Shown: positions 1 through 64,000 of the stretch, piece after piece
How the letters are laid out: each line of letters begins with the position of its first letter
Numbering within the stretch: the first letter of the stretch is position 1
DNA from: Escherichia phage 121Q
Strand: one strand, 5' to 3'
Length of the DNA stretch: 64,000 nt
Sequence record: NC_025447.1
The notes under the pieces: model-generated
Told to the model about the DNA's origin: nothing
The model's input: only the letters and a program-made list of their open reading frames with translations
Database searches by the model: none
Program-made: the position numbers and the translations under genes

Positions 1-45
1 TTTTGATACAATAACCACATCAAAAAATTGCATCTGAGGATACTT

Positions 46-708
46 ATGTTAGTTAATCTTAATTTCATCACTTCACCTGACTGGGCATTACGTGGGGTTT
101 CTTTAAACTTCAAGGAAACTATGTTTGATTACATTGGTGAGTGTACATTGGTAAATGCAACTTTTGACCCAAATCATCCGTTCTGGGCTGAAATTCATGA
201 TCCAACTGTAAACAACAATACATCTGTTATGACTATTGTCCAGACTAAACATGCAGGTATCCTTGCAGGTTATCGACCTGGACATGCAATTGAACACTTC
301 ACTGATTACGATGTAGTGGATGAATACCCAATGATCCATGAAGATGGAAGTCTATACACATCTGAAGACTTCCGTGCTATCTTTAATAGTACTGATGATA
401 TTCTACCAAGTGGACGTCCACGTCCTGAGTCTTATCTTATGCATCCATCTTATGGTGTAGCAGATACGCTTGAACAGATTATGAATAAGTACAAGAACCT
501 AATTGAAGGTCCAGAAGAAATTGTCCTGTGCTATCACCCAGTACTTAAGTCTGAACAACCAAAGGATGGTGGATGGCGTTGGCATAAGAATGGTGAGTAT
601 ATCGGTACTAAACGAAGTAAAGAACGTTTTGAGTACTTGTATGATGAACCAGATGTTGATGTGGTTTTGTGTTATAATTTTATTAAGGTGAAAAAGAAAT
701 GTATCTAG
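46..708 (+). CDS. hypothetical protein
   Basis: ORF open from 28 (TTG); first ATG at 46 has SD GAGGA about 6 nt upstream; no family recognised. Confidence 0.6.
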   Translation: MLVNLNFITSPDWALRGVSLNFKETMFDYIGECTLVNATFDPNHPFWAEIHDPTVNNNTSVMTIVQTKHAGILAGYRPGHAIEHFTDYDVVDEYPMIHEDGSLYTSEDFRAIFNSTDDILPSGRPRPESYLMHPSYGVADTLEQIMNKYKNLIEGPEEIVLCYHPVLKSEQPKDGGWRWHKNGEYIGTKRSKERFEYLYDEPDVDVVLCYNFIKVKKKCI

Positions 709-941
709 TACTAAGTTTTGTTGTTGCACTATTGTTTATGTTCTATCCTACACTAGTGGCATTAGCCACTAGACGAACGATGGTAGATCTCACTACTGTA
801 TTCTTGCTAAACGTGGCATTAGTACTGGTGTCTATTATCATTCCAGTGAGCTTTACAGTTATTGATATTATTTCGGTATTACTCTTCGTGTTAAGTTATC
901 TTATGCTTATTGAAGAAACAAATGTTGACAAACGTTCGTAG
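699..941 (+). CDS. small hydrophobic membrane protein
   Basis: 80-aa ORF, strongly hydrophobic with TM-like segments; start overlaps end of upstream gene. Confidence 0.5.
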   Translation: MYLVLSFVVALLFMFYPTLVALATRRTMVDLTTVFLLNVALVLVSIIIPVSFTVIDIISVLLFVLSYLMLIEETNVDKRS

Positions 942-998
942 TACTGTATAATGGTTCCTGTAGTCTGAAACTTAACACTTAAACTTGAGGTAAAAAAT

Positions 999-1325
999 AT
1001 GCTATCAGTACTAATTTCAATTCCGTCTTTAATTCTGATTTGGCTTCTGGTTTACGAATGCTTTATTACTGATGATAATGATAAAAAAGAGTTCTCTGAG
1101 TTGTTTATGCTTGATTCACCGATTGTGCGTATTTTCTATACAGTCGTTGTGGTTTCAGTAATTGTATGGGTTTTGAGTTTTATCTTCCCACTCGGTGCAG
1201 TAGTTAAAACTTTGGATTTAGTTGAGAACTTTGTTGCAATTATGTGGCTAATCAAAGCACTATTTGCAGGAAATGTTAAAATTTGGATTGATATTATCAA
1301 ATTCAAGTTCACGAATAAGATGTAA
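999..1325 (+). CDS. membrane protein
   Basis: SD GAGGT before ATG; hydrophobic TM-like segments. Confidence 0.6.
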   Translation: MLSVLISIPSLILIWLLVYECFITDDNDKKEFSELFMLDSPIVRIFYTVVVVSVIVWVLSFIFPLGAVVKTLDLVENFVAIMWLIKALFAGNVKIWIDIIKFKFTNKM

Positions 1326-1403
1326 CAGTGAAAATATCTCTATAGTATTAAATACTTCTGTACATATATATAGTACAGAAGTATTTCTCGTTAGAGGTTT
1401 GTT

Positions 1404-1763
1404 ATGAAGAGTTATATAAAATTAATAGCACTTGTGTGTGCATTATTTTCATGTTTTAGTTATGGTGCAGCAGCAGAAACATATTGTCGTAGTACTAAGG
1501 GAACGTGGCATGTATTGACTAACGACCCTAGAAATGGTAAAAATATAGTTGTTGATGGTGTGATTTATCGTTTTAAAGTAGAAAGTATTATCGGTAATAA
1601 AAAAATCTCGACTTATAGAGATGATTCTGGTACATTAGCAAACGTAATATTAATTGTAGACCCAAGAACTGGTAATGGTGATATCTATATAGTAATTTAC
1701 TTGGACTCATCGGTACGCCGTGACCTAGATATAGATAAATTGAACTTACACTGTGAAATATAG
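1404..1763 (+). CDS. secreted small protein, Cys-pair family
   Basis: SD AGAGG; N-terminal signal peptide; one Cys just after the signal and one Cys 3 aa from the C-terminus. Confidence 0.65.
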   Translation: MKSYIKLIALVCALFSCFSYGAAAETYCRSTKGTWHVLTNDPRNGKNIVVDGVIYRFKVESIIGNKKISTYRDDSGTLANVILIVDPRTGNGDIYIVIYLDSSVRRDLDIDKLNLHCEI

Positions 1764-1774
1764 GACTTAAAAAA

Positions 1775-2152
1775 ATGGTAAACACTATTTTACTTTTGTT
1801 GTTGAATATTCCAATTATTCTGTCTTTTTTAATTTCTATTTTTATGGCAGGATATTGTTTAGTTGCAGTAATTCATTTCATTTTAACAAACAAATATGTC
1901 CTAATTTCTAAGCTTGATTCTATTTTTGCTTGCGATTCGATTGCTTATAACTTGTGGTTAATTTGTTCTTGCATTATGGGAGTAACTTTCCTTCTGCATG
2001 TATTTGATGTCCTTGACCAAAAGTTCGTATACATCAGTACTGGATTGGCTCTTTATCCTGCTACGTGGTACTTGATTTACGTTGGTGATATATGGTATAG
2101 TACTTATAAAGAATATCAGTACAAGAAATCACTTAACGTTGGAGGAAAATAA
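1775..2152 (+). CDS. membrane protein
   Basis: 125-aa hydrophobic ORF in same-strand gene block; weak SD. Confidence 0.5.
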   Translation: MVNTILLLLLNIPIILSFLISIFMAGYCLVAVIHFILTNKYVLISKLDSIFACDSIAYNLWLICSCIMGVTFLLHVFDVLDQKFVYISTGLALYPATWYLIYVGDIWYSTYKEYQYKKSLNVGGK

Positions 2153-2154
2153 TC

Positions 2155-2505
2155 ATGAAAATTATTTTATTTTTTGTATGTATGTTAATGTGTGGATTGT
2201 CATATGCTGAACCATTGGAAGGTTTAGTTTGTACAGATGGTAATATTAAACATATCTATCAAGGTGATAGTGACGATAGAGATATTGTATATATTGATGG
2301 ACAATCATATACGTTTGTTAAAGAGCATACAGTAGGCGACATTAGCTTCACTGAGTTTTCTAACGACACAGACCCTAACTTCTTAGCGTTTATTGAAGTA
2401 GATGTATATGAAGATAGTAATGGTACACAATATGCTAAATTAGTTATGATGCGTCGTGGTGCTAAAGAAACTAGTTTTGGTGGCTTGTGTAAATATAAGG
2501 ATTGA
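2155..2505 (+). CDS. secreted small protein, Cys-pair family
   Basis: SD GGAGGA; signal peptide; Cys after signal and Cys 4 aa from end. Confidence 0.65.
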   Translation: MKIILFFVCMLMCGLSYAEPLEGLVCTDGNIKHIYQGDSDDRDIVYIDGQSYTFVKEHTVGDISFTEFSNDTDPNFLAFIEVDVYEDSNGTQYAKLVMMRRGAKETSFGGLCKYKD

Positions 2506-2509
2506 TATT

Positions 2510-2701
2510 ATGTTGATTTATCAAGGTGATAATATTCGTGTTATGCAGCATCCCTACTTACAAATCTTTGATGTGCAGCAGTATATGGAAGGTGATGACC
2601 CAAGAACCTATGGTCGTAAGTATGATTACTTCACTGTAAAGCAGTGTAAAAATATTAACGAAGTACGACAATTAGTTCAAGAACTTCAAAACAAAGGTTG
2701 A
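2510..2701 (+). CDS. hypothetical small protein
   Basis: ATG at 2510 with SD AAGGA 8 nt upstream (track ORF starts 2456 inside upstream gene); stop lies inside terminator stem. Confidence 0.5.
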   Translation: MLIYQGDNIRVMQHPYLQIFDVQQYMEGDDPRTYGRKYDYFTVKQCKNINEVRQLVQELQNKG

Positions 2702-2720
2702 CTTCGGTCAGCCTTTTTTG
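2696..2720 (+). terminator. intrinsic terminator, GGTTGAC-UUCG-GTCAGCC hairpin plus T-run
   Basis: 7-bp GC-rich stem with UUCG tetraloop followed by TTTTTT. Confidence 0.75.
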
Positions 2721-2755
2721 TTATAATTCTCTTAATAAATTAGAGGATTTTAATT

Positions 2756-3196
2756 ATGTATGTATATCGTTTTGAACTTAAATTTAGTTACATTGAACCT
2801 AACTTAGATCCTGCACGAACTGTAGGTCCGTTTGCACGGTATTCAACCAGATACAGTACTAAAAATGGATTTGACCGTTTGCTCATGACTACACCTTCTC
2901 AATTCCAACCTGAACCAACTGAGGATGGGATCTATTCAATCAAAAGTGGATGGGTATTTGGCTGTCAAAGTTTGAAAGATTTGTTCAGATTCTTCACTAT
3001 GGACTTAGGTAAATTGCATCGTGCTGGGTTTGCTATATCTGTATATGAAGTTCCAGACCACCATGTAGACATTGGTCGTAATCAGGTTCAGTACTATTGC
3101 GGTAGTGCTAAATTAGTTCGTATCATGTCAGTTAAGGAAGCAAAGGATGAGTTCCGACAAAGTAAAAGAGAAACACATGAGGTAATATATGGATAA
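2756..3196 (+). CDS. hypothetical protein
   Basis: 146-aa ORF, SD AGAGGA upstream. Confidence 0.6.
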   Translation: MYVYRFELKFSYIEPNLDPARTVGPFARYSTRYSTKNGFDRLLMTTPSQFQPEPTEDGIYSIKSGWVFGCQSLKDLFRFFTMDLGKLHRAGFAISVYEVPDHHVDIGRNQVQYYCGSAKLVRIMSVKEAKDEFRQSKRETHEVIYG

Positions 3197-3533
3197 AACT
3201 CAAATAGAATTAAAGAAATTTGTTTCATTCTATCTTCCTGATGACCCACGTAATTCACAAAAAGATATTGAATATTATAATATCCTATCTAAACAGTTAA
3301 TGAGAAAGTTTCAACAGTGTTTAACTATATTCAATACAGATGGAAGACGTAGATACCGAATCGTTTCAATGAATGATGAAAACGCAAATTTCTTTGATTA
3401 CGATGTGGTTTTTAGAGCATATAATGATGATCGTATAAAATTAAATTATGATCAAATTATACTTGACCTGAATGTTATATGTGTTATAATCACTCACGTA
3501 GCCGAACTTAATGGTTTTAAAGAATGGTATTGA
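3189..3533 (+). CDS. hypothetical protein
   Basis: 114-aa ORF, SD GAGGT, start overlaps upstream stop. Confidence 0.6.
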   Translation: MDKTQIELKKFVSFYLPDDPRNSQKDIEYYNILSKQLMRKFQQCLTIFNTDGRRRYRIVSMNDENANFFDYDVVFRAYNDDRIKLNYDQIILDLNVICVIITHVAELNGFKEWY

Positions 3534-3547
3534 ATAAAGGATAACAT

Positions 3548-3814
3548 ATGAAGCTTAAATTACAATATAATGGATTTACTTTACGTAATGATACTGAATT
3601 TATTAATCGTTCTCCTGGTGCTGAACTGTTTTTACGAGAGATGAACATTCCTTTCATCATTACTACAGTGGGCGACCGTGAAGTTCTACAATACGCAGAG
3701 CATCCGATCATTGATGTTCCTTGGTACTCTGAGCATATGTACATGGATATGGCACGTCGCTACAACTGTAAGTTCGTAGTTGAAGGTGATAAAATTACAG
3801 TCGAATTTAAATAA
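3548..3814 (+). CDS. hypothetical protein
   Basis: 88-aa ORF, SD AAGGA. Confidence 0.6.
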   Translation: MKLKLQYNGFTLRNDTEFINRSPGAELFLREMNIPFIITTVGDREVLQYAEHPIIDVPWYSEHMYMDMARRYNCKFVVEGDKITVEFK

Positions 3815-3825
3815 GGTAAATTAAA

Positions 3826-4119
3826 ATGATCAGTACTTCAGTTAATGAAAGCATCGTCGCTGACGTAGAAATGGTTAAAGAATGTGCAGATGAAACTCTT
3901 CGTGATATGTACATTAATGATTTAATTACTGAATACGGTAGTCGTGGTGTACACGAATTTATTCGTTTAAGTGGAGAGTTGATGAAAAATCGAATTCGTA
4001 TGAAGCTTAACGTACATCCAAAAGCATGGGCATTTACATTAAAATACGCAGAAGATATTGTGAATTTGCGTCGAACTGAAGTATATGAACGTTTACACAA
4101 TGGTATGTTAGATAAATGA
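3826..4119 (+). CDS. hypothetical protein
   Basis: 97-aa ORF, SD AAGGT. Confidence 0.6.
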   Translation: MISTSVNESIVADVEMVKECADETLRDMYINDLITEYGSRGVHEFIRLSGELMKNRIRMKLNVHPKAWAFTLKYAEDIVNLRRTEVYERLHNGMLDK

Positions 4120-4128
4120 TTGTAAAAT

Positions 4129-4156
4129 AGGAATTCTTAAATGAATTCCTTTTTGT
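4129..4156 (+). terminator. intrinsic terminator
   Basis: AGGAATTC-n6-GAATTCCT hairpin followed by TTTTT. Confidence 0.7.
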
Positions 4157-4171
4157 TTATAAGGTATAGTA

Positions 4172-4393
4172 ATGAAATATATAGTACTTGTACTGATATT
4201 ATTCAGTACTGTTGTAAGTGCTAAACAAAAAGAATATGTTAAATGTATAAATTACGAAGAGAAATATGTTGAAACATATAAAAAAAGTATAATTAAAAAC
4301 GTTTCTATTACTGACCGAGGAACAATCATTGTACTTAAAAATGGGTTAATTATGTTATATAAACCACACGTTAAATGTGAAATTATTAATTGA
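4172..4393 (+). CDS. secreted small protein, Cys-pair family
   Basis: signal peptide; Cys shortly after signal and Cys 5 aa from end. Confidence 0.6.
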   Translation: MKYIVLVLILFSTVVSAKQKEYVKCINYEEKYVETYKKSIIKNVSITDRGTIIVLKNGLIMLYKPHVKCEIIN

Positions 4394-4400
4394 GGAAATT

Positions 4401-4973
4401 ATGAATCGTAAAGGTCGTTTTAAAGTATCAAAAAAGAACAAAAGTTCTAGGTTTAAACCTATTGTTTTAACAGTTAAATCTAACAAAGATTTAACTGCAC
4501 TTAGTAAAAAGATAATTTCATCTAAGATTGAAGTATCATACGTAAATTCATTAAAATATATGAATGTCAAACCACTGGACCAACTCATTTCACTTATATT
4601 TGAACGTAATGATTTTGAGATATCAGTAGATGATTATAGAGCCTATAATGCTGGTTTCATTAATGTTACTTGTAATAAAAAACTAACTGAGTTGGAAAAT
4701 TTGTCATGTATAATAAATCTAGATAAAGGTGTTGTGAAGTACCATTTTGTACATTTCACTAATATCAATAATGGAATGGGTGTACAATCCAGACCTATAG
4801 TGCCTACGTGTGATGTTACTAAATTAGCAAAGCTCAATGATGAAGAATATTTTCAAGAAAGCATTGTAACTGAGCATTTAGATGATATAATAGCTACTTA
4901 CAAAGAATGCATATGGGTGTTGAATGCTATAAAACCTAAATTGTGTTTAATGAATATTGTTCGTGATTTATGA
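4401..4973 (+). CDS. hypothetical protein
   Basis: ATG at 4401 with SD GAGGA (track start 4377 is GTG inside upstream gene). Confidence 0.6.
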   Translation: MNRKGRFKVSKKNKSSRFKPIVLTVKSNKDLTALSKKIISSKIEVSYVNSLKYMNVKPLDQLISLIFERNDFEISVDDYRAYNAGFINVTCNKKLTELENLSCIINLDKGVVKYHFVHFTNINNGMGVQSRPIVPTCDVTKLAKLNDEEYFQESIVTEHLDDIIATYKECIWVLNAIKPKLCLMNIVRDL

Positions 4974-4986
4974 ATGGGGAATCGTA

Positions 4987-5430
4987 ATGAGTTGGGTAAA
5001 TGTTAATAGTATTGAACTTAACGAACAAGATATTTTTGCATTTGTAAATTTAACTAATAACACAGTACTAAAAGGGCGTTTGTTCAGTGCTAGTGATGGG
5101 TACAAATGGATCTCTTTGATGGATGATAGTGGTGTGATTTATAATGTAATGCAATTACCCCAATGGGTATATAGTAACACTGCTGACGATGTTCTTACCG
5201 CAGTTATGCGTGAGTTTGAAAAACTCCCAGGTGGTGATATCAAAAACAAAGTTTTTAATGCAGAACGTAAAAATTATACAGCACAGCAATTGGAATCCCT
5301 TGCCATTGCTGCTTATCAAGCTGCTATTAAGAAGCCAGAGTGCGTTATTCTTAAGTATGTACCAGACTTAAAACTTACGTTGGAAGACATGGATGCATTC
5401 ATTTTTACATCTGAACTTGAACAGTACTAA
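4987..5430 (+). CDS. hypothetical protein
   Basis: ATG at 4987 with SD GGGGA; track start 4957 is TTG. Confidence 0.55.
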   Translation: MSWVNVNSIELNEQDIFAFVNLTNNTVLKGRLFSASDGYKWISLMDDSGVIYNVMQLPQWVYSNTADDVLTAVMREFEKLPGGDIKNKVFNAERKNYTAQQLESLAIAAYQAAIKKPECVILKYVPDLKLTLEDMDAFIFTSELEQY

Positions 5431-5502
5431 TTTAACTTTGGGACAACCATTCTTATTATGATATAATGTTTTATGTCATTCGATATAAATGACAACGGAA
5501 CT

Positions 5503-5510
5503 ATAAATAT
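5503..5510 (+). promoter_or_regulatory. T4-type late promoter box TATAAATA
   Basis: exact TATAAATA about 35 nt upstream of the 5546 start codon. Confidence 0.55.
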
Positions 5511-5545
5511 TATAGTAAAATTTATCTCTTATAGGAGTTATAAAA

Positions 5546-5929
5546 ATGGTTGATAAATGGAATAAGAAAGATCCATCACATGATGTTGATATTTCTGGTC
5601 TAGACAATGCACATAAGCACAAGTATCTAGATTCACTAGGTCTTCTAAAACCAGACCAAAGTCTTGCACATGATCGTCCATCCCGTGAAAAAGCATTTAG
5701 CCTAGAATCACTAGGTCATGAGCTTAATCGTGTGTTTGAGGATCACCCAATCTATGTACGTGATATTATCGAGAAACTTAAAGTAACTCCTAAAGAGCAC
5801 TTTAAAGCAACTGTACACTCTGCATTCCGTGCATTACATGAATCTCTAAAGAAAACTCACAATCTTCGTAAAATTCATGATGAAATCGTGAATGCAATCG
5901 AAAGTGAAAAACATAAGTTCAAGAAGTAA
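5546..5929 (+). CDS. hypothetical late protein, charged (possible virion internal protein)
   Basis: SD AGGAG; late-promoter box upstream; Lys/His-rich; shares KYLDSLGLL motif with next large gene. Confidence 0.65.
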   Translation: MVDKWNKKDPSHDVDISGLDNAHKHKYLDSLGLLKPDQSLAHDRPSREKAFSLESLGHELNRVFEDHPIYVRDIIEKLKVTPKEHFKATVHSAFRALHESLKKTHNLRKIHDEIVNAIESEKHKFKK

Positions 5930-5935
5930 TAAAAA

Positions 5936-5962
5936 GGGTTGACTAAGGTCAGCCCTTTGTTG
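5936..5962 (+). terminator. intrinsic terminator (GGGTTGAC-n4-GTCAGCCC)
   Basis: hairpin followed by CTTTGTTG. Confidence 0.6.
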
Positions 5963-5997
5963 TATCATAACTTCTCAATATAACTGAGGTATCATAT

Positions 5998-6111
5998 ATG
6001 CAAGGTTTAAAATTTGTAGTTGCTGCACTCATCGCCGCAGTACTGGTTGGTGGTGTATTCTATGTAGTGGATCAAAAAGTAAATCCACCTGCACAAGAAC
6101 AATCTAAGTAA
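5998..6111 (+). CDS. small single-TM peptide (37 aa)
   Basis: not in ORF track (under 60 aa); SD TGAGGT 7 nt upstream of ATG; hydrophobic core; bracketed by two terminators. Confidence 0.45.
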   Translation: MQGLKFVVAALIAAVLVGGVFYVVDQKVNPPAQEQSK

Positions 6112-6119
6112 CAAAATAA

Positions 6120-6145
6120 GGTTGACTTCGGTCAGCCTTTTCTTT
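6120..6145 (+). terminator. intrinsic terminator, UUCG-loop hairpin
   Basis: GGTTGACTTCGGTCAGCC followed by TTTTCTTT. Confidence 0.7.
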
Positions 6146-6149
6146 ATAC

Positions 6150-6157
6150 TATAAATA
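6150..6157 (+). promoter_or_regulatory. T4-type late promoter box TATAAATA
   Basis: exact TATAAATA about 18 nt upstream of ATG 6175. Confidence 0.55.
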
Positions 6158-6174
6158 TAGACATAGAGAAAAAA

Positions 6175-7686
6175 ATGAAATCTATGGAGAGAAATCAAAT
6201 GCCAAGTAATTTTACTGATAAAAATGGTGGTAACATGGCTGGTCACTCTGATAAATGGAGTGAACGCAACCGCCGTCCAAATAGTTATCAAGCAGGTCAA
6301 GGTTCACGTGGGTCACGTAACCAAGGAACTGGTCTAGCTGGTAAAGCAAACGCAGAAGCAGGTGAAGTTAAGAGTACTGAGAACATGACTGAGCTAGAAA
6401 AGCTACGTTATGTTAACTCATTAGGTCTTCTTAACGCAACACAAAAACAACGCCTTGCTGATATGGAACGTGCTGAGAAAGAACAAGCAGTTCCTAAAGA
6501 AGAACCAAAAGCAGAAGTACCTAAAGCTGCTAACCCTGTTAAAGAGTTATCAGATAACTTAGGTAAGATCTTTGCTAACAAACCACAGTTGATTCAGGGT
6601 ATTGTCAAAGCACTACAGGCAGTTCCTAAAGAAGAACTCAAAGGTAAAGCACAAGCTGTACTTGATGTAATGAAAGGTAATAAGAGCACTGAACCAACTG
6701 AAGTATTCAGTACTATCATGCGTGCACTTGAAGGTACACACAAAGAAGATTCCAAAGAACCTGAACAGGGTGAAGCAAGTCTTGATGGTATTCTTAAAAC
6801 TTTTGATAATATTGGTAAAGCAGACCGTGCTAATGCCCAGCAAGTCAAGAATGTACTGGCTAAACTTGAAAACCGTTTAGAAGGTAAAGACGATAAGGTT
6901 AAGCTCGTATCAGATGCAGTTAACAGTGCACTTAAATCTTATGTACAAGGTGAGAAAAGTCGCTTCGTAACAGCTATGGATGCTGCATTCAACACTATGA
7001 AAAAGTATGAAGCAGAACATGGTGAGAAGGTAACACCAGATGGTTATCTAAAGCGTGCAGATGAAGAGGGTGCAGTTGAACAGAAAGATGTTGAGCCTGA
7101 GCAAGAAGAAATACCTGATACCGTTGATATGGATGGATACATTCATCGTCCTGAGATGGAAGAGTTTGGGTCAGATAAAGAAGGTTTTGAACATGCAATG
7201 GCAGTATATAAAGCATTAGTTAAAAATCCAGATTATGCTAACCGTTTTGTTGACGAGTTTGATAGTGCATGGAATAACTACAAAGAGAAAGGTTATGACT
7301 TCCCTGCTGAAGCTGCATTCTTTGAACTTGGTAAACTATTAGCTAAACATGGAATTGACGTTGGTTCATCTGATTCCGAAGGTATGGAAGAAGAACATCT
7401 TGAAATGACCGATAAATCAATTCATGAACTTCAAAAGCTAATGATGTGGATATCCGAGATTGGCAAAAAAGCAGGTGCTGATCGTAAAAGTATCAACAAA
7501 AACATTAGTTGGATTAAAGATAATGTTGGTAACAATGCTCGTAAACTTCAAAAGGCGTGGGCTGATTTAGTAAATGGTGCAGATGATGTTGACATTGAAT
7601 CACCAGAAGCATATGAGTATGCACTAACTACACTTGATAACTCATTCAAAGAGTACGACAGTGGTGTTGGAAAGGATAAAAAATAA
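6175..7686 (+). CDS. large charged hypothetical late protein (503 aa)
   Basis: long ORF behind late-promoter box; Glu/Lys-rich; N-terminal RYVNSLGLL motif shared with 5546 gene. Confidence 0.7.
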   Translation: MKSMERNQMPSNFTDKNGGNMAGHSDKWSERNRRPNSYQAGQGSRGSRNQGTGLAGKANAEAGEVKSTENMTELEKLRYVNSLGLLNATQKQRLADMERAEKEQAVPKEEPKAEVPKAANPVKELSDNLGKIFANKPQLIQGIVKALQAVPKEELKGKAQAVLDVMKGNKSTEPTEVFSTIMRALEGTHKEDSKEPEQGEASLDGILKTFDNIGKADRANAQQVKNVLAKLENRLEGKDDKVKLVSDAVNSALKSYVQGEKSRFVTAMDAAFNTMKKYEAEHGEKVTPDGYLKRADEEGAVEQKDVEPEQEEIPDTVDMDGYIHRPEMEEFGSDKEGFEHAMAVYKALVKNPDYANRFVDEFDSAWNNYKEKGYDFPAEAAFFELGKLLAKHGIDVGSSDSEGMEEEHLEMTDKSIHELQKLMMWISEIGKKAGADRKSINKNISWIKDNVGNNARKLQKAWADLVNGADDVDIESPEAYEYALTTLDNSFKEYDSGVGKDKK

Positions 7687-7697
7687 ACATTTAAAAG

Positions 7698-7722
7698 GTT
7701 GACTTCGGTCAACCTTTTTTTG
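7698..7722 (+). terminator. intrinsic terminator, UUCG-loop hairpin
   Basis: GGTTGAC-TTCG-GTCAACC perfect stem then TTTTTTT. Confidence 0.8.
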
Positions 7723-7757
7723 TAAATATAAAAGAGGAATTAAGAAGAGGGATTACA

Positions 7758-8009
7758 ATGAAAAAATATATTATATTTGGAATTGTATTATTTTCCAGTA
7801 CTAGTTATGGTGCAGATTATCATTGCTCCGTAGCAAGACAGGATTTCAGAAATGGGGATTTCTATACCACTTCATACACAAAAGGAATAATACACGACAT
7901 CGACACAACTATTGGATTTAATGCATTTGATAACAAAGATTCATATACTTCAGGTATACTATCTGAGCGTAAGACTGATGTAATGGGAATAGAAAAAGAG
8001 TTCCGGTGA
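7758..8009 (+). CDS. secreted small protein
   Basis: SD AGAGGG; signal peptide; Cys just after signal. Confidence 0.55.
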   Translation: MKKYIIFGIVLFSSTSYGADYHCSVARQDFRNGDFYTTSYTKGIIHDIDTTIGFNAFDNKDSYTSGILSERKTDVMGIEKEFR

Positions 8010-8019
8010 TTCAGTAGCA

Positions 8020-8343
8020 ATGTGCAATGACATTGAAAGTACTAAAACAATTTATTATAATAATGAACGTAATTATCGTTTTCATAATTTAACCACAAAT
8101 AAAAGTTTACTATTTTACAATTGTAAAGAAGTAAAACTCCCACCCGACAATAGCTGTAACCCGACGAACCCATCACCAGCACAATGTAATACTCAATCTG
8201 AACCTGATAACAATAAAAAAGACAAAGATAAAGATAAAAAAGAAGACAAAAAACCTTTAAAAGATAAAAAGAAAGATAAAAAACCTAATCCGTTTAAAAA
8301 TAATAAACCAGCACAACCCGATATGACGTGTAAAATAAAATAA
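8020..8343 (+). CDS. low-complexity Lys/Asp-rich protein (possibly continuation of 7758 gene)
   Basis: weak SD; KDKDKK repeats; C-terminal Cys 4 aa from end as in the Cys-pair family. Confidence 0.4.
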   Translation: MCNDIESTKTIYYNNERNYRFHNLTTNKSLLFYNCKEVKLPPDNSCNPTNPSPAQCNTQSEPDNNKKDKDKDKKEDKKPLKDKKKDKKPNPFKNNKPAQPDMTCKIK

Positions 8344-8352
8344 GGATATATA

Positions 8353-8772
8353 ATGAAAAAGATTTTTTTAAGTATTATTTTAGTACTTTTTAGTTTTAAT
8401 GTATATGCAGCAGATGCTAAACAGGTTGCAAATACAGTAAAAGATGTTATAGTAGATAATGCTCCTACATTAGAGGAAATTGGGGTAAAAACTTGTGATA
8501 TTGTAATATATAATTTAGTTAATGATGAACGAGTTATGTTGAATACGTATGAACAAGTAGTCCCATTGGTTGAATCTGGTGATGCTTTTAGCTTTACATA
8601 TAAAGTTAAATTAACAGGAGGGGTTGAAGTTAATCTTGACATTGATACCGCTTCAGTACTAAAAGATAAACTAGGATATGTGTTCAATCGTATTCGTGAA
8701 GAAGGTCATCTTAAGTATGTTTATGAAAGTAAAATACTAAAACGTGCAATAGTTATAGAAAACTGTAAATGA
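8353..8772 (+). CDS. secreted small protein, Cys-pair family
   Basis: SD AAGGA; signal peptide; Cys near C-terminus. Confidence 0.65.
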   Translation: MKKIFLSIILVLFSFNVYAADAKQVANTVKDVIVDNAPTLEEIGVKTCDIVIYNLVNDERVMLNTYEQVVPLVESGDAFSFTYKVKLTGGVEVNLDIDTASVLKDKLGYVFNRIREEGHLKYVYESKILKRAIVIENCK

Positions 8773-8780
8773 TAATAAAA

Positions 8781-8806
8781 GGGTTGACTTCGGTCAGCCT
8801 TTTTTG
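8781..8806 (+). terminator. intrinsic terminator, UUCG-loop hairpin
   Basis: GGGTTGACTTCGGTCAGCC then TTTTTTG. Confidence 0.8.
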
Positions 8807-8841
8807 TTATGATGTTGATATTAACTACAGAGGATAAAGTA

Positions 8842-9483
8842 ATGACTAAGCAAGAAATATTCAAAACTTTAATTGACATTTTGCGTCCATCAAAAACTCG
8901 TTGTGCGATGGAGTTTGATATTCCTTATGCTGAACGCGTAATCTTTCCACAAGTTAAAGCTGCTGGACTTACTTTGCTTGGAATGGGGATGTACTCTGTA
9001 GTAGTTGAACATAAAAACTATCCTGGGCGTGCATTTAAAGTAACCACTTCACGCTGGGATGGTTTTCGTGCTTATGCAAAGTACTGCATTGAAAACGCAG
9101 GAACCAAGTTTCTTCCAGTGATCTACAGTGCCAACGAACAAGGAAACTTTGGATGGTATGAGATGGACAAGTACTATCCTATAATTAAACAAAAAAATAA
9201 TTATGATGACTTTGTTAGTACTAAAATTGGAGATTTATATTCTTATGCACATGCTGGTCAGTACGCTACTTCAGTGAATGATATGCGTGGTAATTCTGAA
9301 GAGATTGCTATTGCAACGGTCGCTGCTAACATCATGAAAGAGTTTCACGGGCGTTTTGTACCAGACATTCATTCAAGTAATGTAATGATGGATAAAGATG
9401 GGAATGTATTCATTACTGATCCTCTTTCGTGTGATGTGCGTAGAGAAATACCAATTACTGAAGAAGATCCAGTTTTTTATTGA
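8842..9483 (+). CDS. protein kinase-like protein
   Basis: ATG 8842 with SD AGAGGA (track start 8809 lies in terminator); Gly-rich loop GMGMYSVV, AFKV lysine, D-x4-N and ITDP motifs near C-terminus. Confidence 0.55.
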   Translation: MTKQEIFKTLIDILRPSKTRCAMEFDIPYAERVIFPQVKAAGLTLLGMGMYSVVVEHKNYPGRAFKVTTSRWDGFRAYAKYCIENAGTKFLPVIYSANEQGNFGWYEMDKYYPIIKQKNNYDDFVSTKIGDLYSYAHAGQYATSVNDMRGNSEEIAIATVAANIMKEFHGRFVPDIHSSNVMMDKDGNVFITDPLSCDVRREIPITEEDPVFY

Positions 9484-9544
9484 CAGAACTGATGTTCTGG
9501 TGTATTCTTAATAAACCATAAAAATTGCGGTAAAGGATAAAATC

Positions 9545-9826
9545 ATGCGTTCATTTGAAAACTTAATAGGTAAGCATCTTTTATCTGAAATTGATGCAGA
9601 CGTTAAAGAATTATCCAAATCAAAAAGTTACATTCATTTGGATGAACTGTTTATTAAGTACGGTGAGATTGGTTTTAAGTCATTATTTGTTTTTACTATG
9701 AAAGTACATAGTTTAAAGTACTTCGATTTGAGTACTAAAGATGGTGAACCGAATCTATATTACATGTATTACCTTAAGAACAAAGATGAAGCTAATACAT
9801 TACTCTCTGAATATATATTGGGGTAA
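9545..9826 (+). CDS. hypothetical protein
   Basis: 93-aa ORF with SD AAGGA. Confidence 0.6.
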   Translation: MRSFENLIGKHLLSEIDADVKELSKSKSYIHLDELFIKYGEIGFKSLFVFTMKVHSLKYFDLSTKDGEPNLYYMYYLKNKDEANTLLSEYILG

Positions 9827-9828
9827 AA

Positions 9829-10167
9829 ATGGAACAATATTTTGAATTAATAAACAAAGTATCATTTTATGTAGTATCTTTGGTTTGGGTGTATTATATG
9901 TTTTGCTATATTATTGCATTCTTCCGATATACTACTTTATATGAACGTATCTACTATGATGCCCCAATTTCATTCTTGATGTTTTGTGCCTGTACGTGGG
10001 GAATATTAGAAGTACTGATATGTGGGTATAGTACTGATGAATTAAATCTGGTATCGGTGTTGACTGGGTTTTCATTTGTTGTTATGATAGCTGCCGTTCC
10101 AGTATGGTTGTTCTTTGGACTAGTTCATCGCATTGATATATGGCGTTCTAATATCCCTGAAAAGTAA
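9829..10167 (+). CDS. membrane protein, cluster-1 paralog
   Basis: hydrophobic; ends with basic tail and NIPEK, similar to next two genes. Confidence 0.6.
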   Translation: MEQYFELINKVSFYVVSLVWVYYMFCYIIAFFRYTTLYERIYYDAPISFLMFCACTWGILEVLICGYSTDELNLVSVLTGFSFVVMIAAVPVWLFFGLVHRIDIWRSNIPEK

Positions 10168-10170
10168 GGA

Positions 10171-10518
10171 TTGGTAATGATTTATTACACTAACATGTTT
10201 GCCTATGCTGTTGCTTGCATTTACATTGTTTACTTCTTATTCGGTGGAGTACTGTGCTTCTTTAAGTACAAAACGTTGTTCAACCGAATGTACCCAAATC
10301 ATCCAATTGTAGTTGTACTTTTGATTCTTTCAGTTTCTCAAATAATCGTTGAAACTACAATGGGTATCAGTAGTGTACATTATAGTTTTGGTACTATAGT
10401 AATTATTACTATGCTTATTGCATACATTTTAGTACTTGGATATGGTATCTTTGGTAATATTGGTATGAAAATGTATCATCGAATTAAAACATTACGTGAT
10501 AATCTACCGGAGCGTTGA
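10171..10518 (+). CDS. membrane protein, cluster-1 paralog
   Basis: SD AAGGA; paralogous to 9829 gene; ends NLPER. Confidence 0.6.
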   Translation: MVMIYYTNMFAYAVACIYIVYFLFGGVLCFFKYKTLFNRMYPNHPIVVVLLILSVSQIIVETTMGISSVHYSFGTIVIITMLIAYILVLGYGIFGNIGMKMYHRIKTLRDNLPER

Positions 10519-10519
10519 T

Positions 10520-10864
10520 ATGTATAATTTGAACCTAATCTCATATATTATAACAACACTGTTTACATTCTATGCCTTTGTTGGTATAATCCTACTGTAC
10601 TTTAAATTTTATAAAGTGTTTAACCGTTTCTATCCTTCAATGGAGAATGAGTTTTTCTTTGTGTTGTACGTAGGTTACACATTAATGGCTACATGTTTCA
10701 CTGTAGCCGATGGTGTCATCGGCATTAAAACTGATTCCCCAAATGGTAGTACGCTGGTTGCATTTATTCTTACTGGATTCCTTGCAACTTATATTGCCTT
10801 CATTACAACATGGTCAGTGGTTGAATTTCTCTTGCGACTACGAAAGAATATGCCGAATCGATAG
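10520..10864 (+). CDS. membrane protein, cluster-1 paralog
   Basis: ATG 10520 right after upstream stop (track start 10496 is internal to upstream gene); ends NMPNR. Confidence 0.6.
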   Translation: MYNLNLISYIITTLFTFYAFVGIILLYFKFYKVFNRFYPSMENEFFFVLYVGYTLMATCFTVADGVIGIKTDSPNGSTLVAFILTGFLATYIAFITTWSVVEFLLRLRKNMPNR

Positions 10865-10873
10865 GAGACATAT

Positions 10874-11128
10874 ATGTTTGCGTTGCGTAATAAAAACACT
10901 AAAGAATTATTATGTATTGATACCGTATGGGATTGTGCGGGTTCAACTACAGTTCTTGAAGAAGGAACTGGATATTGCGTGTTTGTTGTACATGATAGGA
11001 ATGAACTCGAATTATTACTTGCTGAGTTCAATGCTGGTGGTAATCCTAACAGTACTGAATACCCTGAGATTATCAATCCAGCACCTCCAGGTTCATATGA
11101 AATCCTACCACTATGGGTGTTGAAATAA
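10874..11128 (+). CDS. hypothetical protein
   Basis: 84-aa ORF with SD AGGAG. Confidence 0.55.
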   Translation: MFALRNKNTKELLCIDTVWDCAGSTTVLEEGTGYCVFVVHDRNELELLLAEFNAGGNPNSTEYPEIINPAPPGSYEILPLWVLK

Positions 11129-11508
11129 TGCGACAAATGTACAAAGTAACCGAGCTAAACAAGCGTCTGGTTAAACAATCTATGTTTGAGGATAAAGAGT
11201 CTTACTATAACTTTAAACGTGCTGTAGAGGCTGCTATCCACATTCAGAAGCTTAAAGAACGTGGTTGTATTATTCTGGAAAATGGTTCGGAAGTTGTAAC
11301 GGATGACTTTAGTGTAGCGTTTGATGTTTCACCTGATGGGACGCTATCAATGCCCCGCTTAGGAACTGGAAACATGACTGTTTGGGTTGGCTTCACTATG
11401 GGGAATGTACCTGGTACTGTGTACGTAGATGATGCGGAATTGAAAGACAGTTTCAAAAACTTATCTTATCTTGAACCACAATACGCACATGAAATGAATT
11501 TATTTTGA
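11128..11508 (+). CDS. hypothetical protein
   Basis: ATG overlapping upstream TAA (TAATG); track start 11113. Confidence 0.5.
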   Translation: MRQMYKVTELNKRLVKQSMFEDKESYYNFKRAVEAAIHIQKLKERGCIILENGSEVVTDDFSVAFDVSPDGTLSMPRLGTGNMTVWVGFTMGNVPGTVYVDDAELKDSFKNLSYLEPQYAHEMNLF

Positions 11509-11509
11509 G

Positions 11510-11537
11510 TTGACAAACACATTCAGTACTGTATAAT
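11510..11537 (+). promoter_or_regulatory. sigma70-like early promoter TTGACA-N16-TATAAT followed by stem-loop
   Basis: TTGACA at 11510, TATAAT at 11532, then GGGGATGA/TCATCCCC hairpin and SD GAGGA. Confidence 0.65.
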
Positions 11538-11584
11538 GCTTATCAAGGGGATGAACTTCTCATCCCTACAATCGAGGAACTACC

Positions 11585-12139
11585 ATGATTACTTTTAAGA
11601 AAACTGCTAACCACATCCATGAAATCTACATTAACGGTCATAAAGCTGGCCTTCTTCGTTTACTCGCCCATCACCCTGATGCTACCGTATCTGATAATGA
11701 ACCTAAAGATTGGCGTGTCTTTTTCTTTGGAAAGTACAGTGATTTTCAAGTATCAAACCTGAAGAACATTCGTTCAGTATGCACGTTAACTGAAATTAAA
11801 GAAAAGTTAGCACAAGCATTGAAAACTAATCCAGATGGTGTTCTTCCACCTGATAACTTTGTAGAGAAAGGTTATGCCTTAGCTCATTTCAAAGATGGTA
11901 CTATTCAATCTATCAGTACTGAATATGAATATCATTGGACTGAGTACTTCACTTATGGTTCGAGTAATACATTGATGGATTCACGTAGTAAATTGGAAGA
12001 AGTACTGACTCGTATGAATGAACGCGAGCGTCAGTTATATGACAAACCAGAAATGTGGAGTTCAACTTACATTGACCGTATTGACTATGTTATTATGACT
12101 CCAATCTTTGACACTGCTTACTATGATTCTTTGAAATAA
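11585..12139 (+). CDS. hypothetical protein
   Basis: 184-aa ORF downstream of promoter/stem-loop cassette. Confidence 0.65.
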   Translation: MITFKKTANHIHEIYINGHKAGLLRLLAHHPDATVSDNEPKDWRVFFFGKYSDFQVSNLKNIRSVCTLTEIKEKLAQALKTNPDGVLPPDNFVEKGYALAHFKDGTIQSISTEYEYHWTEYFTYGSSNTLMDSRSKLEEVLTRMNERERQLYDKPEMWSSTYIDRIDYVIMTPIFDTAYYDSLK

Positions 12140-12150
12140 GGATAACTTAT

Positions 12151-12327
12151 ATGAAACTACGTACTCGTAATCGACTGATGGATGCACTGTACCATGAACA
12201 GCTTTCACTGAATGAAGTGAAGCGTCAGTTAATGTACACATATCAGTTTCCCGCTCGCATTGCAAAACAACGTGCTAAAGAATTGCTGAAAGAAGCAATC
12301 GAGTACTGGGAATCTGATTCGTACTAA
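12151..12327 (+). CDS. hypothetical small protein (58 aa)
   Basis: not in ORF track; SD AAGGA 7 nt upstream of ATG; fills otherwise empty gap. Confidence 0.5.
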   Translation: MKLRTRNRLMDALYHEQLSLNEVKRQLMYTYQFPARIAKQRAKELLKEAIEYWESDSY

Positions 12328-12366
12328 TATTACGTGATATGTCACGTTAATTAAGTGAGGCGATAA

Positions 12367-12618
12367 ATGAAAATATTATTAGTTCTAATACTACTAATAG
12401 TTTTACCATTTACTTTAGTATCCCCTGGACTTGCATGGAATGTATTTGTGTACTTAGTATGTACTATTGTAGTAAATGGTATCTTGTTCTTAGTTCTATT
12501 CATAAATGGAATAGGACACGGTGGAGGATGGACCAGTACTGCTGATATTGTACATAAAACCACTATGTCTTTATTTGTAATGTGGAATTTGTTCTGGACT
12601 TGGTTTGTGTTCTTCTAA
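12367..12618 (+). CDS. membrane protein
   Basis: SD GTGAGG; hydrophobic TM-like segments. Confidence 0.6.
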   Translation: MKILLVLILLIVLPFTLVSPGLAWNVFVYLVCTIVVNGILFLVLFINGIGHGGGWTSTADIVHKTTMSLFVMWNLFWTWFVFF

Positions 12619-12626
12619 TTAAAAAT

Positions 12627-12998
12627 ATGAATATAGATTTGAAAGGTGCAACACGAACTGTTATCCTCATTGGGGAATATGCTATCAAGATTCCAACCTT
12701 TAAAAGTTGGAAGCTATTCTTAACAGGGATGATAGCTAACCTCAATGAACGTTCGTGGATGCAGTACTCCAATCGTAGTGATAGTAGTATCTGTCCTACG
12801 TTGTGGTCATCATGTACTGGACTAGTAACTGTACAGAAACGTTGTAAGCCAGTGCAACATAGGGGTTTATTTTGGGTGGAGTTGTGTGCATTAGCATCTA
12901 AATCAGAGTTGAGTACTGACTTCTTCTATTCAGATGCGAAGCCAGAAAACTTTGGGTATCTGGGTGGTAAGTTAGTTAAACTTGATTATGGAGATTAA
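12627..12998 (+). CDS. protein kinase-like protein (short)
   Basis: contains YAIK lysine motif, SDAKPEN catalytic-loop-like motif and KLDYG; start uncertain (GTG 12582 or ATG 12627). Confidence 0.5.
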   Translation: MNIDLKGATRTVILIGEYAIKIPTFKSWKLFLTGMIANLNERSWMQYSNRSDSSICPTLWSSCTGLVTVQKRCKPVQHRGLFWVELCALASKSELSTDFFYSDAKPENFGYLGGKLVKLDYGD

Positions 12999-12999
12999 T

Positions 13000-13269
13000 A
13001 TGTACGCACTGTATAATAAAGAAAAGAAACGATTTGCTAAGGTTGAAATTTCGATTGATACATTTGATATGTTGGAGTACTGTATTGTAACTGACCTATA
13101 TGCTAACTTGTATTACGTTCTTGATGACGTATCAGTACTGCAACGATTGCTTGAGAATTCCAAAAGTCAATGCCAGGGCATCCATGATGGTTCATCTTAT
13201 GAAACACCTGAGTGTTCCTACGGCTATCTGGACGGGTATGAGATTGTGAAGTTGGGGATCATTGAATAA
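13000..13269 (+). CDS. hypothetical protein, shares C-terminal motif with kinase-like family
   Basis: SD GGAG; C-terminal YGYLDGYEIVKLG resembles C-termini of 12627 and 55314 proteins. Confidence 0.5.
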   Translation: MYALYNKEKKRFAKVEISIDTFDMLEYCIVTDLYANLYYVLDDVSVLQRLLENSKSQCQGIHDGSSYETPECSYGYLDGYEIVKLGIIE

Positions 13270-13275
13270 AGAAAA

Positions 13276-13301
13276 GGGTTGACTTCGGTCAGCCCTTTTT
13301 G
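13276..13301 (+). terminator. intrinsic terminator, UUCG-loop hairpin
   Basis: GGGTTGACTTCGGTCAGCCC then TTTTT. Confidence 0.8.
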
Positions 13302-13308
13302 CTATAAT
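13279..13308 (+). promoter_or_regulatory. promoter embedded in terminator (TTGACT-N18-TATAAT)
   Basis: TTGACT is part of the terminator stem; TATAAT at 13303; SD GAGAGGA before denV. Confidence 0.5.
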
Positions 13309-13336
13309 TATTTCATCAAGACGAGAGGATGAATAC

Positions 13337-13852
13337 ATGACACGCATTAACTTAGTACACGTTAAAGAACTTGCTGACCAACATCTGATGGCTGAATATC
13401 GTGAACTCCCACGTGTATTTGGTGCTGTACAAAAACACGTTCAAGCACGTAAGCGTGTACGTGATTTCAAAATTAATAGTACTTATCTGTTAGGTTCAGG
13501 TCATGTGACATTCTTTTACGACAAGTTATTGTACTTACAGAAGCGTCATATTGATATTGTCAACGAATGTCTGCGTCGTGGTATGAAGATTCAAAACACT
13601 GAAGTAAACGACATTAGCGGCTTCCCTGCTGAGTTTTGTAATGACTACGTACCAACGGAGTCAGAGATTAAAATGTCTCGTGATCGTTTGATTGAGAAGC
13701 TCCAGATGAAGCCTACGTGGTATAAGTTTACTGATGTTGAATGTCCACAGTACGTTAAAGATATGCAGAACGTAAGTAGTAAGAACGAATCTAGTACTGA
13801 TATGTTCGACGAAATTGAAGAACAAATCAAAGATGAAATGAATAATTATTAA
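13337..13852 (+). CDS. denV: endonuclease V, pyrimidine-dimer DNA glycosylase/AP lyase
   Basis: N-terminal [30 protein letters not shown] and later [15 protein letters not shown] blocks match T4 endonuclease V; about 30-aa acidic C-terminal extension. Confidence 0.9.
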
Positions 13853-13890
13853 AGGAAAGGGTTGACTTCGGTTACACAAAGGAACATAAC

Positions 13891-14085
13891 ATGTTATTAG
13901 TATATTCAACGCGTTTCTGGATTTCTTTTATTGTACTATCGCTAATCGGCTTCGGTTTGAGTATACTCTTTTCGTGGGATGAATTGGGTACATGGTATTA
14001 TGAAGTCCCGTGGTACATGAAGATAGCTCCTTGTTATGCGGCATTGTTCGTGTCATTCCTTATTGTTGTCTTCAGCGAGGATTAG
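13891..14085 (+). CDS. small membrane protein
   Basis: SD AAAGGAA; two hydrophobic segments. Confidence 0.5.
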   Translation: MLLVYSTRFWISFIVLSLIGFGLSILFSWDELGTWYYEVPWYMKIAPCYAALFVSFLIVVFSED

Positions 14086-14136
14086 TTGATGTAGTATGTG
14101 CTACACCAAAGTATTTGGATATTTTAGATATAAACA

Positions 14137-14165
14137 TTGACACCTGTTATATCTTTCTGTATTAT
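14137..14165 (+). promoter_or_regulatory. sigma70-like promoter TTGACA-N17-TATTAT
   Basis: TTGACA at 14137, TATTAT at 14160, SD TGAGGA before ATG 14192. Confidence 0.5.
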
Positions 14166-14191
14166 GTACATCACCAAATGAGGAATACAAC

Positions 14192-14551
14192 ATGGCATCT
14201 TTAAGTGAAATCGCAGAATACAACCCACTAACAATCTCAACAATTCAACGTACAAAAACTTTTTATTTCCGTCCTGCTGATGGATGGAAACGTGGAATGA
14301 ATGGTGACTATCGAGTACTGGAAGATTCACTAATCGAGCGTATCAACTCTGAACTACAGAAGTATGAAGGTGTTAAAGTTGTGCGTTCAACTTCTCGTTA
14401 TTTTGAGTACTACATTGAGTCTTCAACTGTAAATGAAAACTCATCATTCTCGGTGGACAACACTGATATTCTTCGTAATGCAGTTGGTCTGTTATGCAAC
14501 ATTGCAGAAGAAATGGGCTTAACTATTACTACTATGAGTGAATTAGAATAA
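14192..14551 (+). CDS. hypothetical protein
   Basis: 119-aa ORF with SD and upstream promoter. Confidence 0.6.
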   Translation: MASLSEIAEYNPLTISTIQRTKTFYFRPADGWKRGMNGDYRVLEDSLIERINSELQKYEGVKVVRSTSRYFEYYIESSTVNENSSFSVDNTDILRNAVGLLCNIAEEMGLTITTMSELE

Positions 14552-14557
14552 CATAAA

Positions 14558-14583
14558 GGGTTGACTTCGGTCAGCCCTTTTTG
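14558..14583 (+). terminator. intrinsic terminator, UUCG-loop hairpin (doubles as -35 of next promoter)
   Basis: GGGTTGACTTCGGTCAGCCC-TTTTT followed by GCTATAAT. Confidence 0.8.
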
Positions 14584-14616
14584 CTATAATTATTTCATCA
14601 ACACAAGAGGTAACAA

Positions 14617-14856
14617 ATGAAACTATCTTTTATACGATTAGCTGAATTCTTCGGTACTGATATCATTACTTTACAACAAATTGCAGACAATACTTCATTA
14701 AGTATACAAGAAGTACTTGACTTAGATGTAATTCAGTGCGATAATACTTCAATCGATTTCAAAGAAGGTCTTGTCGAAAAAGATAAGATTCAGGCTAAGA
14801 TTAATGGTGCTGGACGGGTTCAGTACTGGAAAGGTATATTATCAAATTCAATTTGA
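14617..14856 (+). CDS. hypothetical protein
   Basis: 79-aa ORF, SD AGAGGT. Confidence 0.55.
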   Translation: MKLSFIRLAEFFGTDIITLQQIADNTSLSIQEVLDLDVIQCDNTSIDFKEGLVEKDKIQAKINGAGRVQYWKGILSNSI

Positions 14857-14899
14857 AATTTTTTGTTATTCATCATATGATAATGAATGGGAACCATAA

Positions 14900-16363
14900 A
14901 TGTATAAAGTATATCGTTCAATTGAAGTTGAAAATGCATTAAGCTTGGCAAAAAGTGAAGAAGCATTTAGAATTTCGTTATTCATTCTTCGTGAAAAGCA
15001 TCCACAATTGCCAATTCCTGATTCATTTGATCAATTGGAGCAGGATACTAATACAGAATGTGATGAAAGTCTGTTGGGATTAATTCGAAATCCAAAGACC
15101 AAAGCTAAGTTCTATCTTAAAATTTGTAAAATTTGTGCAAATGATGTTCAATTGCATGGTTTGGGTGTGTATATTATTGCACAATCGTCATATTTGAATT
15201 CAATAATTCCATGTGGTTGTAGTGAGATACCAAAATGGACTCGTTATCAATATATTATTCGAATAGAAAGAAAAATTTCAAAAACTGGAAAGAAATTATT
15301 ATCAATACCAACTGGTATAATTAAAAGTAATACATATAAACCAACTCTTGTATGTGAACATCACCCAGATGAACTCATGAACAGTGCAACTATAAATGGT
15401 ATTTTATTTGGTTCGAATGGTACAAATGATGGATGTGTTAAATGTGGGAATGAAAGAAAGAAACAGTATCATCGTGAAAGTAATAACGGATTGGAAAATC
15501 ACATTAACGAAATAATGAATACTGGTAAGTTTCATCCAAAGACCACGTTCAAGCGTAGTGATACAGTTAATGATTATGGGAGATTTAGTAAACTTGTATA
15601 CTCATGTCCAATTTGTGCAAACGATGAATATACAAAAAATGGTTTATGTACTGGTGAATTTGAGCAAGAAATGCACACACTCAAACAGGGGCATTTAAGT
15701 TGTCGCTGTACTGGCGGGTTTCGTTGGACAAAAGAACAGCGTGAATATCAAATTAAAAAAGAATTATGTAATCGCTCAACTGATGAAGTGATGTTTACAT
15801 TTATTGGCTGGGACGGTGAATACACTAATTCCCGTAGTGTGTTTTTATATTCACGTAGTGATAGTTCAATTCAACAAAAAATTAATATTGCAGATTTTTT
15901 CAGTTTTGAATATGGTTTTTCAATGTATAATGAGTACGGGTTTAAGAAAAACAAACCTACACGTTCATATATGAACGTTGATCAAACAAACGAATCGGAT
16001 AAATTCGGAATAACCCAACAGGGTAACAGTATCAAACCCCGACTTAAAAAAATTAACAAATCTTTTTTAGAAGAGTATGGTGTTGATAATTTTTGGACTA
16101 ATGTATTAGTTATTTTTTTTCACACCGAAGAAGGGGGATTTTTGGCATCGGAGTTGGAAACACAAGTCCATACTGTTGCATTGTGTGGAAAACCACATAA
16201 AAATATTGGCTATTATAAAAGAGGTGATGGTTATACTGAAACATACAACAACATACATCGTCAAAATGTAATTGAAGTAATAAAACAATTCTTAGCCAAA
16301 CATGAAGGTGAGTACATTATTGAACGTGATATTAATGGTATTTTTGGTGAAGTAATTTTATAA
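14900..16363 (+). CDS. Cys-rich hypothetical protein (487 aa) with duplicated C-x2-C-A-N-D module
   Basis: long ORF; two copies of CxICAND...C(x)C zinc-binding-like module; no GIY-YIG or HNH motif seen. Confidence 0.7.
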   Translation: MYKVYRSIEVENALSLAKSEEAFRISLFILREKHPQLPIPDSFDQLEQDTNTECDESLLGLIRNPKTKAKFYLKICKICANDVQLHGLGVYIIAQSSYLNSIIPCGCSEIPKWTRYQYIIRIERKISKTGKKLLSIPTGIIKSNTYKPTLVCEHHPDELMNSATINGILFGSNGTNDGCVKCGNERKKQYHRESNNGLENHINEIMNTGKFHPKTTFKRSDTVNDYGRFSKLVYSCPICANDEYTKNGLCTGEFEQEMHTLKQGHLSCRCTGGFRWTKEQREYQIKKELCNRSTDEVMFTFIGWDGEYTNSRSVFLYSRSDSSIQQKINIADFFSFEYGFSMYNEYGFKKNKPTRSYMNVDQTNESDKFGITQQGNSIKPRLKKINKSFLEEYGVDNFWTNVLVIFFHTEEGGFLASELETQVHTVALCGKPHKNIGYYKRGDGYTETYNNIHRQNVIEVIKQFLAKHEGEYIIERDINGIFGEVIL

Positions 16364-16383
16364 AATAAAAGAGGTTAATTAAA

Positions 16384-16710
16384 ATGAAAAAGTTAATGTT
16401 AGTTATGTTAATGTGTTTATCAACAACAGTGAATGCAAAAAATGAATCATCAACTACTTGTAAATCTTCAAAAACTGATACGATTTATCAACTGTATTTG
16501 GATGTTTCAACAAAAACTGCTAAAATTGATGGAAAGAAATTTATGTTCGAAAGTCAAGAAGTTTTTAAAGACGGGAGTGGTTCATATACTATTTTTTCAA
16601 ATGATAAATTAAATCAAAAATTAAAAGTTTTTGTTATAAAACCAAATAAGATAAAATATATAATTACCTATAATGGTAAAAATATTGATATGGGTAATTG
16701 TGTGTATTAA
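16384..16710 (+). CDS. secreted small protein, Cys-pair family
   Basis: signal peptide, Cys after signal, Cys 3 aa from end. Confidence 0.65.
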   Translation: MKKLMLVMLMCLSTTVNAKNESSTTCKSSKTDTIYQLYLDVSTKTAKIDGKKFMFESQEVFKDGSGSYTIFSNDKLNQKLKVFVIKPNKIKYIITYNGKNIDMGNCVY

Positions 16711-16725
16711 ATATGTTTATAAAAA

Positions 16726-16751
16726 GGGTTGACTTCGGTCAGCCCTTTTTG
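16726..16751 (+). terminator. intrinsic terminator, UUCG-loop hairpin
   Basis: GGGTTGACTTCGGTCAGCCC-TTTTT, followed by GCTATAAT. Confidence 0.8.
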
Positions 16752-16786
16752 CTATAATTATTTCATCAACTGATGAGGATAACGAA

Positions 16787-17557
16787 ATGACCAGAGAAGC
16801 ACGCAGCATTCAAATTCAGAAAAACTTCAACTCCATGATGGTTGCTCTTGAGTGTTTGCTCGATGATAGCAGTACTGTAAAAAGTATGGTTGTCAGTGGT
16901 GCTCCTGGTGTTGGCAAGACTTACACCCTGTCTAAACGCCTCCAGAAAGCTCATGACGCAGCAGAATGGAACGTAGCTACCATCAGTGGTAAAATGACTA
17001 CTCTGGCTCTGTACGAAGTTCTGTACAAGAATCGTCATAGCACCAACGTATTAGTACTGGACGATATGGACAGTATTTTTGATTCTGAAGACGGTATGAA
17101 CCTGCTCAAAGCAGTACTGGATAGTGGTAAGCGTACCGTGTCTTATATGACTAGCTCTAAGTACTTGAGCACTAACGGAATTCCTAATAGCTTTGATTTT
17201 AATGGTCGCATCGTATTCATTACTAACAAAGATTTAGCGTTAGATGCTAAAGCTAAAACTAAAATGTCTGCTCATTATGCTGCTCTTATGTCTCGTTCTG
17301 TGTACGTGGATTTACAGATTCAGACTAAAAGTGATATCATGATTCATATTGAGAACGTGATGAATCAGACTAACATTTTAGAATCTAAGGGTATTAACCG
17401 TAATGGTAGTAAAGCAATTCTGAACTGGATGTTGAAGCACGAAGATTCTCTTCGTTCACCTTCACTGCGTATGCCACTGTTGATTTCGGCAGTATATAAC
17501 AACAACCCATACGATTGGGAAGAACAGTGCGAAAACTTGTTCCTTGAGAAAATTTAA
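16787..17557 (+). CDS. P-loop NTPase (AAA-like ATPase)
   Basis: Walker A GAPGVGKT and Walker B-like VLVLDD in a 256-aa ORF. Confidence 0.8.
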   Translation: MTREARSIQIQKNFNSMMVALECLLDDSSTVKSMVVSGAPGVGKTYTLSKRLQKAHDAAEWNVATISGKMTTLALYEVLYKNRHSTNVLVLDDMDSIFDSEDGMNLLKAVLDSGKRTVSYMTSSKYLSTNGIPNSFDFNGRIVFITNKDLALDAKAKTKMSAHYAALMSRSVYVDLQIQTKSDIMIHIENVMNQTNILESKGINRNGSKAILNWMLKHEDSLRSPSLRMPLLISAVYNNNPYDWEEQCENLFLEKI

Positions 17558-17622
17558 TTCAATATTGACAGTACTAACAACGTGTAGTACTATAACAAAA
17601 GTTTAATCACTGGAGACACTCA

Positions 17623-17964
17623 ATGCGTGAGTTTTTTGAATCTAATATAATGCTTGGTATCACACTGATATACATGTTTGTATTCTTGTTTTATCATTCA
17701 ATTGTAATTAGTCTTTGGTATTTTAAAAGGAAAGTTGTTTTTAAATTGTATTCATATAATAATGTATTCTTGGTTGTATATAGCATTATACAAGGTGGAT
17801 TTATTTTATTTGGTGTGATGACATATGTGATTTACATGTTACAAATTGATAACACACCACACATTACACAATATGTTGTGTTTTCAGGACTAATCGTCTG
17901 GTTATTGGTGTGTACTATGTACTTTATTATTAAAGCTCGTGATAACTTTAAATGGGGATTCTAA
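17623..17964 (+). CDS. membrane protein, cluster-2 paralog
   Basis: hydrophobic; TLIYMFVFLFYH..WYFKRK motif shared with next gene. Confidence 0.6.
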   Translation: MREFFESNIMLGITLIYMFVFLFYHSIVISLWYFKRKVVFKLYSYNNVFLVVYSIIQGGFILFGVMTYVIYMLQIDNTPHITQYVVFSGLIVWLLVCTMYFIIKARDNFKWGF

Positions 17965-18302
17965 TGTTAGAATTTTTTAAATCAGATACAATGATTAGTA
18001 TTACTTTGATTTATCTTTTTGGTTTTTTCTTTTATCATGCACTAGTTGTAGTACTATGGTATTTTAAAAAGAAAATTGTTTTTAAACTGTATCCAGTGAG
18101 GAATTCATCACTAGTTCTTTACACACTTGTTCAAGGTTTGTTTGCAATTGTTGGTCTTATGGCACACTTAATTTATTGTGCTAATCCTCACTTGAACTCA
18201 ATCTCACAATATATTGTATTCTTTGGATTGTTCATTTGGTTAGTTGCATACTTAATCCATCTCATTATTCATGGTAGAGATAAAATTCGCGGAGACTTCT
18301 AA
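17952..18302 (+). CDS. membrane protein, cluster-2 paralog
   Basis: close paralog of 17623 gene. Confidence 0.6.
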   Translation: MGILMLEFFKSDTMISITLIYLFGFFFYHALVVVLWYFKKKIVFKLYPVRNSSLVLYTLVQGLFAIVGLMAHLIYCANPHLNSISQYIVFFGLFIWLVAYLIHLIIHGRDKIRGDF

Positions 18303-18649
18303 TGTTTGAAGCTTATCTTGAGTTTTTAAGGAGTAGTCCAGTTGCACATTCACTTGCAGGGATTATTCTAACAACTTATGTATCATTTTGGGTAGTTATG
18401 TTTCTAGGATGGTATTTTAAACGACAATTCTATAAACGTAATGGTGAAGATTTTATGAATTCTGTCATTAATCAATCGTTGTTTGCATCAACATTGATTG
18501 CATGTATTGTAGCAACACTCACAGGAAAGGTACTACCAGCTTTTTCCGCAGTTTACGGCACACTTGGGATGATATGTTTAACTTTTATATTGACCATTAA
18601 AATTTGTTGTGTTATGATTGAACTTCGAAATAAGATACCGGAGGAATGA
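18302..18649 (+). CDS. membrane protein, cluster-2 paralog
   Basis: hydrophobic; WYFKRQ motif; ends NKIPEE like cluster-1 tails. Confidence 0.6.
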   Translation: MFEAYLEFLRSSPVAHSLAGIILTTYVSFWVVMFLGWYFKRQFYKRNGEDFMNSVINQSLFASTLIACIVATLTGKVLPAFSAVYGTLGMICLTFILTIKICCVMIELRNKIPEE

Positions 18650-29233: not shown

Positions 29234-30424
29234 TTACAATTGTCTAGGTGTATCCAGTACATATCTATTTGTAGTAGGACCACCATCATCATATGTTCCG
29301 GTTGAATATATATTTTTCATATCAGCAGTTAGGAAAGTACGATACGAACCGCGATATATTTTTATTTTATCATACATAGAATATGTTATTCCTGACGGCA
29401 ATGGACATGCAGTAAATTTACCAATAGTAACATTAGAACCAACACCCAATGAACCAGCATAGGCACTCGCATTTAAACCAGTTGCATATACACCTGTACT
29501 CGTAATTAGTATACTAGATTGTGTTGGGTATCCAGTATGAATTGAATACAAAGTACCAGGTGGTAGAGTAGTACTGTTATTTCCTAAAACTCCATTAACA
29601 GTGCTAGATGTAGTGTTATTTCCCCATGCTCCATTATTAGCTAACCCACCCACTAGGAACTGACGTGCTCCTGTATTTGGATTTTCAACTAAAGCACTTA
29701 CTGCACCAGTTGAGCATCCTGTGTATTGTAACGTTTTTGTGTATGTTGTATTTGGTTGATATAAAGTATATTCATTATATGAAGTCCATGTAGTCGCGGA
29801 ACTTATACCGGATGTAACACCACCAATATATAAATTATTTTGTTTATCAAACAACAATACACAGTTATTTGTTGACTGTATTTGTGCAATATCAACATTA
29901 GGTGTGACCGCTTTTACAAATGAACCATCGGTTATTTCATAAGTAGTTCCCGTTCCATCGGCGAATTGTCTAGCACTGTTCCACCCTGTACTCCATATTG
30001 TATTATTGTCCATTAAGAAAGTAAACCACGTAGTACCTGCATACATCTGTTTAATTGAAGTACTTGAACTTTGTGTGTACAAATTTTGAATATATTGGTT
30101 ATAACTTAAAAACGTAGTAGTACTAGTTGATAAACCAATATGACTACCATATCCACAGTAATAATAATTTGAGTCATTGTCTTTTACTAATAAAGTTCCT
30201 TGTGTAAGCCAGCAATCGTTAACGTTTTCTCTAATTAATGTCCATGATTTTAATGCAGTGTTGTTTCCTCTACCGAATTTCCCAAAACTATTAGTCCCAC
30301 GTGCATATAGTTGACCATCCGTATACAGAACCACAACATCTAAATCAGTTGGGATTATTTTCTTAATTTTAAGTGGTACTGGGGCAATATTCCCATAATT
30401 CATCATTCTTGCAAAAGGTAACAT
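29234..30424 (-). CDS. RCC1-like repeat (beta-propeller) protein, paralog H
   Basis: leader MLPFARMMNYGNIAP; Gly/Thr/Ser/Asn-rich repeats. Confidence 0.75.
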   Translation of the reverse strand: MLPFARMMNYGNIAPVPLKIKKIIPTDLDVVVLYTDGQLYARGTNSFGKFGRGNNTALKSWTLIRENVNDCWLTQGTLLVKDNDSNYYYCGYGSHIGLSTSTTTFLSYNQYIQNLYTQSSSTSIKQMYAGTTWFTFLMDNNTIWSTGWNSARQFADGTGTTYEITDGSFVKAVTPNVDIAQIQSTNNCVLLFDKQNNLYIGGVTSGISSATTWTSYNEYTLYQPNTTYTKTLQYTGCSTGAVSALVENPNTGARQFLVGGLANNGAWGNNTTSSTVNGVLGNNSTTLPPGTLYSIHTGYPTQSSILITSTGVYATGLNASAYAGSLGVGSNVTIGKFTACPLPSGITYSMYDKIKIYRGSYRTFLTADMKNIYSTGTYDDGGPTTNRYVLDTPRQL

Positions 30425-30495
30425 ATTTCCCTCCTTTATTCATTATACTATATTTAATACAAATAAGAAAGCCAGTACAGTGTACTGGCATTATA
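30425..30495 (-). promoter_or_regulatory. intergenic cassette: terminator hairpin plus promoter-like and SD block
   Basis: GCCAGTACACTGTACTGGC hairpin, conserved block. Confidence 0.55.
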
Positions 30496-31635
30496 TTATT
30501 TCCACGGTAGAAGTGAATCAGGAACCCTTGTTGGTACAGTAGTTGAAGACATTCCAGTAAGATTGGGTACACCACATGTGTATAAATTATTATATTCGTC
30601 AACTAACATCGTATAAGAATAGCTCTTACAAAAACTACTAAGATTACTACCTTCTAATGCAGTAAGATCCATTTCAGCGAATGATGTTATATACATATCA
30701 GTTGTACCAATACCACATTGACCATTTGAATTAAGGCCACATGAAAATAACTTATTATTATTATTAATTATACAGGATGGTCCGGTAAGGTTTGTCCCAA
30801 GCTCACCCACCAACTCCACTTCTCCTTGGAATGATAAATTTGGAATTAATGTACTCATTGGGGCTACTGACCTATTTCCTGTACCTGCTTGTCCATAGTC
30901 GTTAATAGATGCAACTTTAACATTACCATCATTAAGAAATATATAAGAAGTTTCATTTGTATTGACTGCTTTAATTGCATTACTAATCGAAGTATCTTGT
31001 GTAAATGTGAGCAAGTTTTGTGTCGTCGTTCCTGATACAAACGTTCTACCTGCATACCAATATGAACCATCATTTAGTACTAATCCAGTACTATATATTG
31101 CACAACCAGCACTGATAACATTTTCTATTGTACTATAGGTGAATCGTGAAACGCTTGAAGTTGATCCATTCCCAAAAACACCACCAGTACCAGCACCACA
31201 GTAGAACCACTTTCCATTTTTTAAAAATACACGCATACACGAAGATATCACAACACTATCAATATCATCTGCACTGACACCGAAATCAGTAAAGTTCTGT
31301 GTTATATCAACCCAAACGCCGTTAGTGTTTGAAGATAGTATTGGAATAACAGTACGTCTACCAGTGTACCAAATAGTACCATCTTTCTTTATAGCAATTG
31401 TTCCTTGTACCCCACCCCAATATCGTGTAACATTTGAGTTGACAAGAGTCCATTCAGTTGAAGAGTCCAATGAACTATTACCACTTTGTCCATATGCTGA
31501 AGAACCAAACCAATATAGATTGCCATTTGTGTGTAAATAAAATTTGGCATCAGCAGAACATTGTAACCTGTTTTTAGGTAGAATCAGTTCAGGTGCGATA
31601 TTCCCGTACTTAACCATTCTTGCAAAAGGTAACAT
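30496..31635 (-). CDS. RCC1-like repeat (beta-propeller) protein, paralog I
   Basis: start at conserved MLPFARMVKYGNIAP (track ORF reads through the intergenic region); close paralog of K, same C-terminus VPTRVPDSLLPWK. Confidence 0.75.
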   Translation of the reverse strand: MLPFARMVKYGNIAPELILPKNRLQCSADAKFYLHTNGNLYWFGSSAYGQSGNSSLDSSTEWTLVNSNVTRYWGGVQGTIAIKKDGTIWYTGRRTVIPILSSNTNGVWVDITQNFTDFGVSADDIDSVVISSCMRVFLKNGKWFYCGAGTGGVFGNGSTSSVSRFTYSTIENVISAGCAIYSTGLVLNDGSYWYAGRTFVSGTTTQNLLTFTQDTSISNAIKAVNTNETSYIFLNDGNVKVASINDYGQAGTGNRSVAPMSTLIPNLSFQGEVELVGELGTNLTGPSCIINNNNKLFSCGLNSNGQCGIGTTDMYITSFAEMDLTALEGSNLSSFCKSYSYTMLVDEYNNLYTCGVPNLTGMSSTTVPTRVPDSLLPWK

Positions 31636-31705
31636 ATTCCCTCCTTTATTTGTTATACTATATTTAATACAAATAAGAAAGCCAGTACAGTGTACTGGCA
31701 TTATG
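31636..31705 (-). promoter_or_regulatory. intergenic cassette: terminator hairpin plus promoter-like and SD block
   Basis: GCCAGTACACTGTACTGGC hairpin, conserved block. Confidence 0.55.
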
Positions 31706-32815
31706 TTATTTTGGTAAATCAATTTTAGTAAAGACTGCAACATCCTCGATTGCACCTGGAATGGCGTAATACGATCCAGTACTATACACATCTCCATTTT
31801 TGGTTAATATCGATGTCAAACCATCACTAAAAAGAACATCCCTAATCTCACTAACTTCAACGGGTAATTGTAAATTGGTAGCACTATATATAGCACCAGT
31901 TTGAGAATTGTTTAATCCCAAACCACGGTTCGCCCCAACACCCTTCTGATATGTACTAGTAATTACCATTTGTGTAGCAGTATTTAAGGCAGGTGAATTC
32001 GTCATAAACAATGGAGAACTATTAGGCAAAGTACTTACAGGAACTGCACGGAATGTAGTCGTACCTGAACTAAGAAAGTTTGGAGTTTGACCACATACGA
32101 AATATGATGTACCATTATAGTAATTGAATGCATTACCACCAATGGCTGCATCGATTACACCAGAACTACGCAATCCCCAAGTGTTAATTTGTGTTTGGTT
32201 CCCCGTACCATGCTGTCCACTACTATTCCATCCAGAACTATATAGCTTATTATCTAATGTAAGATACATACTATCATTCGCATTGGTCATTACTTTACGA
32301 ACGTTCGTAGCACATTGAGTTAATGTGTAAATTGATGAGGAACCAATACCCAAAGAACCACGATATCCATTATCTCCTGCACCATAGAGTACTGAATTAG
32401 TGCTAAGTACAAATATTAAACCATTTGTACATACAATATTAGCAATTTCACTTACTGGTATAGCATTGGTAAACCAATTAGTCCTTTCAACTAATACAGT
32501 ACTGTAAGAAGTAGTTGTAGAAGATGAGAACCAGTACGTTTGACCTGATGTCCATATCGTATTATCATTTTTAATAATAACAAGTGTACGATCACCCACG
32601 AAAAAATTAGAAACATCTGCACTTACTAATATCCATGAAGATACCGTGTTGGTATTACCATTTCCAGATTCACCACCTTGATTTCTACCTATGTAATATA
32701 AATCATGTGAATCAGTCAATAAGAATTGACCTTGTGTAGAAGCACCAACTTTAATTATATTTTTAGGACCAGGTACAATATTTCCGTACTTAACCATTCT
32801 TGCAAAAGGTAACAT
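31706..32815 (-). CDS. RCC1-like repeat (beta-propeller) protein, paralog J
   Basis: leader MLPFARMVKYGNIVP; GSLGIG and GQHGTG repeats. Confidence 0.75.
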   Translation of the reverse strand: MLPFARMVKYGNIVPGPKNIIKVGASTQGQFLLTDSHDLYYIGRNQGGESGNGNTNTVSSWILVSADVSNFFVGDRTLVIIKNDNTIWTSGQTYWFSSSTTTSYSTVLVERTNWFTNAIPVSEIANIVCTNGLIFVLSTNSVLYGAGDNGYRGSLGIGSSSIYTLTQCATNVRKVMTNANDSMYLTLDNKLYSSGWNSSGQHGTGNQTQINTWGLRSSGVIDAAIGGNAFNYYNGTSYFVCGQTPNFLSSGTTTFRAVPVSTLPNSSPLFMTNSPALNTATQMVITSTYQKGVGANRGLGLNNSQTGAIYSATNLQLPVEVSEIRDVLFSDGLTSILTKNGDVYSTGSYYAIPGAIEDVAVFTKIDLPK

Positions 32816-32889
32816 AATTCCCTCCTTTATTCATTATACTATATTTAATACAAAAAAGAAAAGCCAGTATCAAGTACTGGCATATTACA
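32816..32889 (-). promoter_or_regulatory. intergenic cassette: terminator hairpin plus promoter-like and SD block
   Basis: GCCAGTACTTGATACTGGC hairpin, conserved block. Confidence 0.55.
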
Positions 32890-34032
32890 TTATTTCCACG
32901 GTAGAAGGGAATCGGGGACTCTGGTTGGAACTCTCACGGCTGGAACATTTCCAAGTTCAGCCAAACCACTCATATACAAATTGTTATTTTCATCAATTAT
33001 CATTGAATAGAAATTATCAATTACGAAGCCTGAAATTCGTCTTCCTTCTAATGCATCAAGAACCATTTCGGTGAAAGTTAATATATTTTCGGATGTTTGA
33101 TTAACACCACATGCACCATAGGTATTTCGACCACAAGTATATAACTTATTATTATTTTTAACAACACATCCATTCCCTTCGTTGTTGGATAAACCACCCA
33201 CCAACTCTATTTCACCTTGGAATGATAAATTGGGAATTAATGTACTCATTGGTACTGCTGATACTCTACCTACACCAGCTTGACCATATGCATTTGGTGA
33301 AGCAACCTTCACTGAACCATCATTAAGAAATATATATGAAGTACGGTATGTATTTACAGCTTGTATAGCATTGGTGATCGTATTGTCTTTTGTAAAACTT
33401 AATATATTTGATGTTGTTGTACTACCAGGAGCAACAGTATTTCCTGCATACCAATAGGAACCATCATCAAGAACTAACCCAGTACTGAGCAAAGAACAGC
33501 CATAACTTTTAACATTTTCTATAGTGCTGTATCTGAACGATGTGACATTAGCTGTTGACGCGTTACCAAATACACCACCCTCGCCAGCACCACAGTAGAA
33601 CCATTTTCCATTTTTCAAAAATACACGCAAATTCTGTCCAACAGCAATACCATCAATATCATCAGCACTGACACCAAAATCAGTGAAGTACTGGGTTACA
33701 TCAATCCAAACCCCATTTGTATTTGTTCCGATTTGTGGCATTACTATACTAGCACCTGTGAACCAAATAGTTCCATCATTCTTAATGGCAATGGAACCAA
33801 GAACACCACCCCAGTAACGTTCAATATTATTATTCACACGGGTCCATACGGTGGATGATTGTAATGAACCATTACCACCTTGTCCAAATGAAGATGAACC
33901 ATACCAGTACAAGTCACCATTAACATGCAAATAAAAACGAGTATTATAATTTGCTTGTAATCTATTTTTAAATAGAGGTTTTGGTTCTGGTGCTTCATTT
34001 CCGTACTTAACCATTCTTGCAAAAGGTAACAT
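32890..34032 (-). CDS. RCC1-like repeat (beta-propeller) protein, paralog K
   Basis: leader MLPFARMVKYGNEAP; close paralog of I. Confidence 0.75.
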   Translation of the reverse strand: MLPFARMVKYGNEAPEPKPLFKNRLQANYNTRFYLHVNGDLYWYGSSSFGQGGNGSLQSSTVWTRVNNNIERYWGGVLGSIAIKNDGTIWFTGASIVMPQIGTNTNGVWIDVTQYFTDFGVSADDIDGIAVGQNLRVFLKNGKWFYCGAGEGGVFGNASTANVTSFRYSTIENVKSYGCSLLSTGLVLDDGSYWYAGNTVAPGSTTTSNILSFTKDNTITNAIQAVNTYRTSYIFLNDGSVKVASPNAYGQAGVGRVSAVPMSTLIPNLSFQGEIELVGGLSNNEGNGCVVKNNNKLYTCGRNTYGACGVNQTSENILTFTEMVLDALEGRRISGFVIDNFYSMIIDENNNLYMSGLAELGNVPAVRVPTRVPDSLLPWK

Positions 34033-34106
34033 AATTCCCTCCTTTATTCATTATACTATATTTAATACAAAAAAGAAAAGCCAGTATCAAGTACTGGCAT
34101 ATCAAA
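34033..34106 (-). promoter_or_regulatory. intergenic cassette: terminator hairpin plus promoter-like and SD block
   Basis: GCCAGTACTTGATACTGGC hairpin, GTATTAAATATAGTATAATGAATAAAGGAGG. Confidence 0.55.
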
Positions 34107-35255
34107 TCACTGCAAAAATGACATATCGACTTCGGTATAATTAAGAACGTTCTGTCCAGCAATACCTCCCATTACTACAATTGAAGCCCCACAATAATAT
34201 AACTTCGAAGTGTCAGTAAGTATAAGTGAACCAGATGGGGTGCGTACCAAATTACACGAAGTATTAAACGAAGTATATGAAGGGGTATAAGAGTACTGAT
34301 TAATATTATTACCAACACCTAATTGACCAGACGAGTTGCTTCCAGATGCATAAAGTACTTCATCACCTTTAACTATATGTGACGCCATGTTACCAACACA
34401 AGTATATAAACTATAAACTCCTGAACTCAATAATGTTGGAGTTTTGTATTGTATATCTGTAGATGAAGAAGTACCACCTGTGCCAAATTCGTTCCCGTAT
34501 TGTGCACCGAACTGTTTACCACAAGCGTACAAATTATTATCCGATTTAATAAAAAATGTACTCTGATAACTGACATTACAATCTATAACATCCGAAGAAA
34601 TCATCGTCACCCCAGTAATAGAAGTTTGATTGCCTGTACCTAACTGATAGTAATAGTTAAAACCACAACCCCATAAAGTATTATCTTCTTTTAGGTATAT
34701 GTTACCAACTGCCTTTTTAACCGAAGTTATAGTATCTACCCTTTTGAATGTGTTAAAAGAATTAATGTTTGTACCATCACCAAATGATGATAGGTTAGAG
34801 TTATTGTTAGCTCCACAACAATACAATGTACCATCGTTTGTTATCAAATTTACCTTCATATCATTAAAACTACTCATGTATTTTATATCAGAAACATTAA
34901 TACCACCTGATGTTATCCATGTAGTACAGTCCGTCCACAAAGTTTTTCTATCAGTTACACCAGTGAATGCCTTCGTGTTGCCAGTGATAAAAACTTTTCC
35001 CGTACCTTTCTCTTCGTACAATTGACAATCACTACTGTTATCTTCCAATAGAACTCGTTTAACATTCTCCGCACAAAGAATAAATTTACTCGATGCTACA
35101 CCTGTTCCAGTACCCCAATTCGTCGCAGAAGATGCATACAACTTATCAGTATAAGTATCATGAAGATACATGGAATCACTGGAATATATTTTAAAACGTC
35201 CATCATCACCAGGGGCAATATTCCCGTACTTAACCATTCTTGCAAAAGGTAACAT
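34107..35255 (-). CDS. RCC1-like repeat (beta-propeller) protein, paralog L
   Basis: start at conserved MLPFARMVKYGNIAP; close paralog of F. Confidence 0.75.
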   Translation of the reverse strand: MLPFARMVKYGNIAPGDDGRFKIYSSDSMYLHDTYTDKLYASSATNWGTGTGVASSKFILCAENVKRVLLEDNSSDCQLYEEKGTGKVFITGNTKAFTGVTDRKTLWTDCTTWITSGGINVSDIKYMSSFNDMKVNLITNDGTLYCCGANNNSNLSSFGDGTNINSFNTFKRVDTITSVKKAVGNIYLKEDNTLWGCGFNYYYQLGTGNQTSITGVTMISSDVIDCNVSYQSTFFIKSDNNLYACGKQFGAQYGNEFGTGGTSSSTDIQYKTPTLLSSGVYSLYTCVGNMASHIVKGDEVLYASGSNSSGQLGVGNNINQYSYTPSYTSFNTSCNLVRTPSGSLILTDTSKLYYCGASIVVMGGIAGQNVLNYTEVDMSFLQ

Positions 35256-35303
35256 AATTCCCTCCTTATTCATTATATCATATTTACCCAATAAAGAAAA
35301 CCC

Positions 35304-35332
35304 TTGACATCCTTTCAGTACTGTTGTACTAT
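35304..35332 (+). promoter_or_regulatory. sigma70-like promoter TTGACA-N17-TACTAT for small-gene array
   Basis: TTGACA at 35304, TACTAT at 35327, SD AAGGAG before ATG 35358; sits at divergent junction with minus-strand array. Confidence 0.5.
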
Positions 35333-35357
35333 AGAAGGAATATAAGGAGAACTACAC

Positions 35358-35585
35358 ATGACAAATACTCTTAAGTACTACCTCAATACTCTAAATGAAC
35401 TAGAGTACGGGGAGTTTCTCTCGGATAGTTCGTGGCTAATTGAGCTAAAAAATTATAATAGTCCAGGATGCACCCTTATGATGAACAATGCAATTGATAC
35501 CCTCATTGTGAGTATTTTACACAGCAACATCTGCGGGGATAGCAATAAACAATTATCAAAAATCTTAGTACTGCTATCTATATGA
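35358..35585 (+). CDS. S-array small protein
   Basis: first gene of tandem small-ORF array, SD AAGGAG. Confidence 0.55.
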   Translation: MTNTLKYYLNTLNELEYGEFLSDSSWLIELKNYNSPGCTLMMNNAIDTLIVSILHSNICGDSNKQLSKILVLLSI

Positions 35586-35785
35586 ATATCGAACAGTACT
35601 ACATCGATGCACTACCAACAAAAGGTCTACGAGAAAGCCTACTGTATACACAAAATACTATTATACACTACAAACGTTGTCCTAAACTCCTGAACTCGTA
35701 CAGGAATAATATCATAAGAAATGCTTTACAAGGGGCAGAAAGTATGCAATACTATTATATCCTTGCCCTTTTAATCGAGTACTAA
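35582..35785 (+). CDS. S-array small protein
   Basis: tandem small paralog; C-terminal YYILALLIEY-type tail. Confidence 0.55.
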   Translation: MNIEQYYIDALPTKGLRESLLYTQNTIIHYKRCPKLLNSYRNNIIRNALQGAESMQYYYILALLIEY

Positions 35786-35786
35786 T

Positions 35787-35996
35787 ATGAATACTGAACA
35801 TAAAGAATTCTACACCAAATACCTTAGCAACGAAGAACAATTGTTTCTAAGGAGTGTATCACCTTTAAGTATAGATACACCACACGCCAGAGATTGCTTT
35901 AATAATTGTATACGTAGTACTCTAGAAGCAATCGAATGTAATAACAAAAATATTATGTACTCTGGTTTAATAGGACTAATATATTTCTATGAATAA
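35787..35996 (+). CDS. S-array small protein
   Basis: N-term MNTEHKEFY, C-term LIYFYE; abuts neighbours. Confidence 0.6.
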   Translation: MNTEHKEFYTKYLSNEEQLFLRSVSPLSIDTPHARDCFNNCIRSTLEAIECNNKNIMYSGLIGLIYFYE

Positions 35997-36183
35997 TCAT
36001 AAAGATTTCTATTGTAGTAAACTACCCAAACAAGAACAGCTATCATTCTCTTTAGCACCACCTATGAGAAAGGATAATCTGTATTATAATTACGATTTCA
36101 GGATGGTGACACGTTATGCAATAGAACATACGTTCCCTGCAACTAAGTACCGCTCTATCCTGAACCTCATCTTTAAGTTCTAA
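35989..36183 (+). CDS. S-array small protein
   Basis: N-term MNNHKDFY; start overlaps upstream stop. Confidence 0.6.
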   Translation: MNNHKDFYCSKLPKQEQLSFSLAPPMRKDNLYYNYDFRMVTRYAIEHTFPATKYRSILNLIFKF

Positions 36184-36235
36184 AAGGTACACCAGGGACC
36201 GAGTACTTTAATATAGTAAGGCTAATTACATTATA

Positions 36236-36421
36236 ATGAATCATATAAGCTACTACTACCAACAACTATCCGACAGAGACAAGTACAGTCACAACTCCCA
36301 TGTGTGGTACTACAAACGCGGCAGTATAAGAGACAAACAACATTACTTCTGTATTTCTATTAAAGAAGCACTAACAACTAAGTACACGTACCGAGCAGTA
36401 CTTAAACTTATTGAAATGTAA
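36236..36421 (+). CDS. S-array small protein
   Basis: 61-aa tandem paralog, C-term VLKLIEM. Confidence 0.55.
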   Translation: MNHISYYYQQLSDRDKYSHNSHVWYYKRGSIRDKQHYFCISIKEALTTKYTYRAVLKLIEM

Positions 36422-36429
36422 GGAAGAAA

Positions 36430-36612
36430 ATGAATATAGAATTCTATTTAACTAAACTACAACACGCCGAAAGATTCAACTTCAATAAGTTCAATATTTT
36501 CTACAATTGCGGGAACAAAAAAGATAAACACACCTTCCTATATGTCGTCACAAGAGATGCACAAAACGAAAAGTACACATACAGAGAAGTAATGAAACTA
36601 ATCGCTATTTAA
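36430..36612 (+). CDS. S-array small protein
   Basis: SD AAGGAAG; C-term VMKLIAI. Confidence 0.55.
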   Translation: MNIEFYLTKLQHAERFNFNKFNIFYNCGNKKDKHTFLYVVTRDAQNEKYTYREVMKLIAI

Positions 36613-36620
36613 GGAATACT

Positions 36621-36800
36621 ATGCAACAATTCTATATAGAACGTATAACCATAAAAGACCGTTTCATGTACGACACCTTCGTTGATTACTACAACCTAGG
36701 AACAAAAAGTACTAAAAATATTAATCTCAATAGCTGCATTTATGCTGTACTAACACAAGATAATCCCTACAGGGAAATCCTCGCACTGGCATCTATATAA
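36621..36800 (+). CDS. S-array small protein (59 aa)
   Basis: not in ORF track; ATG 36621 with SD AAGGAA; fills array gap. Confidence 0.5.
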   Translation: MQQFYIERITIKDRFMYDTFVDYYNLGTKSTKNINLNSCIYAVLTQDNPYREILALASI

Positions 36801-36810
36801 AGGAAACCAA

Positions 36811-37482
36811 ATGAAACTTAATGCACACAGCAAACAATACCTTAAGCACTTTAAGTACCTCAATAGTATTCAGGCAGAATCCGTTACATCTGCATATACG
36901 TATCACCCGAATGTACTAAAGAAACGAAATAAAAAGGAAAAATCCAGTACAAATGGAGTTAACGTATCAAAGAACCTTGAATTGTACATGAAGAAAAATA
37001 ATATAGCTGTTCATTATATGAATATCTATAATACTGATTTAAAAGTATTGAGTACTAATACGAGCACGAAGGTACTAAAGAACGCATCCTTCATCATCAA
37101 TATGCAGTTGGATAATACCCCGTGCACTTTAATGCTATACTTCGGGAATACATACTTCTTCGGGAATTGTAACACCTCCCACGATGTCAATACAGCACAA
37201 TTCCAAATGGGTGGCATATACTCTACTGATGCAGAAAAAGTACACGAGAATATGCACTTCTGGCAAGCACAACGTACAGAAGAAACTAAATCAATTGTAG
37301 ATTTCCTCAAAGAACTAGAACACAAAGAACTACAGGAAGAAGAACTATTCATGTACAGTACTGTAATCGATAATCCAGTACTCTATAAAAACGCGTACAA
37401 TCTGACAAAACATGTACAGGAAATTATCAGTACTAATAAGAAAATGCATCACCTCATTACGTATATTACAAACTATGTATAA
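36811..37482 (+). CDS. hypothetical protein embedded in S array (223 aa)
   Basis: SD AAGGAAA; larger ORF unlike neighbours. Confidence 0.6.
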   Translation: MKLNAHSKQYLKHFKYLNSIQAESVTSAYTYHPNVLKKRNKKEKSSTNGVNVSKNLELYMKKNNIAVHYMNIYNTDLKVLSTNTSTKVLKNASFIINMQLDNTPCTLMLYFGNTYFFGNCNTSHDVNTAQFQMGGIYSTDAEKVHENMHFWQAQRTEETKSIVDFLKELEHKELQEEELFMYSTVIDNPVLYKNAYNLTKHVQEIISTNKKMHHLITYITNYV

Positions 37483-37657
37483 AGAATACTATATCTCTAA
37501 ACTACCCGTGCAGCAAAAATACTTTGCTGCATACAAAGTTCTTCTCATAACTCGTGCCGCTCGATCTAACTACATGAATAGCGTAAAACGTGCTATAGAA
37601 AATGATGACGCAATGAACCAGTACTATAACATTTTACTACTAATATATAAGTACTAA
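37475..37657 (+). CDS. S-array small protein
   Basis: start MYKEYY at 37475 overlapping upstream stop; C-term LLLIYKY. Confidence 0.6.
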   Translation: MYKEYYISKLPVQQKYFAAYKVLLITRAARSNYMNSVKRAIENDDAMNQYYNILLLIYKY

Positions 37658-37667
37658 AGAGAACAAC

Positions 37668-37850
37668 ATGCACAAAGAATACTACAGGGATAAAATACCT
37701 ATGCATCTCCAGCACCATATACCAACAGAACCAATAGGAATAAAAGATCACGCAAAGATAATGTTCCAACAATGTACTAAGTACACGCTCATATACGATG
37801 ATAATCCATATATGCTGTACTACGTAGTAATGCTAACATTCAGGTACTAA
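37668..37850 (+). CDS. S-array small protein
   Basis: MHKEYY...MLTFRY. Confidence 0.6.
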   Translation: MHKEYYRDKIPMHLQHHIPTEPIGIKDHAKIMFQQCTKYTLIYDDNPYMLYYVVMLTFRY

Positions 37851-37851
37851 T

Positions 37852-38043
37852 ATGAATAACCACAAAGAATACTACATAGAGAAACTCCCAATGTATCTCC
37901 AACACCTTGTACCAACAGAACCATTGGGTATAGAAAAAAACTACGAAAAAGACTACTTCATTCAGTGCACTAAATCCTCGATATATATTGAAGACTATAA
38001 TCGAGTACTGTATCACATCCTTTTACTAATATATAAGTACTAA
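37852..38043 (+). CDS. S-array small protein
   Basis: MNNHKEYY...LLLIYKY; 1 nt from upstream stop. Confidence 0.6.
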   Translation: MNNHKEYYIEKLPMYLQHLVPTEPLGIEKNYEKDYFIQCTKSSIYIEDYNRVLYHILLLIYKY

Positions 38044-38044
38044 T

Positions 38045-38227
38045 ATGCACAAAGAATACTACACACAATTTCTCCCCAGCATTTTTGAACACTACGCCAG
38101 ATATAAAGTCCCTCTGGATAACGATTTGGCAGTACTGGGATTCAATAACTGCATAGAACGAAGTATAGAAAATAGTAGTAGTTATGACCAGCTATATAAC
38201 ACTATCCTACTTATATTCAGGTACTAA
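38045..38227 (+). CDS. S-array small protein
   Basis: MHKEYY...ILLIFRY. Confidence 0.6.
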   Translation: MHKEYYTQFLPSIFEHYARYKVPLDNDLAVLGFNNCIERSIENSSSYDQLYNTILLIFRY

Positions 38228-38228
38228 C

Positions 38229-38417
38229 ATGCATAAAGAATACTACACAAAATATTTCCCAATGTACCTCAGAACTAATCTATTAGATAAACCTCGCGGT
38301 ATCAATGCACAAAATGATAAAGTGTATTTTACTATGTGCACTAAAGCATGTATACTAGATTTTGACAGCTACCATCGAGTACTGTATCATACCCTGTACC
38401 TAGCTTTCGTATTCTAA
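38229..38417 (+). CDS. S-array small protein
   Basis: start MHKEYY at 38229 (track start 38184 is internal to upstream gene). Confidence 0.6.
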   Translation: MHKEYYTKYFPMYLRTNLLDKPRGINAQNDKVYFTMCTKACILDFDSYHRVLYHTLYLAFVF

Positions 38418-38426
38418 GAGAACAAT

Positions 38427-38612
38427 ATGCATAAAGAATTCTACTTAAGCCATCTGGATCTAAACTCCCAAATGCTTATACCACTAATCCCAATAGATAT
38501 CAAGGATAAGAAAAATACCGAACAATTCATTTACCATACACAGTGTGCGATCACCCCAAATTACATTCCATATGAATTGTACTACATTCTCGCCCTAATA
38601 TATAGGTACTAA
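38427..38612 (+). CDS. S-array small protein
   Basis: MHKEFY...LALIYRY. Confidence 0.6.
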   Translation: MHKEFYLSHLDLNSQMLIPLIPIDIKDKKNTEQFIYHTQCAITPNYIPYELYYILALIYRY

Positions 38613-38613
38613 T

Positions 38614-38799
38614 ATGCATAGAGAATACTACACACAATTTGTTAAAGGGAACTACAAACATGCCGTACCCAGAACCCCTTTAAATTCTCATGACCCAAGT
38701 ACTATATTCTTGTTTAATGACGCAATACGTACAGTACTCAATACTAAAGATGAAGATGTGCAGTACGTATTCTTACTATTACTTATATACAGACACTAA
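38614..38799 (+). CDS. S-array small protein
   Basis: MHREYY...LLLIYRH. Confidence 0.6.
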   Translation: MHREYYTQFVKGNYKHAVPRTPLNSHDPSTIFLFNDAIRTVLNTKDEDVQYVFLLLLIYRH

Positions 38800-38804
38800 C
38801 TAAT

Positions 38805-38987
38805 ATGAATAAAGAACATAAAGAATTCTATATAAGAAAACTAACATTCGTCCCCGTAAGAATATATAAAGAATGCGACCCAAGATTATACCTATGGCAC
38901 TTCAATGAGTGCATAAAAGATTCTATATACCCTAAGAACTATAAAGAACAATTGTGCTCAGTACTAACACTAGTACTATCATATTAA
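38805..38987 (+). CDS. S-array small protein
   Basis: MNKEHKEFY...LVLSY. Confidence 0.6.
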   Translation: MNKEHKEFYIRKLTFVPVRIYKECDPRLYLWHFNECIKDSIYPKNYKEQLCSVLTLVLSY

Positions 38988-39002
38988 TTAATAGAGAATA
39001 CT

Positions 39003-39194
39003 ATGTATAAAAACTTCTATATAAGTAAACTAAAAGAAAATGAACAAGTATGGATTAGATCTATAATTCCACTGGCATTTAATAGATATGCATTTAACAG
39101 ATGTACCGAGATTGCTATAGACCCTTATAATATTAAAGAGAATGTACAGTATAATCAGTACTACTATATCTTAATGCTTATATATAGGAAGTAA
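39003..39194 (+). CDS. S-array small protein
   Basis: MYKNFY...LMLIYRK; last array member. Confidence 0.6.
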   Translation: MYKNFYISKLKENEQVWIRSIIPLAFNRYAFNRCTEIAIDPYNIKENVQYNQYYYILMLIYRK

Positions 39195-39307
39195 TTAAAC
39201 ACAAGTAGACAGGGGAAGCTCCTAGTGAACAACCTTTATGTACAGGCGAATTGTTAAAATTCAGCCTGGACAAATGCGATCACTAGGATTCTCCCCAGGC
39301 TAAACCC

Positions 39308-39400
39308 CGTAATCATAGGTAGTCATAAGTAATCATATATAAACATTTAAGTAATCATTTATAATCACTGTAGTGATCAGTAGTGATCAGTAGTGAGTAC
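39308..39400. repeat. GTAATCA repeat cluster plus three tandem TAGTGATCAG units
   Basis: GTAATCA-like heptamer about five times in 60 bp, then TAGTGATCAG x3 (GATC-containing); more GTAATCA copies at 39520-39560. Confidence 0.6.
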
Positions 39401-40229
39401 TAGAGTACAGGAATGTTCACGTTTAATCAAGAACGTAGCAGTACTGATATGCCACTAAGTAGGCAGAGGAAGTCTGCCGTACTTTGTAGTTTCCAAGCTC
39501 CTTTTCCATTTTGCAAATTACATCAAATGTAATCAAAAGTAATCACGCAATGATTAGTACTGAATTATTACTTTCACCTTAATTTCAATTACCCCTTTAC
39601 CCTTCGGGGTAAAATTCAATTACCCCTTGAGGCTCCAGCAAAAAGTTGGTTAGTACTCCATCCTAAATCTCGATCCTAAAAATTTTGGAGTACCTATGAA
39701 ATAAAAGTTGGATCTTCGAAAGTTGAAATTTACGTTGGGACATATAGGATTTGTGGGATATAATGAGTTTTGTAGCGATACAGATTATACGATTTCAGTA
39801 CTGAATAATGAAAGAAAGCTATTGACATTATGATTCAGTACTGTATAATGTTCTACATAGAGAGATGAGTTGCTGCGAACAATTCATTTACTCTACCTCC
39901 TGTCGTGAGACAGTACAGAAAAGATAGTTCCTCCTGTGGTGGTACATCTTTTTGAACCTCATATGAAAATCGTAATAACAGTACTGATATTAACAGAATG
40001 GTGTCAGTACTGATTTTAATCTAAAGCATTATGCCACCAGCTTGTGCTGGTGGATTCCCTCTAACAGTATTCAGTACTACATGATAGTCTTCATCCTCCT
40101 ACAGTAACAGTGAGGGCTATTGTGGCAGTACTGAATACTCCCTTTCAAAAGATAGATCTATGGTATAGTACTGACGGATTTTGGGCGTAGTAACCCTAGG
40201 TTGAATTTAGACGTAGAGATGTCTAGACC

Positions 40230-40362
40230 TCCAGATGGCTGGAAGTAAAGATGGCTATCCCTCTAGGCGGCTGGATGGCTAGATTTCTAGATGGCTGTAC
40301 TGCTAGACGTTTGGACGGCTAAACGGCTAGATGGTTACACGTCTGGATGTATAGACGGCTAA
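40230..40362. repeat. iteron-like array of about 9 short direct repeats (CTAGATGGCT / GGACGGCT units)
   Basis: (A/G)GA(T/C)GGCT recurs about 9 times in 130 bp, immediately followed by an AT-rich tract (40363-40392). Confidence 0.6.
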
Positions 40363-40545
40363 ATCAAAATTTTTATTTTATTTTTTCCAATAGTTCCCCT
40401 ACCGCGTGGGGATGGTTTCCCCGCAGTATCTGGAGTTAGATTTTTCTGAATCTGGAATCATTATCCCCGTTTTCGCCTGGTATGTCAACCGTCTGGATGA
40501 ATAATTTTAAAAAATAATCTAGTACTGAATTTTGGGCGTAACTAT

Positions 40546-40558
40546 GCACCCGGTGGGC
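40546..40558 (-). repeat. dispersed CTAGCCCACNGGGTGC element copy (reverse orientation)
   Basis: GCACCCGGTGGGC followed by TAG. Confidence 0.5.
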
Positions 40559-41076
40559 TAGAGTCTTTCTCGACTTGATAAAAATATTATAGCAGTACTG
40601 AATTATAAAAGCAATAGCCTGGATGTAAAAAGTTTTAATTAATTTGCTTGTCATCCTGGGGCGTACTATGGTACTATGATTCAGTACTGAGAAAGTGCTA
40701 TGACCTGCTAAGGTGCGGGAGTGTATCCTTTTTAAATTTACTGAATTTTGGGCGTAATTCCGCACCCCCTGGGGTATCCGCTTTCTCGCGTCTATGTAGT
40801 AATTATACGCTTTTTTAGTACTGAGTCAATAGCTAAAAACAAAATAATTGAAAATAATTTAACGCGTTTAAACGGCCCGTAAAGCCCTGGTTAGCTGGTG
40901 GCGGTGCAAATGTATAGCTTAGGTGTATTAATGCGTTAGAATGCGATTGAGGACGTTTTACGGGGTATAGTACTGATTCAGTACTGAATAGTAGTACTGA
41001 AAGATTGTTCTCCCTGGATTGTTCCAGTACTCCTATATAGAAAGAAAACTATTTTAAAAGTATTTGTAGAAAGTAC

Positions 41077-41104
41077 TTGCAAAGTATTGGGAAAGGTGTA
41101 GAAT
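41077..41104 (+). promoter_or_regulatory. sigma70-like early promoter TTGCAA-N16-TAGAAT plus stem-loop
   Basis: AAGTACTTGCAAA -35 block, TAGAAT -10, GTTTTACATC, then ACGGGGGAAACGCTCCCGT hairpin. Confidence 0.55.
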
Positions 41105-41160
41105 GTTTTACATCGAGACGGGGGAAACGCTCCCGTTGCACTTTAAAAGAGATTAAAACG

Positions 41161-41523
41161 ATGGCGACTCAAATCAATACTATCATGCTTAACCTGGTTT
41201 CTTTCCGTGAAGAGATGAAAGATCTTCCCGCTGAGACTGTACGGATTCACATTGCAGCTTATCGGGAATTGATTGCAATGCTGCCGCTTAAGCGTGAACA
41301 GTATGCCGCTACTGCTATGCTCGATGCAATGATCCATAAGATGATCCAGACTGATTTAACGATGGCTTATCAGTACATGGGCGAAATGTTTGCAGTGTAT
41401 AGCAAGCCAGTACCAGGAATGGAAAGTACAGAAGTATTGCACGGCTTAAACTTAAAACAAGATGCATGGGATAATATGCCTCGTTTCCTGGTATGGGCTG
41501 ACAGTGGCAAGATTTACGAATAA
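41161..41523 (+). CDS. hypothetical protein
   Basis: start MATQINTIM after promoter/stem-loop (track ORF starts 41077 inside the promoter). Confidence 0.55.
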   Translation: MATQINTIMLNLVSFREEMKDLPAETVRIHIAAYRELIAMLPLKREQYAATAMLDAMIHKMIQTDLTMAYQYMGEMFAVYSKPVPGMESTEVLHGLNLKQDAWDNMPRFLVWADSGKIYE

Positions 41524-41537
41524 GTTTAATAAAGTAC

Positions 41538-41565
41538 TTGCAAACTAAGTTTAAAAGCGTATAAT
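41538..41565 (+). promoter_or_regulatory. sigma70-like early promoter TTGCAA-N16-TATAAT plus stem-loop
   Basis: TTGCAA 41538, TATAAT 41560, GGGGAATAGTTCCCC hairpin, SD AAGAGGA. Confidence 0.6.
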
Positions 41566-41617
41566 GTTTTATATCAGGTGGGGAATAGTTCCCCACTATA
41601 ATAAAGAGGATTTAAAA

Positions 41618-41857
41618 ATGGCTAAATCAAAAATGTTCTTAGGACACAAAAACAAAACTCATTGGAATGTTTCCTTATGGATTAATAATGACGAATCATT
41701 ATACCGGTTGGCCCAGGACTTTATTGCCGCTAACACTAATCGTAATGATGCGGCCCGTCATATGATGCTATTTTTAGAACAGACTGGACAAGATAAAACT
41801 CCAGACGGCTTTAAGTATAGCACTACTGCGATCCGTGCGGCGATGGTTGGAATGTAA
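41618..41857 (+). CDS. hypothetical protein
   Basis: ATG 41618 after SD AGAGGA. Confidence 0.6.
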   Translation: MAKSKMFLGHKNKTHWNVSLWINNDESLYRLAQDFIAANTNRNDAARHMMLFLEQTGQDKTPDGFKYSTTAIRAAMVGM

Positions 41858-41940
41858 GAGAATAGATTAAAAGTACTATTGCACGGTGATAGTACTTTAT
41901 AATAAAGTTCTTTTTGTACAACAACGATAGGGGTAACAGC

Positions 41941-42207
41941 ATGACTATTACATATTTTGCAACGCGTGAACTTGCTCGGATTGCCGCACGCCAGGACGGG
42001 GCGACGTTTAAAGATATGGGCGTACAATCTGAACGTGGTAAACGTTGGGCCGTAGTAAAGCAAAGTACAGCCCGATCAATTCAGTACTGGCGAGCGGCTT
42101 TAAAGCGTCCTGATAGTGTATCGCGTCGCGTGGTAGAAATAAAGCACGACCGCAAGGGCAATCGCGTTACCGTGTACCGTACTAAAAAGATTGCAGTACT
42201 TGAATAA
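41941..42207 (+). CDS. hypothetical protein, paralog of 53998 gene
   Basis: FATRELARIAARQDGATFKDMG..RWAV and HDRKGNRVTVY blocks shared with 53998-54393 protein. Confidence 0.6.
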   Translation: MTITYFATRELARIAARQDGATFKDMGVQSERGKRWAVVKQSTARSIQYWRAALKRPDSVSRRVVEIKHDRKGNRVTVYRTKKIAVLE

Positions 42208-42214
42208 AAAGTAC

Positions 42215-42242
42215 TTGCAAACTATGTTTAATGGCGTATAAT
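42215..42242 (+). promoter_or_regulatory. sigma70-like early promoter TTGCAA-N16-TATAAT plus stem-loop
   Basis: TTGCAA 42215, TATAAT 42237, GCGGGAACACTTCCCGC hairpin, SD GGAG. Confidence 0.6.
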
Positions 42243-42294
42243 GTTTTACATCGAGAGCGGGAACACTTCCCGCCTATAACCTGGAGTAATAAAA

Positions 42295-42525
42295 ATGACT
42301 AATATGTATATGACTGAAGTTAAAACCGTAAAAGATACTACCACGAATAAAACTACTTACTTACAGCGGATCTGCGGTGTATGGCAACGTATCAGCAAAT
42401 CAAAGTACTTTAAATTAACATCATATGCCAATCGTTCGGATTCATTCAGTACTGAAATAAAAGGTAATAAAGTACACCAATACGGCACTTATTATTATTA
42501 TAGCCTGGACGCGATTGCAGTATAA
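42295..42525 (+). CDS. hypothetical protein
   Basis: 76-aa ORF after promoter/stem-loop/SD. Confidence 0.55.
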   Translation: MTNMYMTEVKTVKDTTTNKTTYLQRICGVWQRISKSKYFKLTSYANRSDSFSTEIKGNKVHQYGTYYYYSLDAIAV

Positions 42526-42608
42526 GTAGTTTACAAATCTTTACAATTGCCAGTATTGACTTATTTTGTCAGTACTGGCATAATGTATCTATTGAAACGA
42601 ACAATTTG

Positions 42609-42621
42609 GCCCACGGGGTGC
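42609..42621 (+). repeat. dispersed CTAGCCCACNGGGTGC element copy
   Basis: GCCCACGGGGTGC followed by GGGAGTGTATCTAT. Confidence 0.5.
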
Positions 42622-42666
42622 GGGAGTGTATCTATAGAAAAAGTAGTTTATTACAGTTACAATTGT

Positions 42667-42678
42667 GCACCCGGTGGG
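42667..42678 (-). repeat. dispersed element copy (reverse orientation)
   Basis: GCACCCGGTGGGTTAG; paired with the 42609 copy as an inverted repeat. Confidence 0.5.
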
Positions 42679-42775
42679 TTAGCTGTTGTCATGGGGTATA
42701 TTATGCCAGTACTTGATAATGCTGTCAATACTTTTTTTTTACTATTCAGTACTGAAAACTATTTTTAAAAAGTAC

Positions 42776-42803
42776 TTGCAAACTATGTTTAAAGGCGTAT
42801 AAT
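42776..42803 (+). promoter_or_regulatory. sigma70-like promoter TTGCAA-N16-TATAAT driving a non-coding element
   Basis: TTGCAA 42776, TATAAT 42798; no ORF before the next promoter. Confidence 0.5.
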
Positions 42804-42809
42804 GTTTTA

Positions 42810-42890
42810 CATCAGGACGGGGAATGAAATAAGTAACTCCCTGTTAAGTAGTCCAGGAGTAAGACATACGAAAACCTCCCCTGATAAAAT
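42810..42890 (+). ncRNA. candidate small RNA or leader element (copy 1)
   Basis: about 80 nt behind a promoter, GGACGGGGA...TCCCCTG closing stem, no ATG-initiated ORF; near-identical copy at 52784-52858. Confidence 0.3.
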
Positions 42891-42893
42891 AGT

Positions 42894-42921
42894 TTGACAA
42901 AGATTTATAAAAGCGTATAAT
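42894..42921 (+). promoter_or_regulatory. sigma70-like promoter TTGACA-N16-TATAAT
   Basis: TTGACA 42894, TATAAT 42916, SD GAGGG before ATG 42954. Confidence 0.6.
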
Positions 42922-42953
42922 ACTTACATCAACTACTGAATGAGGGTTACAAA

Positions 42954-43565
42954 ATGAAAACTATCACTACTACTACTTTCGTTATGGCTTTTTCTGAACT
43001 GAACGCAGAACAACAAACGGCGGCTATCGAACTGGTTCGGGATCGGGAACGTGCAAGTGAGGATAATTTCTTTGCTGAGTCAGTACTGGAATACTATAAA
43101 GAAACAGTACTACCAGAATACGGCATAGATGAAGCTGAATTGCAATACAGTGGTTTTTGGTCGCAAGGTGACGGTGCATCAATCAGTACTGACCACGTTG
43201 ACGCTGAGAAGTTTTTACGCAAGGTTAAGGCGTTAACGAAATATCGTTCCATCCGTCACCTGTTGAACGAAGATGATTTGGAAATGAGTGTAGAACGTTC
43301 CCAATCGCGTTATGCACACGAAAACACGGTAGGCGGTTGCGTTGATACTCGCTACACTGATTTAACTGTAAAACAGGCGGCGTTAGCTGAGGAACTGGAA
43401 AATTTACTGACTGACACGATCCGAGAATTATCTTGTAAGCTGTACCGTGATTTAGAAAATGCTTATGAAGACCAGTTTACTACTGAAAACATTGTAGGAC
43501 TGATTGAGGGTAACGAATATCAATTTAATGTTATCGATGGTGTAGTAGAATCTATCGCATATTAA
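42954..43565 (+). CDS. hypothetical acidic protein (203 aa)
   Basis: long ORF behind consensus promoter. Confidence 0.65.
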   Translation: MKTITTTTFVMAFSELNAEQQTAAIELVRDRERASEDNFFAESVLEYYKETVLPEYGIDEAELQYSGFWSQGDGASISTDHVDAEKFLRKVKALTKYRSIRHLLNEDDLEMSVERSQSRYAHENTVGGCVDTRYTDLTVKQAALAEELENLLTDTIRELSCKLYRDLENAYEDQFTTENIVGLIEGNEYQFNVIDGVVESIAY

Positions 43566-43623
43566 TTCAGTACTGAATCACTGGCGGGGAATGGTTCCCG
43601 CCTATATCCCAGGAGTAAGAGAA

Positions 43624-43860
43624 ATGATCGAACAAATCAAAACTACAACGCCAAACGTAACGGGTACAGTATCACACTTCATTGGTGACGATTCGCGGGG
43701 CGTTCCTTATTGTGCAGTACATGTAAACAAAAATGGCGACTACTGGCTAACGGTTTACGGTTCTTATTCTTTCGGGCGTAGTGCACACCAAAAGATCCTG
43801 GATAAAGTACAACCAACGGGTAAAAATATCACCGCTGAGATGTTTTATAAAAAGCACTAA
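43624..43860 (+). CDS. hypothetical protein
   Basis: ATG 43624 after GGCGGGGAATGGTTCCCGCC stem-loop and SD AGGAG. Confidence 0.6.
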   Translation: MIEQIKTTTPNVTGTVSHFIGDDSRGVPYCAVHVNKNGDYWLTVYGSYSFGRSAHQKILDKVQPTGKNITAEMFYKKH

Positions 43861-43867
43861 AAAGTAC

Positions 43868-43895
43868 TTGCAAAGTAATTAGATTAACGTATAAT
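43868..43895 (+). promoter_or_regulatory. sigma70-like early promoter TTGCAA-N16-TATAAT plus stem-loop
   Basis: TTGCAA 43868, TATAAT 43890, GCGGGAATAGTTCCCGC hairpin. Confidence 0.6.
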
Positions 43896-43945
43896 ACTTT
43901 ATATCGAGAGCGGGAATAGTTCCCGCCTTTACTGAGGATTATCTA

Positions 43946-44230
43946 ATGGGTAAAGTAATTAACTATACAGTACTAAGCAAGTCATTATCTATTAGCCAGT
44001 GCACCGATGGTTTTTGGCTGTACGATGAAACGCGTGGCATGAATTTAGCTATGCAGGAGAAAACTACTGATGCGGCATATCTTAAAGCACTGGAATACTA
44101 CCAGAAGCGTTTAAAGGAAGTAGAAAACGATTATAATAACCTGAAAGCGAAAGTAGATCATTTCGTCGGTCAATTCATTGACGATGACGAGGACGGGCAC
44201 TACTGCGACCGTTGCGGATCTTACAATTGA
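43946..44230 (+). CDS. hypothetical protein with C-terminal CxxC
   Basis: SD TGAGGA; ends HYCDRCGSYN. Confidence 0.6.
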   Translation: MGKVINYTVLSKSLSISQCTDGFWLYDETRGMNLAMQEKTTDAAYLKALEYYQKRLKEVENDYNNLKAKVDHFVGQFIDDDEDGHYCDRCGSYN

Positions 44231-44247
44231 GTACTGAGGATTATCTA

Positions 44248-44451
44248 ATGAGTGATTTAATTAAACGTATCAAAGAGCTTGAAGAAAAAGAATTGCAGTT
44301 GATCGGGTTACGGAATAAAGTATTCCATGATTTAGGTGGCTTCATTAATGCCTGGGATAGTGGCGATCCTGATGCGTTACCTGCTAACCGCCAGGCGATG
44401 ATCAATGATGTGCGTGGTGTCTTTGATTATGTTTTAAAGCAATTAAATTAA
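44248..44451 (+). CDS. hypothetical protein
   Basis: ATG 44248 with the same CTGAGGATTATCTAATG initiation region as the 43946 gene. Confidence 0.6.
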   Translation: MSDLIKRIKELEEKELQLIGLRNKVFHDLGGFINAWDSGDPDALPANRQAMINDVRGVFDYVLKQLN

Positions 44452-44459
44452 AAAAGTAC

Positions 44460-44487
44460 TTGCAATTAGTTTTCAGTACTGTATAAT
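44460..44487 (+). promoter_or_regulatory. sigma70-like early promoter TTGCAA-N16-TATAAT plus stem-loop
   Basis: TTGCAA 44460, TATAAT 44482, GGGGGAAATGGTTCTCCCC hairpin, SD AAGGAG. Confidence 0.6.
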
Positions 44488-44537
44488 AGTTTACATCAAG
44501 GGGGAAATGGTTCTCCCCACTAATAAGGAGTTTTACA

Positions 44538-44759
44538 ATGGCTAATATCACTACTCTTTCCCAGCTTGAAGCACTGGTTAAATCTATGCGGGAACATGCC
44601 GACAATATCGGCGTAGAAGATCCGGCTGTATGTTTTTGCGACGAAATAAATGATGATACGCTCGTCATTGCAGAAGTACAAGACGTTTCTAACTATTCAT
44701 CGCGTTACACTGGCGGCGTAGCAAAGAAAGGTGATTTTTGTTTATATCTTACTAAGTAA
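44538..44759 (+). CDS. hypothetical protein
   Basis: 73-aa ORF after promoter/stem-loop/SD. Confidence 0.6.
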   Translation: MANITTLSQLEALVKSMREHADNIGVEDPAVCFCDEINDDTLVIAEVQDVSNYSSRYTGGVAKKGDFCLYLTK

Positions 44760-44765
44760 TAACCA

Positions 44766-44792
44766 GGGGGATCAAACGATCCCCTTTATTTT
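44766..44792 (+). terminator. intrinsic terminator
   Basis: GGGGGATC-AAAC-GATCCCC hairpin then TTTATTTT. Confidence 0.7.
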
Positions 44793-44824
44793 GCAGTACT
44801 GAATCATTTAATAGACGGATCTAT

Positions 44825-44836
44825 GCACCCTGTGGG
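44825..44836 (-). repeat. dispersed element copy (reverse orientation)
   Basis: GCACCCTGTGGGTTAG inside an about 80-bp block also seen at 42667-42740. Confidence 0.5.
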
Positions 44837-45005
44837 TTAGTGACTATCTCGTCTTTATGTAGGTATTATGCCAGTACTGGATGCAGTTGTCAAGACTTTT
44901 TTTTCAAATACTTTTATATTAAAGTACTTGATAATAGTTTTTAAACGCGTATAATGTTTTACATCTAATCGGGAATACTCCCTAGTACTAACAAAGGATA
45001 TACAA

Positions 45006-45305
45006 ATGAAAACTGCAATCATCGCCCTGGCTTTATCTGTTTCCTCTTTCGCTGTTAACGCTTCCGTTGATGTACAGAAAGAAAAATTCATTCAGTGCAC
45101 TGTTGCAATGACTAACGAGGAAACGGCTGAGATCGTTACCAAATCCCTGGAACTGGCCCCTGCAATGTTTGCTAATGGCCCGTACCATGAAGAAGATGAT
45201 CAGGGTAGCACGACCATCTATTACGATGCAAAAAGTAAACGCGGTTCTGTCACTGTAATGGATACAGAGAAAGTTACATTCACTGGCGTAATTAATTGTT
45301 TATAA
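45006..45305 (+). CDS. secreted small protein, Cys-pair family
   Basis: signal peptide MKTAIIALALSVSSFAVNA; Cys in mature N-terminal region and Cys 2 aa from end. Confidence 0.65.
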   Translation: MKTAIIALALSVSSFAVNASVDVQKEKFIQCTVAMTNEETAEIVTKSLELAPAMFANGPYHEEDDQGSTTIYYDAKSKRGSVTVMDTEKVTFTGVINCL

Positions 45306-45322
45306 TATAGTACTGAATCACT

Positions 45323-45352
45323 AGCCCACTATAAGGAGTGGGCTTTTTTTAT
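45323..45352 (+). terminator. intrinsic terminator
   Basis: AGCCCACT-n6-AGTGGGCT hairpin then TTTTTTT. Confidence 0.75.
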
Positions 45353-45543
45353 TGTAGGATTGTAGTACTGGTATACTTTGAAAATAGTTTTAAAAAAGTA
45401 GTTGACATTACCAGGGAAAAGCGTAGAATGTATTACATCAAGACGGGGAACATTAAGTAGACCGCCAGTAAGTCGAATGAAAAACTGGACACGTCAAACA
45501 AACTTTGATAAACTAACTTAAACTTTAATTGAGGATTTATAAA

Positions 45544-46026
45544 ATGGCTAATGTAAAATCATTTCTGAAAGCACTGATTTCTAACGATACTGTCATTGCT
45601 GCTGAATTGCTGGCTGACCTGGATAATGATACCATGAAAGCAGTACGCAACAATTTTAACATTGCTTACAGTGAAGCGAAAGAACTACAAGCCAAAAAGG
45701 TAGCAGAACTGGAAGAACAGAAAAAAGCCCGTGAAGCAGAACTGCAAGCAACAATAGAAAGTATTCAGGCGGCGGTGTCTGGTTTAGATCTGGAAGTGGT
45801 TATTGAAATGGCACATAAAGCCCTGGCGGTTAAGTACGGTGAAGATAAGCCGGAATCTAAGCCTAAAAAATGGATTCAAGAACGTGTTACGGTTGTCCTT
45901 GATAACGGGGAAGAACATTTGATTCCTGTACGCGGTAACTGCATTGCGGTAGTACTGGATGCTATCAAAGAAAGCGGTATGACTCGCGAGGAATGGATCG
46001 AATCTCACCGCAAAATTGAAGCATAA
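45544..46026 (+). CDS. hypothetical protein, Lys/Glu-rich helical
   Basis: ATG 45544 with SD GAGGA; upstream TTGACA-N17-TAGAAT promoter at about 45407. Confidence 0.6.
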   Translation: MANVKSFLKALISNDTVIAAELLADLDNDTMKAVRNNFNIAYSEAKELQAKKVAELEEQKKAREAELQATIESIQAAVSGLDLEVVIEMAHKALAVKYGEDKPESKPKKWIQERVTVVLDNGEEHLIPVRGNCIAVVLDAIKESGMTREEWIESHRKIEA

Positions 46027-46047
46027 CATTTAAAGTACTGAATCACT

Positions 46048-46074
46048 AGCCCACTTATACAGTGGGCTTTTTTG
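46048..46074 (+). terminator. intrinsic terminator
   Basis: AGCCCACT-n5-AGTGGGCT hairpin then TTTTT; same element as 45323. Confidence 0.75.
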
Positions 46075-46300
46075 TGTCTATAGTATTCCATGCCGTCAGC
46101 ACCTCATAGAATCGATTCTAACGCATTAAACTGATTATCTGATGCATCGCCCTAGCTGGTGGAGTTAAGGCCGTTAGAATGCGATTGAGAGCGTTTAAAG
46201 TATTTTGCAAAAAGTAATAAAAAGTACTTGCACGATTCAGAGATTAGCGTATAATGTTTTACATCAAGGCGAAACACCTTAACTAACTGAGGATATAAAG

Positions 46301-46453
46301 ATGAATACTTATGAACTGGATTGTTTCACGTTACAAGTAATGTCAGTATGCAGCAAGAAAGATTGGTCATCAAAGGAATTTAAAGCAGTTATTGCGTGTG
46401 CAAAACACGGCAAGACTATCAATGAAACGGCATCAATCATTGATAAACTTTAA
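46301..46453 (+). CDS. hypothetical small protein (50 aa)
   Basis: not in ORF track; SD TGAGGA 8 nt before ATG; downstream of TTGCAC...TATAAT promoter. Confidence 0.45.
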   Translation: MNTYELDCFTLQVMSVCSKKDWSSKEFKAVIACAKHGKTINETASIIDKL

Positions 46454-46461
46454 AAAATAGT

Positions 46462-46489
46462 TTGACAATAGTTTTAAGTACTGTATAAT
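46462..46489 (+). promoter_or_regulatory. sigma70-like promoter TTGACA-N16-TATAAT
   Basis: TTGACA 46462, TATAAT 46484. Confidence 0.6.
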
Positions 46490-46522
46490 ATTTTACATCA
46501 ACTACTGAGAAGGATTTAAAAA

Positions 46523-46750
46523 ATGGCTATCATCATCACTTACGTATCTGGCACTACTGGCACTTCTAGCACTGTTGCAGTACTGACCAACAAGAAAGGT
46601 GCGGAACTTCATTCTGCAATGAATACCTGGGCGGTGAATGAGTTCGGTCAGTGGGCTAGTGTAGAATACATTGAAACCTATCAAGTGCCGTCTATTAGCT
46701 TAACTGATTTAGGTGTAGATCGTATCCTTTGCCTGGATGAATTAAACTAA
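46523..46750 (+). CDS. hypothetical protein
   Basis: 75-aa ORF, SD AAGGA. Confidence 0.6.
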   Translation: MAIIITYVSGTTGTSSTVAVLTNKKGAELHSAMNTWAVNEFGQWASVEYIETYQVPSISLTDLGVDRILCLDELN

Positions 46751-46835
46751 AAAGTACTTGCAAAGTAAATCGGATAAAGTATAATACATTACATCAAGGG
46801 GAGAAATGATTCTCCCCACTAAGAGGAAACTAAAA

Positions 46836-46979
46836 ATGAAAACTTGTCAATGTGGTAAAAAATCTATCACTGGTTTGAAACGGGGCGTTGCTCTTTGTCA
46901 GTATCACTATAACGCTCAAGTATGGGGTAAAGAGTGGGCAGACCAGGTGGAAGCTGTAAAGAAAGCAAAAAGTAAGTAA
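46836..46979 (+). CDS. small Cys-containing protein (47 aa), possible zinc ribbon
   Basis: not in ORF track; promoter, GGGGAGAAATGATTCTCCCC stem-loop, SD AGAGGAA; CQCG...LCQYH. Confidence 0.45.
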   Translation: MKTCQCGKKSITGLKRGVALCQYHYNAQVWGKEWADQVEAVKKAKSK

Positions 46980-47060
46980 AATTATTATCACAGTACTATT
47001 GACATAGTTTGATAGTACTGGCATAATAGATTTTATCAAGACAACTAAGAGGAAACAATA

Positions 47061-47273
47061 ATGGCTATCATTACTAAAATCAAAGTTAACAAATCACTGG
47101 TTAAACTTGAACAAGTGAAAGCAGGTTATAAAGTATCGTGGTGCGGTATGTATCGGATGTTCACCGATATAGACAATGCAATCAAGTACTACACTGACAC
47201 CGTTGCCTCATTCGTTCGTTCTGATGTAGTACTGGCAGTACATGCACATAAAGCAGCGAAAGAAAGTAAGTAA
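47061..47273 (+). CDS. hypothetical protein
   Basis: 70-aa ORF behind TATTGACA...GGCATAAT promoter, SD AGAGGAA. Confidence 0.6.
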   Translation: MAIITKIKVNKSLVKLEQVKAGYKVSWCGMYRMFTDIDNAIKYYTDTVASFVRSDVVLAVHAHKAAKESK

Positions 47274-47364
47274 AAATATTATCACAGTACTATTGATATA
47301 GTTTGATAGTACTGGCATAATAGATTTTATCAAGACAACACATATTAATTTAAGGAATACTAAA

Positions 47365-47688
47365 ATGGCTAAAACTATCATCAACACCGTTTCCCTGGCT
47401 GCAATCCGTGCAATCAATGTTGACGGTAAACGTTGGACTGATTCATATGGCAATACTTATCATTCTTGTCATGTAAGCGTCGAACTGGATAACGGTTTGA
47501 ATGATCTGGCGGTTGAATCATTTACTTATGGCTATGAAGATGCATATCAACAAACGGCGTTATCTCTCTTAAAGGAATCAGTAGACGGGCTTAATACTGA
47601 TGAAACCTCCCTTACTCGTTTGTGCAATGATCTTAATATCCCGTTGCATTGTACTGTACAGAATGTTAAACGCAAAAAAGATCTTTAA
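47365..47688 (+). CDS. hypothetical protein, paralog of 53575 gene
   Basis: RWTDSYGNTYHSCHVS and FTYGY blocks shared with 53575-53898 protein. Confidence 0.65.
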   Translation: MAKTIINTVSLAAIRAINVDGKRWTDSYGNTYHSCHVSVELDNGLNDLAVESFTYGYEDAYQQTALSLLKESVDGLNTDETSLTRLCNDLNIPLHCTVQNVKRKKDL

Positions 47689-47768
47689 TTAGCTTTACTT
47701 TATGCAGATACTTTTATATAGTGTCTGCATAGGGGAAAGAAATTAAATTAACTTAAGAGGATCGTATA

Positions 47769-48038
47769 ATGAAAAATATCAGTACTTTAATCGATGCAGG
47801 TACACATGTTCGTCGGTCAATGGTTGCAACCAGTACTACAAAACAAGTAGCAAGCGGTTATCTTGTATTTGTACACGAAGGAAAGCTATTGGAACGTTCA
47901 ATCAATTTTGATGTTAAAAACAATTGCCGTTTTATTATTTTTAAGCGTGAACAATATAAAATTGATTTGCCAGCAAAGCCCATAAGCGGGGCGTACAACG
48001 TGCAATCATTGTTTGAGCGTCAACCATACACCTATTAA
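47769..48038 (+). CDS. hypothetical protein
   Basis: SD AAGAGGA; preceded by ATGCAGATAC/GTGTCTGCAT hairpin. Confidence 0.6.
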   Translation: MKNISTLIDAGTHVRRSMVATSTTKQVASGYLVFVHEGKLLERSINFDVKNNCRFIIFKREQYKIDLPAKPISGAYNVQSLFERQPYTY

Positions 48039-48089
48039 TCAAAACATCGTTAGCGGTCGATTTAGGCCGCTTATATTGGGGATTATACC

Positions 48090-48260
48090 ATGAACGTTAA
48101 TCAAGTACTGAATGAAGTTGAAAGCATCATTAAACCAATGAAACGTATTGATGCTGTTCCTACACCGGAAGAATGCCGCCTTTATGAGCGTTACAGTGTG
48201 GAACAAGCCCAGGAAATGGCCCGTATCCGTCCGGTTGCCAGTACTGATAAGGCGGCGTAA
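48090..48260 (+). CDS. hypothetical small protein (56 aa)
   Basis: not in ORF track; ATG with SD GGGGA. Confidence 0.45.
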   Translation: MNVNQVLNEVESIIKPMKRIDAVPTPEECRLYERYSVEQAQEMARIRPVASTDKAA

Positions 48261-48261
48261 T

Positions 48262-48471
48262 ATGCTTACTGTACAGGATAAGATCGACATCTTAAAGGTT
48301 AATATGTATGTGATTGATGCAGATCCTGAAAAAGTATTTGCATACGATGATTCTAATCGTAGTCCTTTTTATTGTAGTCATGTAGTTGGATACGTGCCGT
48401 TAGGGTATGTTATCGAAAGAGTGGTTGATGAAGCATACAAACATTTTTTAGAAAATAATACTTGCAATTAG
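48262..48471 (+). CDS. hypothetical protein
   Basis: ATG 48262 immediately after upstream stop (track start 48148 lies inside the previous gene). Confidence 0.5.
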   Translation: MLTVQDKIDILKVNMYVIDADPEKVFAYDDSNRSPFYCSHVVGYVPLGYVIERVVDEAYKHFLENNTCN

Positions 48472-48538
48472 TTTTCAGTACTGTATAATTGTTTACATAG
48501 AGGGGGGAATGGTTCTCCCCGATACTAGGAGAATCAAA

Positions 48539-48691
48539 ATGAAACAATACAACGCTCGGTTTGATGTTACTATCGGCAACGGCAAAGGTCAATTTTCTTT
48601 CAGTACTCGTAGGAGTTATACAGAAAACTTCCTGCGTAATTGTGCACTGACCGCCGCACAAATTAAACATTACTTTCAGGCTAAAAAATGA
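48539..48691 (+). CDS. hypothetical small protein (50 aa)
   Basis: promoter, GGGGGGAATGGTTCTCCCC stem-loop, SD AGGAG, ATG 48539. Confidence 0.55.
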   Translation: MKQYNARFDVTIGNGKGQFSFSTRRSYTENFLRNCALTAAQIKHYFQAKK

Positions 48692-48777
48692 AATCATTGG
48701 CTTATTACAGTTCGGCCCTGGTCGGTGCATTGATCGCGGCATTGTTAGTAACTTATCTATTCTTTATGGTGATTTAA

Positions 48778-48915
48778 ATGAATCCTAACGGTTTAATTTA
48801 CAGTACTCCTAAAACGAAAGCAGATAAAGCGAAAGCACGTAAAGCGAAAGTAAAGCAGTACATCAAGCAAGGCATGACACGCAAAGCGGCATTGCTTAAA
48901 GCTAAAAATAAATGA
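48778..48915 (+). CDS. small basic protein (45 aa), Lys/Ala-rich
   Basis: follows a 29-aa hydrophobic mini-ORF (48688-48777); terminator immediately downstream. Confidence 0.35.
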   Translation: MNPNGLIYSTPKTKADKAKARKAKVKQYIKQGMTRKAALLKAKNK

Positions 48916-48922
48916 AAAAAGT

Positions 48923-48946
48923 GGTTGACTTCGGTCAGCCATTTTG
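48923..48946 (+). terminator. intrinsic terminator, UUCG-loop hairpin
   Basis: GGTTGACTTCGGTCAGCC then ATTTT. Confidence 0.7.
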
Positions 48947-48978
48947 CTATTATATATTCATTGAGAGATAGCTCACTA

Positions 48979-48991
48979 GCCCACAGGGTGC
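48979..48991 (+). repeat. dispersed CTAGCCCACAGGGTGC element copy
   Basis: ACTAGCCCACAGGGTGCAGGAGTGTATCTAT. Confidence 0.55.
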
Positions 48992-49138
48992 AGGAGTGTA
49001 TCTATTGTATAATGATTGAGTACTGAAAACTATTTTAAAGTATTTGATAAAAAGTACTTGCAAACTATCTCAATGAGCGTATAATGTTTTATATCGCAAG
49101 GGGAAACGGTTTCCTCTCCAAATAAAAGGAATACCAAA

Positions 49139-49477
49139 ATGATCTCTATCGCTCAATCTAACTTTGAAAACGAAATCATCGCTCAGGCACTGCGTTTAAA
49201 TGATGGTCGGGCCGAAATCAATTACGGTTTCAATAGTGGTGGATGTGAAAAATATCAGTACTTTGTAACGGCTGATGGCTGTGTCCTGGGTATCAATACA
49301 GTTATTGTAAACATTCAGAAAATTAATTTCAATGATCCAGACGATAGCCAGTTTTACATCACGGGCGTAGACGTGAACTATGAGGATGACTCACTAACTG
49401 ATGATCACACTGGCGAGAAGTTAGAAAGTGCATACGGTGAAGATGATTATCAGTCAGTACCAGAAGATTTTGAATAA
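49139..49477 (+). CDS. hypothetical acidic protein
   Basis: promoter, GGGGAAACGGTTTCCTC stem-loop, SD AAGGA. Confidence 0.6.
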   Translation: MISIAQSNFENEIIAQALRLNDGRAEINYGFNSGGCEKYQYFVTADGCVLGINTVIVNIQKINFNDPDDSQFYITGVDVNYEDDSLTDDHTGEKLESAYGEDDYQSVPEDFE

Positions 49478-49491
49478 TATTAAAAAATAGT

Positions 49492-49519
49492 TTGACAATA
49501 GTTTTTAGTACTGTATAAT
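49492..49519 (+). promoter_or_regulatory. sigma70-like early promoter TTGACA-N16-TATAAT plus stem-loop
   Basis: TTGACA 49492, TATAAT 49514, GGGGAGAATAGTTCTCCCC hairpin. Confidence 0.65.
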
Positions 49520-49572
49520 TAATTACATCAAGGGGAGAATAGTTCTCCCCACTAACAGAGAGAGAAAACAAA

Positions 49573-49785
49573 ATGGCTAATATCCGCACTGTACTGAAAA
49601 ATGCAAAACAAGTTTTATTTTCTGATCATGAAAATTTCAACAAGGATATCACTGGCGTTCGGAATATCAAAGATGTAAAAAATGTTATGGGTATCTATTG
49701 CAATATGAAACGTGTTGGCACGTTCGGCGATAAAGTACTATACCAGGCAGGGGATTACAATTTTACACTGACTATCATTAACTAA
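49573..49785 (+). CDS. hypothetical protein
   Basis: 70-aa ORF after promoter/stem-loop/SD. Confidence 0.6.
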   Translation: MANIRTVLKNAKQVLFSDHENFNKDITGVRNIKDVKNVMGIYCNMKRVGTFGDKVLYQAGDYNFTLTIIN

Positions 49786-49876
49786 AAATATTATCACAGT
49801 ACTATTGACAACGTTTGATAGTACTGGCATAATAACTTTTATCAAGACAACGCATATTAATTTAAGGAATACTAAA

Positions 49877-50056
49877 ATGGCTATTATCGCAAAAACTGAA
49901 ATCATCGGCCTGGATTCTATCATCATGACGTTTGAAGATCAAAAAGGGATGTATGTAGTTTCCTATGGTGATTATGTTCGGGAGTATGAAACAGTAGACG
50001 AAGCCTTTGAAAGTTACATTCGCCAGGTTAATAAAGCATACGACGATTACCGCTAA
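49877..50056 (+). CDS. hypothetical small protein (59 aa)
   Basis: ATG 49877 with the same AAGGAATACTAAAATGGCT initiation region as the 47365 gene; track start 49805 lies in the promoter. Confidence 0.55.
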   Translation: MAIIAKTEIIGLDSIIMTFEDQKGMYVVSYGDYVREYETVDEAFESYIRQVNKAYDDYR

Positions 50057-50155
50057 AATATATTACCAGTACTATTAAATCTATTGACAATGTTTGATAG
50101 TACTGTATAATAAGTTTTATAAACAGTAGTTAACTTAACCTAAGAGAGAAAAATC

Positions 50156-50299
50156 ATGACAGCATTAGATTCATTCATCGACGCAGTACTGGCAAAAACT
50201 GGCGAGGATCTGACCGCAGAACAATACGCGATGATCGAACAATGTCAGCAAGACGGTAAATCGGTGAAAGATACTGTTAAGATTATCCGCAAGATGTAA
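50156..50299 (+). CDS. hypothetical small protein (47 aa)
   Basis: not in ORF track; SD AAGAGAG; terminator-like hairpin follows. Confidence 0.45.
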   Translation: MTALDSFIDAVLAKTGEDLTAEQYAMIEQCQQDGKSVKDTVKIIRKM

Positions 50300-50305
50300 G
50301 ATTAT

Positions 50306-50334
50306 AGCCCACTGGTTAACGCTGGTGGGCTTTA
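50306..50334 (+). terminator. terminator-like hairpin
   Basis: GCCCACTGG-n5-CTGGTGGGC imperfect hairpin followed by TTTAATCATTT. Confidence 0.45.
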
Positions 50335-50404
50335 ATCATTTACCCTATACAATGCCAGTACTAAACCGTTTAACTCGTTAGAATGCGTTACAGGACGTTT
50401 AACA

Positions 50405-50602
50405 ATGATTAGCATGAAATCAGTACAAAAACAAATAGAAACATTATCAAAAATTAAACGTAAACAGTACTCATTAGAATATACAATCAATGGTAACTAT
50501 CATCTAATGAAAGAAAATAATTTTATAGTCATTGATGAATCATTGCAGATCATTAGTATAGTACTGAAAGCATTAATCAATGACAGAAAAAAGTTAAAAT
50601 AA
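50405..50602 (+). CDS. hypothetical protein
   Basis: 65-aa ORF, weak SD. Confidence 0.4.
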   Translation: MISMKSVQKQIETLSKIKRKQYSLEYTINGNYHLMKENNFIVIDESLQIISIVLKALINDRKKLK

Positions 50603-50662
50603 TCTATTGACAATATTATCCAGTACTGGCATAATACTTACATCAAGACGAGAACGTCACTA

Positions 50663-50675
50663 ACCCATAGGGTGC
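50663..50675 (+). repeat. dispersed element copy (variant)
   Basis: ACCCATAGGGTGCACAAATGTAACTAT. Confidence 0.45.
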
Positions 50676-50689
50676 ACAAATGTAACTAT

Positions 50690-50780
50690 ATAATATCGAT
50701 CAATAAATGATCAAAAAAGTACTGGATCAATTTAGCATAAGGCGTATAATTCTGATCAAATCTTGATCAAAGGCAATAAA
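50690..50780. repeat. cluster of five TGATCAA (GATC) sites
   Basis: CGATCAA, TGATCAA, GGATCAA, TGATCAA, TGATCAA within about 90 bp of non-coding DNA. Confidence 0.5.
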
Positions 50781-50931
50781 CGTAGTTGAAATTATATAGA
50801 AAGTACAAAGGCGTTACCATTCGTGGTAATGCTGGGGAATATGTAGTATCATACGGTTTGAATAAAATCAGTACTAGTAGTATTATTGTAGCATTACAGT
50901 ACTATAGTATTTTTATAATGAGGTTAAAATA

Positions 50932-51189
50932 ATGGCTGTTGGATTCGCGAAGGACGGGGCCGAGCAAGACGAGATTAACGCAGTGATTCAGGCCGCTGTA
51001 AACCACGCTAGAACGCAAATTAACGCACAAATAGAATCACTGATACATTGCCTCGACTGCGGCGATAAAATCCCTGAGAATCGCCGCCTGGCCGTTAAGG
51101 GGTGTAAGTACTGCATCACTTGCCAGGCTGATCATGATAGCATATTCAAACGCAATCCCCGTAATTGTTGGCATAGATCTATGAGATAA
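50932..51189 (+). CDS. TraR/DksA-family C4 zinc-finger protein
   Basis: CLDCGDKIPENRRLAVKGCKYCITCQ matches the TraR/DksA C4 zinc-finger pattern (compare F-plasmid TraR CEACGNPIPEARRK...CVECQ); SD GAGG. Confidence 0.75.
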   Translation: MAVGFAKDGAEQDEINAVIQAAVNHARTQINAQIESLIHCLDCGDKIPENRRLAVKGCKYCITCQADHDSIFKRNPRNCWHRSMR

Positions 51190-51195
51190 AAAGTA

Positions 51196-51223
51196 TTGAC
51201 AGTACTGTTAGTTAGTGTATAAT
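51196..51223 (+). promoter_or_regulatory. sigma70-like promoter TTGACA-N16-TATAAT
   Basis: TTGACA 51196, TATAAT 51218, SD TGAGGA. Confidence 0.6.
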
Positions 51224-51252
51224 ATTTTATATCTTAACTGAGGATTGAAATC

Positions 51253-51609
51253 ATGGGTATACAACATATCACGCGTACTACAGACAATGGTGAGATCACT
51301 GGCTATCAAGTACAAGGCAAAGTAGCACAATTGCAGTACTGGTTTGTTAAACGTGGCATTGTTGCACCGGATCTTGATTATGATCGTGTAGCGTTTATTG
51401 ATTCTCTTTATGTTGATCCCGATAATCGCGGTAACGGTGAAGGTACTGAGTTAATGAATGCCTTTATTGATGCCGCCGATGATTCAGATTGTATCATCTT
51501 AGAATGCGATACTGGAGAAGATAACGAGTTTAATCTTAAAGAATGGTATGAAGGTTTTGGATTTGAAGTACTGATTAACTGCGAATATCCTATAATGATT
51601 TTATCCTAG
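51253..51609 (+). CDS. GNAT-family N-acetyltransferase-like protein
   Basis: VDPDNRGNGEGTELMNAFIDAA resembles GNAT motif A; WYEGFGFE motif. Confidence 0.55.
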   Translation: MGIQHITRTTDNGEITGYQVQGKVAQLQYWFVKRGIVAPDLDYDRVAFIDSLYVDPDNRGNGEGTELMNAFIDAADDSDCIILECDTGEDNEFNLKEWYEGFGFEVLINCEYPIMILS

Positions 51610-51688
51610 TACTTGCAATTAGTTTTAAGTACTGTATAATAGTTTACATGAAGGGGAGAATAGTTCTCCCCACTACAAGGAAAGACAA

Positions 51689-51877
51689 ATGCAAAACTTA
51701 TCAAGTATTTTAGTACAAGATGATTTCGGTAATCCTGGAAGTGCTATCATCGTTCGGGGCAATAAGGCAACGTTTGTTATTGCTGGTGGACCTGTACAGC
51801 GTAGCATTAAAAACAATGCAGTTACAATCAATAATGTTCGCTATCGCTTAGATAAAGAATTGATTCATAAACTTTAA
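51689..51877 (+). CDS. hypothetical protein
   Basis: promoter, GGGGAGAATAGTTCTCCCC stem-loop, SD AAGGAAA. Confidence 0.6.
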   Translation: MQNLSSILVQDDFGNPGSAIIVRGNKATFVIAGGPVQRSIKNNAVTINNVRYRLDKELIHKL

Positions 51878-51962
51878 AAAAGTATTTGACAAAGCATTGT
51901 AGTACTGTATAATAGTTTACATGAAGGGGAGAAATGATTCTCCCCACTAAGAGGAAAGAAAC

Positions 51963-52175
51963 ATGCAAGGTCAACTAATCGTTCGTAAATGGTCTGATAC
52001 TAACGAAAAACCGTGGGATGTTCAATATATCGGACCGGACGGTGTTTCACGTTATCAACCTGGCGTAACGCATAGTACTGAGCAATATGCCGCCGCTCAC
52101 CGCGAACGCCTGTTAGAATCTATGAAACAGGGATTCTGTGAAAAATTCATTCAAGATCATTGGCTGAAAGATTAA
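51963..52175 (+). CDS. hypothetical protein
   Basis: promoter, GGGGAGAAATGATTCTCCCC stem-loop, SD AGAGGAA. Confidence 0.6.
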   Translation: MQGQLIVRKWSDTNEKPWDVQYIGPDGVSRYQPGVTHSTEQYAAAHRERLLESMKQGFCEKFIQDHWLKD

Positions 52176-52194
52176 TATATAAGGAGTACAGCTT

Positions 52195-52287
52195 ATGCAA
52201 ATGAATCCGATGATTGTTGTGTTAGCTGTACTTATGATCATTCATGCCATCGTAGAAGTACTAACACAATCAGGAGTAATACAATGA
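52195..52287 (+). CDS. small hydrophobic peptide (30 aa)
   Basis: not in ORF track; SD AAGGAG 8 nt before ATG. Confidence 0.35.
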   Translation: MQMNPMIVVLAVLMIIHAIVEVLTQSGVIQ

Positions 52288-52454
52288 TCCAAGTAGAATT
52301 ATCAGTACTGAAAGATCTGTTTTATCGGTTAGGCACTACTGGCGAATACCCTAAAGGGGATACTGCTAAACTATACATTGCATTGGATGTATGGCAACGT
52401 AATGAACTGGCTAACGCCTGGCGTAAAGGTAAATCAGAGGGGATTGCAGCATGA
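52284..52454 (+). CDS. hypothetical small protein (56 aa)
   Basis: not in ORF track; ATGA overlap with upstream stop. Confidence 0.4.
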   Translation: MIQVELSVLKDLFYRLGTTGEYPKGDTAKLYIALDVWQRNELANAWRKGKSEGIAA

Positions 52455-52600
52455 AAGAATTTTTATTCGAAGTAGTGTTCCAGGGCGTAGGAAGTAACCA
52501 ACTGATTCGATCAAGTGGTTACAATGTTAACCAGGCATGGAATAACATTAAACAAATGTACCCGAACGCTATCACATATCGCAACCCAAAACAAGTTTAA
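52451..52600 (+). CDS. hypothetical small protein (49 aa)
   Basis: not in ORF track; ATGA overlap; followed by terminator. Confidence 0.4.
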   Translation: MKEFLFEVVFQGVGSNQLIRSSGYNVNQAWNNIKQMYPNAITYRNPKQV

Positions 52601-52614
52601 AAAGAATAAAAAAA

Positions 52615-52640
52615 GGGATTGACTCCGGTCAGTCCCTTTG
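52615..52640 (+). terminator. intrinsic terminator, UCCG-loop variant
   Basis: GGGATTGAC-TCCG-GTCAGTCCC then TTTG; followed by GCTATTATATA. Confidence 0.7.
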
Positions 52641-52666
52641 CTATTATATACGCATAGACAAAAACT

Positions 52667-52679
52667 AGCCCACAGGGTG
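52667..52679 (+). repeat. dispersed CTAGCCCACAGGGTGC element copy
   Basis: ACTAGCCCACAGGGTGCATAAATGTATCTAT. Confidence 0.55.
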
Positions 52680-52783
52680 CATAAATGTATCTATTATATG
52701 CTGGTGGCTAGTACTATCAAGTACTGAAAACTATTTTTAAAAAGTACTTGCATTGTACTTAGAATCAAGTATAATGTTTTACA

Positions 52784-52858
52784 TCAGGACGGGGAACGAA
52801 ACAAGTAACCCCGTTAAGTAGTCCAGGAGTAAGACATACGAAAACCTCCCCTGATAAA
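52784..52858 (+). ncRNA. candidate small RNA or leader element (copy 2)
   Basis: near-identical to 42810-42890; promoter (TTGCAT 52748, TATAAT 52770) upstream; no ORF. Confidence 0.3.
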
Positions 52859-52863
52859 ATAGT

Positions 52864-52891
52864 TTGACAATAGAAATTAAACAAGTATAAT
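52864..52891 (+). promoter_or_regulatory. sigma70-like promoter TTGACA-N16-TATAAT
   Basis: TTGACA 52864, TATAAT 52886, SD AGAGGAA before ATG 52922. Confidence 0.6.
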
Positions 52892-52921
52892 ACTTACATC
52901 AACCACAAAGAGGAATACAAA

Positions 52922-53122
52922 ATGAAACATTTTACTTTCGGTGTAGTAGGCTTTACAGTATCCAGCGGCGTTTATAAATCAGAACGCGGTGCTAAAAATG
53001 CAGCAAGTCGGGCGTATGGTTCACAGCGTGACTTACAGGTCGGTTATATTAGTAACATTAATAACATGTTTATTCCTGTTTCACAGCGTAAAGCGGGTAA
53101 CATGAAATGGGAAACAATTTGA
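52922..53122 (+). CDS. hypothetical protein
   Basis: 66-aa ORF behind consensus promoter. Confidence 0.6.
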   Translation: MKHFTFGVVGFTVSSGVYKSERGAKNAASRAYGSQRDLQVGYISNINNMFIPVSQRKAGNMKWETI

Positions 53123-53131
53123 TAAAATAGT

Positions 53132-53159
53132 TTGACAATAGTTTTTAGTACTGTATAAT
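53132..53159 (+). promoter_or_regulatory. sigma70-like early promoter TTGACA-N16-TATAAT plus stem-loop
   Basis: TTGACA 53132, TATAAT 53154, GTGGGGAATAGTTCCCCAC hairpin. Confidence 0.65.
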
Positions 53160-53211
53160 ATTTTACATCAAGTGGGGAATAGTTCCCCACCTAACAAAGA
53201 GAGAAATTAAA

Positions 53212-53487
53212 ATGCGGATTCTACTGACAGCTAACGAAATCGAGCAAGTACTGACTACTAACCTGGAAGACTGGAAACGTGATGCAGATATCCAGGCGGT
53301 GCAATGGCTCAATGATAAGTTAACGCCGGATGATTTAAGTAAGATTGTAGATCCACAATTCTATGAAGATATTCACGACACGGCTTTAAGCGTCGAGGAT
53401 GTACTTGATAAGCACTACATTGATATTGATTTGCAGGTTTACGGTCGTAAAAACTTTATCACTATTCACGACATTTATAATAATTAA
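53212..53487 (+). CDS. hypothetical acidic protein
   Basis: 91-aa ORF after promoter/stem-loop/SD. Confidence 0.6.
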   Translation: MRILLTANEIEQVLTTNLEDWKRDADIQAVQWLNDKLTPDDLSKIVDPQFYEDIHDTALSVEDVLDKHYIDIDLQVYGRKNFITIHDIYNN

Positions 53488-53574
53488 GTATTGACAAAGT
53501 ATCTTAGTACTGTATAATAGTTTACATCAAGGCAGGGGAATGGTTCCCCTCCTAACTAAAAGAGAGAAATTAAA

Positions 53575-53898
53575 ATGACTATGATCCTTACCCAGAAAGT
53601 AGAAATGAAAATTGTAACTTCCTTTGACATTAAAGTCAATCGGTGGACTGATAGCCACGGCAATACTTACCACTCATGCTACGTGTCTGCATTGATTGGT
53701 GACCGCTGGGAAGACCTGGGACATGAAACCTTTACTTACGGTTACGGTACACAAGGCGAATACACGGGCTTGGAGATCATTAAAGAAACTGTAATAGGTT
53801 TCAACCCGAAAGAGAAAGTACTACACAGAATTGAGGATGAGATCAACAAAGAAATTACAGTTCGTTACTACGATGTAAAACGTAAGAAAGATATGTAA
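53575..53898 (+). CDS. hypothetical protein, paralog of 47365 gene
   Basis: shared NRWTDSHGNTYHSCYVS and FTYGYG blocks; promoter and stem-loop upstream. Confidence 0.65.
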   Translation: MTMILTQKVEMKIVTSFDIKVNRWTDSHGNTYHSCYVSALIGDRWEDLGHETFTYGYGTQGEYTGLEIIKETVIGFNPKEKVLHRIEDEINKEITVRYYDVKRKKDM

Positions 53899-53997
53899 TA
53901 GAATCCATTTAAAGTACTATTTGACATTGCCCAGATAGTACTTTATAATAGACTCTAACTTGTAGTACTAATTAACTTAACTAATAGGATGTACACC

Positions 53998-54393
53998 ATG
54001 ATTACTAAATTCTTCGCTACCCGTGAACAAGCTCGCATCGTTGCCCGTGAAGAAGGTGAAACATTTAAAGACATGGGCAAAGATGCACCGAAAGGACAAC
54101 GCTGGGCGGTACAGTTCAAAGAGATCTCTGATATTGTGAATTCACCTGAGCCTGTACTTACAGCAGCAGAACTAAAGCAAGCTCAAGAACTGGCTGAAGT
54201 ACTGAACGCTCAAGATGACTTTTTGAAAGGTTCTGATATTGAAGTTACAGTTAACGCAAATGCATGGACTCACGCGGATCACCTGGCAAACCTTAAGCGT
54301 CCAAGTGAACTGATTCGTAACCAGAAAGAGATCCGTCATGACCGTAAAGGAAACCGTGTAACAGTATACAGTAAACGCCGCCAGGTTATCTAA
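53998..54393 (+). CDS. hypothetical protein, paralog of 41941 gene
   Basis: ATG 53998 (SD TAGGA); shared FATREQARIVAREEGETFKDMG and HDRKGNRVTVY blocks. Confidence 0.6.
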   Translation: MITKFFATREQARIVAREEGETFKDMGKDAPKGQRWAVQFKEISDIVNSPEPVLTAAELKQAQELAEVLNAQDDFLKGSDIEVTVNANAWTHADHLANLKRPSELIRNQKEIRHDRKGNRVTVYSKRRQVI

Positions 54394-54416
54394 TAACTTT
54401 GCAGTACTAACAACAC

Positions 54417-54442
54417 GGCGGGAATATTTCCCGCCTTTTTTA
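54417..54442 (+). terminator. intrinsic terminator
   Basis: GGCGGGAA-TAT-TTCCCGCC hairpin then TTTTTT. Confidence 0.75.
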
Positions 54443-54455
54443 TAGGATAAACAAA

Positions 54456-54710
54456 ATGATTAAGGTTCAACTATCAAACGATAATGTATTACGGGTACAC
54501 TATAAAGCTCCACAGAGAATCATCACAAAGGCCGTACAGCTTGCTAATGAGTTTATTAATGGTAGTCTATTGCCTAGGAAGTTAAGCAACGGGAAACTAC
54601 GTGTAATCGACGTAGACACTAACAATAGAATAGTGATCGAGAGTACTGGAAAAATTAATCTATATGAACACCAACAATACAATAAAAAAATAAAACTAAT
54701 ATCACGTTGA
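54456..54710 (+). CDS. hypothetical protein
   Basis: 84-aa ORF, SD TAGGA. Confidence 0.55.
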   Translation: MIKVQLSNDNVLRVHYKAPQRIITKAVQLANEFINGSLLPRKLSNGKLRVIDVDTNNRIVIESTGKINLYEHQQYNKKIKLISR

Positions 54711-54763
54711 CAGTACTCAAATGTTTTAGTATTATGTATCTATACCAACACAGGAGAAACAAA

Positions 54764-54982
54764 ATGAAATTATCTAAAATCGAAAAGAAAACTATTGATG
54801 AAGCAGTGAAGCACGGTTATACCTTTCGTAATGATTCACACTTCACCAGTTTTCAACAGGGAAACCGTACCATCAAAAAACTCATTGATAAAGGTTTACT
54901 CACTAAGGTTGATAACGGGAACGGTGTAGAATATCAACCGACAGAAGACGCATTATCACTAAAGAAATATTCTATTATCTAA
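54764..54982 (+). CDS. hypothetical protein, possible winged-helix DNA-binding
   Basis: ATG 54764 after TTGACA...TATTAT promoter and SD AGGAG; winged-helix call is a weak guess from RTIKKLIDKGLLTK. Confidence 0.55.
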   Translation: MKLSKIEKKTIDEAVKHGYTFRNDSHFTSFQQGNRTIKKLIDKGLLTKVDNGNGVEYQPTEDALSLKKYSII

Positions 54983-55039
54983 TTGACAGTACTCAAATGT
55001 TTTAGTACTATGTACGCATACCAACACGGGGAAAACAAA

Positions 55040-55282
55040 ATGATTACTTTAGAAAAACGTATCAAAGAGACTACAACGCTGGTGGAACTGTTAACCGTTC
55101 TTAAATGCCGGGTAACTCCATTCAGTACACCGGACTTTATCAACATGGTGGACGTTAACGGTCGCTATCGTATTGCGGTCGAACAAGGTACGGCAAAAGT
55201 ATTCAGTACTAAAAATACGCGTGAAGTATTCCACGCAGTTCAAGTAAAAAAAGTAGTTGCCATTGATAGTAAAGTACTGTAA
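55040..55282 (+). CDS. hypothetical protein
   Basis: ATG 55040 behind a duplicated copy of the 54711-54763 promoter/leader. Confidence 0.55.
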   Translation: MITLEKRIKETTTLVELLTVLKCRVTPFSTPDFINMVDVNGRYRIAVEQGTAKVFSTKNTREVFHAVQVKKVVAIDSKVL

Positions 55283-55313
55283 TATAGTTTCATTAACTCA
55301 AGGAGTCAACACA

Positions 55314-55898
55314 ATGCGTAACTATACTAAATTCATCCGTTCACTTCATGCAATGGAAACCAACAAAGAGATCCTTTCAGCTTGTCGGTTAGCTGGACTG
55401 GAGATCGTCGGTGCGGGTTCTTCCCGTATTGTATTCGCTTTAAATGATCGGTTAGTGATTAAGGTCGCGAATTGTGATGCGGGTGTAGAACAAAATGAAA
55501 CTGAATGTAAGGTATGGAATTTTTTAGATTATGACCGTCCGCACCTTAAACAGTTCTTTGCCAAGGTGCATATGCATTTATGCGATCCTGATAATCTGCT
55601 TATTGTTATGGATCGTTTGAGTACTGCAAGCAAAGGCAGTGTAAAGCACGTAACCGCATGTAATGAGTTAAAGTACAATATTAAACGTAACACTATTGAA
55701 CGCCATCACCATTTCGCTGATGCTCTCAATCACGTTGATGATACATTATCCACACTAACGATAAGAGATATCAGAAAACAGAATATCGGCCAGGATCGCA
55801 ACGGCTTGATTAAAGTACTTGATTACGGTTTAACCCGCAATATCTGGAATCAGTACTATAAAAAACGTGATGTTAACGCGATAACTATAACACGATAA
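55314..55898 (+). CDS. protein kinase-like protein
   Basis: GAGSSRIVF Gly-rich loop, VIKV lysine, RDIRKQN catalytic-loop-like and VLDYG motifs; SD AAGGAG. Confidence 0.6.
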   Translation: MRNYTKFIRSLHAMETNKEILSACRLAGLEIVGAGSSRIVFALNDRLVIKVANCDAGVEQNETECKVWNFLDYDRPHLKQFFAKVHMHLCDPDNLLIVMDRLSTASKGSVKHVTACNELKYNIKRNTIERHHHFADALNHVDDTLSTLTIRDIRKQNIGQDRNGLIKVLDYGLTRNIWNQYYKKRDVNAITITR

Positions 55899-55912
55899 AA
55901 AAGATTAAAAAA

Positions 55913-55938
55913 GGGATTGACTCCAGTCAGTCCCTTTG
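55913..55938 (+). terminator. intrinsic terminator, variant hairpin
   Basis: GGGATTGACTCCAGTCAGTCCC then TTTG. Confidence 0.65.
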
Positions 55939-55969
55939 CTATTATATATTCATTGAGAGATAACTCACT

Positions 55970-55983
55970 GACCCATAGGGTGC
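55970..55983 (+). repeat. dispersed element copy
   Basis: ACTGACCCATAGGGTGCGGAAGTGTATCTAT. Confidence 0.5.
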
Positions 55984-56122
55984 GGAAGTGTATCTATTAT
56001 ATAAGTATTCAGTACTGAAAACTATTTTATAAAAAGTACTTGCAAACTATCTCAATGAGCGTATAATGTTTTATATCGAGAGGGGGAAATGGTTCTCCCT
56101 GGTACTAAAAGGAATCAAGACG

Positions 56123-56344
56123 ATGGCTACTATGACCTGCGTTCACGCTTCAAATCTTCTGAATGATGCAGCATTTAAAGCAGGTGAAGAATATCAATGC
56201 TATCGGGATGAAAATAAAAAAGTTTTCGTCGTTGATGCTAACGGTTTCCATATTGAATTGCAATCCGGTTTCACTGGCATTGATGGTAAATCTGTATGGG
56301 GCGTCCAGGACGATAACGGCACATATCATTTTAAACGTAATTAA
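56123..56344 (+). CDS. hypothetical protein
   Basis: ATG 56123 after promoter, GGGGGAAATGGTTCTCCC stem-loop and SD AAGGAA. Confidence 0.6.
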   Translation: MATMTCVHASNLLNDAAFKAGEEYQCYRDENKKVFVVDANGFHIELQSGFTGIDGKSVWGVQDDNGTYHFKRN

Positions 56345-56347
56345 GTA

Positions 56348-56375
56348 TTGACAAAGTATATCAGTACTGTATAAT
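56348..56375 (+). promoter_or_regulatory. sigma70-like early promoter TTGACA-N16-TATAAT plus stem-loop
   Basis: TTGACA 56348, TATAAT 56370, GGGGAGAATAGTTCTCCCC hairpin. Confidence 0.65.
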
Positions 56376-56428
56376 AGTTTACATCAAGGGGAGAATAGTT
56401 CTCCCCACCAATAAAAGGAAACAAAATT

Positions 56429-56701
56429 ATGTCCAGCTACTCCGCTACTATGATTATTAAAGATATGAACGGTAATCCTACTTCTGCTGGTGGATCATTT
56501 GGTAACATTAATTTAGATGGGCGGTTATCAATTGAATCAGCCATCAATGCAGCGAAAGAAGTTTTTAAGAATGAATGTACTGTAAGCAAGCTGGATTATA
56601 TGGGCTTCGCTATCGAGAAAACTAATCGTTTTGTGGACTACAAAAAACCACTGATGATTGATACTAACCTGAAAGCAAACGAAGTGGAATACTTATTATG
56701 A
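56429..56701 (+). CDS. hypothetical protein
   Basis: 90-aa ORF, SD AAGGAAA. Confidence 0.6.
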   Translation: MSSYSATMIIKDMNGNPTSAGGSFGNINLDGRLSIESAINAAKEVFKNECTVSKLDYMGFAIEKTNRFVDYKKPLMIDTNLKANEVEYLL

Positions 56702-56889
56702 CAGTAGAAGAAGTTAAAAAAGTACTGGCAGTACTACGCTATCATAATCATTGTAAGGTGAAGAATGATCCTGATTATCTTGATTCATCGCTGGAAGAGG
56801 ATACACTACAAGCAATAAGCCATATGCAAAAAATGCTTAAGCGTATGACCGAAAAGAACAGGCCGGACTATATCGGAAATAAAATTTAA
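56698..56889 (+). CDS. hypothetical protein
   Basis: 63-aa ORF overlapping upstream stop. Confidence 0.55.
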   Translation: MTVEEVKKVLAVLRYHNHCKVKNDPDYLDSSLEEDTLQAISHMQKMLKRMTEKNRPDYIGNKI

Positions 56890-56972
56890 AAAGTACTTGC
56901 ATTGTAAGTAAAACAAAGTATAATGTTTTACATAGGGGGAGATATCCTCCCCCACTAATAAGGAGTACTAAA

Positions 56973-57197
56973 ATGGCTAACTTTGATGAACTGATGCGGG
57001 AAGTAGCTACCCTGGCAGAAGAGAAGAAATCATTTGATTCTATCTATAACACCGCTTACAGTGATTCAGTACTGGCATGTACTCAGGATCAAAAAGATGA
57101 ACTGATCGCCACCTATCATGAAGCATGGAAGTATTACCGCCAATGGGAGAAAGAAGAAAGCGAGTCTACCATCAACGGCATCAATAATCTAATCTAA
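56973..57197 (+). CDS. hypothetical protein
   Basis: promoter, GGGGGAGATATCCTCCCCC stem-loop, SD AAGGAG. Confidence 0.6.
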   Translation: MANFDELMREVATLAEEKKSFDSIYNTAYSDSVLACTQDQKDELIATYHEAWKYYRQWEKEESESTINGINNLI

Positions 57198-57271
57198 AGT
57201 TTTATTTCAGTACTATTGACAATGCGTGATAGTACTGATGTGATAACTTTACTAACTAAAGGGGAAACATA

Positions 57272-57529
57272 ATGGAACAGTTCACACAATATCGGGTAAA
57301 TCCTCAAGCTATGGCCTACGTAGAAGACCATAAAACGTTACCAGTACTAACACCAATTAAAGGCCATATCTATCGTGCTATGCAGTGGAATAACGCCTAT
57401 AATGGCTATAAAGCGGTATCCGCTGCAATGTACTTAGGGGATGGCGAATGGTTTGATCCAAATAATCCTGGTGCACTCGATAGTACTGAAAAAATGACAT
57501 GGGCCGACTATATCGAAGATATCTCATAA
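57272..57529 (+). CDS. hypothetical protein
   Basis: 85-aa ORF behind TATTGACA...GATGTGATAACT promoter-like block. Confidence 0.55.
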   Translation: MEQFTQYRVNPQAMAYVEDHKTLPVLTPIKGHIYRAMQWNNAYNGYKAVSAAMYLGDGEWFDPNNPGALDSTEKMTWADYIEDIS

Positions 57530-57617
57530 AAACTATTTGACAGTACTACAAGATAATGTATAATGTTTTACATAGAGCGGGGGAATAGTTCTCCCGCACC
57601 TTTAGGAGTAAAACATT

Positions 57618-57818
57618 ATGTCAATCGCTAACGAATTGGTTGCAGTACTGAATGAAGCAAAAGCCAACTGCATCGATGTACAGATCAAAGAGCTTGGCAA
57701 TGGCTTGATCGGCTGTACTTGTACAGTGCAAACGGCTACCGATTATCGGGAAGTGGAATCACTCGAATCACTGGTACGGTATATTAAAATCCTGGTAGAA
57801 GATTGGAGAATCATCTAA
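57618..57818 (+). CDS. hypothetical protein
   Basis: promoter, GCGGGGGAATAGTTCTCCCGC stem-loop, SD TAGGAG. Confidence 0.6.
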   Translation: MSIANELVAVLNEAKANCIDVQIKELGNGLIGCTCTVQTATDYREVESLESLVRYIKILVEDWRII

Positions 57819-57837
57819 CAAAAAAGAATAAAAAAAG

Positions 57838-57863
57838 GGATTGACTCCGGTCAGTCCCTTTGC
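57838..57863 (+). terminator. intrinsic terminator, UCCG-loop variant
   Basis: GGGATTGACTCCGGTCAGTCCC then TTTG. Confidence 0.7.
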
Positions 57864-57889
57864 TATTATATACGCATAGACAAAAACTA

Positions 57890-57903
57890 GCCCACTGGGT
57901 GCA
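57890..57903 (+). repeat. dispersed element copy
   Basis: ACTAGCCCACTGGGTGCAGAGAAGTATCTGT. Confidence 0.5.
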
Positions 57904-58074
57904 GAGAAGTATCTGTAAGATAGTTAATAACGGTGAGTAACTATCTGCTGGTGGATGTAATTCCAGTACTCAAAACTATTTCAAAAAAGTATTGACAAAG
58001 TATAGCAGTACTGAGATAATGTATCTCGTAGGGCGGCAATAGTGCAGCCCACCTCCAAAAGAGCGAGATATAAA

Positions 58075-58290
58075 ATGGCGTTAACCAAACAAGAAATTAT
58101 CGACCGTATCAAAGAGTCAACTGGCTGGTATGTTGGGGACCGTTTAATTGTTAAAGTTCTCGATTATTCAAATAATCCTCTTGCACCGGAACCAGTGGCA
58201 TACAAATTATCCTGGATATCTGCGTTTAGCGGTAAGCGTGAAAGATGTGTGTACTATCCGAACACCGTCGGGCTACAGTTCTGTAAATAA
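58075..58290 (+). CDS. hypothetical protein
   Basis: ATG 58075 after TTGACA promoter and SD AGAGCGAGA; track start 58042 lies in the leader. Confidence 0.55.
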   Translation: MALTKQEIIDRIKESTGWYVGDRLIVKVLDYSNNPLAPEPVAYKLSWISAFSGKRERCVYYPNTVGLQFCK

Positions 58291-58390
58291 ATTTTAATAG
58301 AAAAAGTATTGACAAAGTATATCAGTACTGCAATAATGTATCTCGTAGGGCGGCAATGGTGCGACGGCCCACAAAGTTAGGAGATTCAAA

Positions 58391-58717
58391 ATGAGTACTT
58401 CAATCGCTATCGTTAAAGCTTTCATCCGTACCAATTTCGACCGCATTACTGTTGATGGTAATGATCGGGAAGTAGAATACTCTTTCATTGTTGCACAAAC
58501 CGCAAACGGTGCACGCTATATCTTAAATGACAGTGAAGCTAACCACTACTTCTATAATAAAGGATTACACTACATCCCTAGCGAAGTAGTCTACACTAAG
58601 ATGAATAAGCTGGTAGACAAGATTAACGCTAAAGGTACTATCGATTTACAGTACTGGAGCGAAACCGAACCAGAATACGGATCACATCGTTACCTGAATC
58701 CAGGAATTAAAATGTAA
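58391..58717 (+). CDS. hypothetical protein
   Basis: 108-aa ORF, SD TAGGAG, behind duplicated promoter. Confidence 0.6.
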   Translation: MSTSIAIVKAFIRTNFDRITVDGNDREVEYSFIVAQTANGARYILNDSEANHYFYNKGLHYIPSEVVYTKMNKLVDKINAKGTIDLQYWSETEPEYGSHRYLNPGIKM

Positions 58718-58806
58718 AAAGTACTTGCATTGTACTTAGAATCAAGTATAATGTTTTACATAGAGAGGGGGAAATGGTTCTCCCTCCTAAATTAAGGAGT
58801 TTTATC

Positions 58807-59208
58807 ATGACCTTCTCAATCACTTCCTTCGCTGACGTTTTAGTACTGGCTCGGACTTTTGGTAAAGATGCACTGGAGTACGCTGTAAGTAATGGCACTC
58901 TCCAACCGGAACAATGCCGCATCATTGGAAACTGTAAACGTTGGGCGGTATCCAATACTATTGCACTAGAAAACTTCAACGATGGTAACAATGAGTATTC
59001 AGTTGATGCAGTATTCGAAGCCGTTGATCTTGGCGGTATCTATAACACTAACCTAAATGATGTGCGTATCGTTCGCACGGGGTTCGGTGCTTATGATGTA
59101 TCTATCCGTGAAGCTATGAACACCGGATACATTAGTAAGGACTTACTTGCTCACATCATGCAGCTATGGACGGAACGTAACGAAGCACGCACTATCTTAG
59201 GACTATAA
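58807..59208 (+). CDS. hypothetical protein
   Basis: ATG 58807 after promoter, GAGGGGGAAATGGTTCTCCCTC stem-loop and SD AAGGAG. Confidence 0.6.
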   Translation: MTFSITSFADVLVLARTFGKDALEYAVSNGTLQPEQCRIIGNCKRWAVSNTIALENFNDGNNEYSVDAVFEAVDLGGIYNTNLNDVRIVRTGFGAYDVSIREAMNTGYISKDLLAHIMQLWTERNEARTILGL

Positions 59209-59276
59209 GCATTACACATCACCAAACATCATAGGCCGCTCTCTAGCGGCCTTAACTATATCAGGAGTACATACAT

Positions 59277-59486
59277 ATGTTCTATACAGTATACAGCGTT
59301 CTAGGTACTATTGCTGGCGTACATGATAACGTCGCTGATGCTATGCGTACAGTACTAACACAAGTCCCCCTCAAGCCTAAGACTGTTAAGCAGATGACAG
59401 CTAGACTTACCAGGGCTGGCGATGGCGTGGAAGTATGGCAGGACTACGGGGATACACAGATAATCGTTAGCGTAACGAAGGATTAA
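59277..59486 (+). CDS. hypothetical protein
   Basis: 69-aa ORF, SD CAGGAG. Confidence 0.55.
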   Translation: MFYTVYSVLGTIAGVHDNVADAMRTVLTQVPLKPKTVKQMTARLTRAGDGVEVWQDYGDTQIIVSVTKD

Positions 59487-59514
59487 TGCGTAAAGGGATC
59501 TAGTACTGATTCAG

Positions 59515-59580
59515 AAAAAAGTCAAGGCGTTTTTAAAATTATGCGTTAAAAAAATGCATAGGTAATCCCTTGACTTTTTT
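59515..59580. repeat. inverted repeat AAAAAAGTCAAGG ... CCTTGACTTTTTT
   Basis: 13-nt arms separated by about 40 nt, upstream of second tandem array. Confidence 0.5.
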
Positions 59581-59677
59581 GAAATAAAAGGGATTGGACT
59601 ATGGCAAAATGCGTGGGGGGCTAAAGTGCGGGTAACCTTAGCGACTTCGATAAAGGGGTATTACGAATAAAATGTTA

Positions 59678-59705
59678 TTGACTTTTTATACAATTCATAT
59701 ATTAT
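59678..59705 (+). promoter_or_regulatory. sigma70-like promoter TTGACT-N16-TATTAT for T array
   Basis: TTGACT 59678, TATTAT 59700, SD AGGGAG before ATG 59736. Confidence 0.5.
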
Positions 59706-59735
59706 ATGATTGATATTATTTTCAAGGGAGTCCCT

Positions 59736-59933
59736 ATGCGTATTTTAACTCAAGCAGAACACCACGAAAGACTTATCAATAACATGGCTATGATAATGTA
59801 TAAGTCACATGAACGTGGTATTGCCTATAAGCGTGAATTAATTATGGCACTATTCATTGGAACTAACTTTCAGGAAAGGTATGTCAAGGATTGGATTTGG
59901 TATTTAATTGAAGATGTAACGAGTAAACTATGA
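59736..59933 (+). CDS. T-array small protein
   Basis: start MRILTQAEHH with SD AGGGAG (track start 59706 lies in the promoter); FIGTNFQERYV motif. Confidence 0.6.
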   Translation: MRILTQAEHHERLINNMAMIMYKSHERGIAYKRELIMALFIGTNFQERYVKDWIWYLIEDVTSKL

Positions 59934-60130
59934 AAATGCGTAAATTAACCGAAAAAGAATATCAAGCACTGTTACGTAAAAACTTCACAAAGATTTATAA
60001 TACAGACTCACACGTAGAACGAATGGAGTTATACCTTTTGATTACATTGGGAACTAACTATCAGGATGCATGGGTAACGAAATATGTGGATACATTGAAA
60101 AATGAAATTTTGTCCACGAGGAAACAATGA
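59930..60130 (+). CDS. T-array small protein
   Basis: LGTNYQDAWV motif; ATGA overlap with neighbour. Confidence 0.6.
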   Translation: MKMRKLTEKEYQALLRKNFTKIYNTDSHVERMELYLLITLGTNYQDAWVTKYVDTLKNEILSTRKQ

Positions 60131-60183
60131 AAACTATAACACGAACCCAATCATTCGGACTTATCTTGTAATACATGGACTTA

Positions 60184-60336
60184 ATGGTGGATATCAGCAA
60201 AGACCTGCCTAAAACTGCAATTGAAGTTGCAAGAGCAGAGATCCGCATGTTGGCTGTACTGAACACAAACCATCAGGAAGAGTATGTTGACGATTGGATT
60301 CGATTTTTAATAGAAGATATTAAGAGTAAACTATGA
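60184..60336 (+). CDS. T-array member, truncated or disrupted
   Basis: 50-aa ORF with LNTNHQEEYV motif; a 14-aa stub ORF (60127-60171) precedes it. Confidence 0.4.
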   Translation: MVDISKDLPKTAIEVARAEIRMLAVLNTNHQEEYVDDWIRFLIEDIKSKL

Positions 60337-60545
60337 TTATATTAACACCTGAAGAATATAAGAAACGTTTTAAATCTGTCCAGGCTGAAATATTACTTAT
60401 ATACCTTTCAAATGCAGATCTTAACTTATCAAGGGTAATGGAGAAGGATTTACTTATGGGTGCATTTTTGGATACAGACTTTCAGGAGTATTATGTAGGG
60501 GAATACTTTATTGCACTTCAGAACCACATTAAGAGTAAACTATGA
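60333..60545 (+). CDS. T-array small protein
   Basis: LDTDFQEYYV motif; C-term IKSKL. Confidence 0.6.
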   Translation: MIILTPEEYKKRFKSVQAEILLIYLSNADLNLSRVMEKDLLMGAFLDTDFQEYYVGEYFIALQNHIKSKL

Positions 60546-60757
60546 TTATTCTAGAAAAATCATATCAATATACTGAACGCATCGCTGCCAGACAACTTGA
60601 AATCCTCATAATATACGAAGATACTTCTGATTTAAACTTAGCTGAGGTATTGGAAAATGAAATACTTTTGGGTGCATTCTTGGGAACAGACTATCAGGAG
60701 TATTATGAGGAAAAGTATTTGTCATCTCTTGAGAAATACATCAGGAGCAAATTATGA
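60542..60757 (+). CDS. T-array small protein
   Basis: LGTDYQEYY motif; C-term IRSKL. Confidence 0.6.
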   Translation: MIILEKSYQYTERIAARQLEILIIYEDTSDLNLAEVLENEILLGAFLGTDYQEYYEEKYLSSLEKYIRSKL

Positions 60758-60990
60758 AAGTCATTACTGACTTTGAATATAAGGCTCGCTCAGTGAGTGC
60801 AGCGAAGAAAGAGAACACCATCTACCTCACGATGCAAGACATAGAATGGGATAAAATTGAAGAGATGGTTGCTGAAGTATGGCTTGACGCGTTCATGGAT
60901 ACACAGTATCAAAATACGTTCATAGGTAAGTATCTAAATGTTATTATGAAGCACATAGAAAGGAAATCAGCAAATGCGTCACTTAAATGA
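60754..60990 (+). CDS. T-array small protein
   Basis: MDTQYQNTF motif. Confidence 0.6.
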   Translation: MKVITDFEYKARSVSAAKKENTIYLTMQDIEWDKIEEMVAEVWLDAFMDTQYQNTFIGKYLNVIMKHIERKSANASLK

Positions 60991-61231
60991 TGATGAATAT
61001 TCAAAAAGAGTCAAAAAACTTACTCCGAATGCAAGACTAATCTACGATGACGGTGAACTTTCATGGAACGAGATGAAAGTGAAAGTTCATGAGCTATGGT
61101 TGCTGTACTTTATTGGGACTCAATATCAAGAGAAATATTGCACAGACTTCATAGAACAACTAATGGAACTTATACAGGAAAAAGTAAATGAAAGCATCAT
61201 CGCAAAATATAAAAACTTTATCAAGCACTGA
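60974..61231 (+). CDS. T-array small protein
   Basis: IGTQYQEKY motif. Confidence 0.6.
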   Translation: MRHLNDDEYSKRVKKLTPNARLIYDDGELSWNEMKVKVHELWLLYFIGTQYQEKYCTDFIEQLMELIQEKVNESIIAKYKNFIKH

Positions 61232-61460
61232 GTATCAAACTGCCCTCTTCTCCCTTCTAAACACTCTCCGCACGAACAATAAACTTTATAATTCCCGTGA
61301 AGCTGATATCGTCAACGGTGATGTGTTTCTTATGAAATTTATAGGAACGAACTATCAAGAAATGTTTGTTCTACGATACATCTCTGCACTGAGAAATCAA
61401 GTTCAAGAAAAAACCCGCCAAGCCCAAAGAGAATGGAAGAGACAATGCAACAAAGACTAA
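61188..61460 (+). CDS. T-array small protein
   Basis: IGTNYQEMF motif; overlaps upstream gene by 44 nt. Confidence 0.55.
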   Translation: MKASSQNIKTLSSTEYQTALFSLLNTLRTNNKLYNSREADIVNGDVFLMKFIGTNYQEMFVLRYISALRNQVQEKTRQAQREWKRQCNKD

Positions 61461-61696
61461 ATCACAAAATGTATTTTAAACTATTACAGAATCTGGGACA
61501 AAAACACTATGATACAGTATCTGAAATATTACCCTATGATATCATGCGTTTAATTCATAGTGAGGCAGAGATGCTTGTACTGATGACAGGCACTGATAAA
61601 ACAGCAATTACCAAATCTATAGATATGTTCATCGATGCACACTGCCAACACATTAGAACCGAGATATGGAGACGTGAGAATGAAAATCCTGACTGA
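61445..61696 (+). CDS. T-array small protein (divergent)
   Basis: MTGTDKTAI in place of the GTNYQ motif; start could be 61433 or 61445. Confidence 0.5.
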   Translation: MQQRLNHKMYFKLLQNLGQKHYDTVSEILPYDIMRLIHSEAEMLVLMTGTDKTAITKSIDMFIDAHCQHIRTEIWRRENENPD

Positions 61697-61895
61697 GCAT
61701 GAGTATTACAATAGGTTAAGAACTATACAAGGAAAAGTCTCGTGGACTTTTTTAGATAATTCTATTGCAGAAGCGGACCGATGTGTTATAATAGCTGAAA
61801 TGAAGCTATTACTCTTCATTGGGACAAACTATCAAAGTATCTACATAGACGCATGGTTAAGCAGCTTACGTCTGAAGTCGGTGAGTTTAAAATGA
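61680..61895 (+). CDS. T-array small protein
   Basis: start MKILTEHEY; IGTNYQSIY motif. Confidence 0.6.
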   Translation: MKILTEHEYYNRLRTIQGKVSWTFLDNSIAEADRCVIIAEMKLLLFIGTNYQSIYIDAWLSSLRLKSVSLK

Positions 61896-62110
61896 GAAAA
61901 TTAATAGGTTTCGAATATGTTAAGCTTCTACAAACCTGTGGAATCAGAAGGAGAATGATTCAAAAGGATAAAAGAATTGCCGAAGAACGAAAGTATATAA
62001 TGATAACTGAACTTTATGTCTTAACACTCTTAGGCACAAACTATCAACACACTTATGTAGACCTATGGATCGATGCACTACAGAAAGAGGTTAAAAGTAA
62101 ATGCAAATGA
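61892..62110 (+). CDS. T-array small protein
   Basis: start MRKLIGFEY; LGTNYQHTY motif. Confidence 0.6.
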   Translation: MRKLIGFEYVKLLQTCGIRRRMIQKDKRIAEERKYIMITELYVLTLLGTNYQHTYVDLWIDALQKEVKSKCK

Positions 62111-62331
62111 TTATTTTAACTTACATTGAATATCAAAAACGTTTAAATGCATCCAGAGACATAAGGATTCAAATATTCAATAACAAAAGATTGAAGCCTG
62201 ATATCAGGAAAATCAAAATCATAGAAGCAGAGTTGTGCAACTTTCTAGGGACGAACTATCAGGCAGGTAAGGTAGAAAACTATCTTATAGAACTCATGAA
62301 TAGTATTGAAAATAAATGTAAGGGTAATTAA
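62101..62331 (+). CDS. T-array small protein
   Basis: LGTNYQAGK motif. Confidence 0.6.
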   Translation: MQMIILTYIEYQKRLNASRDIRIQIFNNKRLKPDIRKIKIIEAELCNFLGTNYQAGKVENYLIELMNSIENKCKGN

Positions 62332-62332
62332 C

Positions 62333-62599
62333 ATGAAAATGATCAATTTAAGTAAAGATGAATATAACGAGCGACGTGCAAAAATCTCAACTAAACGCAC
62401 CGAAATCTATTACAGCGAAGAAATCAAACACGACAAGAAGATGATTATGATACGTGAGTTGATAATGGGTGCTATGCTAGGAACTAACTATCAAGAACAA
62501 GAGGTACAACTCGTATTAAATGAATTACTAATGGAAATCAGAGGTAAGCTGTACTTTCATCAAATGACCCGCCCACTAAGGTGTACTAGGAATGATTAA
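62333..62599 (+). CDS. T-array small protein
   Basis: start MKMINLSKDEY; LGTNYQEQE motif. Confidence 0.6.
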   Translation: MKMINLSKDEYNERRAKISTKRTEIYYSEEIKHDKKMIMIRELIMGAMLGTNYQEQEVQLVLNELLMEIRGKLYFHQMTRPLRCTRND

Positions 62600-62807
62600 C
62601 ATCACATTACAAGAAAGGTTCATACGCATCAACTATGCAATTTCCAAATTAGATGCTACAATAGGATTTCAAAGTCTACCATTCAAAACAAGAATGATAT
62701 TAGAGTGTGAAGCCAAGTTAGGTGTACTGTTAGGGACGCAACACCAACAACGATATGTGGAAATCTGGATTGACCTTTTAACCCAAAATATATATGAGAG
62801 AATGTAA
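62592..62807 (+). CDS. T-array small protein
   Basis: LGTQHQQRY motif. Confidence 0.6.
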   Translation: MINITLQERFIRINYAISKLDATIGFQSLPFKTRMILECEAKLGVLLGTQHQQRYVEIWIDLLTQNIYERM

Positions 62808-63044
62808 ATGCAAAATGAAATGATATACTTAACACCTGCTGAGTTAACAGAAAGACTAGTTAAATCCAGAAGATATACAAATCAACTTCCTCACAACCCA
62901 AACCAGACCCCAGCCGAAAGGAGTGCAGAAGTTTTATTCCAATCACTACCATACCTTCTTGGAACTAATAGACAAGAGTATCATATCGAACGTATAATTA
63001 AATATCTTAAAATTACTATTAAGGAAAAAGTAAATGCAAAATGA
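62808..63044 (+). CDS. T-array small protein
   Basis: LGTNRQEYH motif; near-duplicate of next gene. Confidence 0.65.
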   Translation: MQNEMIYLTPAELTERLVKSRRYTNQLPHNPNQTPAERSAEVLFQSLPYLLGTNRQEYHIERIIKYLKITIKEKVNAK

Positions 63045-63279
63045 AATGATATACTTAACATATAATGAATACGTCGAGAGATTAGTTAGTGCCAAGAGAT
63101 ATGCCAATCAACTTCCTAATGATCCAAACCAAACCCCAGAGGAAAAGAATGCGGAAGCTCTATTCCAAGCACTACCATACCTTCTTGGAACTGATAGGCA
63201 GGAGTATCACGTTGAACGTATAATTAAATCTCTTAAAATCACTATTAAGGAAAAGATACATGAAACACTTGACAGATGA
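63034..63279 (+). CDS. T-array small protein
   Basis: LGTDRQEYH motif; near-duplicate of previous gene. Confidence 0.65.
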   Translation: MQNEMIYLTYNEYVERLVSAKRYANQLPNDPNQTPEEKNAEALFQALPYLLGTDRQEYHVERIIKSLKITIKEKIHETLDR

Positions 63280-63490
63280 TGAACATGGGCTTATAGTAAT
63301 GGATGTAATCAACATCGAATACAAAAAGTTGATACGCTACCGTTGTTATGAAGATAAGCAACTAGTTCTAGCAGAACAGAAGTTGTTTCGACTCTTAAAC
63401 ACAAACTACCAAGCACAATACGAAGAATCGTATATGTACCTTTTGGCGAGGAAAGCAAAAAGAGATTATGAAAATTTTAAGCAAAGGTGA
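63260..63490 (+). CDS. T-array small protein
   Basis: LNTNYQAQY motif. Confidence 0.6.
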   Translation: MKHLTDDEHGLIVMDVINIEYKKLIRYRCYEDKQLVLAEQKLFRLLNTNYQAQYEESYMYLLARKAKRDYENFKQR

Positions 63491-63689
63491 TTCAGTAATA
63501 TTACTTATAGAGAGTTCAAGTAAATTCTTAAACATAACACTGTCTGATATAGATGAAGATGATAAAGAAGTACTGAGAGCAGATTTAAGAGTACTGTTAC
63601 ATCTCGGAACAAACCTACAAGAAGAATATGTAGAGTGCTACATCAATGAACTTAAAGAATCAGTACTGAGAAGATGCAAATGCAAATGA
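63468..63689 (+). CDS. T-array small protein
   Basis: LGTNLQEEY motif. Confidence 0.6.
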   Translation: MKILSKGDSVILLIESSSKFLNITLSDIDEDDKEVLRADLRVLLHLGTNLQEEYVECYINELKESVLRRCKCK

Positions 63690-63907
63690 AAATGATTACC
63701 GACGAAGAATACCTAACAATTATAAATGGATTGTTTTTGAAGTTGTTTGTTATTAACACATCAGATATACCAGATATGGATAAAATTATTAAGAGAAATG
63801 AAATCTATGTTCTAGCTACCCTGGGAACTAACTATCAAGAATACGATATTAATGATTATATTAATACACTTAAACGAGCGATTGAACTAAAATGCCAAAA
63901 CCACTAG
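63674..63907 (+). CDS. T-array small protein
   Basis: LGTNYQEYD motif. Confidence 0.6.
   Translation: MQMQMKMITDEEYLTIINGLFLKLFVINTSDIPDMDKIIKRNEIYVLATLGTNYQEYDINDYINTLKRAIELKCQNH

Positions 63908-64000: not shown

Follow-up and report, generated by a model that had tools for sequence, protein, structure and literature searches.

An open reading frame (ORF) in the genome of Escherichia phage 121Q probably encodes a free-standing homing-type endonuclease, in which zinc-finger units would read a long DNA site and a GIY-YIG-fold domain would cut nearby. The ORF lies at positions 14900..16363 (+ strand) of the 64,000-nucleotide stretch of sequence record NC_025447.1 that was analysed (hereafter ‘the window’), begins with ATG, is complete, and specifies exactly 487 amino acids (aa), of which 15 are Cys. 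For this protein, we infer zinc binding, DNA cleavage, a target site and homing. The PHROGs family phrog_681, annotated as ‘endonuclease’, matches across all 487 residues (E 1.2e-77), and the orthologue in Escherichia phage UB (AXC36565.1; UniProt A0A2Z5H914), which is 99.2% identical, already bears the UniProt name ‘CapR homology domain-containing protein’. The protein is thus an ordinary member of an already described family, and the diverged nuclease domain is its sole unusual feature. The assignment matters little apart from correct annotation: the proper label is a putative CapR-zinc-finger/GIY-YIG (T5orf172-like) homing-type endonuclease, rather than a hypothetical protein or a generic Cys-rich one.

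Homologues were found by tblastn in 321 phage records, among them 135 from Vibrio and 119 from Escherichia phages. When 50,697 phage records were searched in this way, the allele present in the window was matched at more than 80% identity only in phage UB. No paralogue of the protein is encoded elsewhere within the 64,000-nucleotide window, and sequence searches of the PDB, conducted both with the protein and with a profile of its C-terminal part, returned chance-level matches only. A full-length structure model matches 110 viral models at E values up to 0.001, with RaK2 and T5-Orf172-annotated proteins among them.

A predicted zinc-finger unit in two copies

The protein carries the motif C76-x2-C79...C105-x-C107 (CKICAND...CGC), whose Cys pairs are 25 residues apart, and a second motif, C236-x2-C239...C268-x-C270 (CPICAND...CRC), whose pairs are 28 residues apart. 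The initial annotation had drawn attention to this Cys-rich ORF for a duplicated C-x2-C...C-x-C module, and a shuffle test, a repeat in the DNA and a domain match to each copy all agree with that description. The local BLOSUM62 score between the two halves is 51, a value reached by none of 500 shuffled sequences (27.7 +/- 4.7, maximum 46). At the DNA level, the codons for CxxCAND at positions 15125-15146 and 15605-15626 are 86% identical over 22 nucleotides (nt), and the two stretches are 480 nt (160 codons) apart. The duplication of the Cys module is no chance resemblance.

Both copies match the Pfam CapR homology domain (PF21817). The whole protein scores 82.4 bits (E 2.6e-23) in three stretches, and the copies scanned singly score 33.6 bits (copy 1) and 47.8 bits (copy 2), both above the gathering threshold of 24.2 bits. 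Netter et al. (2021) demonstrated that CapR binds DNA, and used Cys-to-Ser mutants in EMSA to establish that the cysteines of its CxxC-(24-26)-CxC pattern are required (PMC8096241). The spacing of copy 1 (25) falls in this published range, and that of copy 2 (28) is slightly longer. The eight Cys residues of the two modules are kept in essentially all homologues that have a CapR domain.

The architecture begins with an N-terminal extension (residues 1-65; 14900..15094, + strand) that is assigned to no family and is modelled with pLDDT values of 36-62. A piecewise Pfam scan gave no match for residues 1-69, and in Klebsiella jumbo-phage records the tblastn matches begin as early as residues 5-9. 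CapR domain 1 (residues ~66-130; 15095..15289, + strand; pLDDT 83-87), matched over residues ~60-130 in the piecewise scan, contains C76, C79, C105 and C107, after which comes a helix at residues 115-127; the conserved helix of this first unit is WTRYQYIIRIERK. The inter-repeat segment that follows (residues 131-200; 15290..15499, + strand) carries C152-x2-H155...C179-x2-C182, a probable third metal (zinc) site judging from the alignment and its column conservation. Residues 124-194 have no direct Pfam match in the piecewise scan, and the equivalent segment of homologues is Pfam DUF723 or DUF4379 in precomputed assignments.

CapR domain 2 (residues ~203-292; 15506..15775, + strand) is modelled mostly with pLDDT above 90 and, besides C236, C239, C268 and C270, contains the helix WTKEQREYQIKK and one more conserved Cys, C250; its Cys residues are present in 15 of 15 domain-bearing homologues. 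It is succeeded by a degenerate copy of the inter-repeat segment (residues 295-342; 15782..15925, + strand), which scores a sub-threshold 17.5 bits for CapR and has lost all of its Cys in the 487-aa protein; homologues retain C...CxxC. Alignment of the protein with 18 homologues (alignment A3) resolves these elements into a repeating unit of ~160 residues, consisting of a CapR finger with its conserved helix and then a zinc-ribbon-like segment with the half-unit consensus LxC...FLxGxGCPxC. The ribbon ligands C152, H155, C179 and C182 are kept in unit 1 and every one has been lost from unit 2, and therefore three zinc sites are predicted. The third probable metal site and the Cys-less segment after the second copy are features beyond those in the initial annotation.

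In the full-length AlphaFold2 model, the CapR units have pLDDT values of 83-94 and the same topology in both copies; its pTM of 0.39 leaves the relative placement of the domains undefined.

A diverged GIY-YIG-fold domain at the C-terminus

We conclude that the C-terminal domain (residues 343-487; 15926..16360, + strand) is a nuclease domain of the GIY-YIG superfamily, on the T5orf172 side and in a diverged sub-branch. When modelled alone from its own nine-sequence alignment, the domain reaches a pLDDT of 86.8 and a pTM of 0.84, and its elements follow the beta-beta-alpha-beta-alpha...alpha order of the GIY-YIG fold. Comparison of this model with known structures gives the highest scores for Slx1 (8.0 for both 6seh_C and 7cq2_A) and At-HIGLE (7wme_A, 7.8), followed by EF2693 (4.6), the I-TevI catalytic domain (1ln0, 4.6), the GIY-YIG restriction enzyme PD-T4-3 (4.4), Eco29kI (4.1) and UvrC (3.3). 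Slx1 also ranks first when the full-length model is searched with Foldseek.

Conserved positions in the domain include Y357, K368-F-G370, R381, E420, H424 and E447, together with the strongly conserved tail EHEGEYIIERDINGIFGEVIL. Across 19 aligned proteins, six of which pass the Pfam T5orf172 model, no substitution occurs at G370, R381, E420 or E447, either Y or V occupies position 357, and K predominates at position 368; in a narrower family (alignment A4), Y357 is invariant. We compared these positions with a catalytic set consisting of a Tyr in strand 1, a Tyr (Lys in T5orf172) in strand 2, an Arg in helix 1 and a metal-binding Glu. Y357, K368/G370, R381, E420 and E447 sit in the expected GIY-YIG elements. 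The conserved residues may correspond one-to-one to Y6, Y17, R27 and E75 of I-TevI, in which case the metal-binding Glu would be E420 or E447. The replacement of the ‘YIG’ tyrosine by Lys is shared with aligned homologues that pass the Pfam T5orf172 model, and six of seven homologue C-termini in alignment A5 pass that model.

At the level of sequence, the relationship is harder to trace. The Pfam models GIY-YIG, T5orf172 (PF10544) and MUG113 have no match at E values up to 10 in either the whole protein or residues 343-487, and a hidden Markov model built from T5orf172-positive homologue C-termini gives 0.9 bits on the 487-aa protein. Direct hhalign comparisons of the C-terminal family with T5orf172 termini are weak (E 0.013 and 0.24). 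The same family aligns with a sister group (P0005, P0008, P0018, P0019 and phAPEC6 gp019; group C) at E 1e-6 and 91% probability over 96 columns, and one member of this group, P0018, scores 26.9 bits on PF10544 (cut-off 20). On the Pfam GIY-YIG model, another group reaches 20 bits. T5orf172 membership is thus demonstrable from sequence by a transitive route only, through an intermediate group. An exhaustive search among 1.84 billion sequences returned eight representatives of the C-terminal family at E values up to 0.001, and is indicative of a narrow family. A search of a 5.8-billion-protein set with the C-terminal alignment profile returned a single protein and no bridge to T5orf172. Given a domain this narrow and diverged, searches by motif or Pfam alone would under-count phage GIY-YIG nucleases.

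These results bear on several statements in the initial annotation. Its suggestion of a zinc-binding protein that is nucleic-acid-binding or nuclease-associated is borne out by the profile and structure searches that it had proposed, which found the Pfam CapR domain, the PHROGs endonuclease family phrog_681 and the GIY-YIG fold of the C-terminal domain; binding itself is predicted. On whether the Cys residues are placed to coordinate metal, the evidence is indirect and comes from membership of the CapR family, from the conservation of these residues and from the published mutagenesis of CapR. The statement that no GIY-YIG motif was present does not hold, given the fold of the modelled domain and the invariance of G370, R381, E420 and E447. 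The accompanying statement that HNH is lacking stands, and an HNH endonuclease was rejected as a candidate because no HNH family occurs among the Pfam matches of the protein.

A gene module between two copies of a terminator/promoter cassette

The nuclease gene forms a module with a 79-aa ORF and a 108-aa ORF, and this module resides between two directly repeated copies of a 56-nt cassette. The left copy (14555..14610, + strand; direct repeat D1, scoring 11/12 in a promoter scan) and the right copy (16723..16778, + strand), at which homology to all related phages resumes, are 95% identical. Each cassette contains a stem-loop, GGGTTGAC-TTCG-GTCAGCCC, composed of a GC stem and a UUCG loop, followed by a T run. 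The promoter elements are a -35 sequence, TTGACT, within the stem and an extended -10 sequence, TGCTATAAT, located 18 nt downstream. Six such cassettes occur in the window, where 0.03 would be expected by chance. We read the cassette as a putative terminator on the basis of the sequence itself and of phage G17, in which terminators are annotated at the corresponding sites; the cassette hairpin was not flagged by an intrinsic-terminator scan. The left cassette bounds the module and probably drives its transcription.

The 79-aa ORF (14617..14856, + strand) belongs to phrog_34150. Its homologue is located upstream of the nuclease gene in UB, G17, PBECO4, phAPEC6, SHEFM2K, EcMJ and E9.1, and is absent from SP27 and EC.P1, the two phages in which the slot is empty. 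A 43-nt spacer (14857..14899, + strand) separates this ORF from the nuclease gene and lies at the left recombination junction. Within the spacer, the stretch TCAATTTGAA aligns where phages with another nuclease have the overlapping stop/start TAATGTTTGAA, and might be a remnant of the nuclease start of those phages. The 108-aa ORF (16384..16710, + strand) has a signal-peptide-like N-terminus and is assigned to no family; in UB it accompanies the nuclease gene, and PBECO4 contains homologous DNA.

Occupants of the slot in related phages

Positions 13300-17600 match Escherichia phage UB from end to end at 97.6% identity, and about 30 other Escherichia jumbo phages match this region in part. Phage UB has a 353-kb genome and belongs to Asteriusvirus (PBECO4 species). 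The initial annotation had viewed the protein in a T4 frame, which this match replaces with Asteriusvirus; the T4-like appearance of the region is due to a denV homologue at 13337-13852. The nuclease gene is situated two gene modules downstream of denV.

The position held by the nuclease gene varies widely among these phages. In SP27 the slot is empty, and a 119-aa gene is followed 67 nt on by an AAA+ gene; EC.P1 is likewise empty and is missing the 119-aa gene as well. UB carries the same 487-aa gene, whereas the PBECO4 slot encodes a 379-aa protein (gp306) that shares the nuclease domain, at 61% identity, and differs in its N-terminal part. The occupant in phAPEC6 is a phrog_681 protein of 628 aa, and the slot proteins of G17, EcMJ and SHEFM2K have another type of nuclease at the C-terminus (phrog_9084/559). 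By eye, this latter type has a PD-(D/E)xK-like look. Phage E9.1 has two nuclease genes. The eight genomes with an occupied slot (the window, UB, G17, PBECO4, phAPEC6, SHEFM2K, EcMJ and E9.1) hold at least six different nuclease-type genes and, with the two empty ones, exhibit the presence/absence polymorphism that typifies homing endonuclease genes.

Patterns of exchange and their possible explanations

Homology to phages with other nucleases stops at 14834-14841, within the final codons of the 79-aa ORF, and is found again from 16722. Compared with PBECO4, DNA identity is ~0.5-0.6 at 15950-16200 and above 0.9 from 16283 onward, and this climb toward the 3' end therefore places an exchange boundary within the nuclease gene. 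In the comparison of the window with UB, the nuclease gene and the 108-aa ORF have 0-3 mismatches per 150 nt, whereas successive 150-nt intervals have 10, 18 and 5 mismatches in the left flank (14461-14910) and 12, 9, 8, 7 and 5 in the right flank (16711-17457). Farther out, the count returns to 0-4 per 150 nt. The gene is thus more conserved than its immediate flanks, which is a mosaic or co-conversion signature, and divergence peaks of this kind would be expected from repair-type recombination that exchanges the nuclease gene together with its flanks. Codon differences between the window and UB number 30 synonymous and 1 non-synonymous in the AAA gene, and 7 synonymous and 4 non-synonymous in the nuclease gene.

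A homing mechanism would account for these observations as follows. The two tandem units, each comprising a CapR-type Cys4 zinc finger with a recognition helix and then a zinc-ribbon-like segment, would read an extended asymmetric DNA site, and the C-terminal GIY-YIG-fold domain would cut the DNA near the recognized site. In a co-infected cell, genomes without the nuclease gene would be cleaved by the enzyme in their slot region. Repair by recombination, with the nuclease-bearing genome as template, would then introduce the gene along with its adjacent flanks, such that the nuclease gene could spread into slots that are nuclease-less or differently occupied.

We consider it unlikely that the protein is instead a nuclease of genetic conflict, directed at competing phages, satellites or the host and kept for its benefit to the phage rather than for homing. 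T5orf172 nucleases have been recruited to defend against satellites, as with ICP1 Odn acting against PLE (PMC10448857), and both the rarity of the allele found in the window and the alternation of nucleases in one slot would fit a diversifying conflict. However, NCBIfam and PADLOC scans of the 487-aa protein gave no match, its DNA-binding part is of the ordinary CapR type rather than one borrowed from a target replicon (e.g. RepA_N), and divergence peaks exactly at the edges of the gene, as repair-mediated co-conversion predicts. In practice, such a function would overlap with homing through marker exclusion.

The cassettes raise another explanation. Because 56-nt direct repeats flank the module and six occur in the window, gain and loss could be explained by cassette recombination without any action of the nuclease. 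Accordingly, the module might move solely by homologous recombination between cassettes, in the manner of PeSL elements, with the nuclease fulfilling an unrelated housekeeping role in DNA metabolism. Neighbouring cassette-bounded modules do come and go as units, as illustrated by the absence of the 119-aa gene as well from EC.P1, and PeSL cassettes mediate such shuffling in T4-like phages (PMC4122927). We nevertheless regard this account as quite improbable. The homology break at 14834-14841 lies about 230 nt past the left cassette and the PBECO4 break falls inside the nuclease gene, so exchanges are not confined to cassettes. Furthermore, a different nuclease-type gene is present in 6 of 7 occupied slots, which would not be expected of random cargo. 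Cassette recombination and homing could also act together.

Least probable, and in our judgement very unlikely, is that the protein is a domesticated regulator, with zinc fingers that bind at a promoter or operator of the phage and a C-terminal domain that no longer cuts. In its favour, the repressor CapR arose by domestication within this family (PMC8096241), regulation has precedents in PLE CapR on the ICP1 capsid operon and I-TevI on its own promoter, Pfam nuclease models do not reach so diverged a C-terminal domain, and strong consensus promoters adjoin the gene. Against it, a nuclease-type domain has been retained with a high-confidence predicted structure, invariant G370, R381, E420 and E447 and, in the narrower family, invariant Y357, whereas CapR is a DNA-binding domain alone (Pfam), and the locus displays the presence/absence and swapping of mobile nuclease genes, unlike that of a fixed regulator.

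Homing by a free-standing endonuclease remains our preferred reading, and a more elaborate version of it can be imagined. The 79-aa ORF overlaps the start of the nuclease gene in the other phages. Conceivably, the slot is a dedicated ‘nuclease-swap’ locus, in which the 79-aa protein (phrog_34150) serves unrelated nuclease classes as a partner or shared homing target, and the C-terminal domain with its invariant tail EHEGEYIIERDINGIFGEVIL represents a distinct GIY-YIG clade, hitherto unclassified, that acts in a way of its own, but we hold this to be an unlikely scenario.

Comparison with known systems

The cassettes resemble the PeSL elements of T4-like phages, in which a repeated terminator stem-loop and an early-type promoter flank indel gene modules (Arbiol 2010, PMC2839356; Comeau 2014, PMC4122927). 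They differ in having their own sequence and in residing in Asteriusvirus, where their role in recombination is putative.

Among GIY-YIG enzymes, the best structural matches, Slx1 and At-HIGLE, share 14-15% sequence identity with the C-terminal domain, and their similarity is one of fold only. These proteins are eukaryotic structure-specific nucleases of repair or processing that have a RING/PHD partner domain and no homing role. Relative to I-TevI, the domain order is reversed, given that the I-TevI catalytic domain is N-terminal, and I-TevI binds DNA by a helix-turn-helix and has its zinc finger in the linker. The 487-aa protein also departs from the T4 GIY-YIG enzymes (I-TevI, Seg) in that only the first canonical Tyr is present (Y357) and the second is replaced by K368. 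With PLE CapR (PMC8096241), it shares the DNA-binding family PF21817. However, the PLE protein is a satellite-encoded, single-domain repressor without a nuclease (Pfam description), whereas the protein described here is phage-encoded and combines two CapR copies with a nuclease-type domain.

The closest parallels are found in vibriophages. The CapR domain is common to putative homing endonucleases of ICP1 that have T5orf172 domains (PMC8096241). Barth et al. (2023) describe T5orf172 as a GIY-YIG subfamily, with the catalytic Glu shown in one case, Odn, and report that 200 of 229 T5orf172 genes have at least one CapR, DUF723 or DUF4379 zinc finger, often repeated (PMC10448857; the paper varies between DUF4397, in parts of its text, and DUF4379, in a legend). 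T5orf172 genes undergo domain shuffling, nuclease classes turn over at one position, and the genes sit at boundaries of genetic exchange (PMC10448857). Like the T5orf172 genes of ICP1 (e.g. gp174 and gp165) and other vibriophages (PMC10448857), the 487-aa gene encodes N-terminal repeated CxxC...CxC fingers and a C-terminal domain of the GIY-YIG superfamily, is free-standing, contains intragenic repeats, shows domain shuffling, and is located at exchange boundaries between related phages. Unlike them, its nuclease domain is narrow and diverged, with no direct Pfam T5orf172 match, and it occurs in an E. coli jumbo phage (Asteriusvirus) with an extra 65-residue N-terminal extension and a second spacing of 28. 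For E. coli jumbo phages, the locus is a clear natural illustration of what had been proposed in vibriophages, encompassing the swapping of DNA-binding arrays on one nuclease domain, the replacement of nuclease classes by one another, and divergence peaks exactly at the edges of the nuclease gene.

Genes that accompany the slot nuclease

In all of the occupied slots examined, a 79-aa ORF of family phrog_34150 resides immediately 5ʹ of the nuclease gene, whichever kind of nuclease is present, and this ORF (14617-14856, forward strand, in the window) is also missing where the slot is empty. Its end overlaps the nuclease start in other phages, whereas a 43-nt spacer separates the two in the window. 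Between the window and UB, the ORF is 92% identical, compared with 99% for the neighbouring nuclease gene.

Downstream of the nuclease gene, on the same strand, is a 108-aa ORF (16384-16710) with a signal-peptide-like N-terminus (MKKLMLVMLMCLSTTVNA), for which no family match was found. This ORF accompanies the nuclease gene in UB, and PBECO4 carries homologous DNA in which only a 60-aa ORF is annotated.

Genes flanking the slot

Directly downstream of the slot, an AAA+ ATPase gene (16787-17557, forward strand; phrog_1250) encodes a product with weak matches to Orc1/Cdc6- and Hda-like proteins, and is annotated in one phage as ‘clamp loader’. The window and UB versions differ by 30 synonymous codons and just one non-synonymous codon, and the window gene is therefore a separate allele on which purifying selection acts strongly. 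This gene may also be where the nuclease target lies or where co-conversion takes place. It is followed by a tandem array of small paralogous genes for predicted membrane proteins (17623-20031, forward strand; 113, 116, 115, 112, 59, 122 and 141 aa). Similarity is clear for the first two of these genes (~77% DNA identity between neighbours), and sister phages vary in the copy number of the array.

A second variable position occurs just 5ʹ of denV, where UB and EcMJ carry a gene, or a fragment of one, for an ‘HNH endonuclease’ (1789-1983 of the UB sequence L001 and 3099-3512 of the EcMJ sequence L007, respectively). The window instead has an unrelated 95-aa ORF at this position (about 12982-13269), which suggests that the region holds more than one nuclease slot. 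Farther upstream, positions 12330-12620 of the window differ from UB or PBECO4. A 138-aa ORF (12582-12998, forward strand) ends in DAKPENFGYLGGKLVKLDYGD, which looks like the catalytic loop of a protein kinase together with a DFG-like motif.

Cassettes that border gene modules

A composite terminator/promoter cassette with the core TTGACTTCGGTCAGCCCTTTTTGCTATAAT is repeated on the forward strand at 2698-2727, 5939-5968, 8784-8813, 13279-13308, 14561-14590 and 16729-16758. These six copies of the core on one strand of the window compare with an expectation of 0.03. The cassettes form the borders of gene modules that sister phages either have or lack as a whole, with two modules missing from EC.P1 and one from SP27. 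The cassette parallels the PeSL cassettes known from T4-like phages, although it resides in an Asteriusvirus genome.

Follow-up and report, generated by a model that had tools for sequence, protein, structure and literature searches.

A strain-variable tandem array of small-protein paralogs in the genome of Escherichia phage 121Q

Organisation and expression signals of the array

The window analysed here is a 64,000-nucleotide stretch of Escherichia phage 121Q (NC_025447.1). On its plus strand lie 17 consecutive ORFs, S01 to S17, which correspond to the annotated genes PBI_121Q_249-265, all 17 of them labelled "hypothetical protein". An earlier note, made from the sequence alone, had singled out these ORFs as a tandem array; all 17 were found where it had placed them, and the pattern is far beyond chance. 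Its estimate of 0-10 nt for the spacing was too narrow, as the measured distances run from -8 to +15 nt with a single exception of 52 nt between S04 and S05, but the stop/start overlaps that it described are real.

The array opens with S01 (PBI_121Q_249, 35358-35585), the operon leader gene, which encodes an acidic protein of 75 aa (pI 4.7). Its stop is overlapped (ATGA) by the start codon of S02 (35582-35785; 67 aa), followed by S03 (35787-35996; 69 aa; junction TAATATG) and, with an 8-nt overlap, S04 (35989-36183; 64 aa). Beyond the 52-nt gap (36184-36235) come S05 (36236-36421; 61 aa), S06 (36430-36612; 60 aa) and S07 (36621-36800; 59 aa), the latter two with their own Shine-Dalgarno sequences, AAGGAAG and AAGGAA, respectively. 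The larger unrelated ORF that had been noted within the array is S08 (PBI_121Q_256, 36811-37482; 223 aa), a single-copy gene whose stop overlaps S09 (PBI_121Q_257, 37475-37657; 60 aa) by 8 nt. The remaining genes are S10 (37668-37850; 60 aa), S11 (PBI_121Q_259, 37852-38043; 63 aa), S12 (38045-38227; 60 aa; junction TAATATG), S13 (38229-38417; 62 aa; junction TAACATG), S14 (38427-38612; 61 aa), S15 (38614-38799; 61 aa), S16 (38805-38987; 60 aa) and, last in the array, S17 (PBI_121Q_265, 39003-39194; 63 aa). The 81-aa and 77-aa ORFs originally assigned to S09 and S13 are products of over-extended starts: the corrected S09 start at 37475 (MYKEYY, 60 aa) yields an exact match to the deposited protein PBI_121Q_257, and that of S13 lies at 38229 (MHKEYY, 62 aa).

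Upstream of S01, a consensus scan and direct reading identified a sigma-70-type promoter (35304-35332), in which a 17-nt spacer that includes CAGTACTG separates TTGACA (35304-35309) from TACTAT (35327-35332). The two hexamers are retained by nine of nine relatives, with the variant TACAAT in UE-S1, and so is the GGAG core of the S01 Shine-Dalgarno sequence (AAGGAG, 35344-35349, with the ATG 8 nt downstream), which reads TAGGAG in UE-S1. The promoter that the earlier note had seen at 35304 belongs to a phage-specific class (TTGACA-N7-9-AGTACTG-TATAAT), of which the window holds 14 sites where 0.01 would be expected; AGTACT, present in the promoter spacers, is in 12-fold excess in the genome. 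No terminator-like site was found within 35358-39194, the first one after the array being a weak hairpin at 39459-39478 that is followed by no clean T-run, and 8 of the 16 junctions are stop/start overlaps or 1-nt TAATATG junctions. It is thus well supported that the 35304 promoter drives one polycistronic, terminator-free, translationally coupled operon of 17 packed genes. The array is probably switched on early in infection, of which a single promoter assigned by consensus is no proof. Transcription in the related phages CBB (PMC5259590) and PA5oct (PMC7318152) relies on the RNA polymerase of the host, and their clusters of short early genes lie behind sigma-70-type promoters.

A family of small helical proteins

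Fifteen of the 17 genes, rather than the "about 16" counted before, belong to one family, with 11 core members, the subgroup S05-S07 and the divergent S02. The core members (S03, S04, S09-S17) were recovered by the family HMM with E-values of 1e-17 to 1e-28 (for instance S03, 4.5e-25; S04, 8.8e-24; S10, 2e-26; S11, 5e-28; S16, 1.7e-17; S17, 1.3e-21). Within the subgroup, S05 and S06 match each other by BLASTP (E = 4e-11), and profile-profile comparison by hhalign aligned S05-S07 (probability 94%, E about 1e-7) and S02 (92.9%, E = 3.7e-7, 56 columns) over their full length with the core, this being the only tie of these four proteins to the core. True family members measure 59-69 aa, so the upper end of the 59-81 aa reported earlier does not stand. 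S01, at 75 aa, falls outside this range and has no more in common with the family than an N-terminal KYY..L motif; its membership is unsupported (hhalign probability 1.2%), and S08 is unrelated (0.1%). A six-frame HMM scan of the 64-kb window revealed no further family copy (next best E at least 0.15).

Copies within the array are 25-50% identical to one another (48% for S10 and S11). The core group carries the motifs M-H/N/Y-K-E-Y/F-Y at the N-terminus and L-L-I-Y-R/K-Y at the C-terminus, as first described, and Y8 is invariant; the "central Cys", in turn, occurs in 73 of 137 sequences and is semi-conserved at most. Tandem Repeats Finder detected no ~190-nt DNA repeat, and the periodicity therefore reflects conserved reading frames, that is, paralogy at the protein level. 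The statement that no family is recognised was nearly right: searches of the array proteins against Pfam, NCBIfam and PADLOC returned no match, but the core group is PHROG 11711, whose function is unannotated. This PHROG matches all 11 core proteins over their full length with E-values down to 1e-27 (S03, 2e-13; S17, 7e-24) and misses S02 and S05-S07, S02 and S06 giving no hit when scanned against PHROG. The family is confined to Asteriusvirus-type contigs of ~350 kb, where it accounts for 68 clusters in a set of 5.8 billion proteins and for 31 representatives in one of 1.84 billion, and the expansion of one lineage-specific small-protein family in conserved frames is genuine.

Structure prediction with a 67-sequence family alignment gave a confident AlphaFold model for S11 (pLDDT 91.5, pTM 0.75), with helices at residues 3-9, 14-17, 30-45 and 49-62 and no structural relative in the PDB or among viral structures. 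The conserved columns (Y7, Y8, L12, F36, C39, I44, Y/L53, I56, L57, L59 and I60) form the hydrophobic core, and residues 14-35 together with the exposed helix faces show near-maximal entropy; loop and surface are thus hypervariable around a conserved core. GRAVY is negative in all members and the pI runs from 5.2 to 9.6, which marks the proteins as soluble rather than membrane-bound. The hydrophobic C-terminal segment (Y-x-I-L-L-L-I-Y) might recall small membrane or lysis/superinfection-exclusion proteins anchored through that end, but its hydrophobic run spans only ~8-10 residues and is predicted to fall inside an amphipathic helix in the core of a compact bundle, and the N-terminus, MHKEYY, does not resemble a signal peptide, which together with the GRAVY values makes such anchoring highly implausible. 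Altogether, it is well supported that the 15 genes are paralogs that have diverged within a single family of soluble, Tyr-rich, all-helical proteins of ~60 aa.

Given that several of these helical ~60-aa proteins are basic (pI 9.0-9.6 for S04, S05, S06, S09, S13 and S17), they could alternatively be small nucleic-acid-binding regulators or architectural proteins, a role proposed for a lineage-specific zinc-ribbon expansion in phage G (PMC7824862). Such regulators might adjust transcription by recognising the very abundant CAGTACTG palindrome or promoters of the phage class, to which the AGTACT excess and its place in the promoter spacers would lend some appeal. Charge is not conserved, however, with pI values of 5.2-9.6 and a net charge of zero or below in 6 of 15 members; the conserved residues are core hydrophobics rather than a basic surface; Pfam and NCBIfam show neither helix-turn-helix, zinc ribbon nor other DNA-binding signature; and DNA-binding proteins in the PDB provide no fold match. 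We therefore regard a regulatory or architectural role as unlikely, and recognition of the palindrome or promoters as similarly doubtful.

Cassette turnover and selection

Across 12 loci we distinguished 48 S orthogroups, which are collinear in order and of which only 7 are common to all 10 isolates; cassette content differs even among phages that are 80-98% identical, S06 being found in 4 of 10 isolates and S09 in only 2. Compared with a divergent relative, the array can hardly be aligned and its proteins are 20-59% identical, although the flanks retain 79-86% nucleotide identity; S01 is missing from the divergent locus L010. The array is thus a hypervariable island between conserved flanks, and its evolution is unusual. 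Part of it nonetheless behaves like core genes rather than strain-specific accessory ones, since 7 orthogroups are universal in the 10 isolates.

Breakpoints of insertions and deletions sit at repeats or microhomology, mostly within the conserved cassette ends and in some cases inside the codons of the N-terminal motif. BLAST breakpoints, sequences and the orthogroup map identified the 52-nt gap between S04 and S05 as the 3' end left over from a deleted cassette, x15, which is intact in G17, slurp01, A4 and BF17; in the deletion, two stretches with 8-of-9-nt microhomology were joined (CTAAAAGGT / CTACAAGGT). The S15/S16 junction (38780-38830) is a second recombination site, supported by BLAST segments overlapping at q3481-3531, sequences, the orthogroup map and repeat family D9. 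Here PBECO4, slurp01, JP4 and SD-15 carry two additional cassettes, x33 and x30, bordered by direct repeats of ~50 nt that share an exact core of 26 nt, ATGAATAAAGAACATAAAGAATTCTA, and BF17 carries x33 without x30. Same-codon use, too, exceeds expectation at both ends of the cassettes (0.67 vs 0.54; 0.49 vs 0.37), whereas mid-cassette it does not. These observations support gain, loss and replacement of cassettes by recombination as the main source of diversity. They likewise support an origin of the array by repeated tandem duplication and subsequent divergence, with unequal recombination between conserved cassette ends and at short microhomologies continuing to turn cassettes over.

The diversifying selection suggested by the earlier note was, in its classical form, not seen between orthologs: pooled dN/dS was 0.34 (529 nonsynonymous differences over 16,750 sites, 357 synonymous ones over 4,013), and orthologs at short divergence are under purifying, not positive, selection. 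Values above 1 were confined to S04 (1.57, resting on 4 synonymous changes) and S11 (1.23), and involve 4-5 synonymous changes in non-independent comparisons; S01 gave 0.39-0.45 and S08 0.41-0.60. With this ratio, intact ORFs and a confident model, the S genes are coding.

Most neighbouring genes have a dN/dS of 0.09-0.19, 2-3 times lower than the S genes, which could simply mean weak constraint. Together with frequent cassette loss, this would suit an array of dispensable ballast, in which duplications lengthened the genome to fit the enlarged T=28 capsid and the copies have since drifted; Hua et al. proposed such a ratchet of tandem duplication for jumbo-genome expansion and mentioned a tandem array in 121Q (PMC5646251). 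Against drift stand a dN/dS clearly below 1, the lack of frameshifts or stops in retained copies at 12 loci (the x15 remnant in the window being the exception), the preservation of core residues and fold even at 20-30% identity, the maintained promoter, Shine-Dalgarno sequences and coupling junctions, and the retention of the same architecture, S08 included, by divergent relatives. We accordingly consider mere ballast decidedly unlikely.

Possible roles and related expansions

The S array adjoins an array of RCC1-like genes head-to-head, with divergent transcription at 35291/35358. The two are similar in copy number (14 RCC1-like ORFs counting fragments, or 11-14 proteins, vs 15 S genes), both differ in content between phages, and the RCC1-like gp549 and gp551 were found in the phAPEC6 virion (PMC7247149), so that S proteins might be imagined as chaperones, assembly factors or specificity adaptors, about one per RCC1-like paralog. 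The S promoter, however, is of the host type that precedes early small-gene clusters, and virion proteins are normally late; the RCC1-like genes of G17 are separated by their own terminators, implying independent regulation; and none of the 62 virion proteins listed for the relative phAPEC6 is an S protein, although the RCC1-like neighbours and a protein of only 4.7 kDa were detected (PMC7247149). Small proteins are nevertheless easily missed by mass spectrometry of virions. A partnership of this kind seems to us very improbable.

Our preferred reading, to which we give about an even chance, is that of a multigene family, expressed early and driven by recombination, whose products are non-structural binding proteins serving host takeover or counter-defence. 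The purifying selection on orthologs, a dN/dS that could reflect no more than weak constraint and the 7 universal orthogroups weigh against it. The S proteins would be made early and remain in the infected cell, outside the virion, as a varied set of small binding modules with a common hydrophobic scaffold and differing loops and surfaces. Each would bind or inhibit its own host factor or factor variant, host takeover or counter-defence being the most plausible setting, and the differing sets of phage strains would match the hosts encountered. Because close relatives carry different sets, the array is a good candidate, though an unproven one, for encoding proteins that act on host or defence. 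The earlier note's suggestion that the proteins might inhibit an assortment of host or defence targets is compatible with all findings, but the S proteins showed no sequence match (Pfam, NCBIfam, PADLOC) or fold match to a known anti-defence, host-takeover or regulatory protein.

Tandem, strain-variable expansions are familiar from other viruses. The multigene families MGF100, 110, 300, 360 and 505 of African swine fever virus consist of tandem paralogs whose copy number and content vary between strains through recombination, and have been associated with host range and immune evasion; the S array is likewise a strain-variable, recombination-generated family of tandem paralogs in a giant virus. 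The MGF proteins, however, are much larger and unrelated, belong to a different virus realm, and have a demonstrated link to host range that is only hypothesised for the S family. Poxvirus K3L undergoes accordion amplification. Among phages, T4 builds up tandem copies of a small early anti-defence gene via 6-10 bp microhomology, its dmd-tifA accordion acting against toxIN (PMC9391042), and in T6 segmental amplification is driven by SegB (PMC13096335). As in these accordions, the S array comprises head-to-tail small genes (60-85 aa), probably in an early region, copy content varies between close strains, and copies are gained and lost at short homologies (the 26-nt core and the 8-of-9-nt match vs 6-10 bp in T4). 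Accordion copies, by contrast, are identical, recent and unstable, whereas S copies are old, diverged, conserved as orthologs and under purifying selection, and unlike dmd-tifA they have no known counter-defence activity. On this comparison, the S array would look like a fixed, diversified accordion rather than an active one.

Closer in setting is Bacillus phage G with its ~35-copy zinc-ribbon family (PMC7824862), also a large tandem small-protein family unique to one jumbo-phage lineage and read as tandem duplication, although the S family lacks a zinc ribbon and has at most one semi-conserved Cys. Hua et al. noted an array of ">30 very similar genes" for 121Q and G (PMC5646251), a sentence that likelier refers to a second small-gene array in the window (59706-63907), unrelated to the S family (hhalign probability 0.9%), than to the S array; neither PMC7824862 nor PMC5646251 contains an analysis of the S family.

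S08 corresponds to PHROG 29152 (E = 5e-156), which has no assigned function, and its AlphaFold model is poor (pLDDT 45.6). Its homologs form 22 clusters, all Asteriusvirus-type, and it is embedded at one and the same place in all arrays examined, divergent metagenomic ones included.

The gp37-gp60 module of SPO1 and the early "hyperplastic" regions of T4 are small-ORF host-takeover modules. CBB_390-546 is the predicted early region of the related phage CBB (PMC5259590). The S array shares with all three very small genes of unassigned function, host sigma-70-type promoters, products that for the S array are probably non-structural, and a region that varies between relatives; their genes are mostly unrelated to one another, whereas 15 of the 17 in 121Q are paralogs of a single fold.

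Fifteen diverged paralogs in a single operon

The S array, a run of 17 plus-strand genes (S01-S17) at 35358-39194, is an operon in which 15 genes, diverged paralogs of one another, encode small, soluble, helical proteins and the other two are S01 and S08. The overall observation of a tandem array of small ORFs, made in an earlier note, was confirmed with minor corrections: all 17 ORFs were found as claimed, although two, S09 and S13, had been made too long. S09 truly begins at 37475, and its product of 60 aa then equals the deposited protein; S13 begins at 38229. The tight spacing also stood (junctions of -8 to +15 nt), the single exception being the 52 nt that separate S04 from S05. At eight of the 16 junctions, stop and start overlap or take the 1-nt form TAATATG/TAACATG, and most of the others have a Shine-Dalgarno sequence of their own (AAGGA or AGAG), a pattern that amounts to a translationally coupled operon layout. 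No terminator-like site was found within the array, the first one being at 39459-39478. The region matches 34 Asteriusvirus jumbo coliphage records (PBECO4, slurp01, G17, phAPEC6 and others) at 80-98% identity and with patchy coverage. Within the 348,532-bp genome of Escherichia phage 121Q, exact look-up identified S01, S08, S09 and S11 as PBI_121Q_249, _256, _257 and _259, all annotated as "hypothetical protein", and the G17 annotation notes are consistent with the 17 ORFs corresponding one to one to genes 249-265.

The proposal of about 16 paralogs held as regards a single paralogous family, but the supported count is 15 of 17. All-against-all BLASTP and a core HMM defined a core of 11 members (S03, S04 and S09-S17; E = 1e-17 to 1e-28), and S05-S07 formed a subgroup with E-values of 1e-5 to 1e-11 among themselves. 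Profile-profile comparison (hhalign), drawing on homologs from 13 related loci, joined to the core over the full length both this subgroup (probability 94%, E = 1.3e-7, 54 columns) and the divergent S02 (93%, E = 3.7e-7, 56 columns). S01 was rejected as a member (hhalign 1.2%), having in common with the family only an N-terminal KYY..L motif, and the embedded 223-aa gene S08 is unrelated, as had been claimed (0.1%), which also rules out its C-terminus as a fused family domain. The homology of core, subgroup and S02, without S01 and S08, therefore gives 15 paralogs. These are 26-48% identical to S11, and by all-against-all BLASTP the closest paralogs are mostly near neighbours (S10-S11, S11-S13, S09-S12 and S05-S06-S07); an HMM scan found no further copies elsewhere in the 64-kb window. 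The core HMM, of a kind the earlier note had proposed to build, and a match to PHROG 11711 characterise its core. That match (E = 6.5e-9 to 1.2e-27 in the seven core members tested, covering profile positions 1-62 of 62) qualifies the view that no family is recognised, which is nearly right; PHROG 11711 and the PHROG of S08, 29152, are both listed as function unknown. S02 and S06 had no match in the PHROG scan and are linked only via hhalign (93-94%).

The periodicity of the array does not stem from a DNA-level tandem repeat lacking conserved frames: Tandem Repeats Finder detected no ~190-nt repeat, and DNA similarity among the cassettes, as we call these ~190-nt genes, is confined to 45-63 nt around each gene junction. 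At all 12 related loci, the ORFs still present are uninterrupted and keep a conserved length, the one exception being the remnant of a cassette, x15, in the window. Intact ORFs, dN/dS and an AlphaFold2 model together support the S genes as coding.

Fold and distribution of the S proteins

The family proteins are 59-69 aa long and hydrophilic overall (GRAVY -0.10 to -0.82 for the 15 members), with 7-17% Tyr and pI values from 5.2 to 9.6, so that charge is not conserved. Across 137 distinct sequences, the low-entropy columns are Y7, Y8 (invariant), L12, F36, C39, T/I40, I44, Y/L53, I56, L57, L59 and I60, nearly all of them hydrophobic core positions, and entropy is near maximal at residues 14-35 and at the intervening helix positions; the family is a conserved scaffold with a diversified surface. 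The structure prediction that the earlier note had called for, made for S11 by AlphaFold2 with a 67-sequence family alignment, returned a compact, all-helical model (pLDDT 91.5, pTM 0.75) with helices at residues 3-9, 14-17, 30-45 and 49-62. The S08 model was poor (pLDDT 45.6).

Two proposals about function bear directly on these properties. The hydrophobic C-terminal run that might speak for small membrane proteins (holin, spanin or exclusion) comprises ~8-10 residues inside helix 49-62 of the compact bundle, and the negative GRAVY together with the S11 model indicated no transmembrane segment; this possibility is excluded. Neither a signal peptide nor a lipobox was found in the family proteins. 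The proposal that the S proteins are nucleic-acid-binding regulators is less well supported than one of binding or inhibitory modules. A zinc ribbon of the phage G type was rejected, the two CxxC-type Cys pairs being absent and the predicted fold all-helical; members have 0-3 Cys, and only C39 is semi-conserved (73/137 sequences).

Searches of Pfam, NCBIfam and PADLOC returned nothing meaningful, with sub-threshold noise only for S06 and S08. The PDB yielded no match by sequence to the family profile or S08 (best Nsp1, E = 0.36) and none to the S11 model by Foldseek (best E = 4.6), and in BFVD the model matched the family's own members only. Neither known anti-defence relatives nor an aca-like HTH regulator appeared in PADLOC, Pfam, NCBIfam, PDB or BFVD, and by homology or fold the locus does not qualify as an anti-CRISPR or anti-defence locus. 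A literature search found no paper analysing the family.

The S family is confined to one phage genus. A profile search of 5.8 billion proteins recovered 68 clusters, all of 41-98 aa, and every long contig among them is ~320-380 kb and Asteriusvirus-like. Searching 1.84 billion representatives exhaustively with an HMM gave 31 matches, one of them spurious; the 531-aa protein P0086, matching in 7 stretches, was discarded as a low-complexity repeat. The most divergent members come from metagenomic contigs with the same type of array, in which a ~223-aa S08 homolog is again embedded. S08 has 22 clusters only, all within Asteriusvirus, and no relatives in IMG/VR, and 62 IMG/VR matches to the N-terminal DNA motif were set aside as chance hits without HMM support; the IMG/VR scans did not enlarge the family.

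In the S01 and S08 clusters, numerous entries with the same or almost the same sequence were deposited under Escherichia coli, from ~343-359-kb contigs in bacterial assemblies. It therefore seems that the sequencing of E. coli isolates commonly picks up complete Asteriusvirus genomes, be it through a carrier state, pseudolysogeny or contamination.

Recombination at conserved cassette ends reshuffles the array

The S genes are maintained by purifying selection. When the window was compared with orthologs in nine phages, dN/dS was 0.09-0.58 in 12 of the 15 family genes, S01 and S08 behaved likewise, and the pooled value for the family was 0.34 (357 synonymous and 529 nonsynonymous differences). 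S09 was uninformative, its single ortholog being identical. The earlier note had suggested diversifying selection, but positive selection between orthologs is unsupported: only S04 (1.57) and S11 (1.23) exceeded 1, an excess resting on 4-5 synonymous changes and non-independent comparisons. The neighbouring control genes had lower values (0.09-0.19 versus 0.34), and the raised dN/dS among close orthologs adds little to the diversity of the array, which is mainly due to cassette turnover. That the array is neutral ballast, a reading to which the raised ratio might lend something, is less well supported than a maintained repertoire, given the purifying selection on its genes.

Orthogroups defined at ≥70% identity across 10 isolate genomes (121Q and nine relatives) and two metagenomic loci numbered 51, namely 48 S-type and three S08-type, of which 17 are present in 121Q. 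Only eight (S03, S04, S05, S07, S08, S13, S15 and S17) are common to all 10 isolates, and S09 and S06 occur in two and four of them, respectively. Gene order is collinear, individual cassettes can be followed as orthologs across isolates at 80-100% identity, and the isolate loci hold 15-23 genes, or 13-21 family members once the S01-type and S08-type genes are left aside.

The gains and losses carry clear footprints. PBECO4, slurp01, JP4 and SD-15 have two additional cassettes (x33 and x30) at the S15/S16 junction, a pair bounded by ~50-nt direct repeats whose exact 26-nt core encodes MNKEHKEF. The 52-nt S04-S05 gap of 121Q is the 3' end of x15, a cassette intact in G17, and the deletion spans an 8-of-9-nt microhomology. 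A single cassette replaces S09 and S10 in PBECO4, with both breakpoints within the conserved N-terminal codons. At the cassette ends, identical residues use the same codon more often than codon usage predicts (0.67 versus 0.54 and 0.49 versus 0.37), which is not so in the cassette middle (0.48 versus 0.46). On a larger scale, the divergent metagenomic locus L010 is 85.9% identical to 121Q in nucleotide sequence over the 2.3 kb 3' of the array and 79% in the promoter region (85% in a second related locus, L011), yet its ~4-kb array is almost unalignable to that of 121Q, with three patches only, at 70-73%; its array proteins are 20-59% identical to those of 121Q, and S08 40%. Conserved DNA thus encloses a hypervariable island, the array, which is reshuffled by recombination at the conserved cassette ends.

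These ends, of ~45-60 nt, comprise the C-terminal LLIYKY codons, the stop/start junction and the N-terminal MHKEYY codons, and they may serve twice, encoding the protein core and the translational-coupling signals and also acting as recombination handles. Such handles would let co-infecting Asteriusvirus phages exchange, duplicate or delete single ~190-nt genes, and at the level of the population this would build up a library of ~50 or more versions, diversified at the surface, of a small helical fold not described before.

The nearest mechanistic precedent is the microhomology-mediated tandem amplification in T4 of tifA, an early anti-ToxN gene of 85 aa (PMC9391042); in a second case, SegB promotes amplification of anti-defence loci (PMC13096335). 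As in the gene accordions of T4 tifA and poxvirus K3L, the S copies stand head to tail and are bounded by short homologies, here the ~50-nt repeat with its 26-nt exact core and the 8-of-9-nt microhomology at indel breakpoints. Accordion copies, however, are near-identical and unstable in number, whereas the S copies have diverged to the 26-48% identity with S11 given above, form no DNA tandem repeat and are traceable as orthologs; being old, diverged and individually conserved, they are not an active accordion. Large eukaryotic DNA viruses have multigene families. The zinc ribbons of phage G are a lineage-specific expansion in another jumbo phage (PMC7824862), and expansions of this type and the families of eukaryotic viruses are the nearest phenomenological analogues of the S array, itself a virus lineage-specific tandem multigene family in a hypervariable, putatively early region. 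The cassette repertoire could be a phage counterpart to the variable multigene families of giant eukaryotic viruses.

Expression, possible roles and neighbouring features

Upstream of S01 lie, in order, TTGACA-17 nt-TACTAT, AAGGAG and ATG. This putative promoter is a 10/12 match to the sigma-70-type consensus, its hexamers are kept in 9/9 relatives aligned (with TACAAT as the -10 in UE-S1), and CAGTACTG lies within its spacer. The pattern TTGACA-N7-9-(C/T)AGTACTG-TATAAT, in which AGTACTG stands directly 5' of the -10 hexamer, has 14 exact matches in the window versus 0.01 expected: 925, 11510, 35304, 39822, 42728, 46462, 49492, 50084, 51886, 53132, 53491, 56348, 57992 and 58309. The site at 35304 is the putative S-array promoter. 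The plus strand has all of them except 42728, and 10 of the 14 fall in 39-59 kb, a region poor in ORFs of at least 150 aa. Judged by consensus and conservation, the array would have the host sigma-70-type promoter of an early host-takeover module. In phage CBB, RpoD-like promoters cluster 5' of short hypothetical ORFs suspected to be early host-takeover genes (PMC5259590), and in PA5oct, which relies on host RNA polymerase, early transcription includes blocks of small uncharacterised genes (PMC7318152). The literature searched contained no Asteriusvirus transcriptome. Because the basis is promoter type and analogy with CBB and PA5oct, we infer rather than observe early expression of the S array. 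In the window, the T4-type late promoter motif TATAAATA is under-represented, with 2 sites (5502 and 6150) versus 13.7 expected; the second is just 5' of a 503-aa ORF at 6175, and both lie far from the S array and the RCC1-like genes and therefore do not discriminate timing.

The virion proteome of the relative phAPEC6 comprises 62 proteins, including the RCC1-like gp549 and gp551, and in the listed part of its table, which passes directly from gp347 to gp549 and gp551, no S ortholog, such as gp542c, appears (PMC7247149). A 4.66-kDa protein, gp315c, was detected in that virion (PMC7247149), yet small proteins can escape detection. The absence of S orthologs from the list points indirectly to a non-structural role, and the S proteins are probably non-structural. 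The RCC1-like array, 14 paralogous minus-strand ORFs at 21089-35291 (12 of 250-430 aa and two ~70-aa fragments), adjoins the S array in divergent orientation, its content differs among phages, and relatives annotate its ORFs as "regulator of chromosome condensation / DNA condensation"; two of its orthologs are the phAPEC6 virion proteins. That the S proteins are partners of these neighbours, as the adjacency might suggest, is less well supported than a role as binding or inhibitory modules.

The S proteins may rather constitute a repertoire of modules that bind or inhibit targets and are employed in host takeover or counter-defence. We regard as tentative, and on balance unlikely, the fuller proposal that the array is a cassette-exchange repertoire with recombining ends, a library of ~50 or more variants each neutralising a host defence or host-factor variant of its own. 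Most jumbo-phage genes have no assigned function, and their small early genes are a recurrent source of new host-takeover and anti-defence proteins. The S locus is compact and testable in a culturable E. coli phage, and it offers 15 versions of one confidently modelled fold without a relative in the structure libraries searched, at least 48 natural variants among sequenced relatives and clear recombination footprints. If the S proteins are inhibitors, they would provide a ready-made natural library for mapping specificity determinants and an example of a fixed, diversified phage "gene accordion"; should they have no phenotype, the locus would be evidence on jumbo genome growth via duplication.

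A third array of small genes at 59706-63907 (plus strand), towards the window end, contains at least 16 paralogs of 53-90 aa with the motif LGTNYQE-x-YV. A relationship to the S family was ruled out (hhalign probability 0.9%), and this array and what lies beyond it are probably the ">30 very similar genes" described for 121Q by Hua et al. 2017.

The palindrome AGTACT, whose extended form is CAGTACTG, occurs 271 times in the window (1-64000) versus 21.6 +/- 4.0 expected (~12.5-fold), for example at 35317-35322, 39980-40011 and 40969-40998, and GTACTG/CAGTAC is enriched 12.7-fold. Long ORFs contain it in each of their three reading frames (33, 19 and 11 sites). Its density peaks in the gene-poor 39195-41900 (8.5 per kb), is 6 per kb in the S array and falls to a minimum of ~0.7 per kb in the 59.7-63.9 kb array, still about twice the chance rate. 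This excess, unusual for a phage, suggests a genome-wide DNA-level function, with a protein binding site, a modification target and a promoter or hairpin element as candidates. In the S array, the preference between the Tyr codons is reversed: TAC accounts for 62% (69/111) versus 36% (148/413) in the window's long ORFs, which may have to do with the GTAC/AGTACT enrichment or with another expression class.

Directly 3' of the S array, ~2 kb at 39195-41160 are without convincing ORFs, and Rfam gave no match on 35000-42500. The stretch holds short tandem repeats of periods 10-22 (39309-39396), a perfect sigma-70 consensus promoter on the plus strand (39822-39849), three 11/12 promoters on the minus strand (40460-40829) and CAGTACTG-based hairpins (39979-40012 and 40977-41001). 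The minimum of the cumulative GC skew, near 40 kb, falls here, and the stretch is 86% identical even in L010, whose S array is unalignable; a non-coding RNA locus, a regulatory hub and a replication origin are candidate readings.

What the first reader, a model, noticed from the sequence alone, without database searches (positions are those of the whole stretch)
39308..39560. Clustered GTAATCA heptamers and three tandem TAGTGATCAG units
GTAATCA-like heptamers recur about seven times within about 250 bp, and TAGTGATCAG is repeated three times in tandem (each unit has a GATC site). This looks like a binding-site array for a sequence-specific protein in the same non-coding region as the iterons.
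Basis: seen in the sequence. Interest (0 to 1): 0.4.

Follow-up and report, generated by a model that had tools for sequence, protein, structure and literature searches.

The report
Repeat array flanking the phage genome end
The clustered heptamers are real and non-random, and they sit on both sides of the exact point where this giant E. coli phage's DNA is cut to make its left end, so they most likely belong to the signal that guides that cut.

Summary
The window comes from an Asteriusvirus-type jumbo coliphage (about 90% identical to PBECO4, UB and G17). The repeats are real. There are 5 exact GTAATCA, and 12 sites within one mismatch, in 253 bp against a mean of 1.3. No 7-mer reached 5 copies in 100 shuffles. 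TAGTGATCAG is exact only twice; units 3 and 4 are degenerate and lack GATC.

Six related records that include their roughly 21-kb direct terminal repeats (DTR) begin or end at the same base, AGTAGGCAGAGG, which is window 39458 and lies inside the finding. Nine heptamers, spaced 10.5 bp apart on average (39309-39399), lie 59-149 bp outside the DTR. Two direct copies and one inverted copy (39529-39557) lie 72-100 bp inside it.

Across 13 of the 14 relatives, length differences between the array and the cut are multiples of 10 bp (119 to 169 bp), even where the intervening sequence is unrelated. Both DTR boundaries, here and in another genus, carry RCTA^ in inverted orientation.

Best reading (about 0.55): a two-part, helically phased protein-binding array that positions site-specific terminase cleavage. 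It works like the P1 and SPP1 pac sites but is not a member of either family. GATC is not conserved, so Dam control is unlikely. The binding protein is unknown.

The parts
39206..39302 (.). Conserved inverted repeat (arms 39206-39228 and 39280-39302) immediately upstream of the array. Its 3' arm lies 48 or 78 bp from heptamer 3 in relatives.
   Evidence: I5
39309..39399 (+). Upstream array of nine direct heptamers: GTAATCA, GTAGTCA, GTAATCA, ATAAACA, GTAATCA, ATAATCA, GTGATCA, GTGATCA, GTGAGTA. Mean spacing is 10.5 bp. It lies 59-149 bp outside the terminal repeat.
   Evidence: conservation
39371..39410 (+). Four 10-bp tandem units: TAGTGATCAG x2 exact, then TAGTGAGTAC and TAGAGTACAG. They overlap heptamers 7-9. 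Copy number and sequence vary among relatives.
39423..39429 (+). Solitary TTAATCA in the variable spacer.
39439..39457 (+). Cut-proximal block CAGTACTGATATGCCACTA. CC(A/G)CTA immediately before the cut is shared with fENko-Kae01 and XbC2.
39457..39458 (.). Inferred left-end cleavage point: CCACTA^AGTAGG. Base 39458 is the first base of the virion DNA and of the terminal repeat.
   Evidence: Records EcMJ, fEgEco12 and CRJP21 start, and G17 ends, at this base. [quoted passage not shown]
39458..39483 (.). Terminal palindrome AGTAGGCAGAggaagTCTGCCGTACT, which starts exactly at +1.
   Evidence: DNA fold -6.9 kcal/mol, z -4.9; fENko-Kae01 also has a palindrome starting at +1
39529..39557 (.). Downstream cluster inside the repeat: GTAATCA (39529) and GTAATCA (39539) direct, TGATTAG (39551-39557) inverted. 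It spans +72 to +100 from the end. It is nearly invariant in relatives; vB_Ec-M-J has three direct copies.
39458..59638 (+). Direct terminal repeat as represented once in the window (20,181 bp).
   Evidence: DTR lengths of 20.7-21.5 kb in relatives (PMC13070987, PMC11895373)
59633..59644 (.). Inferred right-end cleavage point: TAACCT^TAGCGA, cut between 59638 and 59639. Read on the other strand it is TCGCTA^AGGTTA, the same RCTA^AG core as the left cut but inverted.
   Evidence: fENko-Kae01 right end ATGCCT^TAGCCA

Best explanation
The heptamers are the protein-binding part of the cis-acting signal that generates the left physical end of this jumbo phage's genome. In replicated DNA (concatemer or circle), the unique region runs into the single copy of the terminal repeat at window 39458. 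A phage DNA-recognition protein is the likely binder: a small-terminase-like factor, possibly with accessory proteins, whose identity is unknown. It would bind cooperatively to nine heptamers that lie on one face of the helix just outside the repeat, and to two direct plus one inverted heptamer about 70-100 bp inside it. This would bend or wrap roughly 250 bp and present the sequence CCACTA^AGTAGG, at the foot of a terminal palindrome, to the T4-gp17-like large terminase nuclease. The same RCTA^ core, inverted, is cut at the right boundary (59638|59639). There no heptamer array exists, so the array marks only one of the two cuts, either the recognition (initiation) end or a termination checkpoint. 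Shown here: the repeats, their phasing, their conservation, the 10-bp length quantisation, and their coincidence with a terminus that was determined experimentally in relatives. Inferred: that a protein binds them, that it belongs to the terminase system, and the direction of packaging.
For: (1) Terminus. vB_Ec-M-J (annotated DTR 1-21525), fEgEco12 and CRJP21 start at AGTAGGCAGAGGAAGTCTGCC, and G17 ends at it in reverse complement. This is window 39458. ELP-22 and E9.1 place a conserved element at 176-242, exactly as fEgEco12 and CRJP21 do. The fEgEco12 ends were confirmed by restriction digests. Sharanji's DTR by PhageTerm is 20,668 bp, equal to the G17 position computed. (2) The heptamers flank that point: 9 upstream and 3 downstream, with strong local enrichment. 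(3) The mean spacing of 10.5 bp equals one helical turn. In small-terminase rings, adjacent HTH motifs are about one turn of B-DNA apart, and about 100 bp of pac DNA is proposed to wrap around the ring (PMC4737164). (4) Among 14 relatives, heptamer 3 plus its flank, the cut block and the downstream cluster are invariant or nearly so. This holds even in A4, whose surrounding sequence has diverged. (5) The distance from heptamer 3 to the cut is 119, 129, 139, 149, 159 or 169 bp in 11 relatives and one base more in two that carry an extra A at the cut. This holds across non-homologous replacement modules and a non-repetitive 30-bp insertion. The distance from the hairpin to heptamer 3 is 48 or 78 bp. 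BLAST span differences across 34 records fall at 0, +10/11, +30/31, +60 and +70; two further values, +51 and -1, each reflect a 31-bp unit gained or lost inside the repeat. (6) The alternative upstream module (G17, PBECO4, UB, fEgEco12, SHEFM2K) lacks the decamers but again carries GAATCA, TGATTAT and TGATTAG. (7) The cut core RCTA^ occurs at both boundaries in inverted orientation, here and in fENko-Kae01, and at the XbC2 left end. SPO1-like DTR phages likewise have inverted-symmetric ends (PMC5418689). (8) Architectural precedent: P1 pac has 4+3 hexamers flanking its cut (PMC10028697).
Against: No binding or cleavage data exist for this phage, and the terminus is assigned by homology. No small-terminase homologue is recognised in Rak2-like phages; CBB has only a gp17-like TerL plus a truncated TerL-like ORF. 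The heptamer is specific to Asteriusvirus. fENko-Kae01, Munch and XbC2 share the cut core and a 43-67-bp element inside the repeat but have no GTAATCA array. That conserved element could therefore be the true conserved recognition site. Heptamers 1, 2 and 6 are lost or replaced in some relatives. Part of the 10-bp quantisation could arise from slippage of 10-bp tandem units rather than from selection. The right end is cut without any such array.
Confidence: 0.55

Rival explanations
1. Operator array for a phage transcription regulator that controls the early promoters at the left end of the genome, for example shut-off of host-takeover genes. In this reading the coincidence with the terminus is incidental.
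For: The array lies in a 1.9-kb non-coding stretch that holds a perfect sigma-70 consensus promoter at 39822-39849 and several other promoter-like sites. It also holds many AGTACTGA motifs. Phased direct repeats are also typical of cooperative repressors.
Against: No promoter-like site lies within 39300-39720; the nearest is about 165 bp beyond the downstream cluster. In injected linear DNA the nine-site array is separated from the left-end promoters. It lies about 20 kb inside the right end, before the right repeat copy. The length quantisation is measured to the cut-proximal block.
Confidence: 0.15
2. Site for another end-associated nucleoprotein complex. One possibility is machinery that duplicates the terminal repeat at the concatemer junction by nicking and strand displacement, as proposed for T7. 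Another is a centromere-like (parC-type) site that positions phage DNA.
For: The palindrome starts exactly at +1 in two clades. The phased units in two clusters resemble, from my own knowledge, the two sets of five 11-bp repeats of R1 parC. The 10-bp quantisation argues for a face-of-helix complex but does not say which one.
Against: No partition or nickase genes were identified near the site; the proteins scanned in the window matched RCC1-repeat, virion-structural, endonuclease and ATPase-like families or none. XbC2 lacks the terminal palindrome.
Confidence: 0.15
3. Replication origin element: iteron-like repeats that recruit an initiator.
For: These are direct repeats in a non-coding region next to a second repeat array (8-bp period, 40210-40345). 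The cumulative GC skew has a local minimum near 39.0-39.6 kb.
Against: The units are 7-bp cores at 10-12-bp spacing, not 17-22-bp iterons. There is no DnaA box within one mismatch and no IHF consensus in 39195-41077. No initiator gene is adjacent. The skew minimum is explained by the unusual composition of the small-ORF family at 35.4-39.2 kb.
Confidence: 0.07
4. Functionless tandem-repeat debris generated by slippage and recombination at a recombinogenic genome end.
For: Copy number of the 10-bp units varies among close relatives, and the stretch just upstream of the cut is a mosaic of alternative modules.
Against: Several heptamers and the whole downstream cluster are invariant in 14 genomes, including divergent A4. 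The motif recurs in the non-homologous module. Non-repetitive indels (30 bp, module swaps) also preserve the 10-bp register.
Confidence: 0.08

Closest known systems
Bacteriophage P1 pac site (HEX4 / HEX3 hexamers, PacA-PacB pacase)
   Same: A short motif (TGATCA/G in P1, GT(A/G)ATCA here) is repeated in two clusters on either side of the terminase cut, within a site of about 160-250 bp (PMC10028697). Two units here are literally GTGATCA.
   Different: In P1 every hexamer carries GATC and cleavage is Dam-regulated. Here only 2 of 12 sites have GATC, and they are not conserved. P1 pac lies inside pacA, has an IHF site and starts headful packaging. This site is non-coding, has no IHF consensus and marks a precise end of a roughly 20-kb direct terminal repeat.
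SPP1 / SF6 pac (pacL - pacC - pacR with box a/b/c direct repeats bound by the small-terminase ring)
   Same: Direct repeats lie on both sides of the cut. About one helical turn separates the contact points, and about 100 bp of DNA is proposed to wrap around a ring of HTH domains (PMC4737164). The nine-heptamer array here spans 91 bp at a 10.5-bp pitch.
   Different: SPP1 pac overlaps the terminase gene region, and the phage packages by headful. No small-terminase homologue is known for Rak2-like phages. Binding was not tested here.
Sequence-specific ends of direct-terminal-repeat phages (T7/T3, SPO1-like Bacillus phages)
   Same: The ends are exact and invariant across isolates. The sequences at the two ends are related by inversion: 5'-AGGTTTT at both ends in SPO1-like B. 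cereus phages (PMC5418689), and RCTA^AG(T/G) at both ends here.
   Different: As far as I found, no phased heptamer array or 10-bp spacing rule has been described for those phages. The repeat here is about 20 kb, in a 350-kb genome with a T4-gp17-like terminase.
Lambda cos (cosN nicking site plus cosB R-sites for gpNu1, IHF site)
   Same: Repeated small-subunit binding sites sit at a fixed, spacing-sensitive distance from a precise cleavage site (from my own knowledge of lambda cos).
   Different: Lambda makes 12-nt cohesive ends. Its R sites lie on one side only, with an IHF bend. Here there are terminal repeats, sites on both sides and no IHF consensus.

Membership tests
P1-type pac site | Short repeated motif in two clusters flanking the terminase cleavage point | tested here: met
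   Nine sites at 39309-39399 and three at 39529-39557 flank 39458. The cleavage point is inferred from six related records.
P1-type pac site | Every repeat carries GATC, and cleavage is controlled by Dam methylation | tested here: not met
   Only the sites at 39373 and 39383 contain GATC. They are replaced by GATTA or GAACA, or are absent, in most relatives. GATC is not enriched in the window (134 against 165 expected).
P1-type pac site | Located within the small-subunit gene (pacA), with an IHF site between the clusters, and initiating headful packaging | tested here: not met
   There is no ORF of 40 aa or more in 39195-39707 and no WATCAANNNNTTR there. The ends are exact and the genome is terminally repeated, not permuted.
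SPP1-type pac (small-terminase ring wrapping phased repeats) | Direct repeats on both sides of the cut, at about one helical turn spacing | tested here: met
   The spacings are 10,10,10,12,10,12,10,10 upstream and 10 downstream.
SPP1-type pac (small-terminase ring wrapping phased repeats) | Bound by the phage small terminase | not testable with these tools
   No TerS homologue is reported for Rak2-like phages. This needs EMSA, footprinting or pull-down.
Site-specific terminus of a direct-terminal-repeat phage | Identical end position in independent isolates, coinciding with the boundary of the repeat | tested here: met
   EcMJ, fEgEco12, CRJP21, ELP-22 and E9.1 (start) and G17 (end) all map to window 39458. 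G17's start equals fEgEco12's end, which is window 59638.
Site-specific terminus of a direct-terminal-repeat phage | The end determined experimentally in this very phage | not testable with these tools
   No reads or virion DNA are available for the window's phage. The assignment rests on homology (91-95% identity around the site).
Iteron-type replication origin | 17-22-bp iterons with DnaA box(es) and an adjacent initiator gene | tested here: not met
   The cores are 7 bp at a 10-12-bp pitch. No DnaA box within one mismatch lies in 39195-41077. The flanking ORFs are 60-aa paralogues or hypothetical proteins.
parC-type plasmid centromere | Two clusters of 10-11-bp phased repeats bound by a ParR adaptor encoded next to a ParM-like filament protein | tested here: inconclusive
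   The repeat geometry is compatible. No partition genes were seen among the window proteins scanned, but the remaining roughly 290 kb of the genome was not examined.

The most novel reading that the evidence does not exclude
The array, the cut block, the terminal palindrome and the downstream cluster together form a previously undescribed kind of packaging site. In it a length-quantised (10 bp per step), helically phased nucleoprotein 'ruler' gives a T4-gp17-type terminase, sequence-independent in T4 itself, a single-base-precise cut at RCTA^. The same core, inverted and without the array, is cut at the far boundary, which would explain how roughly 20-kb direct terminal repeats are generated in Rak2-like jumbo phages.
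Probability: 0.3. Interest if true: 0.65.

Novelty: new variant of a known kind. Interest (0 to 1): 0.5.

Why it matters
Published work on Asteriusvirus and Rak2-like jumbo phages gives the lengths of the terminal repeats but not what defines their boundaries. If the reading here is right, it supplies three things. First, a base-precise cut motif shared by both ends and by at least two genera. Second, a candidate recognition array. Third, a simple, testable spacing rule: 10-bp insertions tolerated, 5-bp insertions not. That would make it directly testable how a T4-like terminase became site-specific. It would also allow correct re-orientation of the many permuted GenBank records of this group. 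Finally, it would define the minimal cis element needed to package engineered DNA into 350-kb-capacity capsids.

Tried and rejected
1. Dam/GATC control as in P1: rejected, because the GATC-bearing units are not conserved and GATC is not enriched.
2. Structured RNA or tRNA: no tRNA in the window. There are no Rfam matches at gathering score or at E<=1 in 39100-41200.
3. Promoter inside the array: none found.
4. DnaA boxes and IHF sites: none in the non-coding stretch.
5. Exact-pattern scan of IMG/VR for the terminal 21-mer: 0 hits, so all comparative data come from GenBank phage records.
6. A heptamer array at the right boundary: none. Only a lone GTAATCC and unrelated ATGCGT repeats occur there.
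7. GTAATCA arrays in other genera: absent. fENko-Kae01 instead has two tandem AAAAGTACTA units at +25 to +44.
8. Hairpin (RNA-like) reading of the conserved 43-bp element: the XbC2 changes are not compensatory (my reading), so it more likely acts at the DNA/protein level.
9. GC-skew minimum as origin evidence: confounded by the odd composition of the small-ORF family.
10. Literature searches for a described packaging site in Asteriusvirus found none.

Full report
**What the window is.** The 2.2 kb around the finding match 40 GenBank phage records at 87-92% identity. All are jumbo coliphages and Salmonella phages of the PBECO4/121Q/G17 group, genus Asteriusvirus. The finding lies in a 1.9-kb stretch with no ORF of 40 aa or more between 39195 and 39707. 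Upstream of it is a run of tandem ~60-aa ORF paralogues (35358-39194, + strand). No tRNA genes and no Rfam families are found.

**Checking the observation.**
- Exact GTAATCA occurs on the + strand at 39309, 39329, 39351, 39529 and 39539.
- Allowing one mismatch, there are 12 sites in 39300-39560. The window-wide mean is 1.28 per 253 bp (sd 1.2) and the maximum elsewhere is 6.
- For T[AG]ATCA on both strands there are 10 sites against a mean of 0.33 (Poisson 3e-12).
- In 100 dinucleotide-preserving shuffles of the whole window, no 7-mer reached 5 copies within 253 bp.
- GTAATCA is not over-represented in the window as a whole (18 against 15.9 expected). The signal is clustering.
- Nine upstream sites start at 39309, 19, 29, 39, 51, 61, 73, 83 and 93. 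That is 84 bp over 8 intervals, or 10.5 bp, one helical turn. TRF reports period-10 arrays.
- TAGTGATCAG is exact only twice (39371, 39381). Units 3 and 4 are TAGTGAGTAC and TAGAGTACAG and carry no GATC.

"Three units, each with GATC" is overstated.

**The decisive context: the genome end.** Several related records matched the region twice. Those records include both copies of a roughly 21-kb direct terminal repeat (DTR).
- vB_Ec-M-J carries an annotated repeat_region 1-21525.
- fEgEco12 has a 20,993-bp DTR found by PhageTerm and confirmed by restriction digests (PMC13070987).
- Sharanji has 20,668 bp by PhageTerm (PMC11895373).
- G17 has terminal redundancies of about 20 kb from sequence coverage (PMC6563267).

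The records of vB_Ec-M-J, fEgEco12 and CRJP21 all begin AGTAGGCAGAGGAAGTCTGCC, and G17 ends with its reverse complement. ELP-22 and E9.1 place a conserved element at 176-242 from their starts, exactly as fEgEco12 and CRJP21 do. That 21-mer occurs once in the window, at 39458.

The other boundary is ...GGGTAACCT, at the end of fEgEco12 and, in reverse complement, at the start of G17. It maps to window 59638. The window therefore carries one copy of the repeat, 39458-59638.

The finding (39308-39560) straddles the left physical end. Nine heptamers lie 59-149 bp outside the repeat. Two direct copies and one inverted copy (39529, 39539, 39551-39557) lie 72-100 bp inside it.

**Comparative anatomy.** I aligned the junction from the window and 13 relatives. 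These parts are invariant or nearly so:
- heptamer 3 with its flank (GTAATCATATATAAACATTT);
- the cut context CACTA|AGTAGGCA;
- the downstream AATCAAAAGTAATCAC...TGATTAG. This is kept even in phage A4, whose first ~100 bp of the repeat have otherwise diverged.

The stretch between heptamer 4 and about 15 bp before the cut is mosaic. Nine genomes, including the window, have the decamer-type module. In it the decamers are TAGTGATCAG (one or two copies), TAGTGATTAG or TAGTGAACAG. Five genomes (G17, PBECO4, UB, fEgEco12, SHEFM2K) have an unrelated module that nevertheless again contains GAATCA, TGATTAT and TGATTAG. GATC is thus not conserved, but the TAATCA/TGATTA core is.

**A 10-bp spacing rule.** The distance from heptamer 3 to the cut is 119, 129, 139, 149, 159 or 169 bp in 11 genomes. 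It is 130 and 160 in two genomes that carry one extra A at the cut, and 177 in one "UNVERIFIED_ORG" record that has several 1-bp gaps in the alignment.

The events behind these differences include more than gain or loss of 10-bp tandem units. There is also a non-repetitive 30-bp insertion, two further 10-bp insertions, and exchange of the two non-homologous modules at equal length. Upstream, the distance from the conserved hairpin to heptamer 3 is 48 or 78 bp.

BLAST spans over 34 records give length differences of 0, +10/11, +30/31, +60 and +70. The two other values (+51, -1) each reflect a 31-bp unit gained or lost inside the repeat. Slippage explains the tandem-unit events but not the others. 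I read this as selection to keep the array, the cut block and the elements inside the repeat on the same face of the helix.

**The cut sites.** Each is written from the non-packaged flank to the packaged DNA:
- left end here: CCACTA^AGTAGG;
- right end here, other strand: TCGCTA^AGGTTA;
- fENko-Kae01 (a different group; DTR by PhageTerm), left: CCGCTA^TATCTT;
- fENko-Kae01, right: TGGCTA^AGGCAT;
- XbC2 (Mimasvirus), left: CCACTA^TATCTG.

All five share RCTA^ in exact register. The left and right sites of one genome are not homologous to each other, so this is a shared cleavage core used in inverted orientation at the two boundaries. SPO1-like Bacillus phages with DTRs show the same kind of inverted-symmetric ends (PMC5418689).

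In Asteriusvirus and in fENko-Kae01 a palindrome starts exactly at +1 of the left end (DNA folds of -6.9 kcal/mol, z -4.9, and -4.2 kcal/mol, z -2.45). XbC2 and the right end have none.

**Mechanism proposed.** The geometry is a roughly 90-bp run of one-turn-spaced sites, a second small cluster on the other side of the cut, and a strict phase relation to the cut. This is the geometry of terminase recognition sites.
- P1 pac has seven TGATCA/G hexamers as 4+3 around its cut (PMC10028697).
- SPP1/SF6 pac has direct repeats in pacL and pacR around pacC. The HTH domains of its small-terminase ring are about one helical turn apart, and about 100 bp of DNA is thought to wrap around the ring (PMC4737164).

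I therefore propose that the heptamers recruit and orient a multimeric DNA-recognition protein that presents RCTA^ to the gp17-like large terminase. The right boundary lacks any heptamer cluster. So the array marks only one of the two cuts, either packaging initiation or a termination checkpoint. The direction cannot be decided from sequence.

**Caveats.**
- Nothing was tested biochemically.
- No small terminase is recognised in this phage group. CBB has TerL plus a truncated TerL-like ORF (PMC5259590).
- The heptamer is genus-specific. A 43-67-bp element further inside the repeat (39633-39700) is the only part conserved across genera, and it could be the conserved recognition site.

**Rivals.**
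- *Operator array for early transcription.* This is weakened because no promoter-like site lies within 39300-39720. In injected linear DNA the nine-site array is also about 20 kb away from the left-end promoters.
- *Iteron-type origin.* The units are too short, DnaA and IHF sites are absent, and no initiator gene is adjacent. The local GC-skew minimum is confounded by the odd composition of the small-ORF family.
- *Functionless slippage debris.* This is contradicted by the conservation and by non-slippage indels keeping the register.
- *Another end-associated complex* (repeat duplication, DNA positioning). This cannot be excluded.

**Comparison and novelty.** The site works like P1 or SPP1 pac but fails their membership tests. 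It shows no Dam dependence, does not lie inside a terminase gene, has no IHF site, and has a precise end with a long DTR rather than headful packaging. It does meet the tests for a site-specific DTR terminus.

The papers I read on this group (fEgEco12, Sharanji, G17, CBB) report DTR lengths only. I found no description of boundary motifs, heptamer arrays or a spacing rule. I rate it a new variant of a known kind. Interest is 0.5. Confidence is about 0.95 that the region contains the left genome end and about 0.55 that the heptamers are part of the end-generating signal.

Noticed in passing
whole window; densest 38000-60000: The palindrome AGTACT (often CAGTACTG or AGTACTGA) occurs 271 times against 22 expected: 10-17 copies per 2 kb across 38-58 kb (8 in the last DTR bin, 58-60 kb), 4-9 before that and 0-3 after 60 kb. 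Its flanks show no promoter-like consensus. It is also dense at the left ends of fENko-Kae01, Munch and XbC2. Function unknown.
   Followed up: partly
39633-39700 (core 39652-39694): The element AGTACTCCATCCTAAATCTCGATCCTAAAAATTTTGGAGTACC is 82-93% conserved in phages of other genera, always 54-161 bp from their left ends. In UE-S1, A4 and ph0011 both ATCCTAAA half-repeats changed together to ATCGTAAA. This suggests a protein-binding site whose specificity has co-evolved.
   Followed up: partly
   Followed up: no
39822-39849: A perfect sigma-70 consensus promoter (TTGACA, 16 nt, TATAAT) reads rightwards, 365 bp from the left genome end, with CAGTACTG in its spacer. This fits early transcription of first-entering DNA.
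   Followed up: no
35358-39194: About 17 tandem ~60-aa ORF paralogues lie on the + strand and have negative GC skew, opposite to the other + strand genes of the window. They are annotated as hypothetical proteins in relatives.
   Followed up: no
21089-35291, - strand: A tandem block of about eleven 250-430-aa ORFs; the five I scanned match RCC1-repeat families (PHROG 4219, Pfam RCC1/RCC1_2).
   Followed up: partly
39581-39642: A 31-bp direct repeat AATTCAATTACCCCTT... (two copies here) varies in copy number among relatives: one more in ph0011, one fewer in Turkey5. It contains a TTACCCC...GGGGTAA hairpin.
   Followed up: no
L014, L015 and L020 (TH47, UE-S1, ph0011), the position homologous to window 39309-39328: A small palindromic insertion (ctctacagagaagc...gcttctctttgtcata) replaces heptamer 1 in three relatives, with a net length change of exactly +30 bp.
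   Followed up: partly
59480-59640: The inner side of the right repeat boundary carries three AATGCGT/TATGCGT repeats and a long inverted repeat AAAAAAGTCAAGG...CCTTGACTTTTTT. fENko-Kae01 has repeated TTTTTACCT(A/T)AGT near its right end. These may be right-end-specific signals.
   Followed up: no
28475-28560: A dense CACCACC/ACCACCA repeat (11 copies in 253 bp) lies inside a - strand ORF.
   Followed up: no

Follow-up and report, generated by a model that had tools for sequence, protein, structure and literature searches.

An array of 19 tandem, contiguous 8-bp units that closely follow the binding site of the host methionine repressor MetJ lies just inside the direct terminal repeat (DTR) of an Asteriusvirus jumbo phage (Escherichia phage 121Q, NC_025447.1; the window is the whole analysed stretch of 64,000 nucleotides). 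Judged from its sequence, the array (40209-40360, no strand assigned) is probably bound by host MetJ loaded with S-adenosylmethionine (SAM). The explanation that accounts best for the data, to which about an even chance of being correct is given, is that MetJ would coat the array and thus create a landmark acting in cis at the DTR border. The anatomy of the array, its match to the met-box model, its position relative to the terminus and its recurrence in three phage families were established directly; that MetJ binds there, and whatever function would follow from binding, is what we infer.

The 19 units occupy 152 bp in one register, with the consensus AGAYGKCT. Read 5' to 3', with units below the scoring threshold in lower case, units 1-7 are AGACGTAG AGATGTCT AGACCTCC AGATGGCT ggaagtaa AGATGGCT atccctct, units 8-12 are AGGCGGCT GGATGGCT AGATTTCT AGATGGCT gtactgct, and units 13-19 are AGACGTTT GGACGGCT AAACGGCT AGATGGTT ACACGTCT GGATGTAT AGACGGCT. 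Position 3 is A in 17 of the 19 units, and position 6 is divided between T (9 units) and G (10 units). The first-pass annotation had placed a direct-repeat array followed by an AT-rich tract at 40230-40392 and counted about nine copies of (A/G)GA(T/C)GGCT in 130 bp. Direct repeats do exist there, but the array begins 21 bp further left and ends at 40360, and the count does not hold: only six copies of GAYGGCT are exact, within what is really a series of 19 phased units. Tandem Repeats Finder, run on the window, did not report the array.

The met box of E. coli MetJ is AGACGTCT, and MetJ occupies tandem 8-bp sites with one dimer per box. The window was scanned with the met-box matrix of Augustus & Spicer (PMC3228920), built on 832 half-sites, under the criteria of the same paper, by which no box may score below a quarter of the consensus, and no chain below the full consensus score of 12.58 bits. 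Above the box threshold stand 16 of the 19 units. Only three qualifying chains were returned from the 64-kb window, all of them inside the array and in a common register: two of 4 boxes, with 25.7 and 25.9 bits, and one of 7 boxes, with 55.8 bits. The same scan of 100 simulated 64-kb sequences yielded at most 3 boxes and 19.4 bits, and the array is thus far beyond chance expectation. As a positive control, 5.5 kb of E. coli K-12 sequence returned two operators of 4 boxes each, metJ/metB with 31.2 bits and metF with 24.9 bits, and nothing else.

The agreement extends to the finer base preferences. When the base frequencies of the window array are compared with those of the published met box, the correlation is r = 0.90 in register and does not exceed 0.04 in any of the other seven registers; the overall range of such array-to-profile correlations is r = 0.77-0.95 in register and ≤ 0.14 out of register. 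Second-choice bases also agree with the met box (A over G at position 1, G over A at position 2, A over C at position 3, C over T at position 4). A met box has two-fold symmetry, the A of position 3 having its mirror image in the T of position 6. The one departure is at position 6, where the published met box has T in 87% and G in 10% of sites and the array has G about as often as T. This G weakens one half-site per box, and a different, asymmetric binder could be imagined on that account.

Like the E. coli MetJ operators (metJ/metB, metF, metA and others), the array consists of abutting head-to-tail units of 8 bp and passes the same scan. It differs from them in that they lie at the promoters of methionine genes, with 4 boxes in the two that were scanned, whereas the array has 19 units in a gene-free region, with G at position 6 in half of them. 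Natural MetJ operators comprise 2-5 boxes. Relatives of the window array reach 14-16 contiguous boxes, against 4 in the scanned E. coli operators. No predicted promoter overlaps 40209-40360, and no methionine-related domain was found in the neighbouring ORFs. With neither a met gene nor a promoter there, the array does not belong to the met regulon as an operator, and what is proposed for it is binding of MetJ.

The position of the array relative to the genome end was established from related records. The DTR spans 39458-59638 (about 20.2 kb, no strand assigned), with one copy in the window, and 39458 is the physical genome end. In the G17 record, a second copy of the first gene lies 350,149 bp further on, which makes record positions 1-20668 the DTR; the last base of that record, in window orientation, begins AGTAGGCAGAGG and corresponds to window 39458, and its first base maps to window 59638, the other DTR edge. 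The vB_Ec-M-J record, with an annotated DTR at 1-21525, has a first base that also corresponds to window 39458. Window position 40150 aligns to record positions 696-706 in CRJP21, ELP-22, E9.1, fEgEco12, BF17 and vB_Ec-M-J, which gives the same DTR start within a few nucleotides, and in phage fEgEco12 this terminus has been confirmed experimentally. The array therefore lies 751 bp inside the DTR start at 39458, and the physical end itself falls within the gene-free region. The small genes of the DTR begin at 41077 on the plus strand and are transcribed away from the genome end.

Several repeated elements surround the terminus. Repeats of 10 bp, GTAATCAWWA (plus strand), flank it on both sides, at 39309-39367 outside the DTR and at 39522-39547 inside; vB_Ec-M-J has one additional 10-nt unit among the terminus repeats. 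The repeat GTAGTGATCA, present 2.7 times at 39370-39396 (plus strand), lies beside the terminus, and a hairpin, GGCAGAGGAAGTCTGCC, is found just inside it at 39462-39478 (plus strand). These elements, within 39309-39547, are candidates for terminase recognition or for parts of the cut region. A packaging site had been proposed at the 8-bp array as one of two functions. What stands of that proposal is that the gene-free region holds the genome end at 39458 and that arrays lie near DTR boundaries in three families. As the recognition site of the terminase, however, the GTAATCA repeats flanking the cut appear to be better candidates than an array 751 bp away.

The region around the array is devoid of convincing genes, as had been claimed for 39200-41070. 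The gene-free region (39195-41076, no strand assigned) straddles the terminal-repeat boundary, contains no conserved ORF and is about 90% identical in 40 records of Asteriusvirus-type jumbo coliphages, PBECO4, phAPEC6, UB and G17 among them; most related records carry no annotation in it. Its sole ORF of more than 60 aa (40436-40765, minus strand, 109 aa) was considered as a gene and rejected, because indels of 4 nt and 1 nt break the frame in the close relative vB_Ec-M-J. Searches for tRNA, tmRNA and Rfam families, at gathering and E ≤ 1 thresholds, gave no match in the window or in the gene-free region.

What the region does contain is a set of non-coding elements arranged around the array. 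A sigma-70-type promoter at 39822-39849 (plus strand; TTGACA, 16-nt spacer, TATAAT; 12 of 12 consensus positions) lies 365 bp from the genome end and points inward to the array, and its TTGAC is invariant in the phages CBB, Serratia BF and XbC2. Downstream, the hairpin CCACCAGCTTGTGCTGGTGG (40034-40053, plus strand), annotated as a terminator in G17 and with an inverted loop in vB_Ec-M-J, is possibly the end of an early transcript of about 190 nt. In the cross-genus alignment, a conserved block, ATTTTGGGCGTA, immediately precedes the array on its 5' side. On the other side, the array is adjoined by the T-rich tract AAATCAAAATTTTTATTTTATTTTTT (40361-40386, plus strand), in which 25 of 26 bases are A/T, in line with the earlier description of an AT-rich tract directly after the array; in other genera the T-run alone is kept and the tract has G/C interruptions. 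It is followed by an invariant block, TTCCAWTAGYTCCCCTWCCGCG, and a hairpin at 40400-40428 (together 40385-40428, plus strand; cross-genus alignment). This block and hairpin, together with the last array units, form the most conserved part of the gene-free region, and 5 of the 10 predicted pairs of the hairpin show compensatory changes across three genera. Beyond them, a second sigma-70-type promoter (40460-40488, minus strand; TTGACA, 17-nt spacer, GATAAT; 11 of 12 matches) faces the array and the DTR end and has no downstream ORF; in vB_Ec-M-J its hexamers and 17-nt spacing are kept and the spacer sequence has diverged. The promoter scan also returned leftward sigma-70-like sites at 40629-40602 and 40829-40802 (minus strand), both facing the array and likewise lacking a downstream gene.

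Among Asteriusvirus records, the copy number of the array differs by whole units (six fewer in SHEFM2K, two fewer in G17, one more in A4 and fEgEco12), and all length differences are multiples of 8 bp with the exception of one record flagged UNVERIFIED. Such whole-unit changes suggest selection on register. Wider recurrence was found by a distant BLAST search with the array and by a pattern scan of IMG/VR. The arrays of relatives reach 12-14 contiguous boxes and 89-105 bits, compared with a maximum of 7 contiguous boxes in the window. In the Rak2-like phages CBB, Serratia BF and XbC2, whose records start at the DTR terminus, arrays in the same register lie 650-750 bp from that start; the terminus of CBB rests on read depth and PFGE, and that of XbC2 on PhageTerm. 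The GAP32 record has a different starting point, with the array in the homologous region, and the record of Yersinia phage fHe-Yen9-04 begins inside the array.

Arrays are also present in T5-like Demerecviridae, where the distant BLAST search identified Aeromonas phage AhSzw-1 (16 contiguous boxes, 139 bits), Vibrio phage pVp-1 and Vibrio phage Pontus. The T5-like Providencia phage PR1, added by the IMG/VR scan, carries nine near-consensus boxes (9620-9691, 88.5 bits) located 770 bp from the inner end of its left terminal repeat, which ends at 10461, and flanked by DnaA boxes and by the motif CCCTCTGCGC, which matches the sequence at the annotated 7.9% nick of T5. The arrays of PR1 and AhSzw-1 occupy the T5-equivalent spot (after A2, or in the annotated LTR); in pVp-1 and Pontus, whose records have unannotated DTR ends, the array either precedes nick-like and DRD motifs of T5 type or lies in a non-coding stretch. 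In a third family, the T7-like coliphages PGT2 and phiKT were found by the IMG/VR pattern scan, and PGT2 carries the array at both genome ends within its 260-bp DTR, once at 38-109 and once 151 bp from the right end. Uncultured IMG/VR contigs carry up to 34-36 units, and the nearest relative of one such contig is a Pseudoalteromonas phage. Over the three families, the distance between array and DTR boundary ranges from 38 to 770 bp, and given this spread a single mechanism common to all carriers is not assured.

These comparisons also bear on the idea that the array is merely a neutral minisatellite, growing and shrinking by slippage. Copy number does vary among close relatives, and some uncultured viral contigs contain monotonous 8-bp satellites (e.g., GGATGGCT repeated 13 times). 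However, the units of the array are heterogeneous and nevertheless keep the same informative positions, register and distance from the terminus are maintained between genera in which mean column identity of the flanks has fallen to about 64%, and the array recurs in other phage families, all of which makes a functionless satellite hardly credible.

If the array is a protein-binding site, its binder could come from the host or from the phage. E. coli, the host, encodes metJ. MetJ is restricted to Enterobacterales, Pasteurellales, Vibrionales, Aeromonadales and Alteromonadales, and the array phages infect Escherichia, Salmonella, Erwinia, Yersinia, Serratia, Pectobacterium, Cronobacter, Klebsiella, Providencia, Vibrio and Aeromonas, genera that belong to these orders. 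Xanthomonas phage XbC2 stands apart in having the array and infecting a member of the Xanthomonadales, outside the MetJ orders; its G+C content of 37.5%, against 65% in the host, hints at a recent host shift. This host-range argument is not independent, as the Rak2-like and T5-like families mostly infect gammaproteobacteria anyway. The early and packaging proteins of the three families are unrelated, and a shared host protein would be the simplest explanation for one motif occurring in all of them. With respect to the early genes, the array of the jumbo phages points the opposite way from that of the T5-like phages, which suits a symmetric dimer binder.

The competing source is a phage-encoded binder, perhaps the small subunit of terminase, perhaps a ribbon-helix-helix protein or another early protein, with a met-box likeness that arose by convergence. 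The asymmetric units and the near-equal use of G and T at position 6, off the met-box profile, would fit such a protein, the DTR is rich in small ORFs without assigned function, and ribbon-helix-helix proteins typically bind repeats of 7-8 bp arranged in tandem. Examples are the omega heptads (pSM19035) and the ParG boxes (TP228), which ribbon-helix-helix dimers coat to give a nucleoprotein filament; they are bound by a plasmid-encoded protein and lie beside its own gene. The window array differs in having no such neighbouring gene: a Pfam search of 20 ORFs flanking arrays in the window, PGT2, PR1, AhSzw-1 and CBB detected no ribbon-helix-helix or other DNA-binding domain. Nor did a search of 50,697 phage records yield a phage-encoded MetJ homologue, the only three matches being records of bacterial contaminants. 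A binder of one and the same specificity would also be required in each of three families whose packaging and early proteins are unrelated, and the secondary base preferences of the array follow those of MetJ. A phage-encoded binder is consequently regarded as unlikely.

Binding by MetJ might also serve the phage at a distance from the array. Multiplying phage genomes could act as a decoy that titrates MetJ and de-represses host methionine and SAM synthesis to the benefit of the phage. The supply of sites would be ample, with 19 boxes per repeat copy and 38 per packaged genome, where the natural operators of the control scan had 4 each, and jumbo relatives (XbC2) encode several SAM-dependent methyltransferases. 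T5-like and T7-like phages, on the other hand, shut off or degrade host DNA early (for T5, a published abstract states this as well), and de-repression of silenced or destroyed host genes would be of no help. A decoy would also leave unexplained the fixed place of the array near the DTR border in every family, and this role is considered quite improbable.

The preferred reading, MetJ coating with an effect in cis, would proceed as follows. In the E. coli cell, host MetJ loaded with SAM would bind the array cooperatively, one dimer per 8 bp, and give rise to a protein-coated stretch of about 150 bp. This stretch is part of the conserved non-coding module made up of inward promoter, array, T-tract, invariant block and hairpin, which lies 0.75 kb inside the physical end, a point that is also the inner border of the other 20-kb terminal-repeat copy. 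The coated array could then provide the DTR border with a landmark, or a barrier, acting in cis on what happens there, a step that is less certain than the coating itself. The favoured event would be terminal-repeat processing and packaging, possibly by a route in which the array stops RNA polymerases running from the flanking promoters to the border, like the pause at the T7 concatemer junction; alternatively, the array might impose a pause in DNA entry, as in the first-step transfer of T5.

Known systems offer partial parallels. The T7 concatemer junction combines short-repeat arrays beside the terminal repeat with the phiOR promoter and the CJ pause site. The window resembles it in having short repeats and a potential pausing element near the DTR boundary and a promoter firing toward them, and in the T7-like PGT2 a met-box array even sits within the DTR. 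In T7, the junction repeats (CCTAAAG type) lack the phased 8-mer layout, and pausing is a property of T7 RNA polymerase itself, with no bound host protein. At lambda cosB, the host DNA-binding protein IHF assists terminase from a single site within about 100 bp of the nick. A host architectural protein acting in cis near the packaging cut is likewise what would be predicted for the window array, which differs in offering 19 sites, 751 bp from the end.

The region had also been proposed as a replication origin with iteron architecture. In such an origin, an initiator would bind the repeats and the A/T tract would unwind, perhaps primed by transcription from the flanking promoters, as at oriF and oriG of T4, which are origins primed by transcription. 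The 26-bp tract (96% A/T) adjoining the array, the promoters facing it from either side and the minimum of the cumulative GC skew at about 39.3 kb could all be read in this manner. However, abutting 8-bp units are unlike iterons, which measure 17-22 bp and are set in helical phase, and the Pfam search of the array-flanking ORFs revealed no initiator-like domain. DnaA boxes number 14 in the window, equal to chance expectation, and none falls in 39195-41076. The tract includes G/C in the other genera in which the array is retained. In T5-like phages, moreover, the array belongs to the first-step-transfer DNA, which is present before replication functions enter, and T5 origins map mid-genome (Davison). 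The skew flip at about 39.3 kb is ambiguous as an origin signal, as it borders an oddly composed block of ORFs of about 60 aa, and elsewhere the skew follows the coding strand. Taken together, neither the iteron comparison nor the proposed origin is borne out, and origin function appears very improbable.

No mention of the array or of MetJ was found in the papers on G17, CBB, fEgEco12 and XbC2 or in the T5 analysis by Davison, and full-text literature searches for MetJ or met boxes in phage returned nothing relevant, and none in phage terminal repeats. The use of a host DNA-binding protein at a phage cis site would in itself have precedents. IHF at lambda cos is a host protein borrowed in this way, and DnaA has been proposed to act at the injection-stop region of T5; MetJ is not among the host proteins known to be borrowed at such sites. 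In its broadest form, the MetJ hypothesis holds that three unrelated families of DTR phages each recruited MetJ-SAM as an architectural genome-end protein, thereby coupling packaging, end processing or entry to host SAM. This generalization is put forward tentatively, as a possibility that is more doubtful than MetJ binding in the window itself. If true, these would be the longest met-box arrays known.

Should MetJ coat the arrays, a metabolic sensor of SAM would be linked to the handling of phage genome ends. Such coating would provide a handle on two long-standing questions, namely what marks the border of first-step transfer or of the terminal repeat in T5-type phages and how long terminal repeats are recognized and duplicated, and would suggest that the genome ends of Rak2-like jumbo phages are built like those of T5. 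On the practical side, the array could be used as a simple annotation marker for the physical ends of jumbo-phage assemblies, which are mostly deposited without defined termini.

The likeness to T5 can be followed in its Repeat Region 3 (9194-10409), within which the left terminal repeat ends at 10139. Both this region and its counterpart in the window are untranslated stretches of 1.2-1.9 kb that are dense in repeats, straddle the DTR boundary and are flanked by early genes transcribed away from it, and both are dense in proposed host-factor sites, which in T5 are DnaA boxes. They differ in that T5 has paired DnaA boxes in the IRD'/IRC' inverted repeats, while the window region has no DnaA box, and in that T5 lacks the met-box array carried at this place by T5-like genera of Providencia, Vibrio and Aeromonas. 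A met-box scan of T5 Repeat Region 3 returned no array, and E. coli and Salmonella T5-likes are without one as well; given that their hosts have MetJ, the array must be dispensable for the T5 lifestyle. In the T5-like carriers, the array stands beside the counterpart of the T5 7.9% nick. In T5, this nick (9661-9668) and the shear-point estimate of the first-step-transfer boundary (about 9618 bp) are about 40 bp apart. A literature search found no study of two-step DNA transfer in Rak2-like phages, and the nick consensus was not found in the BF23 paper.

Two further resemblances to T5 were observed at the sequence level. A conserved CCCCTWCCGCG on the 3' side of the array resembles the CCCT(CC)TGCGC at the annotated 7.9% nick position of T5, a weak or ambiguous lead given the differences between the two motifs. 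In addition, a 28-nt block, GCGTTAGAATGCGATTGAGGACGTTTTA (40933-40960, plus strand), is common to the gene-free region and T5 Repeat Region 3, with 26 of 28 positions identical to 9270-9297 of T5 AY587007, and two further copies of this block are present in the DTR, at 46171 and 50375.

At the physical end of the genome, 10-bp repeats (GTAATCAWWA and GTAGTGATCA) are located on either side of the direct terminal repeat (DTR) cut at 39458, occupying 39309-39396 and 39522-39547, and within the DTR a hairpin, GGCAGAGGAAGTCTGCC, begins 4 nt from the end. These repeats and the hairpin are likely candidates for terminase recognition or cut-site elements.

To the left of the met-box array, the contiguous run of predicted MetJ sites, a candidate early small RNA was found on the plus strand (39822-40060), containing no ORF and yielding no Rfam match. 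The interval includes a perfect plus-strand promoter (TTGACA-N16-TATAAT), and a hairpin, CCACCAGCTTGTGCTGGTGG, follows ~190 nt after this promoter and is annotated as a terminator in the related jumbo coliphage G17; in a further relative, vB_Ec-M-J, the loop of the same hairpin is present in inverted orientation. After the array, an invariant block, TTCCAWTAGYTCCCCTWCCGCG, and a second hairpin occupy 40385-40428, with the stem of the latter exhibiting compensatory substitutions across three jumbo-phage genera (GGGG/CCCC, CTGG/CCAG and CTAG/CTAG). The gene-free region around the array also contains three copies of a module composed of TACTGAATTTTGGGCGTAA and the motif GCACCCNNTGGG (40170-40190, 40523-40591 and 40739-40807), related copies of which precede DTR genes, for instance near 44830, 49000 and 56000. 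This module may represent part of an early-promoter cassette.

A 28-nt block, GCGTTAGAATGCGATTGAGGACGTTTTA, is present in three copies in the DTR (40933-40960, 46171-46198 and 50375-50402), and 26 of its 28 positions are identical in T5 Repeat Region 3 (AY587007, 9270-9297). Among T5-like phages, as at 3620-3700 of Aeromonas phage AhSzw-1 and 3130-3170 of Vibrio phage Pontus, CCCTCCTGCGCC comes immediately after the met-box array and resembles the sequence at the annotated 7.9% nick of T5. Beyond it, the 'DRD' repeat of T5 or a variant form is present in several copies, with the sequence GTGCAAATCCGACA or, in AhSzw-1, AGTACTTATCCGACA. Met-box-like arrays were also detected in two uncultured viral contigs from IMG/VR, namely L036 (7257-7544; 36 contiguous units, 356 bits) and L040 (4513-4784; 34 contiguous units, 272 bits), the source contig of the latter, at 120 kb, being similar in size to T5-like phages.

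With regard to base composition, a run of paralogous-looking ORFs of ~60 amino acids on the plus strand (35400-39200) shows a negative GC skew (about -0.17) and a strongly positive AT skew, opposite to all other plus-strand gene blocks in the window, and the sign of the skew flips at the DTR end.

The 64-kb window contains 102 copies of the octamer AGTACTGA (2.7 expected), frequently in the form of the palindrome TCAGTACTGA. They are found throughout the window in both intragenic and intergenic positions, with 21 copies within 39155-41000. The octamer might serve as a site for a phage-specific regulator or as a self-marker. In several consensus sigma-70-type promoters, the octamer fills the spacer, as observed at 39822-39849 and, on the minus strand, near 44473, 48475, 56361 and 58322.
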